NCBI GenBank assembly: GCA_003599145.1
Contig: QZIT01000005.1
Location: 320,330-384,329, forward strand
Length of the DNA stretch: 64,000 bases
Source: Candidatus Woesearchaeota archaeon
Lineage (GTDB): Archaea; Nanobdellota; Nanobdellia; Woesearchaeales; UBA9642
Direction of reading: 5' to 3'
Of the stretch, positions 1-64,000 are shown piece after piece. The translations under genes were made by a program, and so were the position numbers. The notes beneath the pieces were generated by a model that saw only the letters and a list, made by a program, of their open reading frames with translations, did no database searches and had not been told where the DNA came from. Positions within the stretch are counted from its first letter, which is position 1, and the number at the start of each line of letters is the position of its first letter.

Positions 1-1479
1 GTTGCGGCAGCAACAGTCATAGGAGGTTTATCTGTTTTAGGATGGCAAAATGATATTATTCCTGAAATGAAAAAATCCATTTATCATGAAGTAAGAGAGC
101 AGATGGAAACAACAGACCCTCTTTATAAAAATGGTTCTGAAGTGAAAGCAAAGTTCAAAACAGGGAAGTATGATATAACGATGAAACTGAGAAACATCAA
201 AGATGAAAGAATGTTTGGCGTTTGGCGAGAAGCAAACCCCACAAAGCTTACTGTTTCCAGAGAGTATTATCGAAGCCTTTTTCCCATCGTTATGGGAGAA
301 ACATCCATCGTTAACGATGTTGCGAAAGAATTTGGTTTTGATGAGCGTTTATTATCCGCAGTAGCAAGAGCTAATGTTCAGTATGATGTCGACAGTGCCC
401 TGAGCAGAGATTTTTTCACTTTAGGGCTGACTAATTTACCTGTACGAATAATCCAGCTGTATGGCATAGAAGATGAAGAAAGCATCAGCAAATTCAGGGA
501 CAAACTTAACTATGACGACAAAGAAAACTTAAGATTTTGTGCAAAATACTTAAGGGATTTATTTTCACAATATGCTATTGATGGAGAAGAAGGCGCATTG
601 CTCGTCAATTATTACGGAGGACCTATGGTTTGGGCTGAGGCTCAGAGATTAGCGAGAGATAAGTTAAGCTCAAGGATGCCTCCAACAGACAATGTCGAAG
701 CGATGATGGAAAACAGGAATAAAGTTGACGAACAGGTATCTTTATACGAAAATTACAGAGAATTTTTGCCCTCTTCAGTCAGATTAGCCGTTGATGTCAC
801 TTTGGCGTTGGGAACGCCAGAACCTGAAAGATATGATTACCCTACAGGAGTTGAAAACTGGACTGACAGAGAAAAAGCGTATGTAGGAAATCCGTTTGAC
901 CTCAGCAGAGACATTATCAACACAAGATTTCATTATTCAGACTCAACAGCGTATGCAACAGATATAGATGTCTTAAGAGATGTCTTATGCAGGTATGATG
1001 CAGTGGGCTGGATAAAGGAAATCAGCGATGAGAAAAAGATTGATAGAAGAATACTGAAAGGCTTGATAGGATTAGGCTATAGAGAGTATCCAAACGATAA
1101 ACTAACGCCCTATTATAAAGAACACGGCTTTGTTGGGTTAGTTCCTCAAAAACCAGAAATTGCAGGAGTTTCAAAAGAAAGGCTTGCAGGAGACCATAGA
1201 TACAATTTAGAAGTTGCCGCAGACAGGTTTACTGAAATTTATCAGCAAGTGTTACCTCAATACCTTAAAGATCACACAGGCATACGAACAAGTCTTGACA
1301 GTCTTGATGCACAATATGAAGCAGCTGCTATTTTCATTACCAATGACCCTCTTGCAAAAGCAAAGGCAGAAGCAGTAGGAAAAAACAGATGGTGGATTTC
1401 TGATTTAGAAAAGCCCTTTAATGCAGCAGTTATGGCCTATAGCACAGGCAGAAGTATCGGAGAAGAAAGGCACCATTAA
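1..1479 (+). CDS. hypothetical protein, 5'-partial (reading frame is open to the window edge; N-terminal hydrophobic segment VAAATVIGGLSVLGW precedes the first ATG at 67)
   Basis: Frame 1 is open from nt 1 through 1479 with no stop before the annotated ATG at 67. The product is a long soluble domain with no motif I recognise. Confidence 0.45.
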   Translation, partial: VAAATVIGGLSVLGWQNDIIPEMKKSIYHEVREQMETTDPLYKNGSEVKAKFKTGKYDITMKLRNIKDERMFGVWREANPTKLTVSREYYRSLFPIVMGETSIVNDVAKEFGFDERLLSAVARANVQYDVDSALSRDFFTLGLTNLPVRIIQLYGIEDEESISKFRDKLNYDDKENLRFCAKYLRDLFSQYAIDGEEGALLVNYYGGPMVWAEAQRLARDKLSSRMPPTDNVEAMMENRNKVDEQVSLYENYREFLPSSVRLAVDVTLALGTPEPERYDYPTGVENWTDREKAYVGNPFDLSRDIINTRFHYSDSTAYATDIDVLRDVLCRYDAVGWIKEISDEKKIDRRILKGLIGLGYREYPNDKLTPYYKEHGFVGLVPQKPEIAGVSKERLAGDHRYNLEVAADRFTEIYQQVLPQYLKDHTGIRTSLDSLDAQYEAAAIFITNDPLAKAKAEAVGKNRWWISDLEKPFNAAVMAYSTGRSIGEERHH

Positions 1480-2384
1480 AACATAATTGTTAATTGGTTT
1501 CCCATTAATTTTAACGTTTGAAATGCAAGGTCATGGATGTAATCAATGACATACACTTGCTTAATATCTTTTTTTCTTTCACTTAGGGCATCTGCTTTTG
1601 CTCTTAAACTGTTAAATTTTTTTGCAAGGGCAACTGCCTTTTCTGGTTTTGCATCATAGAACAAGGCATAATAGTCGTTGAATAAGGAAAGTGTATCCTG
1701 CAATAAAGCTATGCTGTCGTTGTCAAAAACCACTTTTTTTGCCTTGACATAGCGCACAAACTCTTTTATCTTATCTCCCAAATCTTCCAATCCTATAATA
1801 ATAGTATACATGACTGCGGTCTTGTCAAATTCCTTGTATCCTTTTTTGTTTAAAGTTCTCAGACAGTAAAAGCAAAACTTGTTGATGTTGCTATCTATAT
1901 ATTCAACATGCTCAAGATTGGTTTCTTTTTTCTTTGCAGATGCAAGTGTTTCTTCAAGCATGGATTTTAAGAGTAAAAAAATTCTTCTCAATAAATTGTC
2001 AAATTCTTCTGCTGAAGACGTAGAAATCTCCTTTATCTTGCAGACGTTTTTAGATTGGTCAACAATTTCATAGCCAACTAAATCATTAATCACTTCTTTT
2101 TGTATGGTTCTGATTAAAGCAGGGTCGGTAAAATGAACGTCAACCTCATCATAGCCTTTCAGGTAAATGCCGACAATAGCTCTTTGATGCAGCGGTGTTA
2201 AGTGAGAAATATCTATTTTTGCTGTTTTGTTCTCCATGCCCTTTTCTGTATAGATCTCTAAAGCAGTTCCCCTCTCTTCAAGGTTAATTTCATCGCCTTT
2301 TTTCAGGTTAAACTGCTTTATCCATTTGCTAGGCAGGGAAACCATCATGGTTGCAGCGCCCTGCTGCACTAATTTACGCTTCAT
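1476..2384 (-). CDS. PhoU-like phosphate uptake regulator with N-terminal AbrB/SpoVT swapped-hairpin domain
   Basis: The N-terminus 'MVSLPSKWIKQFNLKKGDEINLEERG' has the AbrB/MazE-type beta-hairpin pattern. The remaining ~250 aa are helical and Leu/Lys-rich, as in archaeal PhoU homologs. It converges on the upstream gene with a 4-nt overlap. Confidence 0.5.
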   Translation of the reverse strand: MKRKLVQQGAATMMVSLPSKWIKQFNLKKGDEINLEERGTALEIYTEKGMENKTAKIDISHLTPLHQRAIVGIYLKGYDEVDVHFTDPALIRTIQKEVINDLVGYEIVDQSKNVCKIKEISTSSAEEFDNLLRRIFLLLKSMLEETLASAKKKETNLEHVEYIDSNINKFCFYCLRTLNKKGYKEFDKTAVMYTIIIGLEDLGDKIKEFVRYVKAKKVVFDNDSIALLQDTLSLFNDYYALFYDAKPEKAVALAKKFNSLRAKADALSERKKDIKQVYVIDYIHDLAFQTLKLMGNQLTIMF

Positions 2385-2526
2385 GCAAAAGGGAAAGTAA
2401 AGCGAATATATAAACTTTTCTATTTGATTATATACTTTATACTAATATATATACTTTAATAAAAATGTTTATATCCCCAATAGTGTTCACTACTATCAGA
2501 TGAGAAATCATCGGAGAGGACGAAAC

Positions 2527-3588
2527 ATGAATACCCTAAAACACATGAAACTAGGAATCATTTATGGATTAACGGCATTAACGTTGGCAACAACGGCAAA
2601 TGCAACAGGCATTTTTTCAGACATTAAATACAAAGTCAATGATGACCAAACTGCTGAAACAAGGCAAAGACTTAACTTAGATTTGCCTCTAGGCCTTGAA
2701 ATAAAGGCATTTGCAGACACTGACTATGACAGCGAAGGTAGCGTTACAGAAAAGACTGCAGGCGGATGGATTGCCAAAGGAACAAGATTAGATCATGATA
2801 GTTCCTTGACTATTGACAACAAAACCTACTTGAAAATAAAGCAGAACGTTGCAGATACAAAAAAGAACTCAGTAATTGTAGGAACTGATTTTAACTTTGC
2901 AACACCAACCTTTAACGCCTATGTGCTTCCTGTATGGAGCGAAATCGCAGACAATGAAGTGCAAAACAACTTCATGATGGGCATTGCAACGCAGAAAATA
3001 GGAACAGGTTCCTTGGAAAGCGGAGTCATCTATGAATGGAACAAACATAGTGATGACAATAAAGGTGCCTATGTCATTGCAAAGACAGAAAAGCTTGGTG
3101 TTAGCATGAGCGAGTATGTCTATGACCCTATTGTCAGTGTTGCTGCTGGATGGCAGAATGAAAACGTTGGATTTATGGGATGGACAGAACATAACTACGA
3201 CAATAAAGACTTTAAATTGACTGCATTTGCTGCACAGCATCCTGCAAGCGTTGTAGGAAAAGAAGGAATGAACACCTTAGCAAACGTGTTTTGCATCACC
3301 CAGCCACCTGAATTAGATCCTTACTTGACCAGCACAGGAAGAAAATCCCTTGATGGCCTTGCAGGAAAGCTTGTGATAGAAAAGGTTAGCGATGCATGGA
3401 ACATAACACCAGAAGTTGCCTATAACGCAGGAGACCTTGCTATCATGATGGGCTCAGTGCTGAAAGACGGCGAGTATGATGCCATGACTGCTGCAGTGAA
3501 CTACAGCAAAGGACCAGTGATGGTTGAAGTCAAAGGCGACACGCACAAGAACTTTACACTGTACACTAAAGTTACAGGAACTTTTTAA
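2527..3588 (+). CDS. secreted beta-rich protein, unknown function (signal peptide; C-terminal amphipathic strand ending in Phe)
   Basis: The ORF opens at 2500, but GGAGAGG sits 5 nt upstream of the ATG at 2527. The N-terminus 'MKLGIIYGLTALTLATTANATG' reads as a signal peptide. The body is Gly/Asp/Tyr/Thr-rich and ends '...FTLYTKVTGTF'. Confidence 0.5.
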   Translation: MNTLKHMKLGIIYGLTALTLATTANATGIFSDIKYKVNDDQTAETRQRLNLDLPLGLEIKAFADTDYDSEGSVTEKTAGGWIAKGTRLDHDSSLTIDNKTYLKIKQNVADTKKNSVIVGTDFNFATPTFNAYVLPVWSEIADNEVQNNFMMGIATQKIGTGSLESGVIYEWNKHSDDNKGAYVIAKTEKLGVSMSEYVYDPIVSVAAGWQNENVGFMGWTEHNYDNKDFKLTAFAAQHPASVVGKEGMNTLANVFCITQPPELDPYLTSTGRKSLDGLAGKLVIEKVSDAWNITPEVAYNAGDLAIMMGSVLKDGEYDAMTAAVNYSKGPVMVEVKGDTHKNFTLYTKVTGTF

Positions 3589-3610
3589 TTTTTTTATTTT
3601 TGGTGAGAAT

Positions 3611-4312
3611 ATGAAAGAAGAAAAAAAACCGATATTACTCGAAGGAGATTTAGGAAACGCTGTTGCTGAAGCATATCGAAGAAGAGTTCAGGAAGAGTTT
3701 CCCAACCATGCAGTATTGACAGGTTTAAAATGGGAAGGTGGAACTGTTCGGTATGCAAATACCTATTCCCTTGTTTTGCTAAATCAAGTTTTGCACGATT
3801 TCGGATACCAAGTAGCAACATTAAGAGATATTGAAGACGCCATGGACTCTCAAAACTCTCTTGTTCCTCAAATATTCACCTATCAAACAGGTATTGTTCT
3901 CACTCGAGAACCATCAAAATCCGCACGGTATCTTGTTCGAGAACTCGGATCTCGAATAGGCGTTTCCTATGGACAAAAATTAGAGCTTCCTCTTATGATT
4001 TCTCTCCAAGATTTGGAGCTTATTGATGATAAAAGAGCAATGTTTGGCTTAACCTTTTACCTCCCTTCATATGCAAAGGTCATACCTGCTCCTGAATTCA
4101 ATGAAAAGTATCATCTACATAAGTTTGGGGATGCAGATCGTAATGGACTGCCTGTTCTCGATTCTGATGGTAACCGAACATTACACCTTAAACCAGCGAA
4201 AAAAACAGGTTTGTATAAAGTAGAAGTTCCAAACAAAGATGCATTGTTTGCAAATGACGAACGATTGGAACATGCTCAAAGAAATTATTGTGTAGCTGTG
4301 GTGAAAAAATGA
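3611..4312 (+). CDS. unknown-family protein, paralog 1 of 3 tandem copies
   Basis: The ATG at 3611 follows GGTGAGA. The track start at 3524 lies inside the upstream gene. Motifs LLEGDLG, RYANTYSLVLLN, QTGIVL, GLPVLD..G.RTLH.KP, TGLYKV and FANDERLEHA are shared with the next two ORFs. The stop overlaps the next start (ATGA). Confidence 0.6.
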   Translation: MKEEKKPILLEGDLGNAVAEAYRRRVQEEFPNHAVLTGLKWEGGTVRYANTYSLVLLNQVLHDFGYQVATLRDIEDAMDSQNSLVPQIFTYQTGIVLTREPSKSARYLVRELGSRIGVSYGQKLELPLMISLQDLELIDDKRAMFGLTFYLPSYAKVIPAPEFNEKYHLHKFGDADRNGLPVLDSDGNRTLHLKPAKKTGLYKVEVPNKDALFANDERLEHAQRNYCVAVVKK

Positions 4313-5022
4313 AAAAAGAAAAAAAACCGATATTACTGGAAGGAGATTTAGGGAAAACTGCGTTTAACATTTATTATAGGAAAGCGCAGTATGAATATGG
4401 AGATAATCCCTTATTAAAAGGATTGCAGATTGATAATAGCTCAGGCATTGTCAGAAACGCCAATACGTATGCACTGGCATTACTGAATGAAGTTTTAAGT
4501 ACAACTGAACTTAGTAGTTATAGATTAGTTAGACAAGGGGAAGTTGAAGAGCTCATAAGAGGTTCAGAAATGCCTTTTGTCATGAATATTCAAACAGGGA
4601 TTTTAGTAACCAGCAATCAAAGATCTGAAAGCGAACATCATTTGAGGGGAGCTCTTGAAGAGGGAATAAGAGGTCATTTTTCTTACGTTCAACTACCTCC
4701 TGTAGTAATTCCTATGCCTGAAGTGTTTTTAGGCATCGATAAAGAATCACCAACTGGCATGACTTTGAAACATTCACCCGGAGAAGGCTTTGTCATTGCA
4801 CCACAATTGGATATGCACTATGATGGATATACGTTTAAAGAGTTTGACAGTCGAGGATTGCCTTTGCTAGATATGCACGGAAAAAGAATACTTCATACGT
4901 GCCCTAAGGCTTACACAGGACTCTACAAAGTGCATGTTGAAAACGCACATAGTTTGTATGCGAATGACCACAGATTAGAACATGCAGAAAGAGACAACGT
5001 TGTTCTCGTGGTGAAAAGATGA
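4309..5022 (+). CDS. unknown-family protein, paralog 2 of 3
   Basis: The start at 4309 overlaps the upstream stop by ATGA. Its first ~45 nt are nearly identical to nt 3611-3655 of paralog 1 (atgaaa[g/a]aagaaaaaaaaccgatattact[c/g]gaaggagatttagg). The protein carries the same conserved motifs. Confidence 0.6.
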   Translation: MKKEKKPILLEGDLGKTAFNIYYRKAQYEYGDNPLLKGLQIDNSSGIVRNANTYALALLNEVLSTTELSSYRLVRQGEVEELIRGSEMPFVMNIQTGILVTSNQRSESEHHLRGALEEGIRGHFSYVQLPPVVIPMPEVFLGIDKESPTGMTLKHSPGEGFVIAPQLDMHYDGYTFKEFDSRGLPLLDMHGKRILHTCPKAYTGLYKVHVENAHSLYANDHRLEHAERDNVVLVVKR

Positions 5023-5732
5023 TAATCAACGCTAACTTATTGGAAGGAGAGCTAGGACAAAAAGTTTTTGAAGAGTATCAAAGAACAGTTCAAAATGAAT
5101 TTCCAAATAGAGTAGTATTGGAAAGTCTAGCTTATGAACAAGGCATTGTCAGAAACGCAAACACGTACTCACTTATCTTGCTGAATAGAGTTCTCGAAAA
5201 CTTCGGATATCAACTGGCAAACTTAAGGGATGTAGAAGACGTCGGTAGTAACATAAGTCTTCCATCAATGTTCAGATACCAAACAGGCCTCGTTATAAAT
5301 CCATCAAAGGCAAAGCAATATTTGACAAAAGATCTTATATCTCAAATCCGCGTTCCCGATGGACGAAAATTACAAGGGCCTATAATGATTTCATTAAGAG
5401 ATTTAGAGCTCAAACTGGATGGCAAAGCGAGTTTTGCTTTGGCATTTGCTCTCAGCCCCTTTGCAAGTACCTTTGCAAGCATCATACCTGCTCCTGAACT
5501 CGATGAAAAATATGACGGATATACGTTCTGGAAAACAGACAGCAATGGATTGCCTGTTCTCAACATGATGGGAAGAAGAACATTGCATACCAAACCAATT
5601 GGAGAAAGCACAGGTTTGTATAAAGTAGAAAGCCAAATATCCGAAGCAGACAATAAAGCACAATTATTTGCAAATGAAAGCAGATTAGAATATGCATGGA
5701 ATAATCCTGCTGTTGCGGTGATACGAAAATGA
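5019..5732 (+). CDS. unknown-family protein, paralog 3 of 3
   Basis: Joined to both neighbours by ATGA overlaps. Conserved motifs are LLEGELG, RNANTYSLILLN, YQTGLV, GLPVLNMMGRRTLHTKP, TGLYKV and FANESRLEYA. Confidence 0.6.
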   Translation: MIINANLLEGELGQKVFEEYQRTVQNEFPNRVVLESLAYEQGIVRNANTYSLILLNRVLENFGYQLANLRDVEDVGSNISLPSMFRYQTGLVINPSKAKQYLTKDLISQIRVPDGRKLQGPIMISLRDLELKLDGKASFALAFALSPFASTFASIIPAPELDEKYDGYTFWKTDSNGLPVLNMMGRRTLHTKPIGESTGLYKVESQISEADNKAQLFANESRLEYAWNNPAVAVIRK

Positions 5733-6355
5733 CGCTTTATAAGAAAAAGACGCTTTACGATAACGTACTATTCTTAGAAAAACTAGAGAGACGCATAGAT
5801 GAATCTCTGCATTTTTTAGCTACAAACGGATATGCTATAGAGCGCAATCCTATTGATATAAAAGAAGCATCAGATAAGTTTTTAGCAGCCACTTTGCATT
5901 TTGGTGAGAACAGCGTTGTCTCTCGATTGCGCTCTGGAGAAAGGCTGGATAACATTGTCGATGAGTATATTGGTGAAAGAAAGTACTGGCATTTATTATT
6001 TCACAAAAAAGAAAGGCAAGCGTATAATGCAAAGGTTGATGAGCTTTCAGCCATTATTGATGCTGAAGACCTGAAAGTCACGACGCTTTCTCCTATTGTT
6101 ATGGGAGTTGTAGGGCTTGTTACCTATGGCTTGGGCGCGCTAGTGGGTACCAGTTTAATTGCTGAATATGCATCAAAATATGAACAAGGAAATGCTCAAC
6201 CTATAGACACTTTAGAGACAGGATTAAGCTTGGCAATACTCGTTGGCGTTTTGTACTATGCGACGAAAACCATACTCAAGGACCTATCAAGCAACAAACC
6301 TATACGAGAAAAATTACAACCGCAAATAGATAAAGTGCAGGAATATCTACCATAA
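5729..6355 (+). CDS. small membrane protein (two predicted TM helices), co-transcribed with the paralog triplet
   Basis: The start overlaps the upstream stop (ATGA). The hydrophobic stretches LSPIVMGVVGLVTYGLGALVGTSLIAEYA and LSLAILVGVLYYATKTIL look like TM helices. Confidence 0.5.
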   Translation: MTLYKKKTLYDNVLFLEKLERRIDESLHFLATNGYAIERNPIDIKEASDKFLAATLHFGENSVVSRLRSGERLDNIVDEYIGERKYWHLLFHKKERQAYNAKVDELSAIIDAEDLKVTTLSPIVMGVVGLVTYGLGALVGTSLIAEYASKYEQGNAQPIDTLETGLSLAILVGVLYYATKTILKDLSSNKPIREKLQPQIDKVQEYLP

Positions 6356-6396
6356 ATTTTGCATAATTTTATAAAGCATTTTATGTTACGTTCTTC

Positions 6397-8709
6397 ATGC
6401 ACGGTTTCATTGTTTATCCAACCTATAGAATTATCGATAACAAAGCGTTTGTGTATCTATTTGGACGGTTGGAAAACGGTGAGAGCTTTCTTACCATTAA
6501 TGAATGCAAGCCGTATTTCTACATAAAAAAACTAGATTTGGAAAAAGCAAAAACGTTGGCGAAATTTGAAACAGAAGAAAATCATTTTAAGAATTTTGAA
6601 GGAGAAGAAGTAATCAAAATTATCCTGACAGTTACGTCTGACGTTCCCATAACAAGAGATTTGCTTCAAAGCAAAGACATACCGACCTATGAAGCAGACA
6701 TCAGGTTTATTTACAGGTTCATGATAGATAATGACATCAAGGGAAGCATGAAAATAACAGGAGACTACAAAAAAGGAGACTTTGTCGACAGAATCTATGA
6801 AAATCCAAAACTATCCGAAAGTGATTTTTTTCCTGAATTGAAAATGCTTGCCATCGATATTGAAACCGATGCAAAGCAAAAGGAAATTTACTGCATTTCT
6901 CTGTATACAAAAACGCATCAGGAAGTATTGATCCACAGCAATAAAAAATTGAACAACGCAACATCCTTTGCAACAGAAAAAGAATTATTAGAAACCTTCA
7001 TCAAAAAAATAAAAGAACTTGACCCTGATGTCATCACCGGATGGAACGTCATTCAGTTCGACATAAGAGTTTTAGAGGAAAAATGCAAAAAATACAATAT
7101 TCCCTTTGTTCTCGGCAGAACAAGAGAGACTGCAACGTTAAAAATTTTCAATGATTTTTTGAGAGAGTCAAAAGCAGATATTCCCGGAAGAATGGTCTTG
7201 GATGGCATTCACTTAATTAAGACATCATTCATGCAGTTAAAAGACTACACACTAGATAATGCGGCGTCAGAAATTCTCGGAGAGAAAAAATTAATAGGAA
7301 AAAAAGACAAGGGAAAAGAAATTGAAGATGCCTTTAGAAACAACCAGCAAAAACTGGTTGATTACAATTTAAAAGATTCAGAATTAGTCTATAATATCCT
7401 TGAAAAAACAGGAGTTGTCAAACTAACCATACAACGTTCCTTATTAACAGGACTGCAGTTAGATAAAGTCAATGCAAGCGTTGCAAGTCTAGATAATTTG
7501 TATCTGAGAGAAACGAGAAAAAGAAAAATTGTCTGCAACAACAGCCAGTTTTCTGAAAAAGAAAAACCCATCACAGGCGGTTTTGTCAGGGACAGCATGC
7601 CTGGCTTATATGAGCATATTGTCGTGCTTGATTTTAAAAGCCTGTATCCCAGCGTCATGAGAACATTCAATATTGACCCGTACAGTTTTGTTCATGAAAA
7701 ACCAAAACAGGTTGACAAAAAAAAGTTTGTTGTTGCTCCCAATGGCGCCGTATTCAAAAATGAAGAGGGCATTTTGCCGTCGTTAATTCAAGAACTATGG
7801 GCGCAAAGAGAAAAAGCAAGAAAGCAGAAAAATGAGCTTGCGCGATACGCCATAAAAATTCTGATGAACAGTTTTTTTGGAGTTCTTGCAAATCCATCGT
7901 GCAGGTTTTTCAGCATGGAAATCTCCAATGCAATAACCCATTGCTCACAGATGGTGATTAAATTAACTGCAGAAAAAATAAAAGAAAAAGGATATGTCGT
8001 TATTTATGGAGATACTGATTCTGTTTTTATAGATACAGAAGCAAAGAACGACAAAGAAGCAGAAAACATTGGAAAAGAATTGCAAGACTATATCAATAAT
8101 TTTTATCAGGACTATATCAAGAAAGAATACCATAGAGAAAGCTATTTAGAACTGCAATTGGATAAAGTATTTTTACATTTTCTCATGCCCAGAATACGGG
8201 GAAGTGAAGTCGGAGCAAAAAAAAGATACGCAGGATTGATTATGGAAAACGAAAAAGAAAAGCTTGTTTTTACAGGGCTAGAATCAAAACGCTCTGACTG
8301 GACAGCATTGAGCAAAAAATTTCAGGAAGAACTGTTATTAAAAATTTTCAAGAAAGAAAAATACGACGCATATATACGAACATTTATTGACGACTTGAAA
8401 AAAGGAAAATACGATGATTTGCTTATCTATAGAAAAAAAATAAACAAGCCATTGTCTGCCTATGTCAAAACAACTCCTCCGCATGTCAAGGCAGCAAGAA
8501 AATTAAAGGAAATACATTCTAACGTCATCATGTATATGATGACCACCGACGGACCTGAACCCATACAACAAATAAAGCATCAGATTGATTATGAGCATTA
8601 CCTGGACAAGCAGATAAAGCCAATAGCAGATGCCATTTTAACCTTTATCGATAAAAGCTTTGAAGATGTCATGAAGAACAGCAAGCAAACAAGCTTAAGC
8701 GGGTTTTAA
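6397..8709 (+). CDS. polB: DNA polymerase, family B (archaeal PolB), no inteins
   Basis: The N-terminus resembles archaeal PolB. Exonuclease motif regions are present (DIET..., YNLKDSELVY). Polymerase motifs A (DFKSLYPSVM), KKRYAGL and C (YGDTDSVF) are present. At 770 aa the protein is uninterrupted. Confidence 0.9.
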   Translation: MHGFIVYPTYRIIDNKAFVYLFGRLENGESFLTINECKPYFYIKKLDLEKAKTLAKFETEENHFKNFEGEEVIKIILTVTSDVPITRDLLQSKDIPTYEADIRFIYRFMIDNDIKGSMKITGDYKKGDFVDRIYENPKLSESDFFPELKMLAIDIETDAKQKEIYCISLYTKTHQEVLIHSNKKLNNATSFATEKELLETFIKKIKELDPDVITGWNVIQFDIRVLEEKCKKYNIPFVLGRTRETATLKIFNDFLRESKADIPGRMVLDGIHLIKTSFMQLKDYTLDNAASEILGEKKLIGKKDKGKEIEDAFRNNQQKLVDYNLKDSELVYNILEKTGVVKLTIQRSLLTGLQLDKVNASVASLDNLYLRETRKRKIVCNNSQFSEKEKPITGGFVRDSMPGLYEHIVVLDFKSLYPSVMRTFNIDPYSFVHEKPKQVDKKKFVVAPNGAVFKNEEGILPSLIQELWAQREKARKQKNELARYAIKILMNSFFGVLANPSCRFFSMEISNAITHCSQMVIKLTAEKIKEKGYVVIYGDTDSVFIDTEAKNDKEAENIGKELQDYINNFYQDYIKKEYHRESYLELQLDKVFLHFLMPRIRGSEVGAKKRYAGLIMENEKEKLVFTGLESKRSDWTALSKKFQEELLLKIFKKEKYDAYIRTFIDDLKKGKYDDLLIYRKKINKPLSAYVKTTPPHVKAARKLKEIHSNVIMYMMTTDGPEPIQQIKHQIDYEHYLDKQIKPIADAILTFIDKSFEDVMKNSKQTSLSGF

Positions 8710-11700
8710 GTTGCCTATATACTCGTGCACGGCATCAATCGCCTCAACAAGAGAAGGTTTTCTCGCTGCAGATTTCTGTAAAAACTGATAAAGATCCCGC
8801 AAGGTGCAGGTATTATCTTTTAAACTTAGAGGAGTGATGAATTTCTGTTGCAAGGCGCTCGTAAAAAAAACCATGTCAATGCCAAAAACATTTTGCACCA
8901 TTCTCTGGTCAACAACCGTATCTCCAACATCTCCCTGCAAAGCAGCAGCATATCCGTTGCCATCCTGTGCTTTTTTAATTATTTTTCCTGTGCCAGGCTT
9001 AGTGTCTGTTGCGGGAATGGCAAAGCTTTCATCAGGCACTTTAGAATAATCAGGAATTATTACTTTTTTTTCATGAGCAGGAAGAACCGTTGGATGCGCG
9101 AGTTTATATGCATTAACTGCAGTAGTGCAAGCCGTCGCCAACTGCTTCAGCGCTTTGTCTTTCATACCCGAAGCGTTGCCTGAAAATAAATAATCCAATG
9201 CAGCCTTGAGTGTAGTAGTTCCATCGTTTTCTACATACAAGCGTCCTGTTGCTTTTGCGCTTTGAATAACAGGCAAGGGAAGGTTGCTTAATGTGCTAAG
9301 CTCTTTCATCGATAAAACAGTATCCAAAGTATACGTCGGCTGTACCACGGGCGTTGGAGATTCTGGTGCAGATAAAACGGGTGTTGCAGCAAGTTGCTCC
9401 AACGTCTGTAATCTTTCACCTAGAACGCTTAGAATTTTTGGATTTGCATCAGAAACCTGTTGAGCATAAGCAAACAATGCAGGAGAATCTTTGCACAGGG
9501 AAGTTAAAAAATCCAGTTTTGTAGAAGTAGAAAAACCGTGAACAAGATAGCTAAGAAAATCGGAAAGGAGAACGCCGTCTTTATGGCGCGGCAATGCCTT
9601 TGCGATTAAAAGATTATCAATATATCTTCCTCGGTGACTGGCGATGTCTGCAAGGTCAGCAACGCGCATAACTGTTTCAGGAGTATAGAGAGAAGGTTTA
9701 ACAGCAACATCTGTTTTTTCTGTATCTAAAGCACGCGATGTATCTATTTCAATAGGGTCTTGTTCTTTCAAGAAATCATCAACTGACTGTACATTTCTCC
9801 GCAAAGTTGCCAATGCAGTCTCTTTTTTTTGTGTTTGCCTGCCTGAAGTTAAATAACCAAGGTAATCCTGTAAAGTAACGCTTTTATTACTTTCTTGGGA
9901 TTTTAAACGTCCACCTGCAACTGCCTGAGATAAAGCAGAATAGTTTGCTCCAGAAAGCCGAGAAATCTCAGCCAAGGATAAGGATGAATCTAACGTATAA
10001 ACTGGAGGGTTAGGGGGCGTTGCAGGGATATCTGCTGGAGGAACATCAGCAGGAGGTGTATCTATGGGAGTTGCAGGAACATCTGATGGAACAGCTAACG
10101 TGTTTTCATCTGAAACAACCGATGCACTTTTTGAAATAACATATGCCTCTGCACCTGCAACATTCTTTCTTATAACGGCTAGTGCTCTTTTTTTTGCTTG
10201 AAATTGAGGGCCTGTAAGGAGAGAATCAATATAATCGCTCATAAGCACTGCACTTCCTTGCGTTTTAAGAGTGCCCTGATTTATACGATGACTAACGGCA
10301 CTATCCGTAACCTGCACTAACTCAGCAAGCTCATGAACAGAAAGCAAAGAATCTAAGGTGTATTCTGTTTCAGCAAAACTAGAGGAGTGTGGCGTTTCAA
10401 CAGATGACTCTTCTGTCTCTACTGCAACTGTTTTTGTAACATATTCTTGAAATTGCGGAGCATTCTTGCAAATGGCATCAAGAAGTTGTTTTTTTAAAGA
10501 AGTTGCCCTTCCTCCTTTCAAATAATCCAAAACTTCTCTTACTGCTAAAGCACTGCCATCGCGAAAAGGCAAATCAGCGACGTGAGGTAAATTCTTAAAG
10601 TATTGCGCCTTGTATCCAGAAAGTTCTGCTAATTCAGTAGAAATAAGAACAGAGTCGAGCGTGTACGCTTTTGCTTTTGTTAACACATCAGTTCCTAATG
10701 GCGGTAAAGGAACTGTTTCTCCATCTGCTAAAAACGGAGTTATCAAATCAGGAACTATTCCTTTTAACGCAGCAATGGCATTTCTCTTTGACTCGCTTGT
10801 TCTTCCTGAAGTAAGATAGATTAAACCATCTTCAAGGGTTAGCAACATATCTCCCTCTTTTTTCTCCGTATTAAGGTTTCCCTTTCGAGCTGACTTGTAT
10901 AACGCATCAGAGCTTATTCCCGTTAAACTCGCAAATGCATCAATAGTAAATGCTGATTTCAACGTGTAGACTGGCTTATCTATCTGTTCTGCTGTCGTTT
11001 CTACAGTCGCTCCTTTGTCGAGAGCAGTTCCTGCAAGATGCGTTGCAACACAGGGAACATTGTTCATCAAATTATGCAAAGCATCTGCTTTAGACTTGGT
11101 GTTCATTCCTGAAGTTAAATAACCAATATAATCAGAAAGCTTTACCTCAGTATTCACATTTTTGCCTGTTCCTTCAAGACGATGAGTTGTTACTGCGGCT
11201 AGTATAGTTTCCCACGATACGTCTGCAAGTTTTGCAAGCGTTCTGACGTCAAGTACTGTATCCATCGCATATTTTGAAGGGTCTGGCAAAAGATACTCAT
11301 CTATATTTTGTGTTTTTCTAAACGTCTCAACGAGCTCAGGCATTTCTTTATGCAAGCATTCAAGGAAATCACTTTTATGCTGCGTTATTCTTCCTGTTGT
11401 CAAATAGGTTAAAAACTCAAAAAGCATGATTCCTTGGTTATGAAGAGTTAGCCTTCTCGCATGAATGACATTGTCAAAATACTTTGGCTCAACGCCGAGA
11501 AGGTCTGCTAAAGCAGTAACTTTCATATACTGTCTTAAATCATTTGGAATATCTGAATGAACAGTCGATAAAGAATGTTTCTCTCCTCTAAAAACGGCAT
11601 CAAGAACAACAGAGATTCCTTTTTCTTTCAATGCATCATCAAAAGGTTTTCCGTCTAAAAGTGAAACAGCATGAATCTTCTCAAACATGCCATCGGTATT

Positions 11701-12246
11701 TAAAAGCAAATAGGCTTCTGGAATGTCTGCAAATACAATCGCTTTTCTGTTTTTTCCAATAATTTTTTTGATAATGCCTTCAACGCCTTGTCTTAGCGTC
11801 GTATATTCTATTAAAAAGTCATCATTTTGATCCCAAACATTTCTCAGTGATTCATAAAAATATGCCTGTGCATGAACCTGCTGTTCTGAGAAAAATAACG
11901 AAGTAGTATTTTTCACTGCCGCAGTTGAGAGTCTAACCACGTCTTTTTCAGTGCTGAATGTTAAAATTCCAGAAACATCCTCCTCAGTACTTGCCGTAAA
12001 CCCATAATAATGGGGAACAACTATCTGCATAGGCTGTACTTTTTTTCGTTTATCTTCTTTTTTATCTCCTGATGCAACGATGCCCTGTGGCTGTAAAAAT
12101 CCTTGAAAGCTTCTTGCAAGTTCCTCTGCAAAGCTTAAATGCCTCTGCTCTTCAAAGGCTCTAAAAACATCTTGCTTTACTGTTGCTATGATTGCCTGCA
12201 AATTCATCGTTGCCGAGAACCAATGATTGTATTTAAACGTTTCCAT
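8695..12246 (-). CDS. giant cytoplasmic protein with ~9 tandem HTH-like repeat modules (novel architecture)
   Basis: There is no signal peptide. Repeats of ~75-90 aa open with '(V/Y)YTLDS.LS..ELA.LSG' and end with 'L.DYL.YLTSG'. The opening looks like an excisionase/MerR-type HTH. Example copies begin at protein positions ~405, 480, 560, 640, 730, 815 and 890. A Pro-rich linker 'PSDVPATPIDTPPADVPPADIPATPPNPP' interrupts the array. The 3' end overlaps polB by 15 nt (convergent). Confidence 0.6.
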   Translation of the reverse strand: METFKYNHWFSATMNLQAIIATVKQDVFRAFEEQRHLSFAEELARSFQGFLQPQGIVASGDKKEDKRKKVQPMQIVVPHYYGFTASTEEDVSGILTFSTEKDVVRLSTAAVKNTTSLFFSEQQVHAQAYFYESLRNVWDQNDDFLIEYTTLRQGVEGIIKKIIGKNRKAIVFADIPEAYLLLNTDGMFEKIHAVSLLDGKPFDDALKEKGISVVLDAVFRGEKHSLSTVHSDIPNDLRQYMKVTALADLLGVEPKYFDNVIHARRLTLHNQGIMLFEFLTYLTTGRITQHKSDFLECLHKEMPELVETFRKTQNIDEYLLPDPSKYAMDTVLDVRTLAKLADVSWETILAAVTTHRLEGTGKNVNTEVKLSDYIGYLTSGMNTKSKADALHNLMNNVPCVATHLAGTALDKGATVETTAEQIDKPVYTLKSAFTIDAFASLTGISSDALYKSARKGNLNTEKKEGDMLLTLEDGLIYLTSGRTSESKRNAIAALKGIVPDLITPFLADGETVPLPPLGTDVLTKAKAYTLDSVLISTELAELSGYKAQYFKNLPHVADLPFRDGSALAVREVLDYLKGGRATSLKKQLLDAICKNAPQFQEYVTKTVAVETEESSVETPHSSSFAETEYTLDSLLSVHELAELVQVTDSAVSHRINQGTLKTQGSAVLMSDYIDSLLTGPQFQAKKRALAVIRKNVAGAEAYVISKSASVVSDENTLAVPSDVPATPIDTPPADVPPADIPATPPNPPVYTLDSSLSLAEISRLSGANYSALSQAVAGGRLKSQESNKSVTLQDYLGYLTSGRQTQKKETALATLRRNVQSVDDFLKEQDPIEIDTSRALDTEKTDVAVKPSLYTPETVMRVADLADIASHRGRYIDNLLIAKALPRHKDGVLLSDFLSYLVHGFSTSTKLDFLTSLCKDSPALFAYAQQVSDANPKILSVLGERLQTLEQLAATPVLSAPESPTPVVQPTYTLDTVLSMKELSTLSNLPLPVIQSAKATGRLYVENDGTTTLKAALDYLFSGNASGMKDKALKQLATACTTAVNAYKLAHPTVLPAHEKKVIIPDYSKVPDESFAIPATDTKPGTGKIIKKAQDGNGYAAALQGDVGDTVVDQRMVQNVFGIDMVFFTSALQQKFITPLSLKDNTCTLRDLYQFLQKSAARKPSLVEAIDAVHEYIGNLKPA

Positions 12247-12312
12247 TAGAAAGAAAAAACAAAAGACATCCGATGGAAAGGCATATAAAGAGAAAATTAA
12301 TTCCCTTACTGA

Positions 12313-13644
12313 ATGGGGATTGAATTTTTAGTCATGCCTGAAACCGTTCAAGATACAGCACAGCAATTGCGGCATAGTATAGTTGGCCATCCGCTAAAAA
12401 AAGCAAAACAAGTTCTTGATTGTGTTATGGAAACACCTAGCGATAATGGATTTCCTCATGGATTGCATAAAGTTGGCTTTGTATGGGTCGACTGGAGAAG
12501 AGGAACCTATACGTTAAGCATTGTTGACTTTGAAGAAAAAGAACGCAATGTGCATGCCTATACCACTTGCGACAACAAAAGCCTTTCACAGGTCCTGCAA
12601 AGCGAATTTCCAAGAAACAAAAAAAATGCAATTCTTGCTCATTCTCCAAGCTTAAGCGTTGTCGTGAACACTGCATACTATGAAGAAGACCCTGAACAGA
12701 TAGCCCATATATTATCTCTTCCTTTGGCTTCAAGAAAAGTCATAGAATTCTATCATACATTGAATACTGTTTTAAGATTATATCCTGTAGCAAACGAAGC
12801 ACAAGTGAGAATATTGCTTGAGCAAAACACAACAGAAGACATTGCAATAACTGACCAGTTCATGAGCATTGTTGATGAGTTTAATCAAAAGTTCTCTAAC
12901 GAAGGAAAAGGCGTGCAGATTCAGCTAAAGGAAAAAGACAAGCTGGGAAAAAAAGACTTGGATGATGCCATTGTAAGAGCGTATGATTTTGTTGTGTGCA
13001 TAGAAGGTGTAAGCAAAAATACGTTTTGCTCGCAGGCAGAAGAATTAGATGGTTTTAAACATCACTATTTTGGATTGCATGACCATCCGCCTTCAAGGTT
13101 TACACAGCCAAAAGGAGGCTTTTCGACTCTGTTTTATGATACAGAAAGACTACAAATAAAAGGATTGGGAGGAAATGCAGTTGAAATTATTCTCCCTGAA
13201 AGAGTTACCCAATTAGGCATGATGTACGCAGTTGATCCTACTTCAAGAATCATAGAATTGTTGGCGCATTATGCGATAAAATTTGAAAATAAGCAAAGCC
13301 ATGAGGCAAAACACGCTGTATCTGCAAAAGAGCAGGGAGTTCCTCAACTTGAGCCTTCAAGGTTTGTCAACGCTATTTGCGCAGCTATGGGAACGAGCTA
13401 CAATCGTCATGCTACTGACTATGTGCCGAAGCCTGTCTATGTTGGCGTTAATGCAGATGGTGATGAAATTTCTGCATGGTTCATGAAGAGAATAGATAGA
13501 ACAAAACGAGGCCAGAGCTTTACCCAAAGAACTATAGGAGAAATAGCAAGATTAAGGGCAGATGCACTGAGAATACCTCAATATGGTCAAGCATATTATC
13601 CAGACAAACGCTTTGATAAAAGAGCAAGATTAGTGTATGGCTAG
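12313..13644 (+). CDS. hypothetical protein (443 aa)
   Basis: A long ORF with coding-like composition, transcribed divergently from the giant repeat protein. I recognise no motif. Confidence 0.45.
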   Translation: MGIEFLVMPETVQDTAQQLRHSIVGHPLKKAKQVLDCVMETPSDNGFPHGLHKVGFVWVDWRRGTYTLSIVDFEEKERNVHAYTTCDNKSLSQVLQSEFPRNKKNAILAHSPSLSVVVNTAYYEEDPEQIAHILSLPLASRKVIEFYHTLNTVLRLYPVANEAQVRILLEQNTTEDIAITDQFMSIVDEFNQKFSNEGKGVQIQLKEKDKLGKKDLDDAIVRAYDFVVCIEGVSKNTFCSQAEELDGFKHHYFGLHDHPPSRFTQPKGGFSTLFYDTERLQIKGLGGNAVEIILPERVTQLGMMYAVDPTSRIIELLAHYAIKFENKQSHEAKHAVSAKEQGVPQLEPSRFVNAICAAMGTSYNRHATDYVPKPVYVGVNADGDEISAWFMKRIDRTKRGQSFTQRTIGEIARLRADALRIPQYGQAYYPDKRFDKRARLVYG

Positions 13645-13913
13645 CTTTTTTCTATGAATCCTGACTCTGGCTCTGCCAATAAGCCGTCGTCTTTCAATTT
13701 ATCAACAGTAGAAAGCACTTCTGCTTCGCTCATGCCCTGATTCTTTGCTTCAACAATCAAATGCTCAACTTGAATTTTCTTCTTTTTTCCTGTAGTCAAA
13801 TCATCCATCAATGAAAGAATTTTTATTTTAGAATCTACTTCTGCTTCCCTTGAAACTAAGGAAGCCATTTTATTTTGAACTTTCAATAATTCTTCAAAGT
13901 CTGATTCATTCAT
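13641..13913 (-). CDS. small acidic hypothetical protein (90 aa), possibly winged-helix-like
   Basis: Converges on the previous gene with a 4-nt overlap. It is rich in Glu/Lys/Leu. Confidence 0.35.
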   Translation of the reverse strand: MNESDFEELLKVQNKMASLVSREAEVDSKIKILSLMDDLTTGKKKKIQVEHLIVEAKNQGMSEAEVLSTVDKLKDDGLLAEPESGFIEKS

Positions 13914-14050
13914 AGTACAAAGACTATACCGTTGCCATCTCCCCCATAACAGTATACTTATTGCTATATAAAAAGCTATCGGTTTTTATGCGTAATTGAG
14001 AGGGAACAAAAAAAGCAAAGTTTATAAAGAAAAATCATTATGAAACAGCC

Positions 14051-17000
14051 ATGGGTAGAGTGAAGAGGCATCATTTTTTACGAATAGGTCTAGTTGCTGT
14101 ATTTTTCATCATTCTCGGCTCTATGATTATCCATCTTGCAGACCAGCCAAGAGTAGGAAGGCCTATAGGATATGCTCCGACTTCCTTCAATTATTTCTTT
14201 CCGCTTACAGAAGGAACTGGCTTAACAATAACGGACACCACAACATCGCTGACAGGCTATTTGGAAACAAGCATCGAGCGAGACAGAACTCCTGATTGGA
14301 CCAAGATAAATCCAACAGAGTATGCATTGAATTTTTCTTATGACTCCAGCGGATTAGGAAGCGTCAGCAGATGGGTAAGAATTCCCTATCAATCAAATCT
14401 GGAGCCTCAAACATTCACGATAGAAGCGTGGGTGAGGCCAGAAGTCAACAACGGACAAGCACAGTACATCATTGTCAAGGATGGTACAAGCGCAACAGAC
14501 CAGAACACGGGTTATCGTTTATGGTATCAGCATCCAAATTACTGTTTTCAGGTAAAAAAAAGCTCAGCATGGTCTGCTGTCCAATGCAACTCAGGCTCAG
14601 GGCTAAATAACTGGGACCATGTTGCTGCAAGCTATCAGCAGTCATCAGGAACATTGGCAGTGTATGTTAACGGAAACAGCCTTTCATCAGTTACAGGCGC
14701 AGGAGCAATACAGTACAGCCAAGGAGATTTATTTATTGGCTCGCCAGGAAGAGAAACAAATCCTCAGTATAATTTTCAAGGCTTAATAGCCGATGTAGTC
14801 ATCACCAATTCAGTCAGCACATCATCAAATCCTTTTAACTTAAAGCCTAATATCGTAACAACAGGAAACTCTCCTTCAGGATTAACGCCTGATGCTATCT
14901 TTACCTGTGCATTTGATTCGAACATTCCTGGTTCTATCGAACTGCATACGGACAGAACAGGCAGCATGCAAAAAGAAAAAAGTTTCGATTATACTCAAGT
15001 TGATTATGCAAGTCTTCCTAATAACGGACAAGTGAGCTTTACGCTTACTAATCTTAATCAGGGAACGTATCAGTGGAACTGCATAGCCTATGATTTAAAT
15101 GGAAACTCCTATCAAGGCACACAAAAATCAGTTTCCATGCAGCTTGCAAGAGATTTAATAACCACTCCTAAAAATCCTGATGATAAAGAGATTTTTGAAA
15201 CAACGTTAAGTTCATTGCCAACAGCATTTCAATGCGAAGTAACTTCAACGCAGATAAAACAAGTTGAATTATGGCATAGCAATGGTGGTTGGAGCAGGAA
15301 AGGTCTGAACACCACGTTTCCTCCTGGAGTGATGTACAATATTGTTCCTACAATCAGTCAAAGCACCTATGCAAATTATCTATTGTCAGGATTTGAAGCA
15401 AATAAAGCAGCTGATGGAAATGATGCAACACTATGGGATTCAGGCACAAGAACCATATCCAATAATGGAATGATATGGGAGATAAATTTAACACAGCCCT
15501 ATACGATAAATAGATCGGTAATAAAGTGGTCTGGTCACAGCAGCTTTTCAGCAGGAAGTTGCGGTTCTAATACTGCTCAATTTATGTTCTTGAATGGTGT
15601 AAACACAAGATCTCAATTTGATGTAAATTACGCTGTAGGTGATATTATAACAGACGTTGCTGTAAATAAGCAAGGGATTAACCACATAGTAATTTTTCAG
15701 GGTACGGGGACGAGTTGCCAATTTAGAGGAACCATAAAAGAAGTTGAACTTTATTCCCAAGACTTCACTACAGGTGGAGAGGTAAACAATTGGTTAATTA
15801 ATTTTTCTTACAGCCAGCCTGAAGGAACACACACCTGGACCTGTAATGGTCTTACTATCAGCGATGCCAGACCTGTAATTACTGAAAACAGAACCGTTAT
15901 TGTTTCAAGAATACCCAGTGTCACGTTAGGAAATGTGTATGCAGGCGCTACGCTGATTAGTGGACCTTCGTATCAGACCTATCAGAGAAACCTGCGCTTC
16001 GAGTGCAGTGCAACAGGAAGCAATTTCTTAAGAAACATGACCTTGTATACAGATACAGGAGGAACATTCACGGCAAGAGAAAAGAAAACCTATAGTGGCG
16101 GCACTGCGTCTTTCACTCTTAGTGATTTAAATCCGGGAAGCTATCAATGGAATTGCTTGGCAGAAAATGCCTTTGGCACAACTGCATTTTCATCTGCAGA
16201 CAAAACAATAACTATTCTTCAGCCAACGATTGTTGCAAGATTTGACAATCCTGTTGATGGATTTACCACCACAGATAATAATGTAACATTGCAATGCAAC
16301 GGAACAGGCCATGCACAAAGCCCATTAGTAAACATGACGTTTTATGTGAAAAACACAACAGGCAATTGGACAGCAAATAAATTTCCTTATACGTCAGGAA
16401 GATTTTTATACAATCTCACAGGATTACAAACAGGAAGCTATGAATGGTATTGTGAAGTGCAAAACAGTTTTGGAGATAGTAATAGAACAGCAACCAATAG
16501 AACGTTTAACATTCAAACGCAACCGCAATACACTATTTGCCAAAATAATGCATGTGTTACCGTAAACGGCATCGGAACAAATCAGTGCAGTGCAGATGCA
16601 AATTGCCAGAGTTTATTCGGAGTTAACCTTATAAGCCCAACAGACGGATACACCAGCTACCTTGCCAATGCCAATTTTCAAATGAACTGCTCAGCAACAG
16701 GCAATACTAATGATTCTTTAAGTCTGTACACTAACCTGACAGGAACATGGCAAGAAACACAAACAAAACAATACACATCTGGAATTGCAACATTCAATCT
16801 AACATCTGTACCAGTTGGAGTTTATGTATGGAATTGCAGAGTAAATGACACGAACGGAAACTACAAATTCAATGAAACTAACAAAACATTCGCTGTACAA
16901 ACTCCCATGCATTTAGAATGCAGAAATAACGCGTGTGTTTCCGTCAACGGAGAAGGAACAAATCAATGCAACACAGATGCAAACTGTCAAAATATTATGG

Positions 17001-19777
17001 GAATAAATTTAATTGAACCTGCAAACGGCATAACCACAACCAATCAAAATGTACAATTGAATTGCAGTGCAACAGGAAACAACCTGCAATCTATAACCCT
17101 CTACACCAACGCATCAGGATGGACAGCAAAAGCAACCAATGCTTACACCGTACCAGGAACAAAAACAACCTTTGCACAAACATTAACGCCAGGAACCTAT
17201 GCATGGAATTGTCAAGTAAATGACAGCTTTAACAATAGCAAGTTCAATGAAACCAACAAAACAGTAACCATACAAACCGCAACGCATTTGGAATGCAGAA
17301 ATAACGCTTGCGTTTCTGTAGCAGGAATAGGAACAAATCAATGCAGTATTGATGCAAATTGCCAGAGTTTATTCGGAGTTAACCTTATAAGCCCTGCAAC
17401 AGGATACACCACGACAAATTCTTCTGTAGAAATAACCTGCAGCGCAACAGGAAACGATACCTTAAGCCTCTACACCAACAGAACAGGAACATGGCAAGAA
17501 ACATCAATCATAAAGCCATACACAGGAATACCCTATATCTTTATTCTTAGTTCTTTGACAGTTGGAAATTATGCGTGGAACTGCAGAGTAAATGATACTT
17601 CTGGAAATTTTAACTTTAACCAGACGAATAGAACATTCACTATTCAACAGGCTGCACAAACACACTTAATCTGCCAGAATAATGCTTGTGTTTCTATCAA
17701 TGGAGCAGGAACAAATGAATGTACAGTGAATGCAAATTGCACCAATTTATTCACCGTTAATCTCCTTGAACCTGCATCTGCCACCACGATTGCCCAGCAG
17801 AATACAACGCTCAACTGCAGCGCAACAGGAAACAACCTGCAAACCATGACATTATACACCAGCGCAGGAGGTTACGGGCCAAAAGCAACTGTTCCTTATA
17901 TAACATCAGGAAGCAAGGCAAGCTTCCCTCAAACGTTCACTTCCGGAAGTTATCAGTGGAATTGTCGAGTGCAAGATTTGAATAATAATACGCAATTTGC
18001 CTCTGCAAACAGAACAATAATCATCAACCTTACTCAGCCGCAATATGGAGTTTGCCAGAACAATGCGTGTGTTACCATGAATGGCAGCGGAACAGACCAG
18101 TGTTTAAGCAATCCTTCTGTTTGTGCAAGCTTTGTTCCTGTACAACTGATAAGCCCTGCGAATAATACGCAAACAGTGAATACCACCGTAATCTTGCAAT
18201 GCAACACAACGTCTGCAAACAGGCAAAACATCACGTTATATACTAATAGAACAGGAACATGGCAGAGAGAATTGACCTATGTGTTTACCGGAACAGAAAC
18301 GCCTTCATTTACGATTAATGCTGCAATTGGACGATATGCATGGAACTGCTTAGCTTATGACACTAATAGAAATTATGGATGGAGTGTGAATAGAACATTT
18401 GAAGTAATCAATAATCCTGTTCAGTTATTTATTAAGGACACGTCTGAAAATGAAACTATTTACACAAATACCAACATCACGTTTTATGCAAATTACACCA
18501 ACGGAACAACACCTATTACAGGAGCAGCATGCAACGTTAACGTGCTCTCAACAAATTATGCAATGGTGTATAGTGCAACACTAAGGCAATATGCGTATTC
18601 AAGAATTATCAATCAGCCAGGAGACCATGATTATAATATAACCTGTTCTTTGTCAGGCTATCCAACAAGGAGCGTTGTAAAGACAGCAACCATTATGACT
18701 ATCTGCGGAGATAGCTCTTGCAGCCAAGGCGAAACCTGCAGTTCTTGCTCTGCTGACTGCGGCCAGTGCAACGACGATAATGATGCTGGAGGAGGTGGCG
18801 GCGGTGGAGGAGGCGGTGCTGGAGCTCCAAAGATAAGAACGCTGGAATTAAACATCACCAATGCAGATATAGAAAAAATAGTCATTGTCTATAATGCATC
18901 AACCTTATTAAAAGTGAACGTTACTGAAAGGAATACTAATCCCTACAGTTCATTCGAAGGCATTGTCTATAAATATTTCAATATAACACCTAGCTTTACC
19001 AACGGCATCATCAATACAAGCATTTTCTTCAGAGTCAGAAACAGCTGGATAACCCAAAACAACATCAACGATGCAACGGTAAAAATGAAAAAGTACAATG
19101 CAAGCTGGATTACTTTGACAACACAAAAATTAAGTTCAGATAACAGCTATACGCATTACAAGGCAGTTACCAACAAATTCAGCATTTTTGCAATGTATGG
19201 ATTTGCAAACCAGAATGATACCGTAGCTCCCCCTCAAACACATTTAGCCTGTGTAGGCAATGCATGCATTTCAGTTTCAGGTTCTGGACAAAACCAATGC
19301 GCAACCAATGCAGATTGCGTTCCATTGCCACCACCTCAAAATGAAACACCAGGCCAAAATTTTACTGAACCTCCAGGAGAATCCTGGTTCATAGACAATA
19401 TTTTGTGGATCGTTATTGGATTTATTGTTTTAGCAGGTATTGGCATTGCGGGATTTTTCTTTATGAAGCCTCATGAAGAAGTTGACCCTGGAAAAATAGA
19501 ATCATTGCGGTCTTATGTTTACTCATGCAGAGCTCAGGGATACAGCAATGAGGAAATTGAAAAAAGATTAGTTAACAGCGGATGGGATAAAAAAACAGTA
19601 AAGCAGATTATTCCGAAAACATCAGTAAGCGAGAAATCAATCCCTGCAGAAAAACTGGAAGAAATCAGGGAGTTTATCAACACCAGCAAAAAACAGGGAT
19701 ACAATAAAAAACAAATTAAAGAAATGCTTTCAAGCCAAGGATGGGCAAAGAAAGATATTGATGATATTGTAAAGTGA
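14051..19777 (+). CDS. giant cell-surface protein: N-terminal signal anchor, LamG/concanavalin-like domain, ~5-8 tandem Ig-like modules separated by Cys-knot linkers, poly-Gly linker, C-terminal TM anchor and cytoplasmic tail
   Basis: The N-terminal hydrophobic segment is RIGLVAVFFIILGSMIIHLA. 'FTIEAWVRP...NWDHVAASY...LAVYVNGN' matches the LamG jelly-roll pattern. 'C.NNACV.VNG.GTN(Q/E)C..DANCQ' recurs at about nt 16536, 16915, 17293, 17670 and 18050, with a variant at 19245. Dozens of N-x-S/T sequons are present. Gly codons run at 18787-18830. The TM helix is WIVIGFIVLAGIGIAGFFF at ~19410-19470. The tail repeats the motif QGY(S/N)..(I/Q)(E/I)K.L...GW.KK.(V/I) twice. Confidence 0.8.
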   Translation: MGRVKRHHFLRIGLVAVFFIILGSMIIHLADQPRVGRPIGYAPTSFNYFFPLTEGTGLTITDTTTSLTGYLETSIERDRTPDWTKINPTEYALNFSYDSSGLGSVSRWVRIPYQSNLEPQTFTIEAWVRPEVNNGQAQYIIVKDGTSATDQNTGYRLWYQHPNYCFQVKKSSAWSAVQCNSGSGLNNWDHVAASYQQSSGTLAVYVNGNSLSSVTGAGAIQYSQGDLFIGSPGRETNPQYNFQGLIADVVITNSVSTSSNPFNLKPNIVTTGNSPSGLTPDAIFTCAFDSNIPGSIELHTDRTGSMQKEKSFDYTQVDYASLPNNGQVSFTLTNLNQGTYQWNCIAYDLNGNSYQGTQKSVSMQLARDLITTPKNPDDKEIFETTLSSLPTAFQCEVTSTQIKQVELWHSNGGWSRKGLNTTFPPGVMYNIVPTISQSTYANYLLSGFEANKAADGNDATLWDSGTRTISNNGMIWEINLTQPYTINRSVIKWSGHSSFSAGSCGSNTAQFMFLNGVNTRSQFDVNYAVGDIITDVAVNKQGINHIVIFQGTGTSCQFRGTIKEVELYSQDFTTGGEVNNWLINFSYSQPEGTHTWTCNGLTISDARPVITENRTVIVSRIPSVTLGNVYAGATLISGPSYQTYQRNLRFECSATGSNFLRNMTLYTDTGGTFTAREKKTYSGGTASFTLSDLNPGSYQWNCLAENAFGTTAFSSADKTITILQPTIVARFDNPVDGFTTTDNNVTLQCNGTGHAQSPLVNMTFYVKNTTGNWTANKFPYTSGRFLYNLTGLQTGSYEWYCEVQNSFGDSNRTATNRTFNIQTQPQYTICQNNACVTVNGIGTNQCSADANCQSLFGVNLISPTDGYTSYLANANFQMNCSATGNTNDSLSLYTNLTGTWQETQTKQYTSGIATFNLTSVPVGVYVWNCRVNDTNGNYKFNETNKTFAVQTPMHLECRNNACVSVNGEGTNQCNTDANCQNIMGINLIEPANGITTTNQNVQLNCSATGNNLQSITLYTNASGWTAKATNAYTVPGTKTTFAQTLTPGTYAWNCQVNDSFNNSKFNETNKTVTIQTATHLECRNNACVSVAGIGTNQCSIDANCQSLFGVNLISPATGYTTTNSSVEITCSATGNDTLSLYTNRTGTWQETSIIKPYTGIPYIFILSSLTVGNYAWNCRVNDTSGNFNFNQTNRTFTIQQAAQTHLICQNNACVSINGAGTNECTVNANCTNLFTVNLLEPASATTIAQQNTTLNCSATGNNLQTMTLYTSAGGYGPKATVPYITSGSKASFPQTFTSGSYQWNCRVQDLNNNTQFASANRTIIINLTQPQYGVCQNNACVTMNGSGTDQCLSNPSVCASFVPVQLISPANNTQTVNTTVILQCNTTSANRQNITLYTNRTGTWQRELTYVFTGTETPSFTINAAIGRYAWNCLAYDTNRNYGWSVNRTFEVINNPVQLFIKDTSENETIYTNTNITFYANYTNGTTPITGAACNVNVLSTNYAMVYSATLRQYAYSRIINQPGDHDYNITCSLSGYPTRSVVKTATIMTICGDSSCSQGETCSSCSADCGQCNDDNDAGGGGGGGGGGAGAPKIRTLELNITNADIEKIVIVYNASTLLKVNVTERNTNPYSSFEGIVYKYFNITPSFTNGIINTSIFFRVRNSWITQNNINDATVKMKKYNASWITLTTQKLSSDNSYTHYKAVTNKFSIFAMYGFANQNDTVAPPQTHLACVGNACISVSGSGQNQCATNADCVPLPPPQNETPGQNFTEPPGESWFIDNILWIVIGFIVLAGIGIAGFFFMKPHEEVDPGKIESLRSYVYSCRAQGYSNEEIEKRLVNSGWDKKTVKQIIPKTSVSEKSIPAEKLEEIREFINTSKKQGYNKKQIKEMLSSQGWAKKDIDDIVK
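16536..18430 (+). repeat. intragenic tandem repeat of ~378 nt (~126 aa), about five copies, inside the surface-protein gene
   Basis: The Cys-knot motif recurs every ~378-380 nt. A 44-nt segment gatgcaaattgccagagtttattcggagttaaccttataagccc is identical at ~16596-16639 and ~17351-17394. Confidence 0.7.
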
Positions 19778-19795
19778 TTTTGCAGTTTTTTATTC

Positions 19796-20626
19796 TTAAC
19801 CATACATATCTCTATACCATCTTTTTCTTATCTCCTCTGGTTTCAGGAAATCCTCTTTTTCAAAATCAGGATTTGGTTTTAGTATAGTTACTTCAACACA
19901 AGCAGGCTTCTTATCTAGCATATATGGCATTGACTGATCAACTATTTCTTTCGGAGTTAAGAGATATTGTTTGGAAATGTAAGGGCGTTCTCCAGAGAGT
20001 TGCCTGCCTTCTGTTGTGCTAACGTTGATAAATAATGAGCCAACTCTTCCATAGGTTGAGGGATTTCCATACATTGCTCTAAAGTCTCTTCTCAACTCAT
20101 TTTTCGAGTGCGTGAAAGAGTGCCAATAAGGAATAGCATATAAATCGCTTGCAGACCCTATTGCCACGAGCTTCAACGTTGTTGTTGGGCAGGCTAATAA
20201 ATCATTAAAAAGATAAGGTATCACGTTCCTGAACGTTTCTACATTTGTTCTAAAAATATCGTCATCAATTCCATCGCCATTCCTATCCTTAATAGGGTGA
20301 TTTTCGTCTTGAAATTGAAATCTTCCTGGAAGATGAATATAGGTCATATCTTTAAAAGGGCCTAACTGAGAAAACATCTCTTGGACAAGTTTGGGCTGTA
20401 ATAGATCGCAGGCGATATGCTCATAGATAATGCCATCCAAGCGGTCTTTTTTTCGTGAAATACCGAAGACTTTTCCATAATCCTGCAACCTCGTAGCAAA
20501 CTCGCGTCCTATATCTCCATTGATACCCGCTATAACAAAAGCTTTTTCAGCCTTATCTTCTGTTTCCTCATTCAATGTTATCATGTATAAGTAGTTAACA
20601 TAATGGGCAATAAATGTTTGGTTCAA
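19796..20626 (-). CDS. hypothetical protein with N-terminal Rossmann-like dinucleotide-binding motif
   Basis: 'FVIAGINGDIGREFATRL' is a G.G..G-type motif. The rest is unassigned and no classical SDR Y...K motif is present. Confidence 0.35.
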   Translation of the reverse strand: MNQTFIAHYVNYLYMITLNEETEDKAEKAFVIAGINGDIGREFATRLQDYGKVFGISRKKDRLDGIIYEHIACDLLQPKLVQEMFSQLGPFKDMTYIHLPGRFQFQDENHPIKDRNGDGIDDDIFRTNVETFRNVIPYLFNDLLACPTTTLKLVAIGSASDLYAIPYWHSFTHSKNELRRDFRAMYGNPSTYGRVGSLFINVSTTEGRQLSGERPYISKQYLLTPKEIVDQSMPYMLDKKPACVEVTILKPNPDFEKEDFLKPEEIRKRWYRDMYG

Positions 20627-20675
20627 TAATTATTAAACCAAAAAGTTTAAAAATAAGAGTAATCTAAAAAGTTCA

Positions 20676-21527
20676 ATGGCATTGCAAATAACCTTGCCGT
20701 TTGGCAAAAAGGATAACGTAAAGAATCTGGTATTCAGCATTCTTATCAAAGAGTATCCCCTTAAAATCATCGAGCTCACGAACTTCATCAGGAAACGCTA
20801 TGGAAAATCAGTAACGTTTCAGGCAGTACGAAAGGCAATTTTGCAGTTGGTGGAAGAGGGCGTTTTGATACAGCAAAAACACGCATTTCTCATCAACAAG
20901 TCTTGGGTTGTGGAAAGTAAAAAAACGCTTGAAGAAATCCATACAGAGCTTACCAGAGAAAAAACAATACCTAAAAAGATGCAGTCTATAGAAGGCGAAG
21001 TCTCCGTCTTTACCTTTGAATCGCTCAACCAGATGATGAAATTCTGGCAGGACTTGATTGATGACTGGTTTAGGAAATTTGATAAGAAAGACTACAACAT
21101 GAATTGCTATCAAGCTGCGCATGCATGGGAAGGATTATTGCATTTAGACAGGGAAAAAACGCTTATGGGACAGCTGAAAAAGAAAGGCATACGTTCTTTT
21201 ATCCTAAGTACGGGAAACACTCCACTTGACAGGAACATCAGAAAGTTCTATCAGGGCATTGGCGTCAACATGCAGATACAGCACTCATCGTCGTCTTTTG
21301 ACAGAAGCTATTATGTAGGCACCTATGGAGACTTGATAGTGCAAACGCAGTATCCTGAACAGCTCGTTTCTGCATTGGAAACGTTTTTTAAGAAAAACCA
21401 AAGCATAGAAGATTTAGATTTAAAGGCATTGTCTGATATTGTCAACAAAAAAATAAAGATTAAATTAACGGTTATTAAGAATCTAGCCATGGCAAAGCAG
21501 ATAAACCAATCAATTCTTATGCAATAG
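20676..21527 (+). CDS. hypothetical protein, possible N-terminal winged-helix domain
   Basis: The ORF has coding-like composition. It overlaps ribL convergently by 18 nt. Confidence 0.4.
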   Translation: MALQITLPFGKKDNVKNLVFSILIKEYPLKIIELTNFIRKRYGKSVTFQAVRKAILQLVEEGVLIQQKHAFLINKSWVVESKKTLEEIHTELTREKTIPKKMQSIEGEVSVFTFESLNQMMKFWQDLIDDWFRKFDKKDYNMNCYQAAHAWEGLLHLDREKTLMGQLKKKGIRSFILSTGNTPLDRNIRKFYQGIGVNMQIQHSSSSFDRSYYVGTYGDLIVQTQYPEQLVSALETFFKKNQSIEDLDLKALSDIVNKKIKIKLTVIKNLAMAKQINQSILMQ

Positions 21528-21929
21528 CTGTTGTTTCAGGATAGAACTCTTATAGATATGCTCTTGAAAAGGCTTCAGTCTTATTATTTTTGGATGCAGA
21601 TTTCTCTTCGTAAGTTCCTGTTCTAACCTATCTACAAAAGCCCTTTGGTCATAGCCGAGGGCAATAATGTCTGGTTTTTCCTGTTCTATGATAGCATATT
21701 TGTCTCCTGCGTTGCCTAAGATGCTTTTGTCAACAGCACGGTTATGCTGAACATTTTTCCTGCGCTGTTCCTGATTATCTCTTGGCAACTGGCCCTTTAC
21801 TTTTAAAACAGTTTCATCAAGAGCTATCACTACAATAAGCATGTCTCCGAGCTTTTTTGCCTCTCTCAGAAAATAGGAATGACCAGGATGCAAAACATCA
21901 AATGTTCCGAATGCCATTACTTTGACCAT
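21510..21929 (-). CDS. ribL: FAD synthase (FMN adenylyltransferase), archaeal RibL type
   Basis: The cytidylyltransferase-fold signature 'FGTFDVLHPGH' (HxGH) is present. Length of ~140 aa and overall similarity fit archaeal RibL, e.g. '...LGDMLIVVIALDETV.KVKG..P...QEQR...V..... VDK.ILG'. Confidence 0.8.
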   Translation of the reverse strand: MVKVMAFGTFDVLHPGHSYFLREAKKLGDMLIVVIALDETVLKVKGQLPRDNQEQRRKNVQHNRAVDKSILGNAGDKYAIIEQEKPDIIALGYDQRAFVDRLEQELTKRNLHPKIIRLKPFQEHIYKSSILKQQLLHKN

Positions 21930-21972
21930 GAACTAAGAAAAAGACGGTGGTTTTTAAAAGTTTTCTAAAAAA

Positions 21973-22047
21973 TAGCGGGGGAAGGATTTGAACCTCCGAC
22001 CTGTGGGTTATGAGCCCACCGAGCACTCCTGGCTGCTCCACCCCGCT
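21973..22047 (-). tRNA. tRNA-Met, initiator type (anticodon CAU; A1:U72 acceptor pair, three G:C pairs in anticodon stem)
   Basis: The reverse complement reads AGCGGGGUGGAGCAGCCAGGAGUGCUCGGUGGGCUCAUAACCCACAGGUCGGAGGUUCAAAUCCUUCCCCCGCUA. The acceptor stem is 7 bp. The anticodon loop is CUCAUAA. The T-arm is GGUUCAAAUCC. CCA is not encoded. Confidence 0.8.
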
Positions 22048-22065
22048 AAACTAAAGAAACCACAG

Positions 22066-22078
22066 TTTATTTAAAAAG
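22066..22078 (-). promoter_or_regulatory. putative archaeal TATA box for tRNA-iMet (centre ~-25 from the tRNA 5' end)
   Basis: On the minus strand the sequence reads ctttttaaataaa. Confidence 0.3.
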
Positions 22079-22096
22079 CTATTGCAAAAACACAAC

Positions 22097-22105
22097 ATAT
22101 AAAAA
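22097..22105 (+). promoter_or_regulatory. putative archaeal TATA box for tRNA-Ser (centre ~-30)
   Basis: atataaaaa lies upstream of the tRNA 5' end at 22131. Confidence 0.3.
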
Positions 22106-22130
22106 CGGCTCTAAAGTTCTTTATAGCAAT

Positions 22131-22229
22131 GCCGCGGTGGCACAACCTGGTACTGCGCAGGATTGCTACGTGCAAACACAAAGATCCTGTTTCCGCAAGG
22201 ATATCTGAGTTCAAATCTCAGCCGCGGCG
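22131..22229 (+). tRNA. tRNA-Ser (anticodon GCU), type II with long variable arm, containing a 15-nt intron at position 37/38 (about 22169-22183)
   Basis: The acceptor GCCGCGG pairs with CCGCGGC, followed by discriminator G. The anticodon stem CAGGA pairs with UCCUG. The loop is UUGCUA, then intron CGUGCAAACACAAAG, then A. The variable arm is UUUCCGCAAGGAUAU. The T-arm is CUGAG-UUCAAAU-CUCAG. Confidence 0.7.
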
Positions 22230-22283
22230 TTTTTATGCTAACGCAATGATAAAAAATTTAAAGCAGATGCGCTTGTCATATTC

Positions 22284-22922
22284 GTGAAAAAGATATATTT
22301 CATTCCTCTAGCTCTTATTGTGCTTTCAATACTTGGAAGCGTTTATTTGTATCCTGTAATGCCTCCTCAAATGGCTTCACACTGGAATAGCCAAGGAGAA
22401 GTCAATGGATATATGTCAAAGTTTTGGGGTCTTTTCTTTCTGCCATTGATTTCCATCGCACTTTTTGCAATTTTTTATTTCATACCTTTGATGGACCCGA
22501 AAAGAAAAAATATAGAGCAATTCAGAGTTTACTTTGACTGGTTCATTGTTCTTTTTATTTTTTTCCTCACGTATATTCACGTATTATCGCTCTACTGGAA
22601 CTTAGGGCATCAATTTAATATGACATTGCAAATCATTCCAGGAATAGCTCTGCTTTTTTATTATATAGGCATCATGTTGCGTCATACAAAGCAGAATTGG
22701 TTTATCGGCATCAGAACACCCTGGACATTAAACAGTGAAACGATATGGAATAAAACTCATGCCATAGGAGGAAAACTGTTTAAGGCATCTGCAATAATCT
22801 GTCTCTTAGGATTGATTTTTCAGAAGTATGCAATCTTCTTTATGCTCATTCCCGTGCTGATATCTGCAATAATCACCATCCTATATTCTTTTATACTTTA
22901 TAAGAAGCAGGGGAAAAAGTAG
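22284..22922 (+). CDS. SdpI/DUF1648-like integral membrane protein (GTG start)
   Basis: An N-terminal TM segment is followed by 'HWNSQGEVNGYMSK', typical of the DUF1648/SdpI family. Further TM segments follow. Confidence 0.5.
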   Translation: MKKIYFIPLALIVLSILGSVYLYPVMPPQMASHWNSQGEVNGYMSKFWGLFFLPLISIALFAIFYFIPLMDPKRKNIEQFRVYFDWFIVLFIFFLTYIHVLSLYWNLGHQFNMTLQIIPGIALLFYYIGIMLRHTKQNWFIGIRTPWTLNSETIWNKTHAIGGKLFKASAIICLLGLIFQKYAIFFMLIPVLISAIITILYSFILYKKQGKK

Positions 22923-22930
22923 TGCTCAAA

Positions 22931-23914
22931 TTATTCTAACGCAAGCTGTCCTACTTTTGGTTCGTCATAGAAAATAACCGTGCTGTAATTCTTTATGATA
23001 TTTCCAAATTCTTTTTTCAAAGCCTTGAGCAGTTTATGAAAATCTTCATGGGAGCTTTCCATCATTTCAAATTCCAGATCATACTGGCCTATGGCAATCG
23101 TGATGTAAATCGTTAAAGGATGATAGGTGAGAAACGTTATGAGTTTTTTCATGGTTTGTGTTGAAGTATCATTGAGGTTAAGCATAATTTTTCTCTGCGT
23201 GTATCCAAGCAATTTATGATTTATTTTTACCTGATAGCAGGTTATGATTTTTGCATGCTCTAATTTTTTCATTCTTCTCTGCACTGTTTTTGCTGTCGAT
23301 TTTATTTTTTTTGCAATATCCATAAGCGACAATCTACAGTCATGGGAAAGCAAGGTCAAGAGTTGTTTGTCTTCTGCATCCAAATCAGGATAATAAATTT
23401 TTCCGCCAGTTAATTGAAAGCTGTCGCTTTCTTTAGTAAGGAGATATTTTGATTTGAAATAATAGACATCAGTCATGACAGAGAAAAATTTCTGCTCTAG
23501 GTATTTTCCAAATGCATCGTTAATCTCCATGTATGTTTTCTGAAACTCGCTGATGTCTTTTGCCCAGACAACATACAAAAAATCCAAATCGCCATCCATC
23601 TGCACAACCCACGTTACGTTCTTGTTGTTTTTAAGAAACTGAATAAATTTTTGTTCTATGTCCGCCGTCATGTTGAAGGTTTTCATATACACTCTATAAA
23701 ACGTCCATCCCATGCGATAGGTATTGATAACAGCGTAATATCCCTCGATAATTCCTTTGGCTTCAAGGTTTTTAATTCTGTAATGCACTACTTCTTTTGA
23801 CACTCTTGTTTTTTTTGCTATTTCCTTTAAACTTGCTCTTGCATGCAAGCTGAGATGAAACAGAATTTCCCGGTCTTTTTTGTCAATAATGCTCATTTTT
23901 TCATAAAAAGCCAT
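22931..23914 (-). CDS. transcription regulator with two tandem Lrp/AsnC modules
   Basis: Two HTH_AsnC-like segments are present. One is ILFHLSLHARASLKEIAKKTRVSKEVVHYRIKNLEAKGII. The other is LLTLLSHDCRLSLMDIAKKIKSTAKTVQRRMKKLEHAKII. Each is followed by a RAM-like region. Confidence 0.7.
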   Translation of the reverse strand: MAFYEKMSIIDKKDREILFHLSLHARASLKEIAKKTRVSKEVVHYRIKNLEAKGIIEGYYAVINTYRMGWTFYRVYMKTFNMTADIEQKFIQFLKNNKNVTWVVQMDGDLDFLYVVWAKDISEFQKTYMEINDAFGKYLEQKFFSVMTDVYYFKSKYLLTKESDSFQLTGGKIYYPDLDAEDKQLLTLLSHDCRLSLMDIAKKIKSTAKTVQRRMKKLEHAKIITCYQVKINHKLLGYTQRKIMLNLNDTSTQTMKKLITFLTYHPLTIYITIAIGQYDLEFEMMESSHEDFHKLLKALKKEFGNIIKNYSTVIFYDEPKVGQLALE

Positions 23915-24000
23915 ATTTCTATTTAAATATTTCTTTTTTTTAAAAAAAATGATGATAAATTTAATATAGTGCCTATGCCATACTACTTCTAGGTGATAAA

Positions 24001-24360
24001 ATGACTAACATCACGACGAGAAAGCATATACTGTATACACTTACCGCATCAGCCCTAGATGCACTTCCCTACGGACAAAACTATCTAGAATTATGGAGAG
24101 GATTGCCTGATTTGCCCTTTGAACAGGCAAAATCCCGAGGAGGATATGATTCTTTAAAATATGCGCAAGATGGCAATTACATCTGGATTGCGCACACTGC
24201 AGTTGCTGCACTGTTAAAAGATCCAGAGCATATTTTAATAGCCCATCACAAAAAAAGAAAAAATGCGTTGCATGTTTGGTGGGTGGATATCTTTGACAAA
24301 CACATGCAGGAAACGCTTGAACAACTCATAGACAGGGCAATAGAAGGCTATACCACATAA
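24001..24360 (+). CDS. hypothetical protein (119 aa)
   Basis: ORF only. Confidence 0.35.
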   Translation: MTNITTRKHILYTLTASALDALPYGQNYLELWRGLPDLPFEQAKSRGGYDSLKYAQDGNYIWIAHTAVAALLKDPEHILIAHHKKRKNALHVWWVDIFDKHMQETLEQLIDRAIEGYTT

Positions 24361-24374
24361 ACCACAACCTTTTT

Positions 24375-25577
24375 ATGCTGAAAAAAGGTTCTGTCCTCAT
24401 GAGTTTATCTAGAATTATGAGACAAGCAATCGTGCTTCCTTTAGTGCTTTCTTCTGTTGCTGCTGCAAGCCCTAAGTACATCTATCAGAATCACGGTCAA
24501 ACAACAGACTTGGAAATCAGGGGCTCTTTACAGCCAGAATCCTTTGACCATAATTCTGCAGGAGCCATTGTACAAACCTATAGGGGAAGAGCAGCGTTAG
24601 GTATTCTCGATATCAGCGAAGAAGAAAGAACTCGCTTGATTGGAGCAAGATTATTTCCTTTTGATTATTTCAACAACGCATGGCGAGATTTTCTTGAAAT
24701 ACAGCCTGTCTGGACAGACCACACGGATTTTAAAGAAACAGAAATAGGCAAAGGCCTTTATGCAACGATAAGGCATTATTTTGGAGACCATTATTTAAAA
24801 GTAAAAGTTGGTGCAGAGCAATGGCGAACTGATGAAAAACAGCAGAATATCCATGGCTATGCACGTTTTGGCATAACTTCTGACGTCGATGTCATGGCAT
24901 CAGCTGCAAAATATGAAGAAAACAGCCCGATAGGGTATGGGGTCATGCATTACCTTCCTCATAATCTTGAAGTCATGGCAACAGGCGTTCGTATGAATGA
25001 CAGCAAGGAAAAAGAATATGCAAAGGAGTTTACCATGACGGTAGGCATTGCAAGGCATGCAGACTACAGAAAAGAAAAATATCCGACAGGGTTTTTAGTC
25101 TGGAGAACAAATGAGCAGAGTGATTTTGTTTTTTGGGGTTTGTATCAGGGAAACAGCCAACTGGTAAAGCCCGCTACCGTTGGAATAATGGAAGGCATGT
25201 TTTACAGCGCTCCATTAATTTCGGACTTGAGAAATTTGCGTCAGTTTAATGATTTCGGAGTTTTTTCAAATGACTATGAAAATGCAACCTGGAGTTTTCA
25301 GGGAGCATATTTAGATCAAGCAATTATCCCGCAAACAGACGTAAAAGTTGGCTTTATCGATGGTGAAGTGTATTACTCTCCAAAGAACTTTTTTGTTCAT
25401 GGCGAACTTACCCGAGAAGTGTTTCCTGATTTTAGAAATATGAGCCATACCATTGATTGGTATGGAAAAATAGGAGCAGGAGCAAAATTATCTCCCATAA
25501 CACCGCAGGCAAGCATAACGCTAGGCAATGAACAGACAGGAACAGAAGGCAAGTTTGCTTTTAATATTAAATTATAA
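24375..25577 (+). CDS. secreted beta-rich protein, unknown function
   Basis: A signal-peptide-like segment 'MSLSRIMRQAIVLPLVLSSVAAASP' follows a possible start at 24399. The protein ends in an amphipathic strand '...KFAFNIKL'. Confidence 0.45.
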   Translation: MLKKGSVLMSLSRIMRQAIVLPLVLSSVAAASPKYIYQNHGQTTDLEIRGSLQPESFDHNSAGAIVQTYRGRAALGILDISEEERTRLIGARLFPFDYFNNAWRDFLEIQPVWTDHTDFKETEIGKGLYATIRHYFGDHYLKVKVGAEQWRTDEKQQNIHGYARFGITSDVDVMASAAKYEENSPIGYGVMHYLPHNLEVMATGVRMNDSKEKEYAKEFTMTVGIARHADYRKEKYPTGFLVWRTNEQSDFVFWGLYQGNSQLVKPATVGIMEGMFYSAPLISDLRNLRQFNDFGVFSNDYENATWSFQGAYLDQAIIPQTDVKVGFIDGEVYYSPKNFFVHGELTREVFPDFRNMSHTIDWYGKIGAGAKLSPITPQASITLGNEQTGTEGKFAFNIKL

Positions 25578-25609
25578 AAATTTATAAAGTTCGTTCTTTA
25601 CGTTATTTT

Positions 25610-27676
25610 ATGAGAATATTGTTCATTTGCATCTTTGTTGCTCTTTTTGCTACATCAGCATATGCCCTAGATTATTTTGATTATCAAACCCTCGACCTCA
25701 ACTTGAAAATTCAAAACACCATGGAGATTGAGGAAAAAGCAAGCAAATCATTTACTGATTATGTTCATGCCAATCTTTCTTATTTCCCTAGAAATGATTA
25801 TAGACAACAGGTAAAATCACTTACCACTATTCCTGCTGCAGAACAGGAAGAAACTATTAATTTTATCTGGAATAATCCCCCAAAAAGCATCATGTTTACT
25901 GTTGAAAGCAGCATTGCAACCAACGCAGAATTTAAACAGGTAAAGCAAAAAACAGCATTTCCTATAAATAATCTTGACGGAAATTTTGCCCCTTACTTAG
26001 AAGAAGGAGAAATTATCGATAGTGATCCTGACATAACCAATCTTGCTGCATCTTTGGCAGAGGGCAAAGATGACCTGTATAGTGTAGTTTTTGCTCTTGC
26101 AGACTGGACCAATACAAATATAGAATATAACTTAAGCACCAGCAATGTAGCAGCAAGCAAAAAAGCCAGCTGGGTTTTAAAAAACAGGCAGGGAGTTTGC
26201 GATGAACTAACCAGCTTGTTCATTTCCATGAACAGGGCTTTAGGAATACCTGCAAGGTTTGTCAGCGGTATTGCGTATACCAATGTTGCAAGCTTTGGAG
26301 AGCCTTGGGGAGCTCATGGATGGGCAGAAGTGTATTTTCCTAATGTAGGATGGGTTCCTTTTGATGTAACCTATGGTCAATATGGCTATGTCGATGCAGG
26401 CCATATCAAGTTAAGGGAAAGCCCTGAATCAGGCATATCATCTGTTAATTATGAATACCGCGGATACAATATTGATTTAGAAACAGGCAATCTTGATTTT
26501 CAAACAACCGTAGAAAAAACAGGAAACCCTATTGAAAAAGTGTTTGACATAGAGCTAAGCATGTACAAAAGCAGCGTCGGATTTGGCTCATACAATGTCG
26601 TTATTGCAGACATCCAGAACCTTAAAAATTACTATGTCGCTGAAGAAATATTTTTAGGCCAGACAACAAAACTCCAGCAGATTCATCCTGCAAAAAAAAA
26701 TATTCTGCTCAAACCCAATGAACGAAAAAAATTCTATTGGATTATCAAAGTGGATACTGATTTAGAGAACAGATTTACCTACACGTTTCCTGTCAAAGTC
26801 TATACTGACAGAAAAGAAGAAGCAACAACGAGCTTTACTTCAGCAAACGGCTTCGGCATGGTGCCTTATGAAGAAATTGCAAAATATCAGGAGACAGAAG
26901 TAAAGGAGCATGCAGTTTTTTCCTGTTCAGCCGACAGTACTGCAAAGCTGAATGAACCAGTTGAAATGCTCTGCACCTTTGATAAACAAAATAAGGTAGT
27001 AACGAGCATAGACATCTGTCTTGAAGGCTGCAAGCGTTATACGCTCATGCAAGAGGAAACAAGCATCACCTTCAACAAAACGTTTAACCAAACGGGATTG
27101 CAAACCATCACCATCAGCGCAAAAAACAACGAGTTTTCAAGAACAGCCTATGTTATTATTAATGTTGTTGATGAACCTTCTTTATCTGTTGAAGTTGATG
27201 TTCCTGAAAATGTTTCCTTTGATGATACGATAAATATGCTATTCAGCATCAGCAAGGATTCCTTTGCAAATCCTGAAAAGGTCAAAGTCAGCATCAAGCA
27301 CAGCATCATTCACTACAGTTGGAATTTTGATGTTCTTGATAAAAACCAGCAGATTACGTTTTCAACGCCTGCTAAAAACCTTGAAAGCGGTGAAAATAAG
27401 TTTATTTTAGATATTGTTTATGAAGATGATTTAGGAAATATCTATACAGAAAAAAAAGAATTTTCTATTACCCTTCAAGATACTCATTTTGGACAAAAGC
27501 TATACATCACAGGCAACAAAATAGGCTCAAAAATAGAACAGGCTATTATAAATCCAGAAGCACGCATGCAGTTTTTCAAAAGCCCAAAAACATGGATTGT
27601 TTTTATAGTGATTATTCTGATTTTAGTGAGTATTAAAATTATTGCAAAAATCCTTCTCAAAAAGAAAAGCATTTAA
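25610..27676 (+). CDS. transglutaminase-like (papain-fold Cys-His-Asp) domain protein, signal peptide and C-terminal TM anchor
   Basis: The core reads 'QGVCDELTSLFISMNRALGIPARFVSG...GAHGWAEVYFPNVGWVPFDVTYG', giving Cys, His and Asp. The C-terminus has the TM segment WIVFIVIILILVSIKIIA. Confidence 0.7.
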   Translation: MRILFICIFVALFATSAYALDYFDYQTLDLNLKIQNTMEIEEKASKSFTDYVHANLSYFPRNDYRQQVKSLTTIPAAEQEETINFIWNNPPKSIMFTVESSIATNAEFKQVKQKTAFPINNLDGNFAPYLEEGEIIDSDPDITNLAASLAEGKDDLYSVVFALADWTNTNIEYNLSTSNVAASKKASWVLKNRQGVCDELTSLFISMNRALGIPARFVSGIAYTNVASFGEPWGAHGWAEVYFPNVGWVPFDVTYGQYGYVDAGHIKLRESPESGISSVNYEYRGYNIDLETGNLDFQTTVEKTGNPIEKVFDIELSMYKSSVGFGSYNVVIADIQNLKNYYVAEEIFLGQTTKLQQIHPAKKNILLKPNERKKFYWIIKVDTDLENRFTYTFPVKVYTDRKEEATTSFTSANGFGMVPYEEIAKYQETEVKEHAVFSCSADSTAKLNEPVEMLCTFDKQNKVVTSIDICLEGCKRYTLMQEETSITFNKTFNQTGLQTITISAKNNEFSRTAYVIINVVDEPSLSVEVDVPENVSFDDTINMLFSISKDSFANPEKVKVSIKHSIIHYSWNFDVLDKNQQITFSTPAKNLESGENKFILDIVYEDDLGNIYTEKKEFSITLQDTHFGQKLYITGNKIGSKIEQAIINPEARMQFFKSPKTWIVFIVIILILVSIKIIAKILLKKKSI

Positions 27677-27710
27677 CAACATTTAAATAATTGGGTTTTT
27701 TTCTCATACT

Positions 27711-29522
27711 ATGAAAATAGTGCCTGATACCAGCGTCATCATTGAAGGAGTGCTGTCAAAAAGAATAGAGCATAAGGAGCTCAAATGCACTGAACTGCTT
27801 ATTCATGAAGCTGTTCTTGCAGAGCTTGAGCATCAGGCAAATAAAAACAGGGAAACAGGTTTTTTAGGGCTTGATGAGATTAAAAAGCTAAGGGAATTGA
27901 GCGAAAAGGGCAAATTTACCTTGACATTTGTTGGCAATCTTCCCAGCAGTGAAGCCATTGCAAATGCAAAAAGAGGCAATATTGACGCATTAATCAGAAA
28001 TCTTGCTTTTGAACAAAAGGCAATGTTAGTAACCGCTGATAAAGTTCAGGCATTGGTTGCAGAATCAAAAGCAATCACTGTTTTATTGATAGAAATAGAA
28101 TCTGTAGAAAAAGCACTGCAGATTGAAAAGTATTTTGACCTGCAAACCATGAGTATTCATTTGAAAGAAAACTGCACTCCAAAGGCAAAAAAAGGAAAAC
28201 CAGGAGACTGGGAGTTTGTTGAAGTTTTTCCTGATGCTATTGACAGGGAAACCATGAAAGCAATGGCAAAGGAGATTGTTGAAACAGCCAATATGCGCAA
28301 AGATGGCTTTGTTGAAATGGAAAGAAAAGGCTCAACTATTGTGCAATTGGGAAATTTCAGGATTGTCATTACTAAACCGCCTTTAGCAGATGGCTATGAA
28401 ATAACCGCAGTAAGGCCTGTAAAGAAGCTTTCCATGGAAGAATATGAAATAAGTGAAAAATTAAAAACAAGAATAGCAAAGCAGGCAGAAGGCGTTTTAA
28501 TCAGTGGAGCTCCCGGCATGGGAAAAAGCACATTTGTGCAGGCGTTGGCAGAATTCTATTATGAGCAAAATAAAATTATCAAAACAATAGAAGCTCCAAG
28601 AGATTTGGTTTTGCCAGAAGAAATAACGCAGTATGCCATAAGCCATGGCAGCAATGAAGAAATCCATGATATTTTGCTGTTAAGCAGGCCTGACTATACC
28701 TTATTTGATGAAATGAGGAATACCTCTGATTTTAAGCTCTTTAGCGATTTGCGATTAAGCGGAGTAGGCATGGTTGGTGTTGTGCATGCAACCAATCCTA
28801 TTGACGCCATACAGCGCTTTATAGGAAGAATTGAATTGGGGGTCATCCCTCACGTTATTGATACGGTTATTTTCATAAAAAACGGAGCCATAAACAGGGT
28901 TTTTTCTGTTGATTTAAAGGTTAAAGTTCCTGCTGGCATGACAGAAGCAGATCTTGCAAGGCCTGTTGTCACGGTAAATGATTTTGAAACAGGAAAATTA
29001 GAGTTTGAAATTTACAGTTATGGAGAAGAAACCGTCGTTGTTCCTGTTAAGCAGGAATTTCAGAATCCTCTAAAAAACCTTGCTGAGCAGCAGATTAAAC
29101 GAGAATTTACCTACTTCGATAGCCACGCAGAAGTAGAAATGCAGGGTGATCAAAAAGTTATTGTTTATGTAAGCGATGACAAAAAGGCAAGAGTTATTGG
29201 CAGGGATGGAGAAACCATCAAAGCCATTGAAAAAAAGCTTGGGCTAAATATTGATGTAAGAACTAGGGGAGAAAGAAACAAGGCTGAAAAAAACGACAGA
29301 ACAGAAAGCATAACGTATAGCACCAAAATAAACAAGAAAAATATCATTTTCATGCTGGACAGCAACACGGCTTTTAAAGATATTGACATCTCTGTTGATG
29401 GAGAATTTTTGATGACGGTAAAAGCAAGCAAAAAGGCCATGCTCAAAATCAATCAGGGCAATAAAATAGCAAAACTCATTCTGGCCGGTCTAGAGCAAGG
29501 CAGTGTTGAGCTGAAATATTAA
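27711..29522 (+). CDS. PIN-domain / PilT-like ATPase / KH-domain protein (COG1855-type)
   Basis: The N-terminus has a PIN-like segment 'MKIVPDTSVIIEG'. Walker A is 'ISGAPGMGKST'. The C-terminus has a KH-like segment 'VIGRDGETIKAIEKKLGLNIDV'. Confidence 0.75.
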   Translation: MKIVPDTSVIIEGVLSKRIEHKELKCTELLIHEAVLAELEHQANKNRETGFLGLDEIKKLRELSEKGKFTLTFVGNLPSSEAIANAKRGNIDALIRNLAFEQKAMLVTADKVQALVAESKAITVLLIEIESVEKALQIEKYFDLQTMSIHLKENCTPKAKKGKPGDWEFVEVFPDAIDRETMKAMAKEIVETANMRKDGFVEMERKGSTIVQLGNFRIVITKPPLADGYEITAVRPVKKLSMEEYEISEKLKTRIAKQAEGVLISGAPGMGKSTFVQALAEFYYEQNKIIKTIEAPRDLVLPEEITQYAISHGSNEEIHDILLLSRPDYTLFDEMRNTSDFKLFSDLRLSGVGMVGVVHATNPIDAIQRFIGRIELGVIPHVIDTVIFIKNGAINRVFSVDLKVKVPAGMTEADLARPVVTVNDFETGKLEFEIYSYGEETVVVPVKQEFQNPLKNLAEQQIKREFTYFDSHAEVEMQGDQKVIVYVSDDKKARVIGRDGETIKAIEKKLGLNIDVRTRGERNKAEKNDRTESITYSTKINKKNIIFMLDSNTAFKDIDISVDGEFLMTVKASKKAMLKINQGNKIAKLILAGLEQGSVELKY

Positions 29523-29680
29523 GAAGCCTGAAAGATATTTCCAAAAAGATAATCTTCTTCATAACCACGAATAGTAAGATTGTTGAATCTATTAATCATG
29601 TTTTTAATGACAAACCCCTCTGTTTCCATCTTCATCCAAAGTGTAAGCTTGTTTATATACTTTTGGATTCAAAAAGAATA

Positions 29681-29693
29681 ATATTAATAAATA
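29681..29693 (+). promoter_or_regulatory. putative TATA box for leaderless serS transcript (centre ~-26 from ATG)
   Basis: atattaataaata sits about 20 nt upstream of the ATG at 29713. Confidence 0.3.
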
Positions 29694-29712
29694 CCTCCTA
29701 TTTATTGCTATC

Positions 29713-30978
29713 ATGATTGACCTTAAGCTTATCCGAGAAAATCCTGAACTAGTCAAGGAAAACATCAAAAAGAAATTCCAGAATGAAAAACTGGTTGATG
29801 AAGTTATTCAGTTTGATGAAGAATGGAGAAAACTCAAAGGGCAGGAAGATGCTTTGAGAAGCGAGAGAAATAAAATTTCTGAAGAGATTAACAAGCTGAA
29901 GAAAGAAGGAAAAGACGTATCTTCTGTTGTAAAAAAGGCAAAAGACATCCCTGTAAAGATTCAGGAATCAGAGTCTAGAAGAAAAGAGCTTGAGGAAAAA
30001 ATAAAGCAACATATGCTGAAAATTCCCAATATCATGCATGCATCTGTTCCTATAGGAAAAGATGCTTCTGAAAACGTTGAAGTGCGCAAGTGGGGAAAAC
30101 CAAAAAAGCCAAAGTTTGAACTGCTCAACCATGCAGAACTCATTGAAAATATGGGCTATGCGGATTTCGATGCAGGAAGAAGCAATGCAGGACAGGGCTT
30201 TAATTATTTAATGGGACAAATGGCATTATTGGACAATGCACTGCAAAGATATGGTGTTGACTTTCTCAGAGAAAAAGGATTTAAACTGGTTGTTCCTCCC
30301 TTAACCTTAAACTTTGAAACACTTTTGGGAGCTTTAAATGGGCTTGAAGACTTTGAGCAGGTTGTTTATAAGATAGATAATGAAGATTTGTATTTAATAG
30401 GAACAGCAGAGCATGCGCTGGTATCCTTGTTGAAGAATAAAGTTCTTCAGGAGCTGCCTATGAAATTCTGTGCCGTTACGCCTTGCTTTAGAAAAGAAAT
30501 AGGCGCCCATGGAGTTGACACTAAAGGATTATTCAGAATGCACCAGTTTAACAAAGTAGAGCAGGTTGTTTTTTCAAACCCTGAAAATTCATTTAAAATG
30601 CTTGAAGAAATGCAAAAAATAACAGAGGCGTTCATTAAAAGTTTAGGAATCCCTTACAGGGTTATTGAAATATGCAGCGGCGATTTAGGAGCTAAATTTG
30701 CAAAGCAGTATGACATCGAAGCATGGTTTCCCAGACAGGATAACTATGCAGAGATTACCTCTGCAGGAAGCTGCACTGATTTTCAGGCAAGAGCCCTGAA
30801 TATACGGTATCAAAAGGGAAACGACAAGGAATATGTGCATATTCTGAACAACACCATGGTTGCAACGTCAAGAGTCATGGTTGCCATACTGGAAAACTTT
30901 CAGCAAAAAGACGGCAGTGTCAAAGTTCCCAAAGCATTGGTAAAGTATATGGGCATAAAGAAAATCAGCCCTCAATGA
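29713..30978 (+). CDS. serS: seryl-tRNA synthetase (bacterial/canonical type)
   Basis: The N-terminal coiled-coil arm 'MIDLKLIRENPELVKENIKKKF' is followed by a class II core with motifs 'FRKE', 'RMHQFNKVEQV' and 'GSCTDFQARAL'. Confidence 0.9.
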   Translation: MIDLKLIRENPELVKENIKKKFQNEKLVDEVIQFDEEWRKLKGQEDALRSERNKISEEINKLKKEGKDVSSVVKKAKDIPVKIQESESRRKELEEKIKQHMLKIPNIMHASVPIGKDASENVEVRKWGKPKKPKFELLNHAELIENMGYADFDAGRSNAGQGFNYLMGQMALLDNALQRYGVDFLREKGFKLVVPPLTLNFETLLGALNGLEDFEQVVYKIDNEDLYLIGTAEHALVSLLKNKVLQELPMKFCAVTPCFRKEIGAHGVDTKGLFRMHQFNKVEQVVFSNPENSFKMLEEMQKITEAFIKSLGIPYRVIEICSGDLGAKFAKQYDIEAWFPRQDNYAEITSAGSCTDFQARALNIRYQKGNDKEYVHILNNTMVATSRVMVAILENFQQKDGSVKVPKALVKYMGIKKISPQ

Positions 30979-31165
30979 TGTTTTCTGTTTTAAATTCCTT
31001 TAAAAAATTTCTTTCCTTCACAAACAACAGCTCTATGCCTATAACCACCCCGTTTTTATCAAAGTCAACAAGGGTGTTTTTATCCATTTCCTTAGTGCAG
31101 TCTACGTTTCCCTCACTCAAAGTAATATAAAGAGCGTCTGCATTAGAATCGTAGCGTAGTTTCAT
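30965..31165 (-). CDS. DUF2283-family small protein
   Basis: Taking the internal ATG gives 'MKLRYDSNADALYITLSEG...EMDKNTLVDFDKNGVVIGIELL', the DUF2283 pattern. The longer track ORF 30965..31258 would overlap the upstream gene by 97 nt. With this start the overlap with the upstream DUF4258 gene is ATGA. Confidence 0.55.
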   Translation of the reverse strand: MKLRYDSNADALYITLSEGNVDCTKEMDKNTLVDFDKNGVVIGIELLFVKERNFLKEFKTENIIEG

Positions 31166-31398
31166 TTTATGAAATAAGCAGTGATTATCTTTATATATTT
31201 TTCCTTTAAATAAACAACTTTTAGCGTATAGCCATTTAATTTTTTTATAGCATAACATCTATTAGTTTCCTTGAACGTTATGTCTGGAAAGTGTATGGTT
31301 TCCTCTACCCAAATTTTTTCTATTTTGCGTTCTCGTAATTGCCGTATTGCATGATACGTATATATGAAGTTCACTAAAGTCTTTAAAGCAACAGACAA
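31162..31398 (-). CDS. DUF4258-family small protein (toxin-like partner of DUF2283)
   Basis: The 78-aa product 'MSVALKTLVNFIYTYHAIRQLRERKIEKIWVEETIHFPD...' has the DUF4258 pattern 'H...R...R.I'. The pairing with DUF2283 is common. Confidence 0.5.
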   Translation of the reverse strand: MSVALKTLVNFIYTYHAIRQLRERKIEKIWVEETIHFPDITFKETNRCYAIKKLNGYTLKVVYLKEKYIKIITAYFIK

Positions 31399-31490
31399 TA
31401 TATGCGTTAACCATCCAAAATTGAAAATATTACGGGCAATAGGAGAAATTTTGCATAATATTTATATACTCACTTCTGCAATAGTGCAGT

Positions 31491-31985
31491 ATGCTGTCCA
31501 AGTTTTTGCAGGGTTTGATGTTTGTCAATCAGTTCACTATAGATAATGGACAGGTGGATATTCTGGGAAACAAGCAATTATTGCTGCCTGTGCAGATTAT
31601 TGAATTGCTCAATGACAAAAAAGCGTATGATTTCATCAAGCAAACCGTTAAAATAGGCATGGATGAAGAAATAAGGAAAATAGGCTCTACAACGCCATTA
31701 CAGAGGTTTAACAACCTCAAGGACCTGATGAATACGTTTGGCATTGGCAATATTGATGTGACATTTATTGACTCCAAAAAGCAGAAAGCAATGATTCAGA
31801 TAAATAACAGCACCATAGCGAATTACTACATCAGCCAAAGAAAAAAAACAACGGTTCCTGTATGCGTTATAACTAAAGCAGTGCTTGCAGGCGCGTTCAG
31901 TTCGTTTTTTGGAAAGGATGTTGATTCAGAAGAAACCAAATGCATGAGTTTAGGAGAGAATTACTGCCAGTTTTCAATAAAATAA
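31491..31985 (+). CDS. V4R-domain protein, paralog 1
   Basis: The C-terminus 'PVCVITKAVLAGAFSSFFGKDVDSEETKCMSLGENYCQF' carries the V4R Cys triad. The true start may be 31518 (MFVNQ...). It aligns with the ORF at 33598. Confidence 0.55.
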   Translation: MLSKFLQGLMFVNQFTIDNGQVDILGNKQLLLPVQIIELLNDKKAYDFIKQTVKIGMDEEIRKIGSTTPLQRFNNLKDLMNTFGIGNIDVTFIDSKKQKAMIQINNSTIANYYISQRKKTTVPVCVITKAVLAGAFSSFFGKDVDSEETKCMSLGENYCQFSIK

Positions 31986-32020
31986 AAAGATTTAAATAAA
32001 ACAAAACAGGTGAAAACACT

Positions 32021-32455
32021 ATGATGACCTTAGAAGTTTCTGGAATTATGGTAAAAAACGTAGTGACCTTTACCGTGAAGGATAGTGTAGAGAAAATAGC
32101 AAAGGAAATGACCAAGAAAAATATATCTTGCGTGGTCATTATCGATAAAAAAGGCAAGCCTATTTCTGTCATTACAGAAAGGGATTTGCTGAAAAAAATT
32201 GTCAGCAAAGGCATAACCATAAAAGGATTAATTGCAAAAAACATCATGAGTGACGGCCTGATAACCGTTCAGGGCAATGAAAACGTATTCAGAGCAGCAG
32301 CTTTAATGGAAAAGAAAAAAATAAGAAGGCTGCCTGTGGTTGATAAAACGGGAAAATTAATAGGACTGGTTACTGAAACAGACATTGTCAAATCACTAAC
32401 CAATGTTGCCAAATATCTTAATGATAAACTGATAGAATATATTACTACTGCTTGA
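32021..32455 (+). CDS. CBS-domain pair protein
   Basis: Two CBS motifs are present: 'IMVKNVVTFTVKDSV...ISCVVIIDKKGKPISVITERDLL' and 'IMSDGLITVQGNENV...IRRLPVVDKTGKLIGLVTETDIV'. Confidence 0.8.
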   Translation: MMTLEVSGIMVKNVVTFTVKDSVEKIAKEMTKKNISCVVIIDKKGKPISVITERDLLKKIVSKGITIKGLIAKNIMSDGLITVQGNENVFRAAALMEKKKIRRLPVVDKTGKLIGLVTETDIVKSLTNVAKYLNDKLIEYITTA

Positions 32456-32456
32456 G

Positions 32457-33230
32457 GTGAAAATGATGCAAAGAAGTAAAACAGGAATTAAGGGTTTTGA
32501 TAAATTAGTTGAAGGAGGCTTTCCAGCAGGAACAACCATTTTGTATACAGGAACTCCGGGAACAGGAAAAACAATTTTTGCGCTGGAATATTTATACAAC
32601 GGAGCGACCATGTTCAAGGAAAAAGGGCTGTTTGTTACCTTTGAAGAAAGCAAGGAAGAAGTTTTGGAGCAGGGAAAGCAATTTGGATGGAATTTTGCAG
32701 ATTTGGAAAAGAAAGGATTGCTAAAAATCATAGCCATACCTGCAAGGGAGATTTCCAAAAACACCAGCAACGACATACTGGAAATGTGCAAGAAAGAGAA
32801 ATACAAGAGATTAGTTGTTGATTCGCTTTCGACATTGTCAGTCAATGCACCTATTTTTTCTGTTGCAGAGCATCTTTCCATCAGCGAAGTGGTCAATCAA
32901 AGCACGGTATTCAGCCCGCCTGTTGTAGGAGATTTGATGGTAAAAAGGTTTATTTACGGGTTTATCGATGACTTAAGGCAGATTAATGGGATAACTACCT
33001 TGCTGATAAGCGAAAACAGCATCCATTCAGACTTTTTATCCAGAGATACTGTCTCAGAATTTTTATGCGATGGCGTTATTGTAGTCACGTTTGAAAGTTT
33101 GGGCGGAGCTTACTCAAGATCATTGTTAGTAAGGAAAATGCGACAGACCAAAAACGATGAAGACATTCATCCCTTGGAAATAAACAAGGATGGAGTCATT
33201 ATCCACGACATTGATGAGAAAGGAAAATAA
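32457..33230 (+). CDS. single-domain KaiC/RadA-like ATPase
   Basis: 'GIKGFDKLVEGGFPAGTTILYTGTPGTGKT' (Walker A) and 'LVVDSLS' (Walker B) are present. The start is 1 nt after the CBS gene stop and is preceded by GAGGTGA. Confidence 0.8.
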   Translation: MKMMQRSKTGIKGFDKLVEGGFPAGTTILYTGTPGTGKTIFALEYLYNGATMFKEKGLFVTFEESKEEVLEQGKQFGWNFADLEKKGLLKIIAIPAREISKNTSNDILEMCKKEKYKRLVVDSLSTLSVNAPIFSVAEHLSISEVVNQSTVFSPPVVGDLMVKRFIYGFIDDLRQINGITTLLISENSIHSDFLSRDTVSEFLCDGVIVVTFESLGGAYSRSLLVRKMRQTKNDEDIHPLEINKDGVIIHDIDEKGK

Positions 33231-33548
33231 TTACGGTTGAATGAGCTGTGCATAGTGGCTAAACTCTGGCGATTCTTGGGTATACACATATGCATTAAAA
33301 TCAGGGCCCAACATGCCGATGGGCGGACTCCAATAGGTAACCATTATTTTTTGCGGAGTAGGTTTGCCTTCAAAGAACGCGCCTGTGGTATATGTAGTGA
33401 AATCAGTCGTATCTTTTACTACAACATCTGCAGACTGCACTTGCTGTTCGAGATTATTGATACTTTGAATTGATTTTCCTATGCATGCTGCCGCAATAAC
33501 AGACACTGAAACTATTGCTAAAATTGTTCTAGTTGTTTCTTTCATCAA
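33231..33548 (-). CDS. small secreted hypothetical protein (105 aa)
   Basis: The signal-peptide-like N-terminus is 'MMKETTRTILAIVSVSVIAAACIGKS'. It sits on the opposite strand between cluster genes. Confidence 0.4.
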   Translation of the reverse strand: MMKETTRTILAIVSVSVIAAACIGKSIQSINNLEQQVQSADVVVKDTTDFTTYTTGAFFEGKPTPQKIMVTYWSPPIGMLGPDFNAYVYTQESPEFSHYAQLIQP

Positions 33549-33597
33549 TTGCAGAAAGTGATTTGTGTTTTTAAAGGTTTGGTTAAAGAAATAATAT

Positions 33598-34146
33598 GTG
33601 CAAACACAACATTTTTATACTATTCTTTCTCCTATAAATATCATGCTAAACCCATTTATCCAAAGATTAATGCTTATGAGACAATTTTCCATGGATAATG
33701 CAAAGATTACCTTACTCAAGCAAGAGCAGTTTCTTGTAGATACTGATTTTATATCGCTTGTTCAGGAGATGCACCCAAAAGAATTTTATGACGTCGTTAA
33801 AAAAAATGCTCAGGAAAAAGTTACTGCATATACGCAAGTATTAGGTTCAAGCCCTGAAAACATATCTGAAGAAACATTAAAATCTATGTTTGGAACGCTT
33901 GGTTTTGGCAATGTTCAAATCATGCAATTAAATAAGGAAAAACAAAGGGTTTTTTTAAAACTGCTGGATAGCCCTATTGTTGCTAGCTATAAAAAAATGA
34001 AGAAAAAAAGCAAAGAGCCCGTCTGCATTTTCATTTCCGCAGTACTTGCAGGAGCGTTTCAGGCAATTTTCAAAAAAAATGTTGAATGCAAAGAAACTGA
34101 CTGTACTATAATAAAAGGCGATGGATGTCATTTCATCGTTGAATAA
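33598..34146 (+). CDS. V4R-domain protein, paralog 2
   Basis: The C-terminus 'PVCIFISAVLAGAFQAIFKKNVECKETDCTIIKGDGCHF' has the V4R triad. The N-terminal region 'FSMDNAKITLLKQEQFLVDTDF' aligns with paralog 1 'FTIDNGQVDILGNKQLLLPVQI'. Confidence 0.55.
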   Translation: MQTQHFYTILSPINIMLNPFIQRLMLMRQFSMDNAKITLLKQEQFLVDTDFISLVQEMHPKEFYDVVKKNAQEKVTAYTQVLGSSPENISEETLKSMFGTLGFGNVQIMQLNKEKQRVFLKLLDSPIVASYKKMKKKSKEPVCIFISAVLAGAFQAIFKKNVECKETDCTIIKGDGCHFIVE

Positions 34147-34156
34147 GAGGGTGACA

Positions 34157-34615
34157 ATGAAAACAAAACACATTTTCGTGGCAACATTGGATATCAATGA
34201 ATTATTTCCCTTTTCCGTATCTGATAAAAAAGAAATTGAAGAAGGCTTAAAAGACCAGCAACGGGTAAGGCAAGAACTTGAAAAATTCATAGGCCTATTG
34301 GAAAAACATGGCAACCAGAAAATATTCTATATGGGTTCAGATATCATAGAATCAAAATATTATGAACGATTTCTATTTGAAAAAAACGGCTTTTTAGAAG
34401 TTATGATGGATAAACCGGTAGCTGTCAATGCGCATTTTACAGAAAAAAAGCACGCAGAGAGCTTCTGCAAAGCAATAAAAAAAGCGCTCTTGAATTTATT
34501 ATCAGATACTCCTGTTTCAAAAATGTTCATAGACGCAATAGAAGTACAAACAGAAGCAGAGCAAAGTTTAACGTATCAAACATGGGAACAGATAAAAGAT
34601 ATTCGCAACAAATAA
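34157..34615 (+). CDS. hypothetical protein (~152 aa)
   Basis: The ATG at 34157 is preceded by GGTGA. The longer track ORF from 34121 overlaps the previous gene. Confidence 0.4.
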   Translation: MKTKHIFVATLDINELFPFSVSDKKEIEEGLKDQQRVRQELEKFIGLLEKHGNQKIFYMGSDIIESKYYERFLFEKNGFLEVMMDKPVAVNAHFTEKKHAESFCKAIKKALLNLLSDTPVSKMFIDAIEVQTEAEQSLTYQTWEQIKDIRNK

Positions 34616-34628
34616 GAGGTGAAGTATC

Positions 34629-35936
34629 ATGATTGAGAAATTAATGAAGGGCAAAAAAAATATTTTTATCGGAACAGGCATCAGCTATAAAGATAATCCC
34701 GCAGAGGCAGGCAAAGAAGCAGTGGAAATGGCATTGAAAAATTCTCAATCTCAAAAACCAGAATTTGTTATTATATTTGCTTCAGCAAAGAAATATGGAA
34801 CAGAAGAAAAGATGAATCTCCTTGCTAAAGCAGTTGACACGTATCTCACTTCAATAAACCAAAATATAAAATGGGTTGGTGCATCAAGCAAAAAAGAAAT
34901 TTCAAACTATGGATATACTGAGGGAAGTGTTGTTGCCATGGTCATCAATTCTCCGTATGTACATTTTGGTGTCGGCGTTGGACAGAATGTTACCAAAAAT
35001 TCTCTGAAAGCAGGAGAGCAGGCAGCAGAAAATGCAATTTCAAATGTAAAATTAGATTCCTATCTTGATCCATATTTGCATTTTCAGGCAATAAAAACGC
35101 AAAAAGTAGGAGACATCCTGCGAATGAAGCCTTACTTTTTCATGACTTTGTTTCCCGGAGTAACAAAAAAATATTTACCACAGGACAGCCAAGTGTTAAA
35201 AGGCATAACCAATATCGTCGGAGCACATCCTTTGTTTGGTGGAGATGCTGCAGACGATTGGACATTGACACAAACGTTCACTATTGCCAATGGCGTCGTC
35301 TATAAAGATGCTGTCGTTATTGCCTGCATTGTAAGCAATCTACAGTTTAATGTTGGAGTAAAGCATGGTTATGAACGAACAAACATGGTCATGGTCGTAA
35401 CCAAAGCAAAGGGAGGAGTTATTTATGAACTGAACAACAAACCTGCTGCTCAGGAATATGCCAGATTGACCAATGTTGCTGTTGAAGAATTGCGCAAAGA
35501 TGTCATACCAACACTATCACGAAATCCTATGGGCATGCCTGATAGCCAAGGAGAATATTGGCTAAATTTCCCGTATGCCGTTGTTGAAAAAGATGCGCTA
35601 GCATTTTACGAGCCTATCGCAGAAGGAACTGCTTTATTTATTATGAAAGCCAACAACCAGCAAATAGTCGACGCTGCAAAAACTGCAATTCAAAACGCCA
35701 CTAACAATCTAAAAGAAATTGAAGGTCTTATTGTTTTGAGCTGTTCTGCAAGATTAATTGCTCTAGGCAAAGACATTGAAAAAGAATATGCACTTATTAA
35801 GAAAGTTGTAAAGGATAAACCATTCATTGGTTTCAGCTGTTATGCAGAGCATGCGACCGTACCATCAGGAAGTGTGCAAAAACATGCCTATACATTTGTT
35901 ACGTTAGGATTGACCAACAAACTTATCAGCGACTAA
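34629..35936 (+). CDS. hypothetical protein, possibly a FIST-type sensory domain protein
   Basis: RBS GAGGTGA precedes the ATG. At 435 aa with two-lobed Gly-rich segments (GTGISY..., VGASSK...) it is compatible with FIST_N/FIST_C. I cannot verify this by eye. Confidence 0.3.
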   Translation: MIEKLMKGKKNIFIGTGISYKDNPAEAGKEAVEMALKNSQSQKPEFVIIFASAKKYGTEEKMNLLAKAVDTYLTSINQNIKWVGASSKKEISNYGYTEGSVVAMVINSPYVHFGVGVGQNVTKNSLKAGEQAAENAISNVKLDSYLDPYLHFQAIKTQKVGDILRMKPYFFMTLFPGVTKKYLPQDSQVLKGITNIVGAHPLFGGDAADDWTLTQTFTIANGVVYKDAVVIACIVSNLQFNVGVKHGYERTNMVMVVTKAKGGVIYELNNKPAAQEYARLTNVAVEELRKDVIPTLSRNPMGMPDSQGEYWLNFPYAVVEKDALAFYEPIAEGTALFIMKANNQQIVDAAKTAIQNATNNLKEIEGLIVLSCSARLIALGKDIEKEYALIKKVVKDKPFIGFSCYAEHATVPSGSVQKHAYTFVTLGLTNKLISD

Positions 35937-35996
35937 ACCACGAAAAAGTAGTAAAAAAAGGCAATATTTTTAAATTGTTGAGCATTCTTTTATCAT

Positions 35997-37385
35997 ATGG
36001 ACCAAGCAACATTAGAAACCAGATTAAAAGCATTGCATGATATTGGAGCGCCCGTCAGTATTCCTCAGAATAAAGAAACATTAGTACACAACATTATTGA
36101 AGCTTCAAAGATAACAAGACAGTTTGCAACGCTAGATGTTGACACATTGGTTTATATCTTTACCAAGTATGATGCACTTGTTCACCACCTGAACACGTTA
36201 TTGAAACTTGATGGCAAAAAACCATTGCAAGAACGAGTTGGCCAAGGAAATGTTGCTGCAATATTGCCCTATAATGGTCCATTAATGACCTTCGCATTGG
36301 CATTTGCAGGAGCATATTTGTTTCCTGAAAACAGTTTTGAAATAAAACCTGCAGGAGAATCTCAAAAAGTTTTTGAAAAATTCATAGAAATGATTCCTGA
36401 TGCCGATATGGCTATGCATCTTTATAATGCAAATAGAACTCCTCGCATCAGTACAGAATCAGGAATGAAATTCTTAACACGGCATTTATCACCTGCTTCT
36501 GGAACAAAAGTCATTGAAGTGTATGGTCATGATTCCATGATAACTCCAGAAGTTGAAAAAATGCTGATGGCAAATACGTCTGTACGGTATATTTTAGAAG
36601 GTCCTGGAAAGAATTGGTTTGTTGTGGGAGAAAATCCAGCTTCCGTACGATGTGCTGAAACCATGCTCAAAGCAGGATTGTTGAATTCTGGTCAGAGCTG
36701 TATGGCAGGAGAAATTTATGTTATTCACGATAGCGTTTATGAAAAGATAATAGATTACATATCTAAGCTTGCAAATCACGTGGTTGTGGGAGACCCTCAC
36801 AAAGCATCAACAGATGTTGGCCCCTTAAAAAACAGCCTTGCAAAAAGAATTGAAGAGCAAGTGAAAGACGCTTTGGAAAAGGGAGCAACGATTGCCTATT
36901 GCTCTAAAGAAGCTAAACTTCTAGAAAGAACAGAGCATTTTTATGATATAAACCCTGAAAGATTCAGGCTGATTCCTTACGACGCTGAACACATGCTTGT
37001 TCCCGTTATTATACTAAAAGACGTTACTTCAAAAATGAAAGTAAGACATGATGAAACCTTTGGACCTGTTATTGCTATAGGTAAATATCACCATGGCAGT
37101 GAAATCATTCCTGAATTATGGAGAGCAAGATACGGATTAGAAGCAACGGTGTTTGGAAGTGTGGATACTGCACTCATGCAGACCCTAGATGCCAATTTCG
37201 GTCACATCTTCCAAGATGCCTATTTTCTTGATCCTGGACAATTCGACATTCTTCTAAGCCCTTGGGGTGGAAAGAATTATTCAAGATTTTCTTTGCAGGG
37301 CATTACCAAATATGGAAACGCGGGAATAGAAAAAATTCAGACAGGTCCTGATTATATAGTATTGGATTTCAGCAAAGAGCCATAA
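35997..37385 (+). CDS. aldehyde dehydrogenase superfamily protein (possibly LuxC-like acyl-CoA reductase)
   Basis: 'EGPGKNWFVV' resembles ELGGK. 'LLNSGQSCMAGE' has the catalytic Cys context .N.GQ.C. 'DETFGPV' resembles EIFGPV. The first ~100 aa are atypical for classical ALDH. Confidence 0.6.
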   Translation: MDQATLETRLKALHDIGAPVSIPQNKETLVHNIIEASKITRQFATLDVDTLVYIFTKYDALVHHLNTLLKLDGKKPLQERVGQGNVAAILPYNGPLMTFALAFAGAYLFPENSFEIKPAGESQKVFEKFIEMIPDADMAMHLYNANRTPRISTESGMKFLTRHLSPASGTKVIEVYGHDSMITPEVEKMLMANTSVRYILEGPGKNWFVVGENPASVRCAETMLKAGLLNSGQSCMAGEIYVIHDSVYEKIIDYISKLANHVVVGDPHKASTDVGPLKNSLAKRIEEQVKDALEKGATIAYCSKEAKLLERTEHFYDINPERFRLIPYDAEHMLVPVIILKDVTSKMKVRHDETFGPVIAIGKYHHGSEIIPELWRARYGLEATVFGSVDTALMQTLDANFGHIFQDAYFLDPGQFDILLSPWGGKNYSRFSLQGITKYGNAGIEKIQTGPDYIVLDFSKEP

Positions 37386-37449
37386 AAGTCATTACTTAAA
37401 AATAGTAATATCAGAAAAATTTATAAATAACGCTCTGTTTGCTTCTCTT

Positions 37450-38895
37450 ATGACAGATCAATTCTTCATTCCAACACCTGTTAAAGAAAGAGATTTAGAA
37501 ACGCAGGTAGCTATAGCAGGAACAGGCGGAGTGCACCCTCCTTATCTTTTGGATGATGCAGTTATTGAACATTTTGTTCACAATTTTGATCCGAAAAGAG
37601 CGAAAAAAACATTTGCACAGGTACGAAGAGAAAAACTTGGGACAGAATTGCTTTTTCAAACAAGGCCTGAGTATACTATAGAAGACTGCATGGCAGACGC
37701 TGCAAAACAAGCCTTAGAGCGAGCAGGAATGACCATGAGCGATATTGCAGAAATTCATATTTCAACCGTAAGTCCAACAGACAGAATATCGCGAAGCAGG
37801 TCTGCTGTTTCTGAAAAATTAGGAGTAAATAATATTCCTATTATGGAACTATCTCATGGATGCGCAGGCTCTTTATATGCATTAGAAAGTGGCAGAAGAG
37901 CATCGCTTTTAAAAAATGCACCTATCCTTGTCATAGCAGGAGATGATGTAAGACGAGACGTTATTAACTTACAAGATTGGGCACAATCAGGCATTTTTGG
38001 TTCTGGAGCAGGATCTGCAATACTTGTGCCTGTAAAAAATGGCAAAGGACTGCATCCTGTTAATTTCTGGACAGATACAACCATAACGCCATATGCAAGA
38101 ATGGATCCTATGACTGGAAAATTTGCCATGGATGGAAAAAAGCTTGGAGAACTTGCACCTGCAACTTATCACGCATTTTTAGATTATTTATTGCAAGCGT
38201 ATAACTTACCAAAAGACAAAGTATATGTTATTCCACATCAATTAAACGGTCATCTTATAGAAGAATTTAGAAAACAAGCAGAATTAAGAGAAGATCAAGT
38301 ATTAAATATAGTAAATAGATTTGGAAATACTTCAAATGGTTCTGTGTTACTTGCATTAAATCATGCAATAACTCATCGTCTGAAAATAGGCAATTATGGA
38401 GTTATTTTTGGTGTTGGCGCAGGATTTGATAAGGCATGCAGCATTTACGAACCTGATAGAGAATTAATATTGCCAAGAGTTATCAAAATTCTTATTGCAG
38501 ACGATGAACAAGGAGTTCGGGAAAGCAAGGTGATGGGCTATCAAACATTTTTGGAAGGACATGAAAAACTTCCTCAAAATGTCAGCTTTGAATATCACAC
38601 GGCAACAAGTGGTGAAGAAGCATTCCAAATGGCACTGGAAATCCATCCAGATATTCTGGATTTCGACCAGCGTATGGAAGGCATGAACGGTTCCACTGCT
38701 GCAACCATGATTCATGAAGCACTAGGACCTATTCCTACCGTTATTAATTCTGGCTTCTCTGACGCTGCAGATATGCGAGCATTTGGAGAGTTAAAATTAA
38801 CCAAGCATAGAGAGTACATATTAAAACAGGATATGAACATCATGGACTATGCAAATTTTCTTGTAGAATTTATGTACAAGTCAAATATTTTATAA
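37450..38895 (+). CDS. FabH/KAS III-like condensing enzyme fused to a C-terminal CheY-like receiver (REC) domain
   Basis: The thiolase-fold motifs are 'SHGCAGSLYAL' (Cys), 'GIFGSGAGSAIL', 'VIPHQLNGHLI' (His), 'RFGNTSNGSVLLAL' (Asn) and 'FGVGAGF'. The REC motifs are 'ILIADDE', 'DILDFDQRMEGMNG', 'TVINSGFSD' and 'LKLTKH'. The two parts form one continuous ORF. Confidence 0.75.
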   Translation: MTDQFFIPTPVKERDLETQVAIAGTGGVHPPYLLDDAVIEHFVHNFDPKRAKKTFAQVRREKLGTELLFQTRPEYTIEDCMADAAKQALERAGMTMSDIAEIHISTVSPTDRISRSRSAVSEKLGVNNIPIMELSHGCAGSLYALESGRRASLLKNAPILVIAGDDVRRDVINLQDWAQSGIFGSGAGSAILVPVKNGKGLHPVNFWTDTTITPYARMDPMTGKFAMDGKKLGELAPATYHAFLDYLLQAYNLPKDKVYVIPHQLNGHLIEEFRKQAELREDQVLNIVNRFGNTSNGSVLLALNHAITHRLKIGNYGVIFGVGAGFDKACSIYEPDRELILPRVIKILIADDEQGVRESKVMGYQTFLEGHEKLPQNVSFEYHTATSGEEAFQMALEIHPDILDFDQRMEGMNGSTAATMIHEALGPIPTVINSGFSDAADMRAFGELKLTKHREYILKQDMNIMDYANFLVEFMYKSNIL

Positions 38896-40353
38896 AGGAA
38901 GATATAAGTTTACCATCAATCCTTCTGGTTGATTTTCGATCGTCATATTTCCTTTGTAAGAAGCCATAATCATTTGGCAGCTTTTCAATCCAAAGCCACC
39001 TTTACCTTCGCTGGGAAGTCTTGTAGTATAACTAGTGTCAAATGCTCTTTCAATATCCTTCTCAGGAATGCCTCCTGCATGATCTGAAAATGAAATAACT
39101 ACATATGACTGGTCTACAGTTGTCGTCACTTGCAAAACACGCTTTGGTTCTGGAATACTTTTTCTTTTGTAACTTGCAAGAGCATTGTCTATAAGGTTTT
39201 GAAAAACAGACGCCATTTCCTGACGAGAAACATTGACTTGAGGTGTTGGCCGATAGTCCTTTGAAATGTGCAGTAATCCATCATAAAGAGATAAAACATC
39301 GTCAAGAGACTCCGTAATATTTTGAAGTTTTGCATCCTGCACAGGCTCTGCCAATCGAGACATTCTTAACGTATAACCTTTTAATCTCGCAACAGCTGTT
39401 GCTGCACTCGTCAAGCAAGGATCGACACCGTCATATTTTTGTTTTTTCAGCATTGCATGCGCAATAACAAGATTGTCATCGATAATTTTTGCAACATTGT
39501 TGATATTATGAGCAGCATCTTGAGCCAAATTCGCAAGAACAGAACGACTCTCACTTAAGACAAGCTGATGCTGAGTTGATTGGAGCTCTTCATACAGATG
39601 TTGGCTAATGATAGCATCTGCTACTGCAGATAATGACAGAGTAATTCCTGTAGCCAAGTCTCTTGCTCGTTCAACAAGTTCTAAAGGCACCGGCTCATCG
39701 TCAGCAATATTAAGCTTTTGTCTATCAAGACTTGATAATACAACGTTGCCAACAACATAAACGCCCGTTTCATCAACTTCAACACAAGGCAGTATTACCG
39801 ATCTAGCAAAATCTCCTAAAGTCATGTTCGATTGAGAATATCTCCGAAATGACGTCGTCAAATCAGATAAAAAAGATTCAGGTAATGTTCCTTGTTGTAT
39901 TTGTTCGTTTAAATAAGATTCATTGAGATATGTTTGATAGGGTTCTCCATTTAAAAAAGGGTTTATATGTTCTAGACCAATAGCTACGGAAGCAGGAGTT
40001 TCTAAGTACTCTCCAAGATAAAAAACGCCATCAGTTCCTATTGCAGACACTGCAATAAAACTAGCAATATCTGGGAAATATAATGTCGCTAACTCAGTTC
40101 TTCCCTCTTTAGTTTTTAGCTTCTCTCTTACTGCAGATACACCCAAAGACGTTCTTTGCTGCTGAATTTCTCGTGCATTAGCATAACTTCTCTTCAATTT
40201 AGACGTAATAGGCACATTTGTTTCTATTGACTGGAAAGGAAGCACCTGTAAAATAGACTCTAACCCTTGTCTTAAACCTGCCACTCCTCCATGAAGAACT
40301 ATTCCTTTACGAGAAACTGTCTCAATAGTAGCTGAATCAATAGTGGAACCCAT
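38890..40353 (-). CDS. sensor histidine kinase (cytoplasmic sensor region + HisKA + HATPase_c)
   Basis: The C-terminus has an N-box 'FQNLIDNALAS' and a G-box 'GKGGFGLKSCQ'. There is no TM segment. It converges on the FabH-REC gene and overlaps it by 6 nt. Confidence 0.7.
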   Translation of the reverse strand: MGSTIDSATIETVSRKGIVLHGGVAGLRQGLESILQVLPFQSIETNVPITSKLKRSYANAREIQQQRTSLGVSAVREKLKTKEGRTELATLYFPDIASFIAVSAIGTDGVFYLGEYLETPASVAIGLEHINPFLNGEPYQTYLNESYLNEQIQQGTLPESFLSDLTTSFRRYSQSNMTLGDFARSVILPCVEVDETGVYVVGNVVLSSLDRQKLNIADDEPVPLELVERARDLATGITLSLSAVADAIISQHLYEELQSTQHQLVLSESRSVLANLAQDAAHNINNVAKIIDDNLVIAHAMLKKQKYDGVDPCLTSAATAVARLKGYTLRMSRLAEPVQDAKLQNITESLDDVLSLYDGLLHISKDYRPTPQVNVSRQEMASVFQNLIDNALASYKRKSIPEPKRVLQVTTTVDQSYVVISFSDHAGGIPEKDIERAFDTSYTTRLPSEGKGGFGLKSCQMIMASYKGNMTIENQPEGLMVNLYLPL

Positions 40354-40411
40354 AGAAAAAAAGAATCAAAAACAGTATATAAATTTTACTATTAAATAAT
40401 AGTAAAAAAAT

Positions 40412-40531
40412 TTACTTAAAAGCAAAATTACCCTGCATAGGTCTCGTATCCTCAATCCTTTCCAACTTCTCGCTCTTTACTTTGCGTTTCTTTACAGGTT
40501 TTTTCGCTTTTTTAGCTTTTTTCTTTGCCAT
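40412..40531 (-). CDS. unannotated small Lys-rich protein (39 aa) with strong Shine-Dalgarno
   Basis: The minus strand reads ggaggtgtttattATGgcaaag..., encoding MAKKKAKKAKKPVKKRKVKSEKLERIEDTRPMQGNFAFK*. It is below the track length cutoff. Confidence 0.4.
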   Translation of the reverse strand: MAKKKAKKAKKPVKKRKVKSEKLERIEDTRPMQGNFAFK

Positions 40532-40633
40532 AATAAACACCTCCCCAATAAGCAGTATCATGCATGTCCTAGTATATAAGGATTGCGGTTTAAACTTTCT
40601 TTAGAATTATACGTTCTTGATTCTGATGAAATG

Positions 40634-40987
40634 CTATATGGAACTCGTCAAAAAAACAGTTTCTTCCAAGCAAAATAGGAACCTTTTCAGACAAAACCAA
40701 CACTGGCAGATTAAGCTTTCCCAATCGTTTTTAAATGAAAACAAACAAGAAGAAGTTCTTGCTTTTGCAGATCCGCCAATACCCCTTGTAAGCTTTTCCT
40801 CTCCAAGATCCAAACCTAGCAAAACAGCCAAGTCATAGGGAATGACTGTATTATCTGCTCCAGAGTCTATAAGACCCATAAATTCGTACAATGTTCCCTG
40901 CGTTGACTCTATAAAAACAGGAATGAACGGTGCTTTTTTTAGAATATGCTGTCGTTTTATAGGTTTATACTTAAAAACAAGAGCCAT
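40634..40987 (-). CDS. retropepsin-like (clan AA) aspartic protease
   Basis: 'LIDSGADNTVIP' is the D-S-G-A active-site motif. The start overlaps the stop of the upstream small ORF (TAATG). The C-terminal ~35 aa look atypical, so a frameshift is possible. Confidence 0.5.
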   Translation of the reverse strand: MALVFKYKPIKRQHILKKAPFIPVFIESTQGTLYEFMGLIDSGADNTVIPYDLAVLLGLDLGEEKLTRGIGGSAKARTSSCLFSFKNDWESLICQCWFCLKRFLFCLEETVFLTSSI

Positions 40988-41175
40988 TAGAAAATCAGCG
41001 TTTCCTCTTCCGGTATTTTTGCAATAAAGGGCGTTCCTTTAACTGCTTTAATTTTCTTTTTCAAGTCAAGAATATTCTTTGAGTGGCCAATAACTCTTTG
41101 TTTGTCTATTAAAATCCATTCACCCACATAAGGAGAAACATCCAAATCCAAAAAGTGTTGATAATTTGTTTTCAT
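40987..41175 (-). CDS. small hypothetical protein (62 aa) coupled to the retropepsin-like gene
   Basis: Its stop overlaps the protease start codon. Confidence 0.4.
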   Translation of the reverse strand: MKTNYQHFLDLDVSPYVGEWILIDKQRVIGHSKNILDLKKKIKAVKGTPFIAKIPEEETLIF

Positions 41176-41257
41176 AAACGAAGATAGACCTTTGTTCTTT
41201 TAATATTTTTTGGAACTCAGGTTGGGTAATTTAGGAACTATCTCGTAAGAATTCCGG

Positions 41258-41461
41258 ATGTTTGTGAAGTATGCTGCCATAAAGCATAAAAACAGATGTA
41301 TAAAAATATTCTATATGAAAAACGGTAAAGAACTAAAAATACTAAAATTGATAACTGCCAAATCAAAATTGACAAAAGAAGATGCAATAGAAATAGGAAA
41401 GAAAATAAAAAAATCAATGCATAGGCGATATAAAAAAGAATACCCTGATGAATTTAAATGA
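41258..41461 (+). CDS. small basic hypothetical protein (67 aa)
   Basis: A Lys-rich ORF. An ATGA overlap links it to a further 34-aa basic ORF at 41458-41562. Confidence 0.3.
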   Translation: MFVKYAAIKHKNRCIKIFYMKNGKELKILKLITAKSKLTKEDAIEIGKKIKKSMHRRYKKEYPDEFK

Positions 41462-41596
41462 CAAATCCCTTAAAAGAACTTTATGGAGCATTGAAGTTTA
41501 AGAAATCCGCAAAAAGAACAGTAAAAGAAATAAGAAAACTTTTCAAATCAAAATACGAGTAGATACCTTTAAATACCACCATTTATCTAATGCAGT

Positions 41597-42190
41597 ATGG
41601 TTATTAAAAAATCAATAGAGGAGTCAAAGTCGTTTATGATTAAGGTATTAGACTACGTTTCAAGCCATTTCTGGAGATTGTTCATTGCGCTTTTCATTTT
41701 TTTCATCCTTTCTGTAGTACTGCTCCACGTTACGCCTGTTCCTTTTGTCATTTTGGGTTTTTTATTTCCCATTCTTATTTTGCTGGGAAGCATTTCATTT
41801 ATCAGAAAATCCATCAAAGCATTATTTGACCATCAAAGAAACTTTTCCAAATTATTGTTAAGCTACACCAGTGCAGTGTTTGGCTTTATTTTTCTGTTTA
41901 CGTTAATCTACATCATTTTTGCATCCTTAGGCATAGGCTATCTGCTCTATGGCGGCTGCAATGACCAGTTTGACAGAACTATTTTCACTTCAGAAGACAC
42001 GTCTATGGTGAGAGACCCTATCAGCATCTTTTACTTTTCAGCGATAACATTTTTTACGGTTGGCTATGGAGACATCTGCCCCATGGGAGCAAGCCAGATT
42101 TTTTCCATATTGAACGCATTTGTAGGGCAGGCGTTTACTGCAGTCATCATGGTTTTAGCGCTGTCTTCGTATATGTCGAATAGGGATTAG
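41597..42190 (+). CDS. potassium channel, minimal pore-only type
   Basis: The selectivity filter 'TFFTVGYGD' is flanked by TM helices, in a 197-aa protein. Confidence 0.7.
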   Translation: MVIKKSIEESKSFMIKVLDYVSSHFWRLFIALFIFFILSVVLLHVTPVPFVILGFLFPILILLGSISFIRKSIKALFDHQRNFSKLLLSYTSAVFGFIFLFTLIYIIFASLGIGYLLYGGCNDQFDRTIFTSEDTSMVRDPISIFYFSAITFFTVGYGDICPMGASQIFSILNAFVGQAFTAVIMVLALSSYMSNRD

Positions 42191-43026
42191 CATTTTTTTC
42201 GCTTTGTTTTTTCAGGATTGAACAAATCAACAAGCAAATAATAGAGCACATTATTTCTGTAGTCATTGCCAGGAGTCATACTCCACGTTCTTCCAATTTT
42301 CTGTTTAAATTTGTTAGTCATGGCTACGGTTTCATGAATGTGGCCGTGCAAGGTTAGTTTGGGCTTATATTTTTCGATAGCTCTTTTTAGAGCAATGCTG
42401 CCAACATGCTTTCCCGTATGAATAACATCCAAAACAGTATCATAAGGAGGAGTATGCACTATCCATATTGCTTTTTCACCTTTGCATTTTTTTGCAATTT
42501 TATCAAAATCGTGGGCAATGCTATTTTTGCGTTCATGCAGATTTATTTCGTGGTTTATGAACCCTCCTTTTTTACTCAGCATTCCTGAAGTAACAAAATC
42601 TCTATACGTTGTTTCCAGAACATCAGGAGCATCAATTTTTTCCCAGTCTTTAAAGCGAAATGGCGTCAATGGCACATAAGGATATCCTGTGATAGACAAT
42701 CCTGCAATTTTTTTTGGTTTGTCAGACAATATAAAAAGATTTTTTTGTTTTTTTGCAAGAGTTTGAAGAGAGGTCCTATTTGCCTTGAAATCATCATTGC
42801 CCATAATAAGATAAACCGCAATATCTGAATATTTTTTCAGCAAAGGAAGCAAGCAATCCGCAAAGAAAAATTTCTGTTGTAAAATCGTTCTCCTTATTCC
42901 ATCTTTTGGTGCTAAATCTCCTCCAATAATGATCAGGTTTACTTTTTCTTTTTTTGCCGCTAAAAACAGCTTTTCATACTGCATAATATTGCCGTGCAAG
43001 TCAGCAGAAAAAAGAAACTTTTTCAT
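42187..43026 (-). CDS. calcineurin-like metallophosphoesterase
   Basis: Motifs are 'SADLHGN', 'IIGGDLAPKD', 'GNDDF', 'VHTPP' and 'HGHIHE'. Confidence 0.75.
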   Translation of the reverse strand: MKKFLFSADLHGNIMQYEKLFLAAKKEKVNLIIIGGDLAPKDGIRRTILQQKFFFADCLLPLLKKYSDIAVYLIMGNDDFKANRTSLQTLAKKQKNLFILSDKPKKIAGLSITGYPYVPLTPFRFKDWEKIDAPDVLETTYRDFVTSGMLSKKGGFINHEINLHERKNSIAHDFDKIAKKCKGEKAIWIVHTPPYDTVLDVIHTGKHVGSIALKRAIEKYKPKLTLHGHIHETVAMTNKFKQKIGRTWSMTPGNDYRNNVLYYLLVDLFNPEKTKRKKC

Positions 43027-43137
43027 AGAATAAGGGAGGGCAAACCTATTTATAAAGCTGATGAAGTTTCAAGAGTCAAATTATTTATTTATAATTATAA
43101 GGTGAATCTTTAAATAGAATTAGAGAGTTTCTCCACC

Positions 43138-43899
43138 ATGGCCAATGAAGAAACAGAGAAAAGAAAAAAGGTTCTAGAAACACTTTTAGCAGAAAAAGAT
43201 TGGAAACAATCCACATCAGGAATCTTTTTAGGAGGCTCTGTTGCATATGGCCCTGAATACGGAGTAAGAAAAGATTCAGATATAGACCTTGTTTTGATAA
43301 CTAATGACTTTTTGCCTTTACTGAGAACGTTTAAAAATCACGAACAATATGAACACATCTTAAAAAACAGGTTCTTTGAAGGAATTTGTTTAAAATTTGA
43401 GCAAGATGGTATTCCTGTTAGTGTTCATATTTTAACAGAAGATGCTCTTGATATTATTGCAAAATGTTTTGTAGCAGATTTGCGATTATTAAGAGAAGGT
43501 GGCAAAGCGGGAACCTATCTTTTAAGAGGATTTGAAGGGCAAGAATATCCATACAGTGTAAAAAATATTCCACTTGAAAAAGCTCAAGGTTTTTACAGAA
43601 CAATTGTTCCAATAAGCTTTATCAACAATGACAGATACTTTATAGGAATTCATAGAGATAAACTCATGAGCAACCCTCAAATAATATATGACCCTCATGG
43701 AATCATAGAAAGAGCAATCGATAAGACGTGGAATGTAATGATGAAAAATTTTATTGATGAATCAAGACGCCTCTATGGAACTGTTGATCCTTCAAGAATG
43801 AGCATCGCTAGAGCGCTGGTAAAATTTAACGCTATGGATGACGACGTACAGAAATCAATACAAGAAAAAGAACGTGCTTATCTTGCCATGCTAACGTGA
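43138..43899 (+). CDS. Pol-beta-superfamily nucleotidyltransferase domain protein
   Basis: The minimal NTase motif is 'GIFLGGSVAYGPEYGVRKDSDIDLVLI'. Confidence 0.5.
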   Translation: MANEETEKRKKVLETLLAEKDWKQSTSGIFLGGSVAYGPEYGVRKDSDIDLVLITNDFLPLLRTFKNHEQYEHILKNRFFEGICLKFEQDGIPVSVHILTEDALDIIAKCFVADLRLLREGGKAGTYLLRGFEGQEYPYSVKNIPLEKAQGFYRTIVPISFINNDRYFIGIHRDKLMSNPQIIYDPHGIIERAIDKTWNVMMKNFIDESRRLYGTVDPSRMSIARALVKFNAMDDDVQKSIQEKERAYLAMLT

Positions 43900-45492
43900 C
43901 TAACCCTTCGCAATCTTTCTTGCAATACTTTTTCTATGGCGATGTTCATGCTTTTCATACACATACAGATAGCCTATGGCAATGCCCACGGCATAGCATA
44001 TCCCCAATAACAAAGAGCTCAAGAGTGAAAGATGCATGGTCATGATGAAGTATCGCGTAAAATTTACCAAAACAAAAGCATAAATCAAAGAAACAGCAAA
44101 CACAAACACTTCAGGAATTATTTTTATCGTGCTGATATCGTTGGACTTGCTGATAATCTTTATTAAAAAGATGCAGGAGACAATGCCTATAAGCAATGTT
44201 AAAACGTAAATCACGAAGGCGCTTTTTATCAAGGCAATCATCATTAAAATAAGAAAAAACAGCACGAAATAATTAGTCGCCAAAAACAATATCAGCAATA
44301 AAAAGTAAAAATGGGGCTTGTGCAATTGCTTTTTCATGATGGCATAAATCAGCAAGCTTTGATTAACAGAAAAGAACAGCAAAAACAGCAGTTTATCGTA
44401 AAAGAACGTAAAGTTCATTGCAATAAATCCTCTCACGATATTTCCTATGGATGTTCTCAGCAATGCATAGAGGATGGGAATTGAGTAAAAAACAAAAAAG
44501 CCTATGGTTATCAGCAATCCAACAATAACAAACAATGCATACCATTGAATGACTTTTTTTTCATAGGGATGCGGATGAAAAACAAACAACGGCTGAAACT
44601 TGGATTTAATATATAACTTTGTTTTTTCCAGAAGGTTATAAATGCCCAGCCAGTGCTCAAACGCATAGTAGATATCTGTCTTTAAAAAGAATAAAAACTG
44701 CCATAGCAATCCAAAAAACTCTAGTAAAATAATAAATTTCAAAAATCCGTACAGCAAAAGTGAAAAATGAAAAAACATGTCACTGAAAAACAACAGCAAT
44801 AAGGAAACGGCAATCACTAAACAATCTGCAAGCATACCTGCAAAAATAACCCTAAATCGTTTTTCTCTTGACACTGCATACAGGTTGGTAACATCAGTAA
44901 TAGCAACCAAAAAATGCAGTTTGTGGGTAATTCCAAATTTTGCCTTTACCTGCAAAGACCGTGCTGCAAGATAATGTCCGAATTCATGCAGCAATACAAA
45001 AAACCAACCAGCAAGAAAAGACAAGGGAAGCAAAATAATGTAGAGGTCAGTAAAAAAATAATCCCTGCTTCTGGGAAAATACTGGGGGTTCATAATAAGA
45101 ACAGCTAAAGCAAAGAGAAACAGCATAAAATAGACAGTGTATGCCAACGGAGAAAAGAAAGGTCTTGCTATTTTTGGCTGGATAAAATCATAGAGTTTTT
45201 TTGCAGGTTCATCATGCAAGGATTTCTTGTCAAGGGTTTTAACAAATCCGTGCTCTATCAATGCATGAACAAATCCTCTCAGATCAACAAATCCGTGTTT
45301 TGCTCTTACAGCTTTTTCAACAGCATCAAGCGCATGCCCTTTTTTAATTTCCTGAATAATGTCAACTCCAAGCTTAGGCATCAAAACAAAAATCTCTGTT
45401 TTTTCCCTTCCGACAATATAGTGCGATTTATCCTTGGTTATGCTTAAGTCATGCAATCCTAAAACGCTCTTTTTTGAAAAATGAACAGACAT
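43900..45492 (-). CDS. polytopic membrane zinc metalloprotease (HExxH), M50-like
   Basis: 'LLHEFGHYLAARSL' lies within a TM-rich body. The N-terminal ~90 aa form a soluble domain. Confidence 0.5.
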   Translation of the reverse strand: MSVHFSKKSVLGLHDLSITKDKSHYIVGREKTEIFVLMPKLGVDIIQEIKKGHALDAVEKAVRAKHGFVDLRGFVHALIEHGFVKTLDKKSLHDEPAKKLYDFIQPKIARPFFSPLAYTVYFMLFLFALAVLIMNPQYFPRSRDYFFTDLYIILLPLSFLAGWFFVLLHEFGHYLAARSLQVKAKFGITHKLHFLVAITDVTNLYAVSREKRFRVIFAGMLADCLVIAVSLLLLFFSDMFFHFSLLLYGFLKFIILLEFFGLLWQFLFFLKTDIYYAFEHWLGIYNLLEKTKLYIKSKFQPLFVFHPHPYEKKVIQWYALFVIVGLLITIGFFVFYSIPILYALLRTSIGNIVRGFIAMNFTFFYDKLLFLLFFSVNQSLLIYAIMKKQLHKPHFYFLLLILFLATNYFVLFFLILMMIALIKSAFVIYVLTLLIGIVSCIFLIKIISKSNDISTIKIIPEVFVFAVSLIYAFVLVNFTRYFIMTMHLSLLSSLLLGICYAVGIAIGYLYVYEKHEHRHRKSIARKIAKG

Positions 45493-45532
45493 ACTGCAAT
45501 ATCAGCATGCTTGTTTTAATAAGTTTTTGTTT

Positions 45533-45868
45533 TCAGAAATCAAATCTTCCATCTGAAGACTGGTCAACAAGGCTTGCTGCATGCAAGTCTTCCTGCTTGG
45601 CAACCATGGCATTGTTGCAGTAAGGGCACCTGCTGACCACGGCGCCTTTTTTTCTGCTGAACTTATAACCGCATTTCTTGCAATACCATTTGTCTACTTC
45701 CTTTTGTTCTGCAGGCTTTACGGTTGGCGCAGGCCTTGCAGTTTGCGGATTCTGTCTTGCATAGCAATCCTCGCAAATAAGGTTTTTGCCTGTCTTATCA
45801 TATTTCATAGTCATAACCCTAAAGCGATTGCCGCATGAATTGCACTTCAATTTAAGCTCTGCATCCAT
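45533..45868 (-). CDS. double zinc-ribbon protein
   Basis: Cys pairs are 'CNSCGN...CEDC' and 'CKKCGY...CPYC'. The start is taken at MDAELK, 27 codons into the longer track ORF. Confidence 0.45.
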   Translation of the reverse strand: MDAELKLKCNSCGNRFRVMTMKYDKTGKNLICEDCYARQNPQTARPAPTVKPAEQKEVDKWYCKKCGYKFSRKKGAVVSRCPYCNNAMVAKQEDLHAASLVDQSSDGRFDF

Positions 45869-45952
45869 AGCTTTTAAGATGATTTGGTAATTTATATAGT
45901 TTATGGAAGAGCCTACGAATAGGTATATAAATGCCCTTCCGCTACGCAAAGC

Positions 45953-46579
45953 ATGGACTATAACCAGAACAAGCTAAAGGCAAAAGAGCGCTTACTTGAC
46001 TTCTTTAAAAAAAAAGGCAAAAGCCCTTTGACAAGCAGCAGAATACCTCCTGGGCAGCACACCGTTTCAGGGTTTCCCGTATTGGATTTAGGCGCTCAAC
46101 CAAGCATGGATCTAAGCATGTGGAAGCTCAAAATAAGCGGCTTGGCCAAAGGAGAGTTTTTCCTTGAAGAACTGAAACAATTAGGCGTTCAGGAATACAC
46201 CAAGGACTTTCACTGTGTCACCAGCTGGACTAAACTTGATGTTGCATGGAAAGGCATACCTATAAAAAACATCCTTAAAAAAGTCAATCCTGACCCTTCC
46301 TGGAAGTTTCTTATACAGTACGGCAAAGACGGCTACAGCACCAATGTTTCCAGAGAAGATATAGAACATGACGATGTTTTTCTTGCCTTTGAGCTGAATC
46401 ATAAGCCAATTCCTAAAGAACACGGCTTTGTAAGGTTGATCATACCGCACTTATACGGATGGAAGGCAAGCAAATTCCTTACAGAGCTTGAGTTTTCTCT
46501 AGAAGATAAGCCTGGATTCTGGGAAGTTAGGGGTTATCACAACAGAGGAAACGCATTCAAAGAAGAACGATATGACTAA
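45953..46579 (+). CDS. sulfite-oxidase-family molybdopterin-binding oxidoreductase domain protein
   Basis: The Moco-domain pattern 'HCVTSWTKLDVAWKGIPIKNIL...GYSTNV...HGFVRLIIPHLYGWKASKFLTELEF' is present. Confidence 0.65.
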   Translation: MDYNQNKLKAKERLLDFFKKKGKSPLTSSRIPPGQHTVSGFPVLDLGAQPSMDLSMWKLKISGLAKGEFFLEELKQLGVQEYTKDFHCVTSWTKLDVAWKGIPIKNILKKVNPDPSWKFLIQYGKDGYSTNVSREDIEHDDVFLAFELNHKPIPKEHGFVRLIIPHLYGWKASKFLTELEFSLEDKPGFWEVRGYHNRGNAFKEERYD

Positions 46580-46616
46580 TGAAAACTTTTATAAAGCATT
46601 CCTCTCTAAATAAAGT

Positions 46617-47627
46617 ATGGCTGAAGAGAAAACATCAAGGCTTTTCTTCTTTATCATACTGTTAATTTTTCTGATACTGACTTTTCTATTAATACGCCCT
46701 TTTTTCGGCTATATTGTTTTAGGCATTATTTTGGCAATCATCTGCTTTCCTGTTTATCAATGGCTTGTTAGAAAGATAAAGCATGAGAATACTGCCGCAG
46801 GCATCATGATTGTGCTTATCTTGCTTTTAATCATCATCCCTAGTTTTCTCGTTGTCAACAAATTAGTGATTGAAACCAAAAAAGCAGTTATTGGTTTTGG
46901 CAATGAAGGAGCATTTTCTTCAGCAATAGACAATCTTGAAGAAAAAACAGGCATTGACATCAGAGTGTATGTTTCGAACATTTTTCTCACCGTAAAAAAC
47001 TATATTATAAGCGCTGCTCCGAAACTCATTACGAGCATAGCAGGCATTCTTTTAGGGATTTTTGTCATGTTTTTCATCATGTTCTATACGTTCAAAGGCG
47101 GCAATCAATTGCTAGAGGAATTTAAAGAGCTGCTGCCTTTAAAGAAAAAATACAAGGTAAAGCTCTTCAGCGAAACAGAAAACGTCATCAAGGGCGTTCT
47201 GTATGGACAGGTTGTTACTGCGTTTGTTCAGGGAATTCTTGGATGGCTGGTACTTTTTATTTTTGGAGTTCCCAATCATTTATTCTGGGGATTTATCATG
47301 CTGATCCTTGCATTCCTTCCTGTTGTCGGCACTCCGCTGATATTTGTTCCTGCAGGCATATACATGCTTCTCCATGGGAATATTACCTCAGGCATGTTGA
47401 TTCTCATACTGGGATTTACCATAGTCATGAATATTGACAATTATATCAAACCAAAGCTCATTAGCAACAAAACAAAGATTCCTCCTGTTGTTGCACTTAT
47501 TGGAGTCTTAGGAGGATTTGCCGTGTTTGGATTTGTAGGCATCATTTTAGGACCATTGATTATTGCACTCTTTATGGTGCTCCTGCGATTCTACAATGAA
47601 GACTTTAAAGAAAGCATTAACGAATAA
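46617..47627 (+). CDS. AI-2E family transporter (PerM/UPF0118)
   Basis: The protein is polytopic. Family-typical segments are 'LYGQVVTAFVQGILGW', 'FLPVVGTPLIFVPAGI' and 'PVVALIGVLGGFAVFGFVGIILGP'. Confidence 0.75.
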   Translation: MAEEKTSRLFFFIILLIFLILTFLLIRPFFGYIVLGIILAIICFPVYQWLVRKIKHENTAAGIMIVLILLLIIIPSFLVVNKLVIETKKAVIGFGNEGAFSSAIDNLEEKTGIDIRVYVSNIFLTVKNYIISAAPKLITSIAGILLGIFVMFFIMFYTFKGGNQLLEEFKELLPLKKKYKVKLFSETENVIKGVLYGQVVTAFVQGILGWLVLFIFGVPNHLFWGFIMLILAFLPVVGTPLIFVPAGIYMLLHGNITSGMLILILGFTIVMNIDNYIKPKLISNKTKIPPVVALIGVLGGFAVFGFVGIILGPLIIALFMVLLRFYNEDFKESINE

Positions 47628-49458
47628 TCTCGTGCATTAATTCTAAAAACAGGGCGTTGCTCCAGGACTGTGCAAAACAGCCAAAGCTTTCCATATGCGA
47701 TGCTGAACTTATTTCAGCATGATGCCCCATAAAACCGCAAAAGAGAATTTCTTTGCTGCTGGCATTCGCAATATGCTCTATATATGGTTTGAAAAAGTGC
47801 TTATCAACTCTCTGCAAGCAGATGGCTGCAAGGTTATTCATAAAAAACCAAGAGTCACCTCTGTGATAACTTTGGTCATTCTGGCCTGTATGGTCCTTGC
47901 AAAACAAATGATGGTCTTTTGCAATTGATGCAAGGCCTCCCCATGAAAGCCAGAGCTTTTCAAGCGCCTTGCTAAAAACCATTTTCCATTCTTGTTTTTT
48001 TAAAAGATTGGGATAAGCATAATATGCTAAAAAAATATTGGGGCGGATGGTTGCATCATCAACGCCATCATAGAGAAGATCGCCGTGAAAAAAAACGTTC
48101 TTAACGTTATCTGCCATTGCCTTTTCTTCCTGAGCGTATGTTTCTGAGGGCAGGTTCACTTTCTTACTGAGATATTGTGCGCACTGCAGCATGGACAAAT
48201 GAAGACACTGAATTTCTATACGTTTTCCTGCGCGAGTATCGTTTGCATAGTTCGTATCCATCCAAGTCTCCTGGGCATTATTAACCATAAGGCCATCATG
48301 CCCATGCTGTTTTTTCAACTGCGCAAGCGAGTACGCAAGCCTTTCCTGCATATAAGCTAGCTCATGCGGCGAAAAATACTGGTCAAGCAGCCTCTTTTCT
48401 TCAAGGCACCTGACAAACTTGTAAACTCTATGAAATAACCACCCAACGCCATCCGCGCTGGGAATGCCGCCATAGGGTGTTATATTGCCTATTCTTCCAT
48501 CTTCCTGAATGTGCTCAATATGCTTTAGGAGAATTTTTTTTGCCAGCCCATACTTCTTCTCTAGAGTGAGTGAGTGCAAAGAAAGCAGTTCATCTCTCGA
48601 CCAAAACTGAAAAAACCAAGGAAGACCTGCAAAAATTCCCAACGTTGTTTTATGCTTTGTAGTGATATTCATGATCATTTTTTCCATGCTCAGCAATGCG
48701 CTGCTATACGCAGCTCTCCATTGCTTATTTTTAAGAGAAGGCATTTTCTGTCCTATAAGTGAAACATAATGTTGCTCTAAATGCAGCATATGCTGCTTTG
48801 ATTTTTCCAAATCCTGCATTTTTTCCAATGCCTCTTTTTTTGTTTCTGCATAGGTTACTAAAACATGAGCGTTATCCTTTACTGCAAAACGCAACGCCCT
48901 ATACGCCCAGAAAGTAGATGTGCTGTTTCTTCGCTGGTCATAGGCATAATTTTTTTGAACCCACTGATTTGGCTTTTCCACAGAGACCATTCCTTTAAAA
49001 ACAATAAAACACGTTTTCTGCAGTTGCTGTGCATTGTCTTCTGCATATTTTCTATACTCGATAATAATCAAATCTTTTTGTTTTTTTATAGTGTAGATTC
49101 TTCCTTTGTCATGATAATCATAGATATCCCTGCAGTCAAGATCTACGGTTACCGTGGCTGCGCCCTGAAGATCATAGACTAAACCAGAAGGAAGCAGGAA
49201 AAACTTTTCTCTTGCATGTTCATAGACACGCTCAGCGTGATGCCCACTATGGACCAGCTCTTTAACGGGCTTTTCAAGAAAAATGCTTTCAATAACTTTA
49301 TAGTAGCTCCAGCGAGTATCAGCAGTATAGAGATAATGCAATCCTTGAAAGTTGGTGGTATTTTCACTTCCAAGAGAAAAAAAAGAGCCTTTATTGACTA
49401 ATAAAAAGCTCGCGTTGCCCTCTTCAGAAAGCTGGTGAAACGTGGTGGTGAGTTTCAT
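47617..49458 (-). CDS. glycogen debranching enzyme-like (amylo-alpha-1,6-glucosidase, GDE_C type) glycoside hydrolase
   Basis: Motifs of the (alpha/alpha)6 GDE family are 'WFFQFWSRDELLS' (FGRD-like), 'ETWMDTNY' and 'YHRGDSWFFMNNL'. Confidence 0.6.
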   Translation of the reverse strand: MKLTTTFHQLSEEGNASFLLVNKGSFFSLGSENTTNFQGLHYLYTADTRWSYYKVIESIFLEKPVKELVHSGHHAERVYEHAREKFFLLPSGLVYDLQGAATVTVDLDCRDIYDYHDKGRIYTIKKQKDLIIIEYRKYAEDNAQQLQKTCFIVFKGMVSVEKPNQWVQKNYAYDQRRNSTSTFWAYRALRFAVKDNAHVLVTYAETKKEALEKMQDLEKSKQHMLHLEQHYVSLIGQKMPSLKNKQWRAAYSSALLSMEKMIMNITTKHKTTLGIFAGLPWFFQFWSRDELLSLHSLTLEKKYGLAKKILLKHIEHIQEDGRIGNITPYGGIPSADGVGWLFHRVYKFVRCLEEKRLLDQYFSPHELAYMQERLAYSLAQLKKQHGHDGLMVNNAQETWMDTNYANDTRAGKRIEIQCLHLSMLQCAQYLSKKVNLPSETYAQEEKAMADNVKNVFFHGDLLYDGVDDATIRPNIFLAYYAYPNLLKKQEWKMVFSKALEKLWLSWGGLASIAKDHHLFCKDHTGQNDQSYHRGDSWFFMNNLAAICLQRVDKHFFKPYIEHIANASSKEILFCGFMGHHAEISSASHMESFGCFAQSWSNALFLELMHEIIR

Positions 49459-50435
49459 GATTTATTGATGATTTCAGATGCATCTCCAACGTTCAAGGTC
49501 TTGAACGCGCCTTCAACCGTTGCATCTCTGCCTATAACAGAATCCTTAATCTGCGCATTGACAATCTCGCTTGCCTCATCGATAATGCTATTATTGATAA
49601 GTGAATTTTCAACTTTGGTATCTGCCGCAATAGAGACAAACGGACCTATAACTGAGTTTTTAATGACTGCACCATCTTCAATAAATACAGGGTCAATAAT
49701 AACTGAATTTTCTGTTTTTATTTTTTTGCTATGCTTTTTCAGCAACACTTTATTGGTTTCCAGCAGTGTTTCAATAGTGCCGCAATCCATCCACGCTTTC
49801 AAAGACTGTGTGGTTATTTTTTCTCCTTTTTTAAGCAGTAACGCAAGCGCATCAATCAAACGATATTCTCCTTTTGATTGCATATTATTTTTCATCGCTT
49901 CCTGGAGTGAGGAAAATAATAGTGAAGAATCGTAGAGATAATACATGCCTACAATGGCAAGATTGCTGACAGGTTTTTCAGGCTTCTCTACCATGCCTGT
50001 AACATAGCCGTTTTTTACCGTAACAACGCCAAATCTTCTAGAGTCTGCAACTTCCTTAATCCAGATAATATTTTCTTTTTTTCTTCGTGCTTCCTTAATA
50101 ACCGATAAATCCGCATCGAAGATGGTATCTGAGAAGATAATCAAGCAGTCTTCTTTGACATCCTCTTTAACCTGATAAATAGCAAAGCCGTCTCCCAATA
50201 ACTGCTGTTGTTTTTTGATGTTAAATTTAAAAGCATAGTCCTTCAAAAATGTTTTGACGGTATCTTCAAAATCGCTGATGATTAAATGCACTTTTGAAGG
50301 CTTTACAGCTTGAATCCTATCAAGAATATGGCCTAGCATAGGCTTGCCTGCAACATGAATAAGCGGCTTTGGCTTAGAAAAAGTATGAGGCCTCATTCTT
50401 TTTCCTATACCACCCATGGGAATGATGACTTCCAT
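49455..50435 (-). CDS. sugar-1-phosphate nucleotidyltransferase with C-terminal left-handed beta-helix
   Basis: With the start at MEVIIPMGG the protein opens 'MGGIGKRMRP...KPLIHVAGKPML', the G.G.R NTP_transferase motif. The C-terminus has hexapeptide repeats. The track's longer start (50564) is unlikely. Confidence 0.75.
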   Translation of the reverse strand: MEVIIPMGGIGKRMRPHTFSKPKPLIHVAGKPMLGHILDRIQAVKPSKVHLIISDFEDTVKTFLKDYAFKFNIKKQQQLLGDGFAIYQVKEDVKEDCLIIFSDTIFDADLSVIKEARRKKENIIWIKEVADSRRFGVVTVKNGYVTGMVEKPEKPVSNLAIVGMYYLYDSSLLFSSLQEAMKNNMQSKGEYRLIDALALLLKKGEKITTQSLKAWMDCGTIETLLETNKVLLKKHSKKIKTENSVIIDPVFIEDGAVIKNSVIGPFVSIAADTKVENSLINNSIIDEASEIVNAQIKDSVIGRDATVEGAFKTLNVGDASEIINKS

Positions 50436-50466
50436 AAGAATAAATCGCCAAACTTGATTTATAAAG

Positions 50467-51444
50467 TTGCTGTTTTTAAAGAGAACAAACATCCAAAACA
50501 CATATAAATGCTCAAAAAGTCCTTCCTGTATGATTTGCATATTGGCATTGGTTGTTTTTGGCATTCTTGGAATTTTTAGTGTAAGCTATAGAGCCATAGC
50601 CAAAGAGGCATTTGATTGCGTCTTTAGAAGAATCACGCTAAGGAAATGCACTACTGGTTTAGACAAAAGACTTAAGAGCCAGATTACGGGAAAGTTGATG
50701 AAAAGAAGTCCAAAAACCGCAAAATTCGTCTATACCTATTTTGAAGCTATTTCCTGGTTTTTTACTATTTTATTAATTGCAAGCTTAGCCTATTCCGCTT
50801 ATGGCGCATACAACTATGTTATGTTTGGAAACTGCAATGGCCAGCAAGGAGGATTTTGCGTCTATGATGTCTTTGCGGGCAATAAAACAGAGTACAGCAC
50901 CTGTGCACCCGTAGCTGCTGCAGGAGACCTGATAAAGCCTGAGGTAACCAATCATTCTTTTTTTGGCCCTGAAAATGCAGAGCTGGAAATTATCGAGTTT
51001 GGATGCTATACCTGCGAGTATACGCGAAAGGCGCAGCCTGCTGTTGAAAAAATTCTTGAAACCTATCAAGGAAAAGTCAAATTTTATTTCTTAGATTTTC
51101 CTATTCCTGCTCATGAAAAAAGCAAAGAGCTTGCCATTGCAGCAGAGTGCGCTGGACAGCAAGGAAAATACTGGAGTTATTATGCGCGACTGTTCAGATT
51201 GGAAACTCCTGTAGCTGATGAACAGCTCTACCAATTAGCAGAGCAGCAAGGGCTGAATGTTGATGCATTTAGGCAATGCTATCTTGACAGAGAAACAGAA
51301 TCTATCGTCGATGAAGATATCGCCCTAGGCAAATACGCAGGCATCTATGGAACGCCGACTTTTTTCATAGGCAACCATACGCATGTAGGCCCTTTAAGCT
51401 ACAAGGACTTTAAAAAAATAGTCGAGAACGAACTGAACAGTTAA
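50467..51444 (+). CDS. membrane-anchored DsbA/thioredoxin-like thiol-disulfide oxidoreductase
   Basis: The C-terminal domain has 'EFGCYTCEYT' (a CxxC) in a DsbA-like context, 'FPIPAHEKSKELAIAAECA...YW'. The N-terminus is hydrophobic. The start is uncertain and may be 50530. Confidence 0.55.
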   Translation: MLFLKRTNIQNTYKCSKSPSCMICILALVVFGILGIFSVSYRAIAKEAFDCVFRRITLRKCTTGLDKRLKSQITGKLMKRSPKTAKFVYTYFEAISWFFTILLIASLAYSAYGAYNYVMFGNCNGQQGGFCVYDVFAGNKTEYSTCAPVAAAGDLIKPEVTNHSFFGPENAELEIIEFGCYTCEYTRKAQPAVEKILETYQGKVKFYFLDFPIPAHEKSKELAIAAECAGQQGKYWSYYARLFRLETPVADEQLYQLAEQQGLNVDAFRQCYLDRETESIVDEDIALGKYAGIYGTPTFFIGNHTHVGPLSYKDFKKIVENELNS

Positions 51445-51475
51445 TCATTTAAATACCTCTTTCTTTCTTGATACT

Positions 51476-52654
51476 ATGAATGTTGAAAAATTGCGAAATG
51501 ATTTTCCTGTTTTGCAAAAGGATGTTGTTTATTTTGACAACGCATGCATGTCCTTAAAGCCTGTCCAAGTAATCAGCGCAATGCAATCCTATTATGAAAA
51601 TTACACTGCCTGTGGAGGCAGAAGCATGCACCAGTTTTCTAAAAAAGTAGATGAAGAAGTTGCAAAAGCCAGACAAACTATAAAAAAATTCATCAATGCA
51701 AAATCAGATAATGAGATTGTCTTTACCAAAAACACGACAGAAGCCATCAATCTTATTGCACATTCCCTCGACTGGAAACAAGGAGATGTTGTTTTAACAT
51801 CGGACAAAGAGCATAACAGCAATTTGGTTCCCTGGCAACAATTAAAAAAACAAGGAATTATGCATCAGGCCATTCAATCAAACAAGGACAACACGTTCAA
51901 CATAGAAAATTTAAAAAAAGTACTAACAAAAAAAGTAAAGCTCATTGCCATTCAGCAAACCTCAAATCTCGACGGTGCTAATTTTCCCATAGAAGAAATT
52001 GCAAAACTAGCCCACGACAACGGAACGTTGATTCTGGTCGATGCAGCGCAATCTGTTCCTCATATGGCAGTTGATGTAAAAAAGTTAGACGTTGATTTTC
52101 TTGCATTCTCAGGACATAAAATGCTCGGTCCAACAGGAACGGGAGTGCTGTATGGAAAATATCATCTCTTGGAAAATCTCAATCCATTTGTCACCGGAGG
52201 AGAAACGGTTGTTGAAACAACCTATGAAAGTGCAGAGTTTGAAAAGCCTCCTCATAAATTTGAAGCAGGATTGCAGAACTACGCAGGCATCATAGGATTA
52301 AACGCTGCAATTAAGTATCTCATGCCTATCCGAGAAGAAATACACGAGCATGAAGTGCAGTTGAATAAAATCATCAGCGAAGGATTAAAAGACAAGGTTA
52401 CGATCATAGGACCTGAAGATCCAAAACAGCGAGGAGGAATTGTTTCTTTTTACACAAAAATGGACAGCCACGAAATTGCATTAATGCTGGATCAGCAGAA
52501 CATACTTATCAGAAGCGGCGCCCATTGCGTGCATTCTTGGTTTAATGCGCATAACCTGCAGGGTTCTGCACGAGCGTCGGTATATTTTTACAATACAAAA
52601 GAAGAAGCGAAAGTATTTGTTGAAAAAACACAAAAGATTCTTGCGTTGAAATAA
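51476..52654 (+). CDS. cysteine desulfurase / class V aminotransferase (SufS/CsdA-like)
   Basis: 'SGHKMLGPTGTGVLYG' has the PLP-binding Lys. 'RSGAHC' has the catalytic Cys loop. The N-terminus 'FPVL...VYFDNA' is typical. Confidence 0.8.
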   Translation: MNVEKLRNDFPVLQKDVVYFDNACMSLKPVQVISAMQSYYENYTACGGRSMHQFSKKVDEEVAKARQTIKKFINAKSDNEIVFTKNTTEAINLIAHSLDWKQGDVVLTSDKEHNSNLVPWQQLKKQGIMHQAIQSNKDNTFNIENLKKVLTKKVKLIAIQQTSNLDGANFPIEEIAKLAHDNGTLILVDAAQSVPHMAVDVKKLDVDFLAFSGHKMLGPTGTGVLYGKYHLLENLNPFVTGGETVVETTYESAEFEKPPHKFEAGLQNYAGIIGLNAAIKYLMPIREEIHEHEVQLNKIISEGLKDKVTIIGPEDPKQRGGIVSFYTKMDSHEIALMLDQQNILIRSGAHCVHSWFNAHNLQGSARASVYFYNTKEEAKVFVEKTQKILALK

Positions 52655-53290
52655 CTACTTTTCTAGTATTCCGCCCCATTCAATAACCGTAAATCCATTT
52701 CGTTCAGGAGTTATGATGTTTGGTTCTGGAATAGATATTTCTTCTTTAAGAGGTGTAAAGTAAAAATTCAATCGTATTTTTGTATCTGGTTTTGGGGATA
52801 TTATCAAATTCATATTTTCGTCTAAGAATTGCTCGTCTAATAATTTAATTTCGTAATACTTTGACGTTGGCAGTTCGTTCAGCCAATAATCTTTAAATTG
52901 GTTTTTTTCCTTTTCGTTCAATCCAAATTTGATCAAATACTCATCAAACCACGACTCTAAATCTGCATAGGCAACAACCCAACCTTCATTTGGCAAGTCT
53001 ATCTTATGCAGTTGAGCTTCATAAAACAAGTAATCATAGGTTTGTTCAATCATTCCGTCTTTCGTTACCCAAACTGTCCAACCGTTTTCGTATTCGGGAA
53101 TAGCGTTTATCAGTTCTCCATTAACGTTTACTTGAACAGTTATCAAAGAATCTTCTATAGGATAGAGATAAAGTGCTGGCTTTTTCACAATCATACGGCC
53201 TGCTTGATGCATTTCATAAGCGATAAAAGCTGCAAAAGCGATTCCTAGAACCACCAAACCGATAAGAATCCACAGCACAATCTTTTTCAT
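52655..53290 (-). CDS. N-terminally membrane-anchored hypothetical protein
   Basis: A TM segment 'IVLWILIGLVVLGIAFAAFIAY' is followed by a soluble domain. Confidence 0.4.
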   Translation of the reverse strand: MKKIVLWILIGLVVLGIAFAAFIAYEMHQAGRMIVKKPALYLYPIEDSLITVQVNVNGELINAIPEYENGWTVWVTKDGMIEQTYDYLFYEAQLHKIDLPNEGWVVAYADLESWFDEYLIKFGLNEKEKNQFKDYWLNELPTSKYYEIKLLDEQFLDENMNLIISPKPDTKIRLNFYFTPLKEEISIPEPNIITPERNGFTVIEWGGILEK

Positions 53291-53342
53291 AAATGTATTA
53301 GATTAAGCTTCTTTATTAATATATCGATGGCTGTAAAGAGAA

Positions 53343-54281
53343 TCAGCTTCTGTAAAACTTTGCGGCTTCTTCTGGAGGAACTGCATTGATGATAGTTCCC
53401 GTCGACAATTCAAAGCCAGCCCACTTTGCAAGTCGTGGCGCTATGGTTATTCTAAATCGCATCTTGCTGATGCCGTATTGCAGAAAAATATTATAGGGAG
53501 CATTGATGGATTGTAATTTGAGCAAAAGCTTCTTTAAAATTTCTGCAGTTTCCTTATATTCAGCGTCATTGAATTCCGTTATGGATAGAACAAAGCGCTT
53601 TGGAAAAATAACAATCTCTAAAGGAAATTTAGAGGCATAGGGCGTAAAGCACACCATGGTTGGTGTTTCTTTCACTGCACGAAAGGATGTTTTTTCAATG
53701 TTGATAATTCTTTCATAAGGGCAACTAGAAAATTTTTCGCATGCTTTTTCTGTTTCCAACACTTGCTGGGGTATATCATTATAGGCAATGACCTGAGAAT
53801 GGGTATGCAATAAAGAGGTTCCTGCATCTTCTCCATGATTTTTAAAAATATCCACGTATTTTATCCCTGGTTTTTTGCTTAATTCGGCAATGCGCTCTGC
53901 ATACACTCTCAATAACTGTTCCATTCGTTCAACAGGAACATCTGCCAATTGCTTGTTAATATCTGGATCTTCAACAATAACTTCATGATAGCCAAAGGCA
54001 TCTGCAAACGTAAAAAATTCATTGTCTGTCCTGATAACAGGATTTCCCTTATCAACAACTGCTGCAAATTTATTGGGAAACCACCGCAACTGCCAGTTTT
54101 TTTCATTTTTAGGATATCTACCGATTTCTGCAGGCGTTAAATGCTCATTGCCTGGACCGAAATAATCAATGTCAGGCTTTTTTATTTCCTGTTTCTGCAT
54201 GAATTGATCAGGTCTTTTTCCTCGTTCTGTAGCAATAATCACATATCGGTCAAGAATGTAATCTTTTCTGAGTTCTGGCAT
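53343..54281 (-). CDS. galactose-1-phosphate uridylyltransferase (GalT)-family / HIT-like nucleotidyltransferase
   Basis: 'GTSLLHTHSQV' is an H.H.Q motif. The N-terminus 'YILDRYVIIATERGKRP' fits. Length is 312 aa. Confidence 0.55.
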   Translation of the reverse strand: MPELRKDYILDRYVIIATERGKRPDQFMQKQEIKKPDIDYFGPGNEHLTPAEIGRYPKNEKNWQLRWFPNKFAAVVDKGNPVIRTDNEFFTFADAFGYHEVIVEDPDINKQLADVPVERMEQLLRVYAERIAELSKKPGIKYVDIFKNHGEDAGTSLLHTHSQVIAYNDIPQQVLETEKACEKFSSCPYERIINIEKTSFRAVKETPTMVCFTPYASKFPLEIVIFPKRFVLSITEFNDAEYKETAEILKKLLLKLQSINAPYNIFLQYGISKMRFRITIAPRLAKWAGFELSTGTIINAVPPEEAAKFYRS

Positions 54282-54346
54282 AGCTCTATTGAAATAAAGT
54301 GATATATAAATCTTTGTTTAACTTGCTGAAGAGTAAAAAAAAGAAA

Positions 54347-56128
54347 TCACTTTCGCAGCGCAAGATTGTGCGCCTTGATATAGTTCTCTATCAGGAAGTT
54401 CCAGTCAGCAAGCGTGGCAAGGCTTTTTGCACTCAACTTATTTTGCACTCTTTCTGTATGATCCAGCATGGTAAATCCGTAGAGAATCTGCGCAAAGGAA
54501 TTCACCACATCATCATAGGACTTATTAAAGCGCTCAAGCACATACATGCCTGGATTTTTAGGACTTAATTTTGGTTTAATAAATCTTCCAAATCCTGACA
54601 AGTCAGTAGTCAAGCTTACAACGCCCAAGGCTGCACATTCCAAAGGAGTGTATCCCCAAGGTTCATAATAGCTTGGAAATAATCCGAAATGCGTTCCTGC
54701 AATAGCATCATTGTAAGGAAGATTAATCATGCCGTCATTGCCCGTCAGATAGACAGGATACACAATAATCTTCACTCGGTCTTCTTTTCTGTTCAGCAAA
54801 CCATTTCCCCTTAATGCTCGTATTATTTCCTGATTATCTTCATTTTCAAGATAATGGGTACATAAAGGCGGTGTTCCCTTTCTCTTAAACTGAATGATAT
54901 TTTTCTTTGCCTCAAGCAAAAACTTTTTGGTAAAAATTCCCTCATTGGAAACATCTTTGCCCAAAACAAAATCATAGGTAATAGTTCTTAAAATTTCCTT
55001 TGCATTCCAATCTACAAAATTCTTTATGTGATTATAGTAATTTTTATTTTCCAATAATTCTGTTCGTATGGATGTTGCAGGCAAAGGCACCCAGAAAAAG
55101 ACGCTGATCGTTCTTATGCTATTTTCTTTTTTGAGTGTTTCATTTACTTTGCCGAGTGCTGCAATAAAAATGTCAAGCCCTTTATTTCTAAATTCGTTTC
55201 TTCCGCTGAGGAAAAAAATCAGGTTATGCTCAAGGGGAAAATCATGATACGGAAAAAAATACCACGTTAAAAATTCCCTTATTTTATCCCTGCAGGTTAC
55301 ATGTTTAATAGATGTTTCTTCGATAGTGGGATATTTTGCAATATCAAGCCCGTTTAAAACTAAAACTTCAGGCTTTCTTCCCAGAATTTTCTCTGCTTCC
55401 ATACCTGTAATTTCAGAAACAGTGGTAAAGATGTCTGCTTTTTGGGCGCATGCCCTTTCTGTAAAAAACTTGTCCTGCACTCTCGACTCATAGGCTTCCC
55501 TTACAGGGTCTATAATATCCAAAATAGAATAGAGATCTCTTCCTCCTCCTGCCATTGCCCTTCCCAGCATGGTTGCGTGTGTTGTAAAAACAGTTCTTAT
55601 GGAAGAATTTACTGATTTTAAATGCAATAAACCACCGCCACAAAGCCATTCGTGAAAATGCGCGATAATTCTTTTGCCTTTCAGCTCATTGCCGATGTGC
55701 TCGAGCAGATAGCCGACTGCTGTAGACCAGACAATAGGCTCATCAAAATCATTCGCTGCGTAAAGAGAATCTATCTGAAAAAGGTCATATAATTTTTTCT
55801 TGATGTCATTTTTTTGGCTGAACAAATTTCCAAATTCAATGAGGATGGTAAACGGCTCGCCATCTGCATCAATCCATTTTCCAAAATGGCATTGCAATCC
55901 TAAGTTTTTTAATTCTTGAAAGGGCTTTTTTAAAAAGTTAGGAATGTCTTTTTGCTCCTGAAAGCTTAGTCTTGCTTTATCCTCAAAATAAGGGCCGATA
56001 GTAAAATAATTAGGGTAATAGCTCATCATAAGGGCGGCTTTGCTTGTTACCACAGCATAGATGCCTCCAACTTTATTGCAAACTTCCCATGATGTTTCAA
56101 AGACGTATTCTGCTTCTGCCTTTAACAT
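54347..56128 (-). CDS. glycogen synthase, eukaryote-type (GT3 family)
   Basis: Block-by-block similarity to yeast/animal GSY is strong: 'SWEVCNKVGGIYAVVTSKA', 'IAHFHEWLCGGGL...VFTTHATMLGR' and 'FPSYYEPWGYTPLECAALGVVSLTTDLSGFG'. Confidence 0.85.
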   Translation of the reverse strand: MLKAEAEYVFETSWEVCNKVGGIYAVVTSKAALMMSYYPNYFTIGPYFEDKARLSFQEQKDIPNFLKKPFQELKNLGLQCHFGKWIDADGEPFTILIEFGNLFSQKNDIKKKLYDLFQIDSLYAANDFDEPIVWSTAVGYLLEHIGNELKGKRIIAHFHEWLCGGGLLHLKSVNSSIRTVFTTHATMLGRAMAGGGRDLYSILDIIDPVREAYESRVQDKFFTERACAQKADIFTTVSEITGMEAEKILGRKPEVLVLNGLDIAKYPTIEETSIKHVTCRDKIREFLTWYFFPYHDFPLEHNLIFFLSGRNEFRNKGLDIFIAALGKVNETLKKENSIRTISVFFWVPLPATSIRTELLENKNYYNHIKNFVDWNAKEILRTITYDFVLGKDVSNEGIFTKKFLLEAKKNIIQFKRKGTPPLCTHYLENEDNQEIIRALRGNGLLNRKEDRVKIIVYPVYLTGNDGMINLPYNDAIAGTHFGLFPSYYEPWGYTPLECAALGVVSLTTDLSGFGRFIKPKLSPKNPGMYVLERFNKSYDDVVNSFAQILYGFTMLDHTERVQNKLSAKSLATLADWNFLIENYIKAHNLALRK

Positions 56129-56136
56129 TTTTCACC

Positions 56137-56517
56137 TCATAATACGAATACTCCCAACGCAATGCCAACAACAAACCCGATGACTAAGCCCAATAAAAAA
56201 TCTTTCATGAGCTCAAAATCACTGATAACGTGGCTTTTGCCAATCTCCATGGTTATCTCATGAATCTTGTCATCAAGTATCTTGACTGTTTCATTCTTGT
56301 CTTTGGCAAGCCGTATTTTTCCTGCCAGATAGGGATCGTGAATAACCTGGTCTATCCAGTTTGCAAAATCATTCTTGGTTTCATTGACATGATTTCCAAA
56401 TTCATCTTGATTCATAACCTGTATCTGTTTTTTAAGCTCCCAAATATTTTGGGCTGATTTTCCATTATTGAAATGAAATTTTTGTTCAGGAGGCGCGTTT
56501 TGCAATGACATCACCAA
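56137..56517 (-). CDS. small hypothetical protein, paralog A (C-terminal TM helix)
   Basis: It shares 'F..HVN....NDF..WI..V..D..LA.KI' with the adjacent ORF. The C-terminus 'LLGLVIGFVVGIALGVFVL' is hydrophobic. Confidence 0.45.
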   Translation of the reverse strand: MVMSLQNAPPEQKFHFNNGKSAQNIWELKKQIQVMNQDEFGNHVNETKNDFANWIDQVIHDPYLAGKIRLAKDKNETVKILDDKIHEITMEIGKSHVISDFELMKDFLLGLVIGFVVGIALGVFVL

Positions 56518-56840
56518 AGCTTCCCCATCAGATGTTCGTAAACAACAAGTTGGGCTTTTTTCTTTTCTTTGCAGTGTGCAATTTTTTCTGCAAGTTCAAA
56601 GTCTCTAAAAACATCTTTTATCCAATTGCTGAAATCATTTCTATGATCGTTAACATGATGAGAAAAGACGAAATCTTCCATGTCGCCTAAATCTTCTGCT
56701 AGCTCTTTGAGGTTTTTTATTTCTTTTCCGCTTGACAAAATAAACCAATACTCATGGCTCGGAGTGTTCTTTATGCCACTAGCAGGCAGTACCCTAGCCT
56801 TTTTCGTAATAGGAGAAGTCTTTTTAGCCATCATCCCCAC
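56511..56840 (-). CDS. small hypothetical protein, paralog B
   Basis: 'FVFSHHVNDHRNDFSNWIKDVFRDFELAEKI' parallels 'FGNHVNETKNDFANWIDQVIHDPYLAGKI'. Confidence 0.45.
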   Translation of the reverse strand: MGMMAKKTSPITKKARVLPASGIKNTPSHEYWFILSSGKEIKNLKELAEDLGDMEDFVFSHHVNDHRNDFSNWIKDVFRDFELAEKIAHCKEKKKAQLVVYEHLMGKLW

Positions 56841-56930
56841 CTCTTTTTACCATTCATACCTTTTGGTATTTATATGGTTTGTGTTTTTTTCTCTTTTTTT
56901 ATGAACAGTTTTATGAATAACGGTGCATCC

Positions 56931-58163
56931 CTAAGATAGCACCAAGCTCGGCTTTTCTGTCAACAGTACAGGTGTGTTGATAGAGGGATTATTTGCCCTT
57001 TTCAATCGCACTGCCATGTCATTTAAGATATTCATGAACGCCAAATAGCTGTCATACGGCGTGTCATAAGGATTAAAGTACTTATGAACATCTCCGTCGT
57101 TAAACCATTTCGTGCACATATAGTAAAAATGGTCGCTTGTTGTTAACTTTCTCCAATCTTCTAATAATTTTGAGTTTTTAGCATTTTTTATTTTTTCTTC
57201 AAACTGGTACAGTTCATGCATGGCTGCCTTTTGCATTTCATTGCCCAGCCAAGCAGTTAAATCTCTTTCAACGTCTGCCCAGGAAACAAAGCTATGCATG
57301 TCAACTTCATCAACAGGGTCTATGGTTGCCAATTCAGAAGGATGCATGAATTTCAAGTGAGGATGTTTTAAAAGTTGCTTTGGAAGGTTGTTCATAAAGC
57401 TAAAGATGCCTGTATGCTCCCACTGATGCTCTCCAAAGGTTTCATAATCCATAAACAAATTTACAGAATGGCCTTGAATGGCAGAAAGCCATGCTGCGTA
57501 TTTTTCAGCAGTCAACGGATGTTGTTCCCAAGTTTTATTGCCAAATCTGAAGGCAATGTCATCGCTGAGTTTGTAATTTTTTAAAAGCAATTTCATGTTA
57601 TTTGTTGTTTTTGCCTTGTAGACAAAATTAGGGCTTCTCCATCCTAAAATATGGTCAGCTCCTTCTGCTATGATTCCCTTATACCCTAGCTGTTCGACAA
57701 AGTTTGCAAGCTCATTGTTAAAAATCAGCTCTGTGTTTCTAAAAACAGTTGGTGTCTGCTTAAAGTTTCTTTTAATTGCCTTTTTATGCAAGTTTACTTG
57801 TTCAACAAACTCTTTTTTTGAATAAAGATATGATAAAGAGTGATGATAGGTTTCATTCAAAAATTCAACATTTCCTGTTTTGGCAAGTTCTTCAAATGAA
57901 TCCAAAACATTTGGTGCATACTGCTCAAACTGCTCAAGCGCTGTTCCTGTAATGCTATAGGCAATTTTGAATTCAGGATGCTTATGAATAAGATTTAACA
58001 TTAAGCGATTGGTAGGCAGGTAGCACTTTTTAGCTACTTTTTCCATGACTTCTCTATTTTTTTGATGGTCAAAGTAATCACTAGTGTTGCCTATGTTAAA
58101 AACACTGTATTTTTTCAGCCTGAAAGGCTGATGGACCTGAAAGTAAAAGCAAACTCCCGTCAT
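56931..58163 (-). CDS. glycoside hydrolase family 57 enzyme (amylase / 4-alpha-glucanotransferase / branching type)
   Basis: The N-terminus 'CFYFQVHQPFRLKKY' is GH57-typical. Size and later blocks (e.g. 'HEW', 'WLGNE') fit GH57. Confidence 0.7.
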   Translation of the reverse strand: MTGVCFYFQVHQPFRLKKYSVFNIGNTSDYFDHQKNREVMEKVAKKCYLPTNRLMLNLIHKHPEFKIAYSITGTALEQFEQYAPNVLDSFEELAKTGNVEFLNETYHHSLSYLYSKKEFVEQVNLHKKAIKRNFKQTPTVFRNTELIFNNELANFVEQLGYKGIIAEGADHILGWRSPNFVYKAKTTNNMKLLLKNYKLSDDIAFRFGNKTWEQHPLTAEKYAAWLSAIQGHSVNLFMDYETFGEHQWEHTGIFSFMNNLPKQLLKHPHLKFMHPSELATIDPVDEVDMHSFVSWADVERDLTAWLGNEMQKAAMHELYQFEEKIKNAKNSKLLEDWRKLTTSDHFYYMCTKWFNDGDVHKYFNPYDTPYDSYLAFMNILNDMAVRLKRANNPSINTPVLLTEKPSLVLS

Positions 58164-59386
58164 GTTCTTCCTCCAAATTTATCATACAGCTCTATACATT
58201 TATCTGCTGGAAAATCCCAGCTGAACTGCAGCACTTCATGATAGCCTAAAATAGTAAGCTCATTGTGCATATGCCTATAGGTCAAAACTCCCAATATTTT
58301 ATTTGCCAACTCCTCAACATCCCAAAAATCCACTTTCAAGCAGTTTCTTAACACTTCACTAACGCCTGATTGCTTAGATATGATGGTGGGAGTGTTTCTA
58401 ACCATGGCTTCCAAAGGAGTAATGCCAAAAGGTTCGCTGACAGAAGGCATGACATAGACATCTGCCATTTTATATATTCTGTCTCTTTCCTCTCCTTTCA
58501 AAAAACCGGCAAACAAGACTTTGGAGCCTATTCCTAACTGTGCAGCACGCTGAATCATCGCTGCTTCCATATCTCCGCTGCCAACTACAATAAACTTCAC
58601 ATCAGGATCTTTTTCCAGAACCATTTTAGCTGCCTCAATAAAGTAATCAGGACCTTTTTGCAGGGTTATTCTTCCTAGAAACAACACCAACTTGTCTTCT
58701 TTTCTTATTCTAAACTGCTGGAAATTACCATCAGAAAAGTCAACTGCGTTGTGAATAACCGTTATCTTTTCAGGAGGTATCCCATAATGGTTTATGATCA
58801 AATGTTTGGTATGATGACTATTAGCTATAACCATATCTGCAAGCTGCATGCCTGTCTTTTCCAAATCATAAACATACTGATTAACACCATTGCCGCCTGT
58901 TCTGTCAAACTCAGTTGCATGAATATGAACTATCAATGGCTTATTCTTGATTTGTTTGGCATTGATGCCAGCCGGAAAGGTCATCCAGTCATGGCAATGG
59001 ATAACATCAAAGTCTTCTGATTCAGCTATCAGCTTTGCAATTTCTGAAAATCTGTAAACTTCATGATGGAGGTTATAGCCATACAATGCTGCTTCTGCAT
59101 TGCCTTTTGTCTGCATAATTTTTTGGTATCTTTGATAGTAATCTTCACTTCCAGAATACGGAGAAAGCAGGGAGGCAACTTTTTTTATGGTTATATTGGT
59201 AATGGCAAGGTTGTTTGCTATGAGGAGGTTGACAAAATCTCCCTTTATATCCAAAGGGCCCTGGGGCATGACAAAGGTGATTTCGACGCCTTTTTTTGCC
59301 AGTGCCTTTGTTAAGCCATAGCAGGCAGTTCCCAAACCGCCTGAATAGACTGGAGGAAATTCCCAGCCAAACATCAATACTTTCAT
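58160..59386 (-). CDS. GT4/GT5 glycosyltransferase, glycogen(starch) synthase-like
   Basis: The N-terminus 'MKVLMFGWEFPPVYSGGLGTACYGL' has the K.GGL motif. The C-terminus 'MPSVSEPFGITPLEAM' is the E.7E motif. A 4-nt overlap links it to the GH57 gene. Confidence 0.7.
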   Translation of the reverse strand: MKVLMFGWEFPPVYSGGLGTACYGLTKALAKKGVEITFVMPQGPLDIKGDFVNLLIANNLAITNITIKKVASLLSPYSGSEDYYQRYQKIMQTKGNAEAALYGYNLHHEVYRFSEIAKLIAESEDFDVIHCHDWMTFPAGINAKQIKNKPLIVHIHATEFDRTGGNGVNQYVYDLEKTGMQLADMVIANSHHTKHLIINHYGIPPEKITVIHNAVDFSDGNFQQFRIRKEDKLVLFLGRITLQKGPDYFIEAAKMVLEKDPDVKFIVVGSGDMEAAMIQRAAQLGIGSKVLFAGFLKGEERDRIYKMADVYVMPSVSEPFGITPLEAMVRNTPTIISKQSGVSEVLRNCLKVDFWDVEELANKILGVLTYRHMHNELTILGYHEVLQFSWDFPADKCIELYDKFGGRT

Positions 59387-59532
59387 TCAACACCCCTTTA
59401 GTTACAAATCTAACTAGGTCATTATGTCTGCACTTGTTTTCTTTAAATACTTTTCTATAAATTATAGCAAAAACAAGAAAAAAATAAACATACTAATTAA
59501 GTGATTATCTCATTAAATTATTTACTAATAGA

Positions 59533-59546
59533 AAAGTTTAAATATT
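59533..59546 (+). promoter_or_regulatory. putative BRE/TATA (aaaagtttaaatat) for a leaderless transcript starting at the 59566 ATG
   Basis: The TATA centre is ~26 nt upstream of the ATG and there is no SD. Confidence 0.3.
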
Positions 59547-59565
59547 TGGCTGATTAGTCAAATTC

Positions 59566-60231
59566 ATGGATGCTGATTCTCTGGCAACAGGAAGCAAATG
59601 GGTTATTCTAGAAGAAATAGGCAAAGGCAACAACACAGTTTCTGACATTGCCAAATCTTTAAAAACATCTGTAGCCAACATAAGCCAGCAGTTAAGGCTT
59701 TTGGAAGCCTACGGATTTATCCAAAAAGAAAGGCTTGAAAGCAATAAGATCGGAAAACCGAAAGCTGTGTATGCCATAAAAAGAGAGATGATTAACATCA
59801 GCAGCCTTGAAAAGAACAAGGTTCAAAAAATAAAGCTGAGCCCTTCCTGGTTTTCTCAAACATTCATCAACATTTTAAACTATGCAACAGAAGAAGACAG
59901 GCATTATTTAGCCCAGTTTTTCTTTCACACCAATGACATTTTAGAAAAATGCGATGGCGTTGCATTGATGAAATCAAGCAAAGATGCCATTGAGCTTGTC
60001 TTGTTCACAGCCAATTTGGACTACATACGAAAGCATTACAGCAACCTCGACCTTAAAGGATTAAACAGCCAGCACAAAAAAATCATCTGCTGGACCCATA
60101 ATGAAGAGGAGCTCAAAAGCGGCATAAGCAAAAAAGAGCCTTACTTTCTTAATCTCTTAAAAGACGTCCATATTCTTTACGATAAAACAGGAAAGTTATT
60201 AGAAATAAAACAATTGAGAGAGACAAAATGA
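59566..60231 (+). CDS. hypothetical protein with N-terminal ArsR-like winged-helix domain
   Basis: 'ILEEIGKGNNTVSDIAKSLKTSVANISQQLRLLEAYGFI' is wHTH-like. Confidence 0.45.
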   Translation: MDADSLATGSKWVILEEIGKGNNTVSDIAKSLKTSVANISQQLRLLEAYGFIQKERLESNKIGKPKAVYAIKREMINISSLEKNKVQKIKLSPSWFSQTFINILNYATEEDRHYLAQFFFHTNDILEKCDGVALMKSSKDAIELVLFTANLDYIRKHYSNLDLKGLNSQHKKIICWTHNEEELKSGISKKEPYFLNLLKDVHILYDKTGKLLEIKQLRETK

Positions 60232-60494
60232 AGTTTGAGGAGCTTACGGTTGAGCAGTTAAAGGCAATTGAAGAAGAGTTCAAAAAAGGAACCATCCAGA
60301 AAATTCTTGAGCAAAAAACGAGAGTTGAAGAAAAGACCTGTGCTGTCTGTGGTCAAAAAATAGCAAAACAGCATGGCTATGCATTAGAATTTGGCCAAAG
60401 CGACTTAAGAAAACGAGCTTATTTTTGCGCAGCCGACTGTTTGCAGTACTTTTTGGATTATCTAAAAAAAGAGAACCTTACGCAGTACTATTAA
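60228..60494 (+). CDS. small hypothetical protein (88 aa), possible Zn-binding
   Basis: An ATGA overlap links it to the upstream gene. Cys residues are 'CAVCGQK...CAADC'. Confidence 0.4.
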   Translation: MKFEELTVEQLKAIEEEFKKGTIQKILEQKTRVEEKTCAVCGQKIAKQHGYALEFGQSDLRKRAYFCAADCLQYFLDYLKKENLTQYY

Positions 60495-60698
60495 TCTTTC
60501 TCTTTTTCATTCTCATAAAAAGTCTTCCGTTTTTGGTTTCGTACTGCAAATGGCAATAAACGCCATTTCTAACCCTGATGACTTCTTTGAGAATACTGCC
60601 ATCTTTATTGCTATTGGACAATATATAGTAATTCATCCATCTCCCCCTATACCATAAGGAAAGCAAGACTATTTAAATCTTGTGGTTTTTGTACTAGG

Positions 60699-61337
60699 AT
60701 GATAGCAGGCGTTGAAGAGGCAGGAAGAGGCCCTGTCATAGGTCCTATGGTTATGGTTATTCTGGTTATTGATGAAAAAGATGAACAAAAATTGGTTGAT
60801 TTAGGTGTAAAGGACAGCAAGCTTTTAACAGCAACTCAGAGGGAAGAAATATACCAGAGTTTAGTAAACTTTGAGCATCATGTCAAGATTCTTCAGCCAA
60901 ACGAAATTGATGAAGCTGTTTTATCAGAAGCCATGAACTTAAACTGGCTAGAAGCAAAAACAACGGCTGAACTCATTAGCTTTGTTAAAGCAGACAAAGT
61001 CATTTTAGACTGCCCTAGCAATAATACCTCAGCATATAAAAATTACGTAAAAAAATTGTTGAAAAAAGATATCGAGATTATTGCAGAGCATAAGGCAGAT
61101 GTTAAATATCCGGTAGTAAGTGCTGCGTCTATTATAGCTAAAGTTACCAGAGACAGGGAAATAGAAAAGCTCAAAAAAAAGTTTAAAGTTAACTTTGGCT
61201 CTGGCTACCCAAGTGACCCTTTAACAATTTCATTTCTTGAAAAGAATTATAAAAAGTATGACTTTTTCAGGAAAAGCTGGGCTCCCTACAAAAAACTGTT
61301 AAAAAGCACTCAACAGAAAACACTCAAGGGGTTTTAG
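60699..61337 (+). CDS. rnhB: ribonuclease HII
   Basis: The N-terminus 'IAGVEEAGRGPVIGPMV' is the DEDD active-site region. A further block is 'DSKLLT..QRE'. Length is 212 aa. Confidence 0.9.
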   Translation: MIAGVEEAGRGPVIGPMVMVILVIDEKDEQKLVDLGVKDSKLLTATQREEIYQSLVNFEHHVKILQPNEIDEAVLSEAMNLNWLEAKTTAELISFVKADKVILDCPSNNTSAYKNYVKKLLKKDIEIIAEHKADVKYPVVSAASIIAKVTRDREIEKLKKKFKVNFGSGYPSDPLTISFLEKNYKKYDFFRKSWAPYKKLLKSTQQKTLKGF

Positions 61338-61684
61338 TCCTTTCTAAAGAAGATGACCATAAGGATGAAAAGCATGGCTGCCATGACTATCAACGCTCCG
61401 TAAAAAAACCACGCATACATGACGAATGGCTTTTCAAGATACAGCGTTTGTTTGCTGGTCAAATCTGCAATTTTAGGACAGCTTTCCTGATAATCGCAGA
61501 CTCCAGAATCTTTCTGATAAAACAAGCAACAGACTTTTCCGTCATTGCAATCAATGCTTTCTGTACAAGCATTTTCTATAAAATAACTGCTTAACCCTCT
61601 ATACGTTTTCCCTGATAGAAAAAGCAAAGCTCCAAAGAGCAAAATAATAATCATCAAAGACGTTATCAGCAGTTTATGCTTCAT
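61334..61684 (-). CDS. small membrane protein (two TM segments, Cys-rich loop)
   Basis: Hydrophobic N- and C-termini flank a loop containing 'CTESIDCNDGKVCC'. Confidence 0.4.
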   Translation of the reverse strand: MKHKLLITSLMIIILLFGALLFLSGKTYRGLSSYFIENACTESIDCNDGKVCCLFYQKDSGVCDYQESCPKIADLTSKQTLYLEKPFVMYAWFFYGALIVMAAMLFILMVIFFRKD

Positions 61685-61826
61685 AAAGGTATAAATATTA
61701 TTGGTGTTTATATATTTACTGCTGAGTTCCCTAGGGATAGCTGTTCAAAAATGCGGTTTCGTCTGAAAAAAACGAAAAGGGAATAACGGCAGAACATTTA
61801 AATATCACAGACAACCCAATCACTAT

Positions 61827-62471
61827 ATGCCTCAAAAAACAGACATCCAGGATTTCCTAAAAAAAGAAAGTGACGCAACCCAAGAATATATCAAGAATTT
61901 TCTCCATGAACAGGGCATCTTTGACTTAGATAAAGAAGATCAGATAATAGAAACCGCTAAATGCATTGCCAAATTTCCTTGGGGAGAAGCAAGAACCATT
62001 GAGGAATTGCTCGTAACAAAAAAATTCGGCACATGCACTGCCAAGCATTCAGCTTTGCAAGCATGTTATGATAGCTTAGGCATAAAATGTCATCAAGTCA
62101 TGTCCACCTTCAAATGGGGGGAGCAGAAGATAAGTTTTCCAGAGGAATTGCAAAAAATCATTGATGAGGGAGAGTGGAACCACGGGCACAACTTTCTTCA
62201 AATTGAAAAAGATGACGGGACAAAAATAGATATCGATACAACATGGAACTCGAAGCTGAAAGAATTCGGCTTTAGGACGTTTCCTGAAGATTGGGATGGA
62301 AAGAGTTCATTTGTCGGATTCAAAATAAATCAAAGATGGAACAATGTTGCTATGAAAGCTAAAAAAATAGAATTAATCGAATCGCTTTCTCCAGAATTAA
62401 GGGCTAGAAGAGAGCGTTTTTTGAAATCGTTTGTTCAATGGGTTCATTCAATAAATCAGATTGATGACTAA
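61827..62471 (+). CDS. hypothetical protein, possibly papain-fold (transglutaminase-like) Cys-His-Asp enzyme
   Basis: 'FGTCTAKHSALQACYDSLGI' (Cys), 'WNHGHNFLQIE' (His) and 'IDIDTTWN' (Asp) occur in the canonical order. Confidence 0.35.
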   Translation: MPQKTDIQDFLKKESDATQEYIKNFLHEQGIFDLDKEDQIIETAKCIAKFPWGEARTIEELLVTKKFGTCTAKHSALQACYDSLGIKCHQVMSTFKWGEQKISFPEELQKIIDEGEWNHGHNFLQIEKDDGTKIDIDTTWNSKLKEFGFRTFPEDWDGKSSFVGFKINQRWNNVAMKAKKIELIESLSPELRARRERFLKSFVQWVHSINQIDD

Positions 62472-62524
62472 CGCTTCTGCGCGAAACAATTAACTTAATA
62501 AAGAATTCCCTCTTTTTTAGTGCC

Positions 62525-63163
62525 ATGGCAAGCATCCTTGTTATTTGCGCTCATTCTGATGACCAGATTTTTGGTCCAGGGGGAACCCTGATAAAATATG
62601 CGAATCAGGGAGACACTATCCATACAGTCATATTGTCCTATGGAGAATTAAGCCATTTCTGGCTGCAGAGCAAAGTTACTGCGGAAATGCGCATTGCAGA
62701 GTCAGAGCATGCAGATAAAGTCATCGGGGGGAGTGGTGTAACGTTCCTTAATTTAAAAGAGGGAAAGTTTGCAAAGGAGTTCAAGCATAAAAAAGTTGTT
62801 CAAAGGCTTTCAGACATCATCAAAGAAAAAAAGCCTGACAAGATATTTACGCACAGCTTGGATGATCCGTTAAGAGATCATAGGGAAACATTAAAAATTG
62901 TTCTGGAAACCCTTGACACTATCAAATATGATGTCGATGTCTATACGTTTAATGTATGGAACATCTTTAATCTGAAAAGCAACCTCCCTAAATTGGTTGT
63001 TGATATTTCAGAGACCTTCAAAACAAAAAGGAAAGCATTGCGCTGCTTTCAAAGCCAGACGATGACGATGATTACCTTATTATGGAGTGTTTATGCAAAG
63101 GCATTCTTTCATGGACTTCAAAATAACACTAAATGGGCAGAGGTTTTTTATAAGATACGATGA
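62525..63163 (+). CDS. PIG-L / LmbE-family N-acetylglucosaminyl deacetylase
   Basis: 'ILVICAHSDDQIFGPGGTL' is the H.DD motif. '...HTVILSYGE' and 'HRET' His motifs follow. Confidence 0.75.
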   Translation: MASILVICAHSDDQIFGPGGTLIKYANQGDTIHTVILSYGELSHFWLQSKVTAEMRIAESEHADKVIGGSGVTFLNLKEGKFAKEFKHKKVVQRLSDIIKEKKPDKIFTHSLDDPLRDHRETLKIVLETLDTIKYDVDVYTFNVWNIFNLKSNLPKLVVDISETFKTKRKALRCFQSQTMTMITLLWSVYAKAFFHGLQNNTKWAEVFYKIR

Positions 63164-64000
63164 GGAAATTGCTGATAGCCACTGATAATTTTTTGCCTAG
63201 ATGGGACGGCATAGCTCGGTTTTTATCAGAAGTCATTCCGAGAATAAAAAACCAGTATGAAATCACGGTGTTGGCTCCTGACTTTGGCGAAACAACAGAT
63301 GAAGGCTATAAAGTCATTAAGTTTCCCGTCAATAAAAAAATAAAGCTTGGAGATTTTCATCCTGCAAAGATAAAGTACGGAATCATAAAAGAAGCTGTCA
63401 GAAATGCAGACATTGTTTTCACCCAGACTATAGGCCCTATAGGAGGGCTTGCGATTAAGGCTGCTGCGAAATACAAAAAGCCTACGGCTGCATTCATACA
63501 CTCTATAGAGCTTGAACTGCTTCCCATGGCTTTAAAAGGACAGTTTAGAAGATTTGCTTACCCTCTTGTCAAAAGAATTTCCTCGTATCTTTATAAAAAA
63601 TGCAAAATACTGATTATACCTTCAGAGCATGTTGAAGAACTTCTGCATTGGCAGCAGATTCACGCAAAAACAGCCATTGTACATTTAGGAACAGACACTA
63701 AGAAATTTATCCCTGCAAAAGACAAGGCAAAGGCAAAAGAATTGCTTAACTTGGATAAAACAAAAATCATTATCGGGTATCATGGAAGGATTGCCAGAGA
63801 GAAAGACCTTTCCACCTTGTTAAGGGCTTTTTTAAGATTACAGAGAAGCCATGCAAATCTGCAATTACTGCTTGTGGGAGATGGCGTTAAAGACATCCTT
63901 GAAAAATTTGACCGCCCCGGAGTGATTTTAGTTCCTGCACAGCAAAATGTCGTTCCCTATCTGCAGGCAATGGATATTTATGCGCTGACTTCGTTAACTG
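63160..64000 (+). CDS. GT4-family glycosyltransferase, 3'-partial (runs off window end)
   Basis: The ATG at 63160 overlaps the upstream stop (ATGA). The frame is open to nt 64000. 'GYHGRIAREKDL...LLLVGDG' is typical of the GT-B GT4 C-domain. It was not in the track because no stop lies inside the window. Confidence 0.75.
   Translation, partial: MRKLLIATDNFLPRWDGIARFLSEVIPRIKNQYEITVLAPDFGETTDEGYKVIKFPVNKKIKLGDFHPAKIKYGIIKEAVRNADIVFTQTIGPIGGLAIKAAAKYKKPTAAFIHSIELELLPMALKGQFRRFAYPLVKRISSYLYKKCKILIIPSEHVEELLHWQQIHAKTAIVHLGTDTKKFIPAKDKAKAKELLNLDKTKIIIGYHGRIAREKDLSTLLRAFLRLQRSHANLQLLLVGDGVKDILEKFDRPGVILVPAQQNVVPYLQAMDIYALTSLT

Follow-up and report, generated by a model that had tools for sequence, protein, structure and literature searches.

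A tandem trio of predicted C-type-lectin-fold proteins from a Woesearchaeota genome, probably frozen members of a DGR variable-protein family

In a 64-kb stretch of a 576-kb contig from Candidatus Woesearchaeota archaeon, hereafter called the window, three tandem paralogous genes are followed by a gene for a small membrane protein (ORF4). We consider it likely that the paralogs are anciently triplicated, frozen C-type-lectin-fold (CLec) proteins of a diversity-generating retroelement (DGR) variable family, with hard-wired ligand binding and coupled to ORF4. In the relatives, an adjacent reverse transcriptase (RT) rewrites the variable repeat (VR) from a downstream template repeat (TR) by adenine-specific mutagenesis, which would create a hypervariable ligand-binding surface. 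In the Woesearchaeota genome this scaffold would have been tandemly triplicated long ago, and the VR segment would have been frozen as the conserved LFAN-D/E-x-RLE-H/Y-A, with the retroelement absent from the window. The absence of the retroelement and the conservation of the frozen segment make hard-wired ligand binding the most likely function: three related but distinct CLec proteins would bind ligands, and would be made together with ORF4 from one mRNA by translational coupling.

Tandem genes and translational coupling

All genes of the cluster lie on the plus strand. Paralog 1 (3611..4312, 233 aa) is a diverged member of the DGR variable-protein family with a single, predicted CLec-fold domain; paralog 2 (4309..5022, 237 aa) is the most diverged of the trio, and paralog 3 (5019..5732) again comprises 237 aa. 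NCBI lists them as hypothetical proteins of Candidatus Woesearchaeota archaeon (C4573_03630/35/40, 233/237/237 aa). A sequence-only reading of this DNA had described the three reading frames as mutually similar over their full length, and pairwise alignments bear this out, with 39–56% identity, 70 invariant columns in the three-paralog alignment and tblastn E values from 4e-36 to 8e-69. All motifs listed in that reading (LLEG(D/E)LG, TGLYKV, LFAN(D/E).RLE(H/Y)A etc.) were recovered in the alignment. Paralog 3 shares 53–56% of its residues with paralog 1 (65% at the DNA level over 607 nt), and paralog 2 shares 39–40% with paralog 1 over the full length; the topology of the neighbor-joining (NJ) tree is ((p1,p3),p2). 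The trio is monophyletic; dS among the paralogs amounts to 1.0–1.6 and dN/dS to ~0.37. The trio is an old (dS above 1), lineage-specific expansion under purifying selection. A fourth copy was not found in the 64-kb window by tblastn. Each paralog contains at most one Cys, and hydropathy revealed no N-terminal hydrophobic segment in any of the three, in line with the earlier statement that signal peptides are lacking. This absence is compatible with either intracellular binding or non-classical export.

Every junction, that to ORF4 included, is an ATGA stop-start overlap (4309, 5019 and 5729), as had been noticed before. A Shine-Dalgarno-like GGTGA motif can be read upstream of paralog 1 (3602..3606, plus strand), and its equivalents at 4300-4304, 5010-5014 and 5717-5721 of the same strand are embedded in the final codons (V-V/I-K/R) of the gene ahead; the motif sits 8–12 nt upstream of each of the four starts. 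Overlaps and embedded Shine-Dalgarno motifs both speak for the translational coupling postulated earlier, from which a fixed stoichiometry of the products would follow. The paralogs and ORF4 would share a single transcription unit. Its first gene may be the one at 2500..3588 (plus strand), which stops 22 nt (T-rich) before paralog 1 and encodes a beta-rich protein of 362 aa with a signal-peptide-like N-terminus; family libraries and the PDB yielded no match for this protein.

A 5' tract at 3601..3657 (plus strand), extending from –10 to +47 of paralog 1 and beginning ~10 nt upstream of the ATG, is 91–94% identical to a tract at 4299..4355 (plus strand) of paralog 2, whose initial nucleotides double as coding sequence for VVKK at the C-terminus of paralog 1. 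For the first 45 nt an identity of about 90% had been stated; we counted 42 matches, and 44 in the first 47 nt (93.6%). Codons for the same residue are identical in 12 of 14 cases (P ~0.002 under independent codon choice). Because this DNA identity exceeds what protein conservation requires, the tract is best read as a probable short gene-conversion tract that takes in the ribosome-binding site as well as codons 1 to 15, which fits the conversion event that had been suggested for the 5' ends.

Family, fold and DGR linkage of relatives

The family had initially been called unrecognised. It is absent from Pfam, yet as judged from profile comparisons the trio belongs to a widespread archaeal family, the archaeal origin of the metagenomic relatives being deduced from archaeal neighbour genes only. 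Among 1.84 billion proteins, the three-paralog profile retrieved 348 representatives at E<=1e-3, of which 179 remained at E<=1e-10. Alignment of the paralog profile with that of 14 canonical members by hhalign covered 217 columns (probability 99.9%, E 6.8e-35). In loci L001-L005, tblastn located matches to paralog 1 with 30–31% identity (E 3e-20 to 3e-24). The canonical framework motifs FLEGDFG, GSNPF..VL.N, ALVLR, P.MIPL..LEL, GLP and GLS.L have counterparts in the same columns of the paralogs, namely LLEGDLG, RNANTYSL.LLN, TGIVLT, P.MISL.DLEL, GLPVL and TGLYKV. No match was obtained when the paralogs were scanned against Pfam, NCBIfam, PHROGs and PADLOC, when 87 relatives were scanned against Pfam, or when the PDB sequences were searched with three different profiles. 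A word-indexed search of 5.8 billion proteins returned only the paralogs themselves, and with the 87 family sequences as queries just 6 proteins scored. Neither a pattern scan of genome contigs, which did not recover the source genome either, nor the viral contigs provided a relative.

A confident structure model is similar to CLec-fold structures, with non-enzymatic binding domains as best matches, and on this modelling basis the paralogs are predicted to adopt a C-type-lectin fold. AlphaFold run on the three-paralog alignment alone performed poorly (pLDDT 53.7), and Foldseek found no significant match in the PDB and BFVD. In the predicted secondary structure, residues 8-11 form a strand, 12-29 and 51-62 are helical, and the last strand occupies 229-232.

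Canonical members of the family are DGR variable proteins. We found 11 metagenomic loci with a ~82-nt VR in the homolog, and each of them has a downstream template copy of these C-terminal ~82 nt, ~400 nt downstream of the family gene(s). A local RT profile detected an RVT_1-type RT in 10 of the 11, and at each of the five loci examined with Pfam the ORF adjoining the TR was RVT_1 (E down to 1e-21). In 15 TR/VR pairs, 190 mismatches fall on a template A and only ~10 on other bases. The VR of the relatives encodes ~27 residues directly before the last beta-strand, and in canonical members its 3' end (IMH region) encodes G-R-V-V-V-V; a G[RK]-hydrophobic motif is present in 148 of 192 family members. 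Canonical VRs contain 1% Lys, 2% Glu and 0.4% Gln, and codons at template-AAY columns of DGR-linked VRs never end in A. Most family members are single-copy. Tightly spaced tandem pairs were seen at six loci, and in the four that reach far enough downstream both VRs match one template; tandem VRs with a common template are 84–91% identical in DNA. About 15 members with 1.5–8 kb of flank have no RT/TR in cis, and many of these keep a D/S/G/Y-rich VR. An 89-nt downstream copy in L001-L004 was rejected as a TR, since its mismatches show no adenine specificity and an RT is missing from the vicinity.

ORF4 and the cellular location of the trio

ORF4 (5729..6355, plus strand, 208 aa) consists of a soluble N-domain of ~118 aa, two TM helices and a basic C-tail. 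Hydropathy placed the two helices, already recognised in the sequence-only reading, at residues ~119-145 and ~165-183, joined by a loop of only ~19 residues. The large domain would share its side of the membrane with the basic C-tail, predicted to be the cytoplasmic one. ORF4 is an orphan protein: among 5.8 billion proteins a word-indexed search found only ORF4 itself, Pfam, NCBIfam, PHROGs, PADLOC and the PDB gave no match, and no homolog adjoins family members in 60 other loci. By analogy with their relatives, the paralogs would bind ligands and may form a complex with ORF4, whose N-domain probably anchors them to the membrane on its cytoplasmic side; ORF4 being an orphan, comparison with other loci does not back this tether. 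The idea that the family regularly comes as a triplet with a TM partner did not hold, as most members are single-copy, tandem copies at the six loci are pairs, and ORF4 has no homolog. More generally, none of the neighbours in the 60 other loci is common to the window. In two loci, a small TM protein unrelated to ORF4 is encoded upstream of the family gene.

A related, though rather unlikely, reading would see the trio as a "domesticated" hypervariable receptor, in which somatic diversification was replaced by three fixed germline paralogs. These would be partly homogenised by short gene-conversion tracts and would build a recognition complex of fixed stoichiometry on ORF4 as a lineage-specific membrane protein. 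Such domestication would place the complex in an intracellular or membrane-proximal position in a DPANN archaeon.

The location is quite different if the paralogs are surface or secreted adhesins for host contact, as proposed for DPANN DGR variable proteins, that leave the cell by non-classical export with ORF4 and/or the secreted 362-aa protein encoded upstream as anchor or export partner. The position of the cluster between the gene for a signal-peptide-bearing protein and a membrane-protein gene would suit this explanation, but none of the three paralogs has an N-terminal hydrophobic segment, the short loop leaves ORF4 with little between its helices, and for its large domain a cytoplasmic position is predicted, beside the basic C-tail; we regard an adhesin role as improbable.

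The former variable segment and related systems

Alignment with the VRs of 15 DGR-linked genes identified a VR-equivalent before the last beta-strand of paralog 1, at 4205..4294 of the plus strand (TGLYKVEVPNKDALFANDERLEHAQRNYCV). Those of paralogs 2 and 3 were located by alignment with the DGR-linked VRs at 4915..5004 and 5610..5714 (both plus strand), the latter with an insertion of 5 residues. No part of the protein is better conserved between paralogs 1 and 2 than the VR-equivalent, where amino acid identity reaches 68% versus 20–30% in mid-protein; DNA identity among the three VR-equivalents is 53–69%. The GRVVVV-coding VR 3' end is absent from the paralogs, which have NYCVAVV, DNVVLVV and NPAVAVI instead. 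At template-AAY columns, 6–9 of 15 paralog codons are purine-ending (AAA, GAA, CGA, CAA, AGA), the count at template-adenine columns being nine of 15 in paralog 1. Lys, Glu and Gln occur repeatedly in the segment, and K/E/Q/R are carried at AAY columns, whereas an AAY template would be expected to yield NNY codons for residues such as N, D, S, G, Y and C. Judged by its codons and residues, the VR-equivalent does not fit adenine mutagenesis. None of the paralogs' 3' segments recurs in the window, which also holds no RT ORF (local RT profile; tblastn best E 0.039). An active DGR within the window was rejected, as neither TR nor RT is present. In the 64 kb of the 576-kb contig that were searched, the trio is apparently DGR-free and its VR-equivalent segment fixed.

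The conserved Arg/Asn/His/Glu positions had been taken for an active site or a ligand site. Since the conserved C-terminal motifs TGLYKV and LFAN(D/E)xRLE(H/Y)A fall on the segment that is hypervariable and ligand-binding in the homologs, homology argues for a putative ligand site, whereas nothing was found that would speak for catalysis. The trio could be viewed as enzymes of the FGE-like CLec branch that use the conserved Asn/Arg/Glu/His as active site. We consider this very unlikely: these polar residues lie where homologs randomise freely, which is incompatible with a family-wide catalytic site, the top structural matches are non-enzymatic binding domains, and at the sequence level the paralogs matched no family of enzymes, showing neither a Pfam FGE-sulfatase domain nor its catalytic residues.

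We give hardly any credence to the trio still being active DGR targets that are diversified in trans by a retroelement elsewhere on the contig; several and remote targets are known for DGRs (PMC5758913), the window represents only 11% of the contig and other family members are likewise devoid of a cis RT/TR, but the VR-equivalents show the highest conservation within the proteins, differ from one another at many synonymous and non-adenine-derived positions, are less alike in DNA than tandem pairs served by one template, miss the GRVVVV-coding end, and contain A/G-ending codons as well as Lys/Glu/Gln that are impossible from AAY templating.

Among the closest known systems is AvpA (PDB 5IOO; Handa et al. 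2016, PMC5006420), a DGR variable protein from Nanoarchaeota. A precedent for the frozen trio comes from Woesearchaeota genomes, in which AvpA-like proteins lacking a DGR have been reported (PMC5006420). The likeness of AvpA to the paralogs is at the level of the fold only, and a sequence relation is undetectable: profiles built from 87 or from 14 members of the family miss 5ioo at E<=10, and the AvpA motifs GxxVVVYAH, HPxxxPFxG and RFxGV are missing in the paralogs' family, which has ALVLR, GLP and GRVVVV instead. On these grounds we rejected membership in the AvpA sequence family. Also, unlike AvpA, the window proteins stop straight after the last strand, are tail-less and are without VR/TR. 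TaqVP, TvpA and Mtd (PDB 5VF4 and others; PMC6328139) are bacterial and phage DGR variable proteins with an FGE-type CLec fold and 9% identity; their VR comprises 40–45 residues at the very C-terminus, whereas the window proteins are undiversified. Animal C-type lectin-like domains (SP-A 1r13, tetranectin 1htn, CLEC5A 2yhf) show 4–11% identity to the window proteins, which in contrast are of a cytoplasmic, archaeal type with large inserts and without the disulfide framework.

In DGR variable proteins, sequence conservation cannot reveal the ligand contacts because the binding sites are randomised. A frozen trio with a conserved polar motif in the formerly variable loop and a dedicated membrane partner would offer a stable handle on what this scaffold binds. 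The analysis moreover provides several hundred "hypothetical proteins" without a Pfam model with a fold and a genomic role; many of these, at no fewer than 15 loci with usable flanks, are without a cis retroelement. For annotation, the trio is otherwise an ordinary case, in which a binding-protein gene has expanded in tandem within one lineage. Multi-target tandem cassettes make up ~13–15% of DGRs (Wu et al. 2018, PMC5758913); the window likewise contains tandem duplicates with hardly any space between them, but differs from these cassettes in its three copies, its ATGA junctions and its terminal membrane-protein gene, all without a template or RT.

The gene row and its transcription unit

The three paralogous genes lie in tandem on the plus strand (paralog 1, 3611-4312, 233 aa; paralog 2, 4309-5022, 237 aa; paralog 3, 5019-5732, 237 aa) and are followed on the same strand by ORF4 (5729-6355). 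The sequence-only reading had described this row correctly on every point, whereas its interpretation was supported only in part. As it had stated, the paralogs align over their full length, rather than being similar merely within the N-terminal 15 residues, with 40% and 56% identity of the other two to paralog 1, 70 invariant columns and tblastn E values between paralogs of 4e-36 to 8e-69. A fourth copy was not found by tblastn in the 64-kb window, whose GC content is about 0.38 throughout. NCBI lists the paralogs and ORF4 as 'hypothetical proteins' C4573_03630 to 03645 of Candidatus Woesearchaeota archaeon (576,430-bp contig).

The ATGA overlaps claimed earlier are present at all three junctions of the four-gene row, including that of paralog 3 with ORF4. 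A GGTGA motif is located 8-12 nt 5' of the start codon in 4/4 genes, and for genes 2-4 it coincides with the codons of a conserved C-terminal V-V/I-K/R-K in the preceding protein. This is how translational coupling should look in an archaeon whose internal cistrons are led by Shine-Dalgarno motifs. The 5' ends of paralogs 1 and 2, previously estimated as about 90% identical, share 44/47 nt from ~10 nt 5' of the ATG, the remaining DNA being unalignable except near the 3' end. Since 12/14 identical-residue positions in this tract use the same codon (P ~0.002 under independent codon choice), the effect is real, whether it stems from gene conversion over a short tract or from selection on the nucleotides of the initiation region.

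The divergent neighbour of the trio is an AbrB/MazE-like regulator (1476-2384, minus strand). The 362-aa product of 2500-3588 (plus strand), a beta-rich protein whose N-terminus resembles a signal peptide, has no match in Pfam, NCBIfam or PDB; ATG 2527, preceded by GGAGAGG, may be an alternative and perhaps better start. Because this gene stops only 22 T-rich nt ahead of paralog 1, the trio's unit may begin with it. The family B DNA polymerase gene 3' of ORF4 (6397-8709, plus strand) probably has its own promoter, as the TATA-box-like TTTATAAA (6360-6400) stands ~27 nt 5' of its ATG, which suggests a separate, nearly leaderless transcript. We infer that the trio's transcription unit most likely extends from 2500 (or 2527) to 6355. 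Also in the window are a 1183-aa protein (8695-12246, minus strand) with about nine repeats of a ~95-aa module (YTLDSxLSxxELAxLSG ... LxDYxxYLxSGR ... KxxAL), matching the PADLOC model 'mad1' (E 1.4e-10) and, in Pfam, only NNH6 below threshold, and a giant, probably surface-located protein of 1908 aa (14051-19777, plus strand) that combines Laminin_G_3 (concanavalin-like) with NedA-like galactose-binding domains.

Relatives as targets of diversity-generating retroelements

The trio was held to be an unrecognised family, and it indeed matches nothing in Pfam, NCBIfam, PHROGs, PADLOC or the PDB sequences; a word-indexed search of 5.8 billion proteins retrieved nothing but the trio itself. When a profile of the three sequences was run exhaustively against 1.84 billion cluster representatives with HMMER, however, 348 proteins passed E<=1e-3 and 179 passed E<=1e-10, with only two besides the window's own attaining 1e-30. 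The relatives are therefore many and distant (25-30% identical, mostly 230-300 aa), none of them close. A Pfam domain was found in 0/87 relatives, whose consensus shares with the trio the framework FLEGDFG...GSNPFAVVL.N.IL...GLRTA...YED.ALVLR...PN.YLA...P.MIPL..LEL..D..S..GL.F.L...A..I.AP.L...N..F...D..GLP....G.R.LYT...GLS.L.L...L.L.S....L..S...GRVVVV. Profile-profile comparison of the trio with 14 canonical members (proteins linked to diversity-generating retroelements, DGRs, in this unnamed archaeal family) gave 99.9% probability (E 6.8e-35, 217 columns). AlphaFold performed poorly from the three paralogs alone (pLDDT 53.7); the 87-sequence alignment gave pLDDT 93.7 and pTM 0.91, and Foldseek of the model against PDB and BFVD returned nothing significant. 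The family is now placed by its fold and by how its relatives behave in their genomes.

The C-terminal segment of the relatives is rich in D, S, G, N and Y. Among 54 metagenomic loci (groundwater, sediment) retrieved with a five-sequence alignment, 11 repeat ~82 nt from the C-terminal part of the gene ~400 nt 3' of the last family gene; in two-gene loci, one such copy matches both genes. The copy reads AAC or AAT where the genes have GGC, TAC, GAC, AGC etc., and over 15 pairs 190 mismatches fall on adenines of the copy and ~10 on other bases. Translated in frame, it gives Asn-rich strings such as LNNDLDLNTRNDNLANSNENGRIA. The adjoining ORF is an RVT_1 reverse transcriptase (RT) in all five loci scanned (Pfam, E down to 1e-21), and a local RT profile detected an RT in 10 loci. 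In these loci the family protein is therefore the target of a DGR. Its variable repeat (VR) encodes ~27 residues immediately ahead of the last strand, followed in many members by a helical tail. Neighbouring genes are archaeal (Rpb7, Spt4, S24e), with nearby N-terminal sequences that we take to be FtsZ, Spt5 and aRF1; no relative was found on viral contigs. As both cis template and RT are absent from ~15 loci whose flanks extend over 1.5-8 kb, DGR-unlinked members are common.

Triplets with a membrane partner, raised as a possible family habit, are not one: in a local profile search most loci carry one family gene and six (L008, L010, L012, L013, L016 and L035) a tightly spaced tandem pair, and no neighbour of the cluster recurs beside other members in the metagenomic loci compared. 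The paired genes are 2-16 nt apart. The upstream one (~240 aa) is missing the segment LPxFxGKPLIEIP...FLEGDFG at its N-terminus. In L008, L010, L013 and L016 it has its own VR matching the shared template; the sequences of loci L012 and L035 stop too early to show this. The RT of L016 (9128-10153, minus strand) is convergent with template and VRs on the opposite strand, an unusual cassette orientation. That of L010 is split into two overlapping ORFs (2191-2838 and 2820-3293), via frameshift or assembly error, and in both VRs of this locus the differences from the template remain A-specific.

Four loci (L001-L004) contain an intergenic 89-nt copy 1.1 kb 3' of the gene; in L001, 8140-8228 repeats the gene's 3' end at 7019-7107, stop codon included, with 93% identity. 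It was rejected as a template repeat, since its mismatches are not adenine-specific and no RT lies within 4 kb. Possible origins are a template repeat that has decayed and a second paralog that was deleted except for this remnant. In L001 (4305-7098) and L006 (3-2083), the family gene is preceded by a radical SAM gene of the B12-binding type and by a gene for a small membrane protein (107-109 aa, homologous between the two loci at 39% identity), a second, unrelated instance of a membrane protein in this position. In L001 (5784-5951), and likewise in L002, the radical SAM gene has an 84-nt tandem duplication (93% identical) at its 3' end.

The apparently retroelement-free trio

In the 64-kb window no RT ORF was found (no match to the local RT profile, best tblastn E 0.039), and none of the paralogs' 3' segments recurs on either strand. 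The VR-equivalent segments, assigned by alignment with DGR-linked VRs (4205-4294, 4915-5004 and 5610-5714, plus strand, in paralogs 1 to 3), lack the GRVVVV-coding end present in 148/192 members. Mutating both adenines of an AAY codon cannot yield a purine-ending codon, and in DGR-linked repeats the codons at AAY-templated columns end with C, T or G, never A; the trio has purine-ending codons (AAA, GAA, CGA, CAA, AGA) at 6-9 of 15 such columns. Several K, E or Q residues occur there in the paralogs, compared with 1%, 2% and 0.4%, respectively, in canonical repeats. Paralogs 1 and 2 are 68% identical here and 20-30% in mid-protein, making this segment the best conserved part, just where hypervariability would lead one to expect the reverse. 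With dS at 1.0-1.6, synonymous sites are saturated; dN/dS is ~0.37, and the trio is monophyletic, ((p1,p3),p2), on a long branch within the family; the duplications are thus old, lineage-specific and under purifying selection.

By homology, the TGLYKV...LFAN(D/E)xRLE(H/Y)A stretch would form the ligand-binding surface of a C-type-lectin scaffold, and the trio keeps fixed Asn, Asp/Glu, Arg, Glu and His/Tyr at positions randomised in relatives. On these grounds, we interpret the paralogs as hard-wired binding proteins whose specificities are related, made in a coupled fashion together with ORF4. The latter is an orphan without a homolog among 5.8 billion proteins; a ~118-aa soluble domain is followed by hydrophobic helices at ~119-145 and 165-183, in keeping with the two TM helices proposed earlier, and a basic tail. 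This tail, together with the acidic loop between the helices, points to a topology with both termini inside (N-in/C-in), which would place the 118-aa domain in the cytoplasm as a possible docking place for the signal-less lectin-fold proteins. Exported adhesins for host contact are an improbable reading of the paralogs, none of which has a hydrophobic N-terminus, as the earlier claim of missing signal peptides implied. Still less probable are FGE-like enzymes. That a DGR acting in trans still diversifies the trio is very improbable: 89% of the contig lies outside the window and could hold one, but the VR-equivalents are only 53-69% identical in DNA and a single template could not serve all three.

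Relation to described systems

Among described proteins, those closest to the trio are AvpA, a Nanoarchaeota DGR variable protein (PDB 5IOO), and 'AvpA-like proteins' from archaea in groundwater. Homologs in Woesearchaeota with 'no DGR' were already listed by Handa et al. (PMC5006420), and tandem multi-target DGRs account for 13-15% of DGRs (PMC5758913); the trio is thus not a new kind of system, but a new, diverged and apparently retroelement-free protein of a known kind. Membership of the AvpA sequence family is ruled out, as the family profiles do not retrieve 5ioo and all three AvpA motifs are missing. DGR-linked relatives share the layout described for AvpA (PMC5006420), in which the VR precedes the final strand and, in many members, a helical tail comes after it. 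The family may represent one of the unclassified VR classes in the CPR/DPANN set of Wu et al. (PMC5758913).

What the first reader, a model, noticed from the sequence alone, without database searches (positions are those of the whole stretch)
8695..12246. 1183-aa cytoplasmic protein built from ~9 tandem excisionase/MerR-like HTH modules, overlapping polB
There is no signal peptide or TM segment.

From residue ~300 onward a module of ~75-90 aa repeats at least 8-9 times. Each begins '(V/Y)YTLD(S/T).LS..ELA.LSG'. That has the look of an HTH_17/Xis/MerR-type DNA-binding helix-turn-helix: hydrophobic-T-hydrophobic, then (E/D)hA.h, then G.S....h.

Each module ends with 'L.DYL.YL(T/F)SG' plus a basic stretch. 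Repeats are divergent, at 30-40% identity by eye, so they are old.

A Pro-rich linker 'PSDVPATPIDTPPADVPPADIPATPPNPP' splits the array.

A protein with nine HTH-like modules would be an unusual multivalent DNA or RNA binder or a scaffold. Its 3' end overlaps the family-B DNA polymerase gene convergently by 15 nt.
Basis: partly seen in the sequence, partly recalled or inferred. Interest (0 to 1): 0.75.

Follow-up and report, generated by a model that had tools for sequence, protein, structure and literature searches.

The report
Orphan archaeal protein of eight Xis-like HTH modules
A gene found in only one uncultured DPANN archaeon encodes a 1183-residue protein made of eight (possibly nine) divergent copies of an excisionase/MerR-type winged helix-turn-helix domain. 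It probably binds DNA at many points at once, but its function is untested.

Summary
ORF 8695..12246 (-) encodes 1183 aa, has no TM-like segment, and overlaps polB tail-to-tail by 15 nt.

It contains eight statistically solid repeats of about 80 aa (aa 240-1047, 17-38% pairwise identity). A ninth, C-terminal copy is not significant.

The fold interpretation also holds:
- An AlphaFold model of the repeat (pLDDT 86) is beta-alpha-alpha-beta-beta-alpha plus two extra helices.
- Profile-profile comparison with bona fide HTH_17 modules gives 95.9% probability.
- No curated family threshold is reached, and classical MerR membership fails.

The protein is an orphan. A profile search of 1.84 billion representatives found only other tandem-HTH arrays, matching through the HTH core. 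None had the full module.

The gene and its divergent 443-aa neighbour, also an orphan, fill a variable slot downstream of polB. Three related Woesearchaeota carry other cargo there.

The most likely function is a multivalent DNA-architectural protein, a single-chain counterpart of the head-to-tail filaments formed by Xis, BldC and RdfS. This is inferred only. The modules are near-neutral, and the usual basic DNA-contact residues are not conserved. The N-terminal 235 aa remain unassigned.

The parts
8695..12246 (-). Whole ORF, 1183 aa, ATG start at 12246, TAA stop at 8695-8697
   Evidence: Codon-position GC is 0.51/0.39/0.29, typical of coding DNA here. GC3 z = -1.0 within the window.
11542..12246 (-). 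N-terminal region, aa 1-235. Mixed alpha/beta by sequence; no family or fold assigned.
   Evidence: No Pfam hit even at E<=10. No PDB sequence hit. No similarity to the repeat. The single-sequence AlphaFold model is unusable (pLDDT 34).
11317..11529 (-). Module R1 (aa 240-310)
   Evidence: Non-seed HMM hit, 33.6 bits, i-E 2.1e-12. Translation checked.
11032..11271 (-). Module R2 (aa 326-405)
   Evidence: Non-seed HMM hit, 35.3 bits, i-E 6.3e-13.
10729..10971 (-). Module R3 (aa 426-506)
   Evidence: Seed copy. PHROG Cox-like excisionase and excisionase families match aa 431-466 weakly.
10438..10668 (-). Module R4 (aa 527-603)
   Evidence: Seed copy.
10138..10362 (-). Module R5 (aa 629-703). This copy is the most HTH_17-like in sequence.
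   Evidence: Non-seed HMM hit, 42.8 bits. Best stretch for Pfam HTH_17, TIGR01764, PADLOC mad1 and PHROG MerR-like. Scores 13.3 bits against an HMM of P0015's HTH_17 modules.
10003..10137 (-). Pro/Asp/Thr-rich linker between R5 and R6 (aa 704-748). It is the longest of the seven acidic, low-complexity inter-module linkers (15-45 aa).
9766..10002 (-). Module R6 (aa 749-827). This is the copy that was modelled.
   Evidence: Seed copy. AlphaFold model pLDDT 86. Translation checked.
9463..9690 (-). Module R7 (aa 853-928)
   Evidence: Non-seed HMM hit, 17.1 bits, i-E 3.1e-7. Shuffle maximum is 4.5 bits.
9106..9336 (-). Module R8 (aa 971-1047)
   Evidence: Non-seed HMM hit, 35.0 bits, i-E 8e-13.
8722..8919 (-). 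Possible degenerate ninth module (aa 1110-1175). Not significant.
   Evidence: In-register MAFFT and hhalign alignment, but P=0.057 and 0.9% probability. Translation checked.
8695..8709 (.). 15-nt convergent overlap of the ORF's 3' end with the 3' end of polB (6397..8709 +)
12247..12312 (.). 66-bp divergent intergenic region shared with the 443-aa ORF. It contains an A/T-rich 'ATATAAAG' box.
   Evidence: Read directly. Promoter function is inferred, not tested.
12313..13644 (+). Divergently transcribed 443-aa orphan (hypothetical protein C4573_03660). Together with the target it fills the polB-o90 slot.
   Evidence: Only a self hit among 5.8 billion proteins. No Pfam, NCBIfam, PADLOC or PHROG family. 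Absent from relatives.

Best explanation
This is a real, lineage-specific gene of a Candidatus Woesearchaeota (DPANN) archaeon. It encodes a soluble protein with these parts:
- an unassigned N-terminal region of about 235 aa;
- eight tandem modules of about 80 aa;
- a C-terminal tail that may hold a decayed ninth module.

Each module is an excisionase/HTH_17-type winged helix (beta-alpha-alpha-beta-beta-alpha) extended by two short helices. These begin with the most conserved motif, YLTSGR.T..K..AL. Modules are joined by acidic, Pro/Thr-rich linkers of 15-45 residues that are probably flexible.

Most likely mechanism (inferred, not shown): the protein is a multivalent DNA-binding, architectural protein. 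Free Xis, Cox, Apl, RdfS and BldC monomers are weak, low-specificity binders. They gain affinity by lining up head-to-tail on direct repeats about one helical turn apart, bending or wrapping the DNA. Here eight such units are tethered in one chain, so avidity would replace cooperative oligomerisation. The linkers are long enough for neighbouring modules to occupy successive turns or to bridge separate duplexes. The N-terminal region would add an unknown activity or an oligomerisation or targeting function.

Shown: the ORF, the repeats, the fold class, orphan status, and insertion in a variable slot.
Inferred: DNA binding, the mode of binding, and the biological role.
For: Gene and repeats:
- 1183-codon ORF in a 38-40% GC genome with coding-type codon-position GC.
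- Eight repeats are far above shuffle controls.

Fold:
- AlphaFold pLDDT 86.
- Foldseek lists show the same families.

Sequence homology to HTH_17:
- hhalign 95.9%, E 6e-9, over the whole 48-column wHTH.
- The reciprocal HMM of P0015's modules scores the protein 21.3 bits, against at most 4.7 bits in 300 shuffles.
- Supporting hits: mad1 1.4e-10, PHROG MerR-like 3.9e-6, 'excise' 0.0034.

Precedent for the mechanism:
- BldC binds direct repeats as head-to-tail multimers, using only its wHTH (PMC5859096).
- RdfS, Cox and lambda Xis form superhelical or cooperative filaments. Cox uses two extra C-terminal helices for this (PMC11963761).

Other:
- Covalent arrays of 4-8 HTH_17 modules exist in other organisms (P0005, P0015, P0037, P0039).
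- Module tails are mildly basic, with an invariant Lys.
- No TM segment.
Against:
- The wHTH cores are near-neutral to acidic (net -4 to +1). The whole protein has pI 5.7.
- The recognition helix and wing show no conserved basic or polar contact residues across the eight copies. Only L35, L53, G56 and K62 are invariant.
- No array of direct DNA repeats that could serve as a cognate site was found in the 64-kb window.
- No curated HTH family threshold is reached.
- There are no orthologues, so selection on the gene cannot be assessed.
Confidence: 0.45

Rival explanations
1. Protein-protein scaffold or adaptor. The wHTH modules have lost DNA binding and serve as repeated docking units for other proteins or for each other, with the linkers acting as spacers.
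For: - Module cores are neutral or acidic, and canonical contact residues are not conserved.
- The conserved residues (YTLDS, YLTSGR, K62) lie outside the recognition helix.
Against: - Bona fide HTH_17 modules in P0015 have a similar charge range, -2 to +3.
- The great majority of structural neighbours are DNA binders, many solved on DNA.
- No partner is identifiable. The only candidate is an orphan.
Confidence: 0.25
2. Cargo of a mobile or conflict-related island. The target and the 443-aa orphan form a two-gene accessory cassette, a defence or anti-defence function or an element remnant. The HTH array would coat, mark or sense DNA, as may be the case for bacterial HTH_17 arrays in conjugative-element leading regions.
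For: - The polB-o90 interval carries different cargo in each of three relatives, and the cassette is unique to this genome.
- Both genes are orphans.
- Bacterial HTH_17 arrays sit beside ArdC and AcrVA2-like genes (L007) or ParA, toxin-antitoxin pairs and a relaxase (L008/L009).
- There is a PADLOC mad1 hit.
Against: - No integrase, transposase, relaxase or known defence protein was found in the ORFs scanned within roughly 10 kb on either side of the gene.
- No partner of a MADS system is present.
- GC and GC3 are not atypical (z -1.0 and -0.6).
- Both ends of the cassette overlap the stop codons of conserved neighbours, leaving no room for att sites.
- No hit in phage, plasmid or IMG/VR collections.
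Confidence: 0.15
3. RNA-binding array. The winged helices contact structured RNA rather than DNA.
For: The only support is established knowledge that some winged helices bind RNA, plus the lack of basic DNA-contact residues.
Against: - None of the top structural neighbours is an RNA binder.
- No RNA gene or Rfam family lies nearby. The only hit in the window is tRNA-Met at 21973-22047.
Confidence: 0.07
4. Artefact: a misassembled or fused ORF, or a non-functional long ORF.
For: The exact protein is not on record in the gene-position index or in the protein database, although both neighbours are in the protein database. Reads are not available.
Against: - The same module recurs along more than 800 residues in one frame, with a conserved hydrophobic core and a confident fold.
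- There are no near-identical DNA repeats that could mislead an assembler.
- Codon-position GC is coding-like.
- A 3.5-kb open frame in AT-rich DNA is not expected by chance.
Confidence: 0.03

Closest known systems
Excisionase / HTH_17-type winged-helix proteins (lambda-like and mycobacteriophage Xis, Tn916 Xis, TorI, AlpA, P2 Cox, RdfS; Pfam PF12728, TIGR01764)
   Same: - Same fold and topology of the roughly 50-aa core.
- Profile-level sequence homology.
- Like P2 Cox, the core is followed by two extra helices (PMC11963761).
   Different: - Those are single-domain proteins of 50-120 aa that act with an integrase at att sites and oligomerise non-covalently.
- Here eight modules sit in one 1183-aa chain with no recombinase nearby.
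- Sequence scores are below the family cut-offs, and basic contact residues are not conserved.
BldC (Streptomyces), a MerR-like minimal wHTH regulator
   Same: - It works through head-to-tail multimers on direct repeats of variable number, using only the wHTH (PMC5859096). This is the behaviour a tethered array would mimic.
   Different: BldC is a 68-residue bacterial monomer whose oligomerisation depends on DNA. The archaeal protein is a covalent array with long linkers and an extra N-terminal region. No target repeats were found.
Uncharacterised tandem HTH_17 array proteins from metagenomes (P0015 with 8 modules in 479 aa; P0005, P0037, P0039)
   Same: - Several excisionase-type wHTH modules in one polypeptide.
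- These are the only kind of protein, apart from other HTH arrays, that the repeat profile retrieved from 1.84 billion representatives.
   Different: - Their modules are about 55-60 aa, abut one another, pass the Pfam HTH_17 threshold, and lack the YLTSGR..K two-helix tail, the long linkers and the N-terminal region.
- Matches cover mostly profile positions 10-38.
- They are bacterial, and some lie in conjugative-element contexts.
- No paper describing them was found.
Classical MerR-family regulators (CueR, MerR, SoxR, BmrR)
   Different: - hhalign gives only 52% probability over the 29-column HTH (the profile was validated).
- There is no long coiled-coil dimerisation helix and no effector domain.
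Eukaryotic multi-HTH arrays (fungal Mos1-HTH + HTH_24-type arrays such as Conidiobolus KXN71883.1; from general knowledge also Myb and Psq repeat proteins)
   Same: Many HTH units in tandem in one chain. Retrieved by the same profile through the HTH core.
   Different: A different HTH class (HTH_24/HTH_11/AsnC-type), eukaryotic and transposase-related. Convergent architecture, not orthology.

Membership tests
HTH_17 / excisionase-family DNA-binding domain (PF12728, TIGR01764) | Sequence score at or above the curated family cut-off | tested here: not met
   - Pfam HTH_17: 13.4 bits against a cut-off of 27 (E 0.095).
- TIGR01764: 17.7 against 28.8 (E 0.0034).
- Single repeats give no HTH_17 hit.
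HTH_17 / excisionase-family DNA-binding domain (PF12728, TIGR01764) | Profile-level homology to bona fide members over the whole domain | tested here: met
   - hhalign A1 vs eight HTH_17 modules of P0015: 95.9% probability, E 6e-9, 48 columns.
- Reciprocal HMM: 21.3 bits against at most 4.7 in shuffles.
HTH_17 / excisionase-family DNA-binding domain (PF12728, TIGR01764) | Winged-helix fold: short strand, helix-turn-helix, two-stranded wing, third helix | tested here: met
   - AlphaFold pLDDT 86 with elements E9-11, H12-19, H23-31, E43-45, H46-54.
HTH_17 / excisionase-family DNA-binding domain (PF12728, TIGR01764) | DNA binding through the recognition helix and a basic wing | tested here: inconclusive
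   - No binding assay is possible.
- There are no conserved basic positions in alpha2 or the wing.
- Core net charge is -4 to +1, against -2 to +3 in P0015's modules.
Recombination directionality factor (Xis/RDF) system | Small single-domain protein encoded next to an integrase within an integrating element bounded by att sites | tested here: not met
   - 1183 aa with eight modules.
- No recombinase family was found in the ORFs scanned within roughly 10 kb on either side of the gene.
- The cassette ends overlap neighbouring stop codons.
Classical MerR transcription regulators | MerR-type DNA-binding domain (HTH, wing 1, alpha3-alpha4 wing 2) recognisable by profile | tested here: inconclusive
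   hhalign against a validated CueR/MerR/ZntR/SoxR/BmrR profile gives 52% probability, E 1.4e-4, over the HTH only (29 columns).
Classical MerR transcription regulators | Long antiparallel coiled-coil dimerisation helix and C-terminal effector-binding region | tested here: not met
   Each module ends in two short helices (13 and 8 residues) followed by a low-complexity linker.
BldC family | Stand-alone protein of about 70 aa consisting only of a MerR-like wHTH that multimerises head-to-tail on direct repeats | tested here: not met
   [not shown]
Tandem HTH_17 array proteins (uncharacterised database class) | Four or more excisionase-type wHTH modules in one polypeptide | tested here: met
   Eight modules, each homologous to HTH_17 at profile level.
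Tandem HTH_17 array proteins (uncharacterised database class) | Orthology: similarity across the full module and shared architecture | tested here: not met
   - Best hits have E 1e-13 to 5e-4, obtained by summing 3-9 short stretches, mostly at profile positions 10-38.
- The hits lack the two-helix tail, the long linkers and the N-terminal region.
MADS defence system (mad1 component) | mad1-like HTH protein encoded together with the other mad genes | tested here: not met
   The mad1 model is hit (E 1.4e-10, HTH part only), but none of nine neighbouring proteins matches any PADLOC model of the system.

The most novel reading that the evidence does not exclude
The protein is a single-chain equivalent of a Xis/BldC/RdfS nucleoprotein filament. 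Eight or nine tethered winged helices would line up along eight or nine helical turns, or bridge duplexes, to bend, wrap or condense DNA. On this reading it is a previously undescribed kind of archaeal chromatin or architectural protein, built by module amplification in one DPANN lineage and encoded beside the replicative polymerase gene.
Probability: 0.2. Interest if true: 0.65.

Novelty: new variant of a known kind. Interest (0 to 1): 0.45.

Why it matters
Small Xis/BldC-type winged helices are the textbook case of weak DNA binders that gain function by cooperative head-to-tail assembly. A natural protein that hard-wires eight of them into one chain would show how avidity can replace cooperativity. 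It could also be a compact DNA-wrapping or bridging tool.

It also shows that a large, well-folded repeat protein can have no detectable relative with the full module among about 15 billion predicted proteins. That bears on how new genes arise in fast-evolving DPANN genomes.

Tandem HTH_17 arrays as a class also occur on bacterial conjugative elements. No description of them was found in the literature searched. If DNA binding fails, the protein remains an orphan of unknown role and of modest interest.

Tried and rejected
1. Homologue searches of the whole protein found nothing:
- word-indexed search of 5.8 billion proteins;
- exact-sequence contig look-up;
- JGI metagenome contigs;
- IMG/VR;
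- tblastn against phages and plasmids.

2. A polB-guided scan of GTDB genomes found nothing. Synteny came instead from polB homologues and their contigs.

3. The partner 443-aa ORF gave only a self hit, no family, no PDB relative, and nothing in IMG/VR.

4. Full-length single-sequence AlphaFold failed (pLDDT 34). So there is no information on the N-terminal region or on module packing. The afdb50 fold library was unavailable.

5. The N-terminal and C-terminal regions gave no Pfam hit at E<=10 and no PDB hit.

6. I considered that the conserved YLTSGR.T..K loop corresponds to 'wing 2' (the G-F-S-L motif) of MerR regulators. The profile comparison does not support it, because the alignment stops after the HTH. 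It was not tested structurally.

7. The search for a cognate DNA-repeat array in the window found no tandem or clustered k-mer arrays above shuffles.

8. Recent horizontal transfer of the cassette is not supported by composition.

9. I guessed that four ORFs of about 212 aa at 59.5-63.2 kb were paralogues. This was wrong. Three of them are unrelated genes (an ArsR/MarR-type HTH protein, RNase HII, and a PIG-L family protein), and the fourth has no Pfam hit.

10. The designed armadillo-repeat hit (4rzp) in the PDB profile search is a chance resemblance of the 'LAxxxG....I..hh..G.L' pattern summed over repeats.

Full report
**1. What is there**

The window is ordinary chromosomal DNA of a DPANN archaeon.
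- The polB product is 100% identical to 'DNA polymerase II [Candidatus Woesearchaeota archaeon]' on a 576-kb contig.
- The neighbouring 443-aa ORF is 'hypothetical protein C4573_03660' of the same organism.
- Other genes in the window include seryl-tRNA synthetase, a PIN-ATPase-KH protein, a glycogen-metabolism cluster, RNase HII and one tRNA-Met.

The flagged ORF runs 8695..12246 on the minus strand and encodes 1183 aa from an ATG. Its stop overlaps the stop of polB (6397..8709, +) by 15 nt. Codon-position GC (0.51/0.39/0.29) is coding-like, and GC3 is unremarkable for the window (z -1.0). The most hydrophobic 19-residue stretch averages 1.26 on the Kyte-Doolittle scale, so no membrane segment is expected.

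**2. The repeats are real**

An HMM made from the three most obvious copies recovers five further copies at 17-43 bits (i-E 3e-7 to 6e-13). Three hundred shuffles of the protein never exceed 4.5 bits. No other ORF in the six-frame translation of the window matches.

The eight modules are aa 240-310, 326-405, 426-506, 527-603, 629-703, 749-827, 853-928 and 971-1047.
- The period is 86-120 residues.
- Pairwise identity is 17-38%.
- Invariant positions are L35, L53, G56 and K62, in module R6 numbering.
- The consensus is YTLDSvL.v.ELA.L.G............GRL.......V.L.D.L.YLTSGR.T..K..AL..L.kNvP.

A ninth copy at the C-terminus (aa ~1110-1175) aligns in register but is not significant. The N-terminal 235 residues are unrelated to the repeat.

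Linkers are 15-45 residues, acidic and rich in Pro, Thr, Val and Glu. At the DNA level there are no meaningful repeats. The duplications are therefore old, and the ORF cannot be an assembler's collapse or expansion of near-identical units.

**3. What the module is**

AlphaFold2, using the eight paralogous copies as the alignment, gives a confident model (mean pLDDT 86, pTM 0.72). The order of elements is strand, helix, helix, two-stranded hairpin, helix, then two more helices.

- a small terminase subunit (6.7);
- BldC (6.6);
- RppC, TnrA, CvkR, RdfS, NmlR, GlnR, TipAN, TorI, Tn916 Xis, an AlpA-type excisionase, TraN and the TniQ N-terminus.

Foldseek against the PDB and against viral models lists the same families, but at non-significant E-values, as expected for an 80-residue query.

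Sequence evidence agrees, although every curated threshold is missed:
- Pfam HTH_17 E 0.095;
- TIGR01764 'excisionase family DNA-binding protein' E 0.0034;
- PHROG 'MerR-like transcriptional regulator' 3.9e-6, plus 'Cox-like excisionase' and 'excisionase';
- PADLOC mad1 1.4e-10.

These whole-protein values arise from adding up weak matches in several modules. R5 is always the best match.

The cleanest test is profile against profile. The eight-repeat alignment was compared with the eight bona fide HTH_17 modules of a metagenomic protein, P0015 (Pfam HTH_17 E 8e-98). This gives 95.9% probability, E 6e-9, over 48 columns covering the whole winged helix. The reciprocal HMM scores the protein at 21.3 bits, against at most 4.7 bits in shuffles.

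Classical MerR regulators are more distant. A profile of CueR, MerR, ZntR, SoxR and BmrR DNA-binding domains was used. It aligns only over the 29-column helix-turn-helix, at 52% probability. The modules also lack the MerR coiled coil and effector domain.

The module is therefore best described as an excisionase/HTH_17-type winged helix with a private two-helix extension.

**4. Relatives and genomic setting**

The protein has no detectable homologue in:
- the word-indexed search of 5.8 billion proteins;
- JGI metagenome contigs;
- IMG/VR;
- phage or plasmid records.

An exhaustive HMMER search with the repeat profile against 1.84 billion cluster representatives gave 39 hits at E<=1e-3. All those inspected are either other repeat proteins or false positives:
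- a fungal or eukaryote-like set with a Mos1-transposase HTH followed by 5-9 HTH_24/AsnC-type modules, e.g. Conidiobolus KXN71883.1;
- a bacterial metagenomic set of tandem HTH_17 arrays: P0015 (8 modules), P0005 (7), P0039 (5), P0037 (4);
- a few unrelated repeat proteins.

Matches are built from 3-9 short stretches, mostly at profile positions 10-38, which is the HTH core. None has the YLTSGR..K tail, the long linkers or the N-terminal region. The module as a whole is thus unique so far.

In three Woesearchaeota whose polB is 62-67% identical, polB is followed by a short variable segment and then by a conserved 90-aa gene on the opposite strand. That gene is 44-66% identical to window 13641..13913. 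The variable segment differs in each relative:
- a Macro-domain gene;
- an 80-aa ORF;
- Fer4, DNA-alkylation-repair and PHP genes.

In the window, this slot holds the target and the divergently transcribed 443-aa orphan, separated by 66 bp. Both outer ends overlap the stop codons of the conserved neighbours. There is no recombinase or other mobility gene in the ORFs scanned within roughly 10 kb on either side of the gene, and the composition is native. The pair is lineage-specific accessory cargo, not a recognisable mobile element.

**5. How it most likely works**

Free proteins of this fold are well studied.
- BldC uses only its winged helix to bind direct repeats as head-to-tail multimers of variable length and distorts the DNA (PMC5859096).
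- Lambda Xis, Apl, P2 Cox and RdfS do the same at sites one helical turn apart. They can form superhelical filaments.
- Cox uses two extra C-terminal helices for this, and RdfS an extra N-terminal helix (PMC11963761; PMC7498355 abstract).

A chain of eight such units with flexible tethers is the covalent version of this arrangement. Tethering would give avidity to individually weak, poorly specific modules. It would let them occupy successive turns or bridge duplexes. The two-helix tail, which carries the most conserved motif and an invariant lysine, is a candidate for module-module or backbone contacts.

This mechanism is an inference. Against it:
- the winged-helix cores are neutral to acidic (net -4 to +1) and the whole protein has pI 5.7;
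- the recognition helix and wing carry no conserved basic residues;
- no candidate array of DNA repeats exists in the window.

In mitigation, genuine HTH_17 modules in P0015 span a similar charge range. Non-conserved recognition helices are also what one would expect if each module reads a different sequence or reads DNA shape.

I put the DNA-architectural reading at about 0.45, a non-DNA scaffold at 0.25, a conflict or mobile-island role at 0.15, RNA binding at 0.07, and an artefact at 0.03.

**6. Comparison with known systems, and novelty**

The protein works like, and is homologous at domain level to, excisionase/HTH_17 proteins.
- It is not an RDF: no integrase, no att sites, wrong size.
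- It is not a MerR regulator: no coiled coil or effector domain.
- It is not a BldC-family member: it is not a stand-alone 70-aa protein.
- It is not a MADS component: the partner genes are absent.

The nearest architectural class is the tandem HTH_17 arrays. I found these only as unnamed metagenomic proteins, two of them in conjugative-element contexts:
- one beside ArdC and AcrVA2-like genes;
- one near ParA, toxin-antitoxin pairs, a Y-family polymerase, a topoisomerase and a relaxase.

I found no paper on them. The archaeal protein differs from these arrays in module length, tail, linkers, N-terminal region, size and domain of life. I rate it a new variant of a known kind.

**7. Limits**

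- The N-terminal 235 residues and the 443-aa neighbour remain without any assignment.
- Module packing is unknown, because the full-length model failed.
- Expression and assembly correctness could not be checked.
- The exact protein is missing from the databases although its neighbours are present. This may reflect how the tools were prepared or how the gene was annotated.

Noticed in passing
window 8710-13640; loci L001 7734-8518, L003 12368-14493, L004 12343-12915: The interval between polB and a conserved 90-aa minus-strand gene is a variable slot in Woesearchaeota. Each of four genomes carries different cargo: a Macro domain gene; an 80-aa ORF; Fer4, DNA_alkylation and PHP genes; or, here, the HTH array plus a 443-aa orphan.
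   Followed up: partly
window 13641-13913 (-): This 90-aa protein is conserved next to polB in relatives (44-66% identity). It has weak similarity to the archaeal MCM C-terminal winged helix (Pfam E 0.0039) and to the C-terminus of a PHROG DNA helicase (E 0.0034). It may be a small replication-associated winged-helix protein.
   Followed up: partly
window 12313-13644 (+): This 443-aa ORF (C4573_03660) is transcribed divergently from the target. It has only a self hit among 5.8 billion proteins and no family, PDB or viral match. It is a second orphan in the same slot.
   Followed up: partly
window 2500-6355 (+): Five abutting or overlapping ORFs (362, 262, 244, 237 and 208 aa) lie directly upstream of polB on the same strand. 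None matches Pfam, NCBIfam, PHROG or PADLOC. Only the first has a homologue (33% identity) in relative L004. In relatives the region upstream of polB holds quite different genes (ABC ATPase, Lit, Endo_dU, AsnC-type regulator).
   Followed up: partly
loci L007 6451-8322; L008 and L009 8001-9338; L005 and L006 6001-7281: Bacterial tandem HTH_17 array proteins (4-8 modules) turned up as the closest architectural analogues. One lies beside ArdC/MPTase-PolyVal and AcrVA2-like genes. One lies near ParA, toxin-antitoxin pairs, a Y-family polymerase, a topoisomerase and a relaxase, a context like a conjugative-element leading region. A third is in an ordinary chromosomal context. No literature on such arrays was found.
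   Followed up: partly
protein P0001 (Conidiobolus coronatus KXN71883.1) and similar hits P0002-P0004, P0008: These proteins, at least one of them fungal (P0001, Conidiobolus coronatus), have an N-terminal Mos1-transposase HTH followed by 5-9 tandem modules of about 60 aa of the HTH_24/AsnC type. They are a separate, apparently undescribed kind of HTH array.
   Followed up: no
window 14051-19777 (+): A 1908-aa protein with hydrophobic N- and C-terminal segments, a Laminin_G_3 domain and many repeats of a Cys-containing motif (C.NNACV.V.G.GTN.C...A.C). A 1919-aa counterpart sits at the same position in relative L001. It is probably a large surface protein.
   Followed up: partly
window 8695-12246 and 6397-8709: The target protein cannot be retrieved from the protein database or the gene-position index. 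The source polB is in the protein database but also not in the gene-position index. The 443-aa neighbour is in the protein database. The target may be unannotated in the deposited record, or it may have been withheld from the tools.
   Followed up: no
window 54347-59386 (-) versus L003 15944-21154 and L004 14756-17007: The glycogen-metabolism cluster (GT4/GT5 synthase, GH57, eukaryote-type glycogen synthase PF05693) lies 3-7 kb downstream of polB in relatives. In this genome it is about 45 kb away on the opposite strand, which indicates local rearrangement.
   Followed up: no

Follow-up and report, generated by a model that had tools for sequence, protein, structure and literature searches.

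What might a protein of 1908 residues, encoded by a Woesearchaeota archaeon, be doing at the surface of the cell? Attachment to other cells is the presumed way of life of DPANN archaea and CPR bacteria, whose contact molecules are almost entirely uncharacterised. As will be argued, the protein is probably a single-pass, type I surface glycoprotein, most likely an adhesin. The open reading frame lies in a stretch of DNA of 64,000 nt (the window), where it had been noticed in a preliminary description. It was confirmed to be real, and an identical entry is found at NCBI ('PGF-pre-PGF domain-containing protein [Candidatus Woesearchaeota archaeon]', 100% identity and coverage). The anatomy proposed in that description was largely correct; the details concerning the repeats, the sequons and a supposed Cys-knot had to be revised.

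14021-14028, plus strand: TATA-box-like element TTTATAAA, lying 30 nt upstream of the ATG (direct reading)
14051-19777, plus strand: open reading frame of 1908 aa

The TATA-box-like element is preceded by an A-rich stretch and is a candidate archaeal promoter, which may give rise to a leaderless or short-leader mRNA. When the whole protein was used as the query, the search listed the protein itself and one LamG relative; the nearest full-length relative among the matches listed covered 8% of the query, with 34% identity. No close relatives were found in JGI metagenome contigs or in viral contigs, and the complete architecture was seen in no second protein among the matches listed (5.8 billion sequences searched).

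First, the membrane topology was considered. Only two hydrophobic segments were detected, one per end (aa 7-33 and 1777-1807), as expected from the N-terminal signal anchor and C-terminal transmembrane (TM) helix initially proposed.

14051-14149, plus strand: N-terminal Sec-type signal or signal anchor (Kyte-Doolittle 19-residue peak 2.56)
19379-19471, plus strand: C-terminal transmembrane helix, aa 1777-1807 (Kyte-Doolittle 19-residue peak 2.62)

The n-region of the N-terminal signal is basic (MGRVKRHHFLR, net charge +4), its hydrophobic core spans aa 12-29 and its end reads ...IHLA|DQ. The cleavage site is non-canonical, with a His at -3, so that the N-terminus might stay in the membrane; the LamG domain described below would then lie near the cell's own surface and not at the tip. 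If the signal is cleaved, the same domain would form the membrane-distal head. A class III (pilin-type) signal was rejected, as direct reading revealed no [KR]-G/A cleavage motif ahead of the hydrophobic core.

The N-terminal part of the ectodomain is composed of lectin-type and Ig-like domains.

14366-14821, plus strand: LamG_3 / concanavalin A-like lectin domain, aa 106-257 (PF13385, E 2e-20)
14834-15166, plus strand: Ig-like domain 1, aa 262-372 (unit HMM iE 7e-9; Cys286 and Cys344)
15167-15925, plus strand: Ig-like domain 2, aa 373-625, apparently interrupted by ~154 inserted aa
15341-15802, plus strand: apparently nested insert, aa 431-584, with a putative discoidin domain (F5/8 type C, NedA-like galactose-binding; PF22633, marginal)
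15926-16525, plus strand: Ig-like domains 3 and 4, aa 626-729 and 730-825 (unit HMM iE 1.9e-18 and 3.5e-14)

The LamG-like domain of the preliminary description was borne out by its membership of PF13385 (Laminin_G_3), with 73.9 bits against a gathering (GA) cut-off of 27.6 over profile positions 4-146 of 151. Ig-like domain 1 carries a G.Y.W.C motif. In Ig-like domain 2, Cys395 and Cys598 flank Cys504 and Cys556. Upon in silico removal of aa 431-584, a single continuous Ig HMM match of 25.4 bits was obtained, against a split match of 11.9 and 3.7 bits for the intact sequence. A discoidin-like domain thus appears to be nested within Ig-like domain 2. Its assignment is marginal: PF22633 scored 28.5 bits (GA 27.8) on aa 373-625 alone and 23.0 bits in the whole protein, the alignment spanning profile positions 1-51 of 91 only, and PF00754 (F5/8 type C) scored 23.9 bits against a cut-off of 28.2. 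LamG and discoidin folds are found in non-adhesive proteins too.

The central part of the protein is occupied by repeated units.

16526-18418, plus strand: five composite units, U1-U5 (unit HMM iE 1e-54 to 1e-59)

These units (aa 826-952, 953-1077, 1078-1203, 1204-1330 and 1331-1456; 125-127 aa apiece) each begin with a 4-Cys mini-module (C-x4-C-x10-C-x5/6-C) and continue into an Ig-like domain, whose two invariant Cys are 49 residues apart. The core motif C.NNACV..G.GT..C is present in all five and starts at nt 16538, 16919, 17294, 17672 and 18053, with a spacing of 375-381 nt. The five repeats of ~126 aa with a period of ~378 nt reported at the outset were therefore found, and the longer motif attributed to every copy needed two amendments, U5 being devoid of the (D/N)ANC ending and U3 having VAG instead of VNG. 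Calling the repeats tandem at the DNA level was an overstatement. Pairwise identities between units are 46-69% in nucleotides and 35-64% in amino acids, DNA-level comparison detects only four of the five copies (64-82% over 118 nt), and Tandem Repeats Finder (TRF) revealed no VNTR-like array, defined by head-to-tail copies at least about 70% identical, its only find being the Gly-codon run. The units are old duplicates. The most similar pairs are U1 with U3 and U2 with U4, which suggests a past two-unit duplication.

The term 'Cys-knot' applied earlier to the repeats is a misnomer, since a cystine knot needs six cysteines (three disulfides, one of them threaded) and each module has four. For the second part of the unit, an AF2 model of U1 (pLDDT 79; 81-88 in the Ig part and 52-74, a low confidence, in the 4-Cys part) was compared with the PDB by Foldseek. 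This gave 162 matches at E<=1e-3, the best being T-cell receptor (TCR) and antibody V domains (E 5.5e-5, TM 0.55-0.61; best Ig V match, TM 0.57). At the level of the predicted fold, the second part of the unit is an immunoglobulin-like beta-sandwich. Antibody and TCR V domains were also matched weakly by the unit profile in sequence (E 0.004). The curated Ig families stayed below their cut-offs (Ig_3, 16.7 vs 30 bits; Big_13, 13-19 vs 27; Y_Y_Y, 13 vs 26.6), the gathering threshold of Pfam Ig_2 was not reached, and an NCBIfam scan of unit 1 gave no match.

An exact repeat of 44 nt is common to two of the units.

16595-16638, plus strand: first copy, in U1, encoding DANCQSLFGVNLISP
17351-17394, plus strand: second copy, in U3, 756 nt (252 codons) downstream of the first

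The block exists as announced, with its first copy at 16595-16638 and not at 16596-16639. It raises the possibility of a contingency locus, in which recombination between units changes the repeat number and produces stalks of differing length in the population. The length of the block is far beyond chance at 69% identity: none of 20000 codon-position-preserving permutations reached 44 nt, the maximum being 32. In addition, recombination at the block would remove exactly 756 nt, in frame, and the likeness of U1 to U3 and of U2 to U4 suggests that two units were once duplicated together. However, both copies encode the same peptide, and a synonymous-site test that allows for this finds a run of 16 identical codons to be no more than marginal (estimate about 0.05), 69% (53/77) of same-residue codons being identical anyway. 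Furthermore, the units are otherwise 46-69% identical in nucleotides with no TRF array, and the next longest exact runs between them are just 8-21 nt. No variant allele was found in the collections searched, which held no close relative for a comparison of copy number. We consider such a locus very unlikely, and the 'ongoing intragenic recombination' and copy-number variation of the preliminary description go further than one 44-nt block between units otherwise 69% identical would carry. A diversity-generating retroelement target was rejected as well, the repeat mismatches being spread over all base pairs without adenine bias; a scan of 47 window ORFs revealed no reverse transcriptase.

Returning to the surface glycoprotein that we favour, N-x-S/T sequons and cysteines were counted. 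With 62 sequons, the protein has on average one every 31 aa, and the units have one every 20 aa; the first estimate of one per 10-15 residues was too high. The enrichment itself is real: shuffled sequences contained 40.4 +/- 5.4 sequons and 1/5000 shuffles reached 62. Per 100 aa, there are 5.1 sequons in the units, against 1.0 in the tail and 0.24-1.14 in nine other window ORFs; the LamG region (aa 1-261) has one only. Every module has an even number of the 54 ectodomain cysteines, so that as many as 27 disulfides may be present, and the tail has a single Cys. The window also encodes a membrane DsbA-like protein with a CYTC motif, an observation that was counted in favour of the extracellular reading.

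Between the units and the TM helix, several distinct elements were recognized.

18419-18697, plus strand: further beta-rich domain of a different type, aa 1457-1549 (Cys1494 and Cys1532; phmmer matches)
18704-18769, plus strand: six-Cys motif CGDSSCSQGETCSSCSADCGQC, CGDG-x-C...DC type (Cys positions; phmmer comparison)
18785-18826, plus strand: Gly-rich flexible linker, A-G10-AGA (direct reading)
18926-19198, plus strand: PGF-pre-PGF domain, aa 1626-1716 (TIGR04213, E 2e-20)
19241-19318, plus strand: sixth, degenerate 4-Cys module THLACVGNACISVSGSGQNQCATNADC (unit HMM iE 3.2e-7)
19319-19378, plus strand: Pro-rich spacer, after the sixth 4-Cys module

The beta-rich domain was not matched by the unit HMM; with phmmer, it matched 7 other giant proteins of the representative set (E 5e-15 to 3e-8). 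Two degenerate repeat copies had been suspected in this region. The one near 19245 was recovered by the HMM, with its motif at nt 19250. The one near 18700, where the unit HMM gives no match, corresponds to the six-Cys motif and was rejected as a repeat copy, this motif being distinct from the 4-Cys module; motifs of its type also precede the TM helix in the proteins P0041, P0047, P0066 and L051. The Gly10 run at aa 1580-1589 is the poly-Gly hinge seen initially. The PGF-pre-PGF domain belongs to TIGR04213, with 73.3 bits against a cut-off of 28 over profile positions 56-152 of 153, and the same name is used by NCBI.

PGF-pre-PGF domains are typical of archaeal surface-layer-type proteins. The presence of one here argues for a structural component of the envelope, either an S-layer protein or a SlaB-like anchoring stalk. 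The Ig repeats would then form the cell wall or set its spacing, with the TM helix as the anchor. In Nanobdella, such proteins have been nominated from their Ig-like folds, numerous N-glycosylation sites and C-terminal TM helix (bioRxiv 10.1101/2023.10.27.564410). On the other hand, the head of the protein contains two lectin-type domains, the discoidin-like one being marginal, and its relatives keep the stalk and swap heads, L001 having the same Ig module without LamG. Moreover, an architecture that is unique among the matches listed (5.8 billion sequences) would be less expected of a core wall component than of an interaction protein that evolves fast. A structural role is rather unlikely.

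Next, the tail was examined. On the presumed cytoplasmic side, the TM helix is followed by 101 aa, which contain the repeated motif noted previously in two copies.

19508-19612, plus strand: tail module 1, aa 1820-1854 RSYVYSCRAQGYSNEEIEKRLVNSGWDKKTVKQII (tail HMM iE 1e-17)
19667-19771, plus strand: tail module 2, aa 1873-1907 REFINTSKKQGYNKKQIKEMLSSQGWAKKDIDDIV (tail HMM iE 1.2e-18)

The consensus of the module is yi......GYs.eeIk..L...GW....i.., and the AF2 model of module 1 is a three-helix bundle (pLDDT 91.5). Further proteins with this module were located by means of a degenerate DNA pattern composed by hand, and 71 modules were collected. In proteins from sediment and groundwater metagenomes, the module lies next to a TM helix at either terminus; these would be single-pass surface proteins, of type I where the module is C-terminal and of type II where it is N-terminal. 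In 40 proteins, it sits across the TM helix from a sequon-rich, Cys-rich sequence.

In order to explain such a tail, a transmembrane receptor may be envisaged: the ectodomain would sense a ligand or a contact, and the two modules would pass the signal on, through recruitment of a partner or release of the tail by intramembrane proteolysis. Consistent with relay, the module is conserved and confidently folded and always occupies a juxtamembrane position, in 1-3 copies and in proteins of both orientations. It also weakly resembles the UBA, HTH and RecX three-helix families, with the best Pfam scores at 14-23.5 bits against cut-offs of 22-27, inconsistent between members, and RecX itself at 17.7 bits against cut-offs of 146-216. 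All these scores are sub-threshold, and no signalling or DNA-binding family was matched at its cut-off; Foldseek against the PDB returned nothing significant (best E 3.5). A match of the tail profile to IcmE/DotG was judged spurious, since it concerned 13 residues of a repetitive protein. The homologue of the M50 site-2 protease encoded in the window (43900-45492), which could release the tail, is 24 kb distant, and such genes are common in genomes. Passive anchoring, clustering or membrane insertion accounts for the same data, and we regard a receptor as distinctly unlikely. The 35-aa tail repeats may belong to an uncatalogued, widespread juxtamembrane cytoplasmic three-helix domain. Such a domain would link these surface proteins to one shared partner inside the cell and would thereby serve positioning, clustering or outside-in signalling.

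This proposal is coupled to a second one, which concerns the 4-Cys module and follows from the distribution of the modules. The unit (Ig) profile matched 2618 database representatives at E<=1e-3, mostly giant proteins. Lengths of 2000-7700 aa are frequent among these, and many have a signal at the N-terminus and a TM helix at the C-terminus. The named genomes with the Ig module are mostly those of DPANN archaea, with a few CPR bacteria and Methanosarcinales-labelled MAGs. Up to 30 copies of the 4-Cys module (consensus H.eC.n.aCv.v.G.G.n.C..d.dC) follow one another in proteins of CPR bacteria and DPANN archaea, and single copies alternating with Ig domains were seen in none of the other 150 best representatives. 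Neither the 4-Cys nor the tail module has a Pfam or NCBIfam family. The 4-Cys repeat may be an uncatalogued stalk-building block common to CPR bacteria and DPANN archaea. This reading and that of the tail domain were graded jointly, as one tentative and somewhat doubtful proposal. Definition of the ~26-residue 4-Cys repeat and of the tail module as families would improve the annotation of a considerable fraction of 'hypothetical' giant proteins. If the coupling proposed for the tail is true, ultra-small episymbionts would use an adhesion-receptor logic, and the binding partner of the tail would offer a handle on how such cells organise or sense surface contacts.

The features inferred for the adhesin, from its topology and rod shape to its glycosylation, its disulfides, the role of its tail and the binding of glycans or of a host, would be as follows. 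The protein would probably be exported through Sec by its N-terminal signal and held in the membrane via its C-terminal helix, exposing an ectodomain of ~1740 residues, presumably rod-like. The LamG_3 domain and the discoidin-like domain nested in Ig2 would be placed at or near the membrane-distal end, borne on a stalk in which the Ig-like domains number about ten and a short 4-Cys module precedes five of them. At an estimated 4 nm or so per Ig domain, fibres of roughly 40-50 nm would result. Most of the 61 extracellular N-x-S/T sequons would be on the stalk, which would be followed by the flexible Gly10 hinge and then by the membrane-proximal PGF-pre-PGF domain. Just below the membrane, the two small three-helix modules would probably bind an intracellular partner. 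It is solely from the domain types that attachment to a host may be surmised. The interpretation offered in the preliminary description is supported in part: a DPANN surface or envelope protein agrees with the domain order, the sequon enrichment and the occurrence of the Ig module in thousands of large proteins, the named genomes being mostly DPANN. The protein is a clean, complete example of the modular surface proteins of DPANN and CPR organisms, each part of which is testable.

Comparison with known systems places the protein among several classes. With eukaryotic Ig-superfamily adhesion receptors, it shares a lectin/Ig ectodomain, a single TM helix, a short folded tail, a B-F type Cys pair and a Y-x-W-x-C motif, and the fold search matched V-set Ig domains. 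In contrast, Pfam Ig_3 scored 16.7 vs 30 bits and the tail has no known signalling motif; the likeness is a functional analogy only, no sign of common descent being seen.

PGF-pre-PGF / PGF-CTERM archaeal surface proteins (TIGR04213, TIGR04126) are archaeosortase A substrates. The protein resembles them by its PGF-pre-PGF domain in a membrane-proximal position. However, it has no PGF-CTERM signal: TIGR04213 was the sole match in an NCBIfam scan at E<=1, without TIGR04126, and the TM helix is followed by the 101-aa folded tail and not by a few basic residues. Archaeosortase processing is thus not expected, and identification as a PGF-CTERM substrate was rejected.

The SPEARE surface proteins of Nanohaloarchaeota, of 8880-9409 aa (Hamm et al. 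2019; PMC10266531), also combine a membrane anchor, tandem Ig-like or fibronectin-like domains and a proposed host contact. They are recognized by a length of >8000 aa, an ATPase domain of VirB4/TraG-like type and a secretion ATPase gene next to their own (PMC10266531). The present protein, at 1908 aa, is about five times shorter, gave no Pfam match to a VirB4/TraG-like ATPase or coiled-coil tip domain, and has no secretion ATPase gene in the flanking ORFs scanned. It was therefore rejected as a SPEARE homologue, for want of an ATPase domain and for its length.

Large cysteine-rich extracellular proteins of Peribacteria (CPR) have been proposed to play a role in attachment (Anantharaman et al. 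2016, PMC4736985). The 4-Cys module is present 30 times in L019, a protein of a Peribacteria MAG (10.2% Cys). The modules of CPR bacteria and Micrarchaeota are pure arrays of 4-30 copies, whereas single copies alternate here with Ig domains.

The closest likeness in kind is to surface proteins of other DPANN archaea, for which two reports propose a part in host recognition; these proteins have LamG or Ig-like domains, are N-glycosylated and carry their anchor at the C-terminus (PMC10266531; bioRxiv 10.1101/2023.10.27.564410). Among these are the LamG proteins SVXNc_0801/0806/0807/0813/0831 of Ca. Nanohalococcus (PMC10266531) and proteins of Nanobdella aerobiophila with 4-7 Ig-like folds, 14-49 N-glycosylation sites and a C-terminal TM helix (bioRxiv 10.1101/2023.10.27.564410). 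The signal peptide, the LamG/concanavalin A-like domain, the multiple Ig-like folds, the dense sequons, the single C-terminal TM helix and the DPANN genome are all shared. There is no sequence orthology, the best full-length relative among the matches listed covering 8% of the query. Relative to the proteins as described in these two reports, the 1908-aa protein adds the nested discoidin-like domain, the 4-Cys module alternating with Ig domains, the PGF-pre-PGF domain and the 101-aa tail with its two three-helix modules. It is thus a protein of an ordinary kind for DPANN archaea, yet built in part from two widespread modules without a curated family.

Reading of the window showed a single unbroken ORF at 14051-19777 on the forward strand (1908 codons), in exact agreement with the preliminary description. 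The protein is already public under a generic name, an identical sequence, encoded on a 576-kb contig, being on deposit as 'PGF-pre-PGF domain-containing protein [Candidatus Woesearchaeota archaeon]'. As read from the sequence, a TTTATAAA element is located 30 nt upstream of the ATG on the forward strand, which would fit an archaeal promoter and a leaderless or short-leader mRNA. The neighbours are a divergent ORF of 90 aa and a convergent ORF of 276 aa, and a Pfam scan gave no match for either of them. The parts of the protein are given below in their order.

Parts of the surface protein (ORF 14051-19777, forward strand), from the N-terminus
aa 7-33: basic n-region and 18-residue hydrophobic core (Kyte-Doolittle peak 2.56)
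aa 106-257: LamG_3/concanavalin A-like domain (73.9 bits; cut-off 27.6)
aa 262-825: four Ig-like domains, each with a Cys pair and a G-x-[YH]-x-W-x-C motif
aa 826-1456: five composite units of 125-127 aa (U1-U5), each a 4-Cys mini-module followed by an Ig-like domain
aa 1457-1549: beta-rich domain of another type
between this domain and the Gly10 linker: six-Cys motif CGDSSCSQGETCSSCSADCGQC
between the six-Cys motif and the PGF-pre-PGF domain: Gly10 linker
aa 1626-1716: PGF-pre-PGF domain (73.3 bits; cut-off 28)
between the PGF-pre-PGF domain and the TM helix: sixth, degenerate 4-Cys module and Pro-rich spacer
aa 1777-1807: TM helix (Kyte-Doolittle peak 2.62)
after the TM helix: tail of 101 residues holding two 35-residue repeats

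An insert of some 154 residues appears to interrupt the second Ig-like domain. When aa 431-584 were cut out in silico, a profile built from the remaining Ig copies of the protein gave one continuous match of 25.4 bits, in place of the split matches (11.9 and 3.7 bits) obtained with the intact domain. In agreement with a nested insert, Cys504 and Cys556 are enclosed by Cys395 and Cys598. Scanned alone, the insert scored 28.5 bits with the NedA-like F5/8 type C (discoidin) family, whose cut-off is 27.8 bits, so that the assignment is marginal.

The protein contains 62 N-x-S/T sequons, as compared with 40.4±5.4 in composition-preserving shuffles, a single one of which reached 62 (n=5000). Per 100 aa, the units have 5.1 sequons, the tail 1.0 and the first 261 residues, LamG included, 0.4, the range in nine further ORFs of the window being 0.24-1.14. 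The proposed richness in sequons was thus upheld against shuffles, but at one per 20-31 residues instead of one per 10-15. Furthermore, 54 cysteines precede the TM helix, with an even number in every module, and the tail contains one. We infer from the sequence that the ectodomain is N-glycosylated and disulfide-bonded. Elsewhere in the window, a gene at 50467-51444 (+) encodes a membrane protein with two hydrophobic segments and, after them, a DsbA-like/Thioredoxin_4 domain whose active-site motif is CYTC. This candidate extracytoplasmic disulfide oxidoreductase is relevant to a proteome that holds a surface protein with so many ectodomain cysteines.

The unit motif starts at nt 16538, 16919, 17294, 17672 and 18053, with a spacing of 375-381 nt. 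The five-copy recurrence was therefore as described, but the term 'DNA-level tandem repeats' is loose at best, because Tandem Repeats Finder reported nothing apart from the Gly-codon run and the units are 46-69% identical in DNA (35-64% in protein), unit 5 being the outlier. The copies are old. The closest pairs are U1/U3 and U2/U4, which hints at an earlier duplication of two units. A 44-nt identical block does exist at 16595-16638 and 17351-17394, its first copy beginning one base from the position originally given. When the U1-U3 mismatches were permuted with codon position kept, none of 20000 permutations gave a run of 44 nt (longest 32). The two copies encode the same peptide, and since 53 of the 77 same-residue codons are identical between U1 and U3 anyway, a run of 16 identical codons is just marginally unusual. 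The block is a possible small conversion tract, and the claim of ongoing recombination was not sustained. A contingency locus with variable copy number would be a rival to a role in attachment; no close relative for a comparison of copy number was found in protein, genome and JGI metagenome-contig collections, and the adenine bias of DGR type was absent from the repeat mismatches.

Unit 1 (aa 826-952) was modelled by AlphaFold from a five-row alignment (pLDDT 79; 81-88 in the Ig part and 52-74 in the 4-Cys part). Foldseek gave 162 PDB matches at E<=1e-3 for this model, the best being TCR and antibody V domains (E 5.5e-5, TM 0.55-0.61). The unit profile matched antibody V domain sequences weakly (E 0.004), and no curated Ig family of Pfam or NCBIfam reached its cut-off. 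Among 1.84 billion representatives, the five-unit profile matched 2618 proteins at E<=1e-3, of which 588 also passed E<=1e-10; lengths of 2000-7700 aa were common among the matches. In the best 150 of the 2618 matches, 136 proteins carried the Ig part alone (median 4 copies) and 11 carried arrays of the 4-Cys part alone; the repeated composite unit occurred only in the window's protein. In species-representative genomes, the Ig part was present in MAGs labelled Woesearchaeota, Undinarchaeales, Nanoarchaeia, Micrarchaeota, Aenigmatarchaeota and Methanosarcinales, and two bacterial MAGs, one of Paceibacterota and one an unclassified 'bacterium', had it as well; the closest match was 41-44% identical. 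L001, the closest relative from Woesearchaeota, shares the Ig module but lacks the LamG head; heads are therefore exchanged on a common stalk module.

An HMM of the 4-Cys module, seeded with the six window copies and iterated across the retrieved proteins, yielded 183 copies in 20 proteins (consensus H.eC.n.aCv.v.G.G.n.C..d.dC). Thirty tandem modules were found in a Peribacteria MAG protein (L019, MFXW01000080.1; 10.2% Cys) and 22 in a Micrarchaeota MAG protein (L018, CAZPDD010000040.1; 8.0% Cys), both with very few sequons; Paceibacterota and Saccharibacteria possess the module too. No Pfam or NCBIfam model covered these arrays, DUF7107 matching at a mere E of 0.019. With just four cysteines per module, the cystine knot initially suggested is excluded. 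The module is thus an extracellular repeat common to the bacterial and archaeal domains. Large cysteine-rich extracellular proteins with a proposed role in attachment were noted in Peribacteria in 2016 (PMC4736985), and the 4-Cys module is probably their repeat.

The two tail repeats (aa 1820-1854 and 1873-1907) matched each other and the tails of other proteins from the representative search. AlphaFold predicted a three-helix bundle (nine-row alignment, pLDDT 91.5), for which Foldseek gave no significant match (best E 3.5); Pfam, NCBIfam and PDB-sequence searches returned inconsistent sub-threshold matches to UBA, HTH-like and RecX three-helix domains. A degenerate DNA pattern encoding G-Y-S-x-[DE]-[DE]-I-x3-L-x3-G-W was then run against metagenome contigs, and the resulting sample, skewed to one motif variant, comprised 64 loci, 38 of them with ORFs matching the tail HMM. 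After iteration, 71 modules were present in 63 proteins: at the very C-terminal end, beyond the last TM helix, in 24, at the N-terminus ahead of the first TM helix in 16, without detected TM in 19 (possibly including truncated short-contig ORFs) and otherwise in 4. Because the module lies beside a TM helix with sequon- and Cys-rich sequence on the far side (3.19 sequons per 100 aa, 2.37% Cys), it is a cytoplasmic juxtamembrane domain, used by single-pass surface proteins of either orientation. The C-terminal layout of the window's protein recurs in L051 (CGDG...CGQC motif, TM, tail module) and L053 (poly-Gly run, TM, tail module). One surface protein of about 1321 aa is encoded on two contigs from different samples, L053 (Ga0208375_1005352) and L035 (Ga0209210_1011511), the fragment in L035 being apparently identical by eye. 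Its sequons are extremely dense, and a single tail module accompanies its poly-Gly run, coiled-coil-like segment and TM helix. Four other metagenome proteins (L039, L036, L042 and L072) form one family of about 365-378 aa with the module at the extreme N-terminus, one TM helix and an ectodomain of about 280 aa; L039, the member scanned against Pfam, gave no match. L052 carries two modules at its N-terminus. Both type II and type I proteins thus make use of the module. A Peptidase_M50 (site-2 protease) homologue is encoded at 43900-45492 (-), and release of a membrane-tethered tail through intramembrane proteolysis by such an enzyme is speculative.

The following genes were also observed in the window.

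8695-12246 (-): 1183-aa ORF beside the surface-protein gene, with several degenerate repeats of about 95-120 aa, each ending in a DY[IL]GYLTSGR...K-like motif (strict matches at aa 277, 372, 671, 794 and 896) and frequently starting with YTLDS.LS..ELA.L; sequons are very scarce (0.34 per 100 aa), Pfam gave no match at E<=1e-3, and no hydrophobic segment was noticed by eye
25610-27676 (+): 688-aa transglutaminase-core protein, preceding the next gene
27711-29522 (+): protein with PIN, type II/IV secretion ATPase and KH domains
34629-35936: FIST-domain protein, upstream of the next gene
37450-38895 (+): 3-oxoacyl-ACP synthase III C-terminal domain and response-regulator receiver domain in one protein, an unusual fusion
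38890-40353 (-): GHKL histidine-kinase-type ATPase protein, convergent with and adjoining the fusion gene
47617-59386: cluster for sugar and glycogen-type metabolism (amylo-alpha-1,6-glucosidase-like, nucleotidyl transferase, Gal-1-P uridylyltransferase-like, GH57, GT4/GT5 glycosyltransferase and eukaryote-type glycogen synthase, PF05693, 486 bits)

In the working that we propose, the protein would be exported via Sec and anchored by its C-terminal helix, with the tail on the inner side. About ten Ig domains would form a rod that disulfides stiffen and N-glycans shield, and this rod would keep the LamG and discoidin-like domains off the cell, where their ligand could be a glycan or glycoprotein of another cell or surface; the Gly10 hinge would allow free orientation, and the tail may bind an intracellular partner. 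The main uncertainty in this geometry is the signal, in which His occupies position -3 of the putative cleavage site (IHLA|DQ): without cleavage, both ends would be held in the membrane and LamG would lie close to the cell's own surface. An S-layer or anchoring role and a receptor role are rivals to attachment. The preliminary description was largely right in what it observed, and host attachment is a plausible, not proven, interpretation.

The proposed working agrees with the model put forward for surface proteins with LamG and Ig-like domains in other DPANN archaea (PMC10266531; bioRxiv 10.1101/2023.10.27.564410). The window's protein joins these known modular, lectin-headed, Ig-repeat surface proteins, among which it is distinguished by the composite 4-Cys and Ig unit, the nested discoidin-like domain and two widely recurring building blocks that have no curated family.
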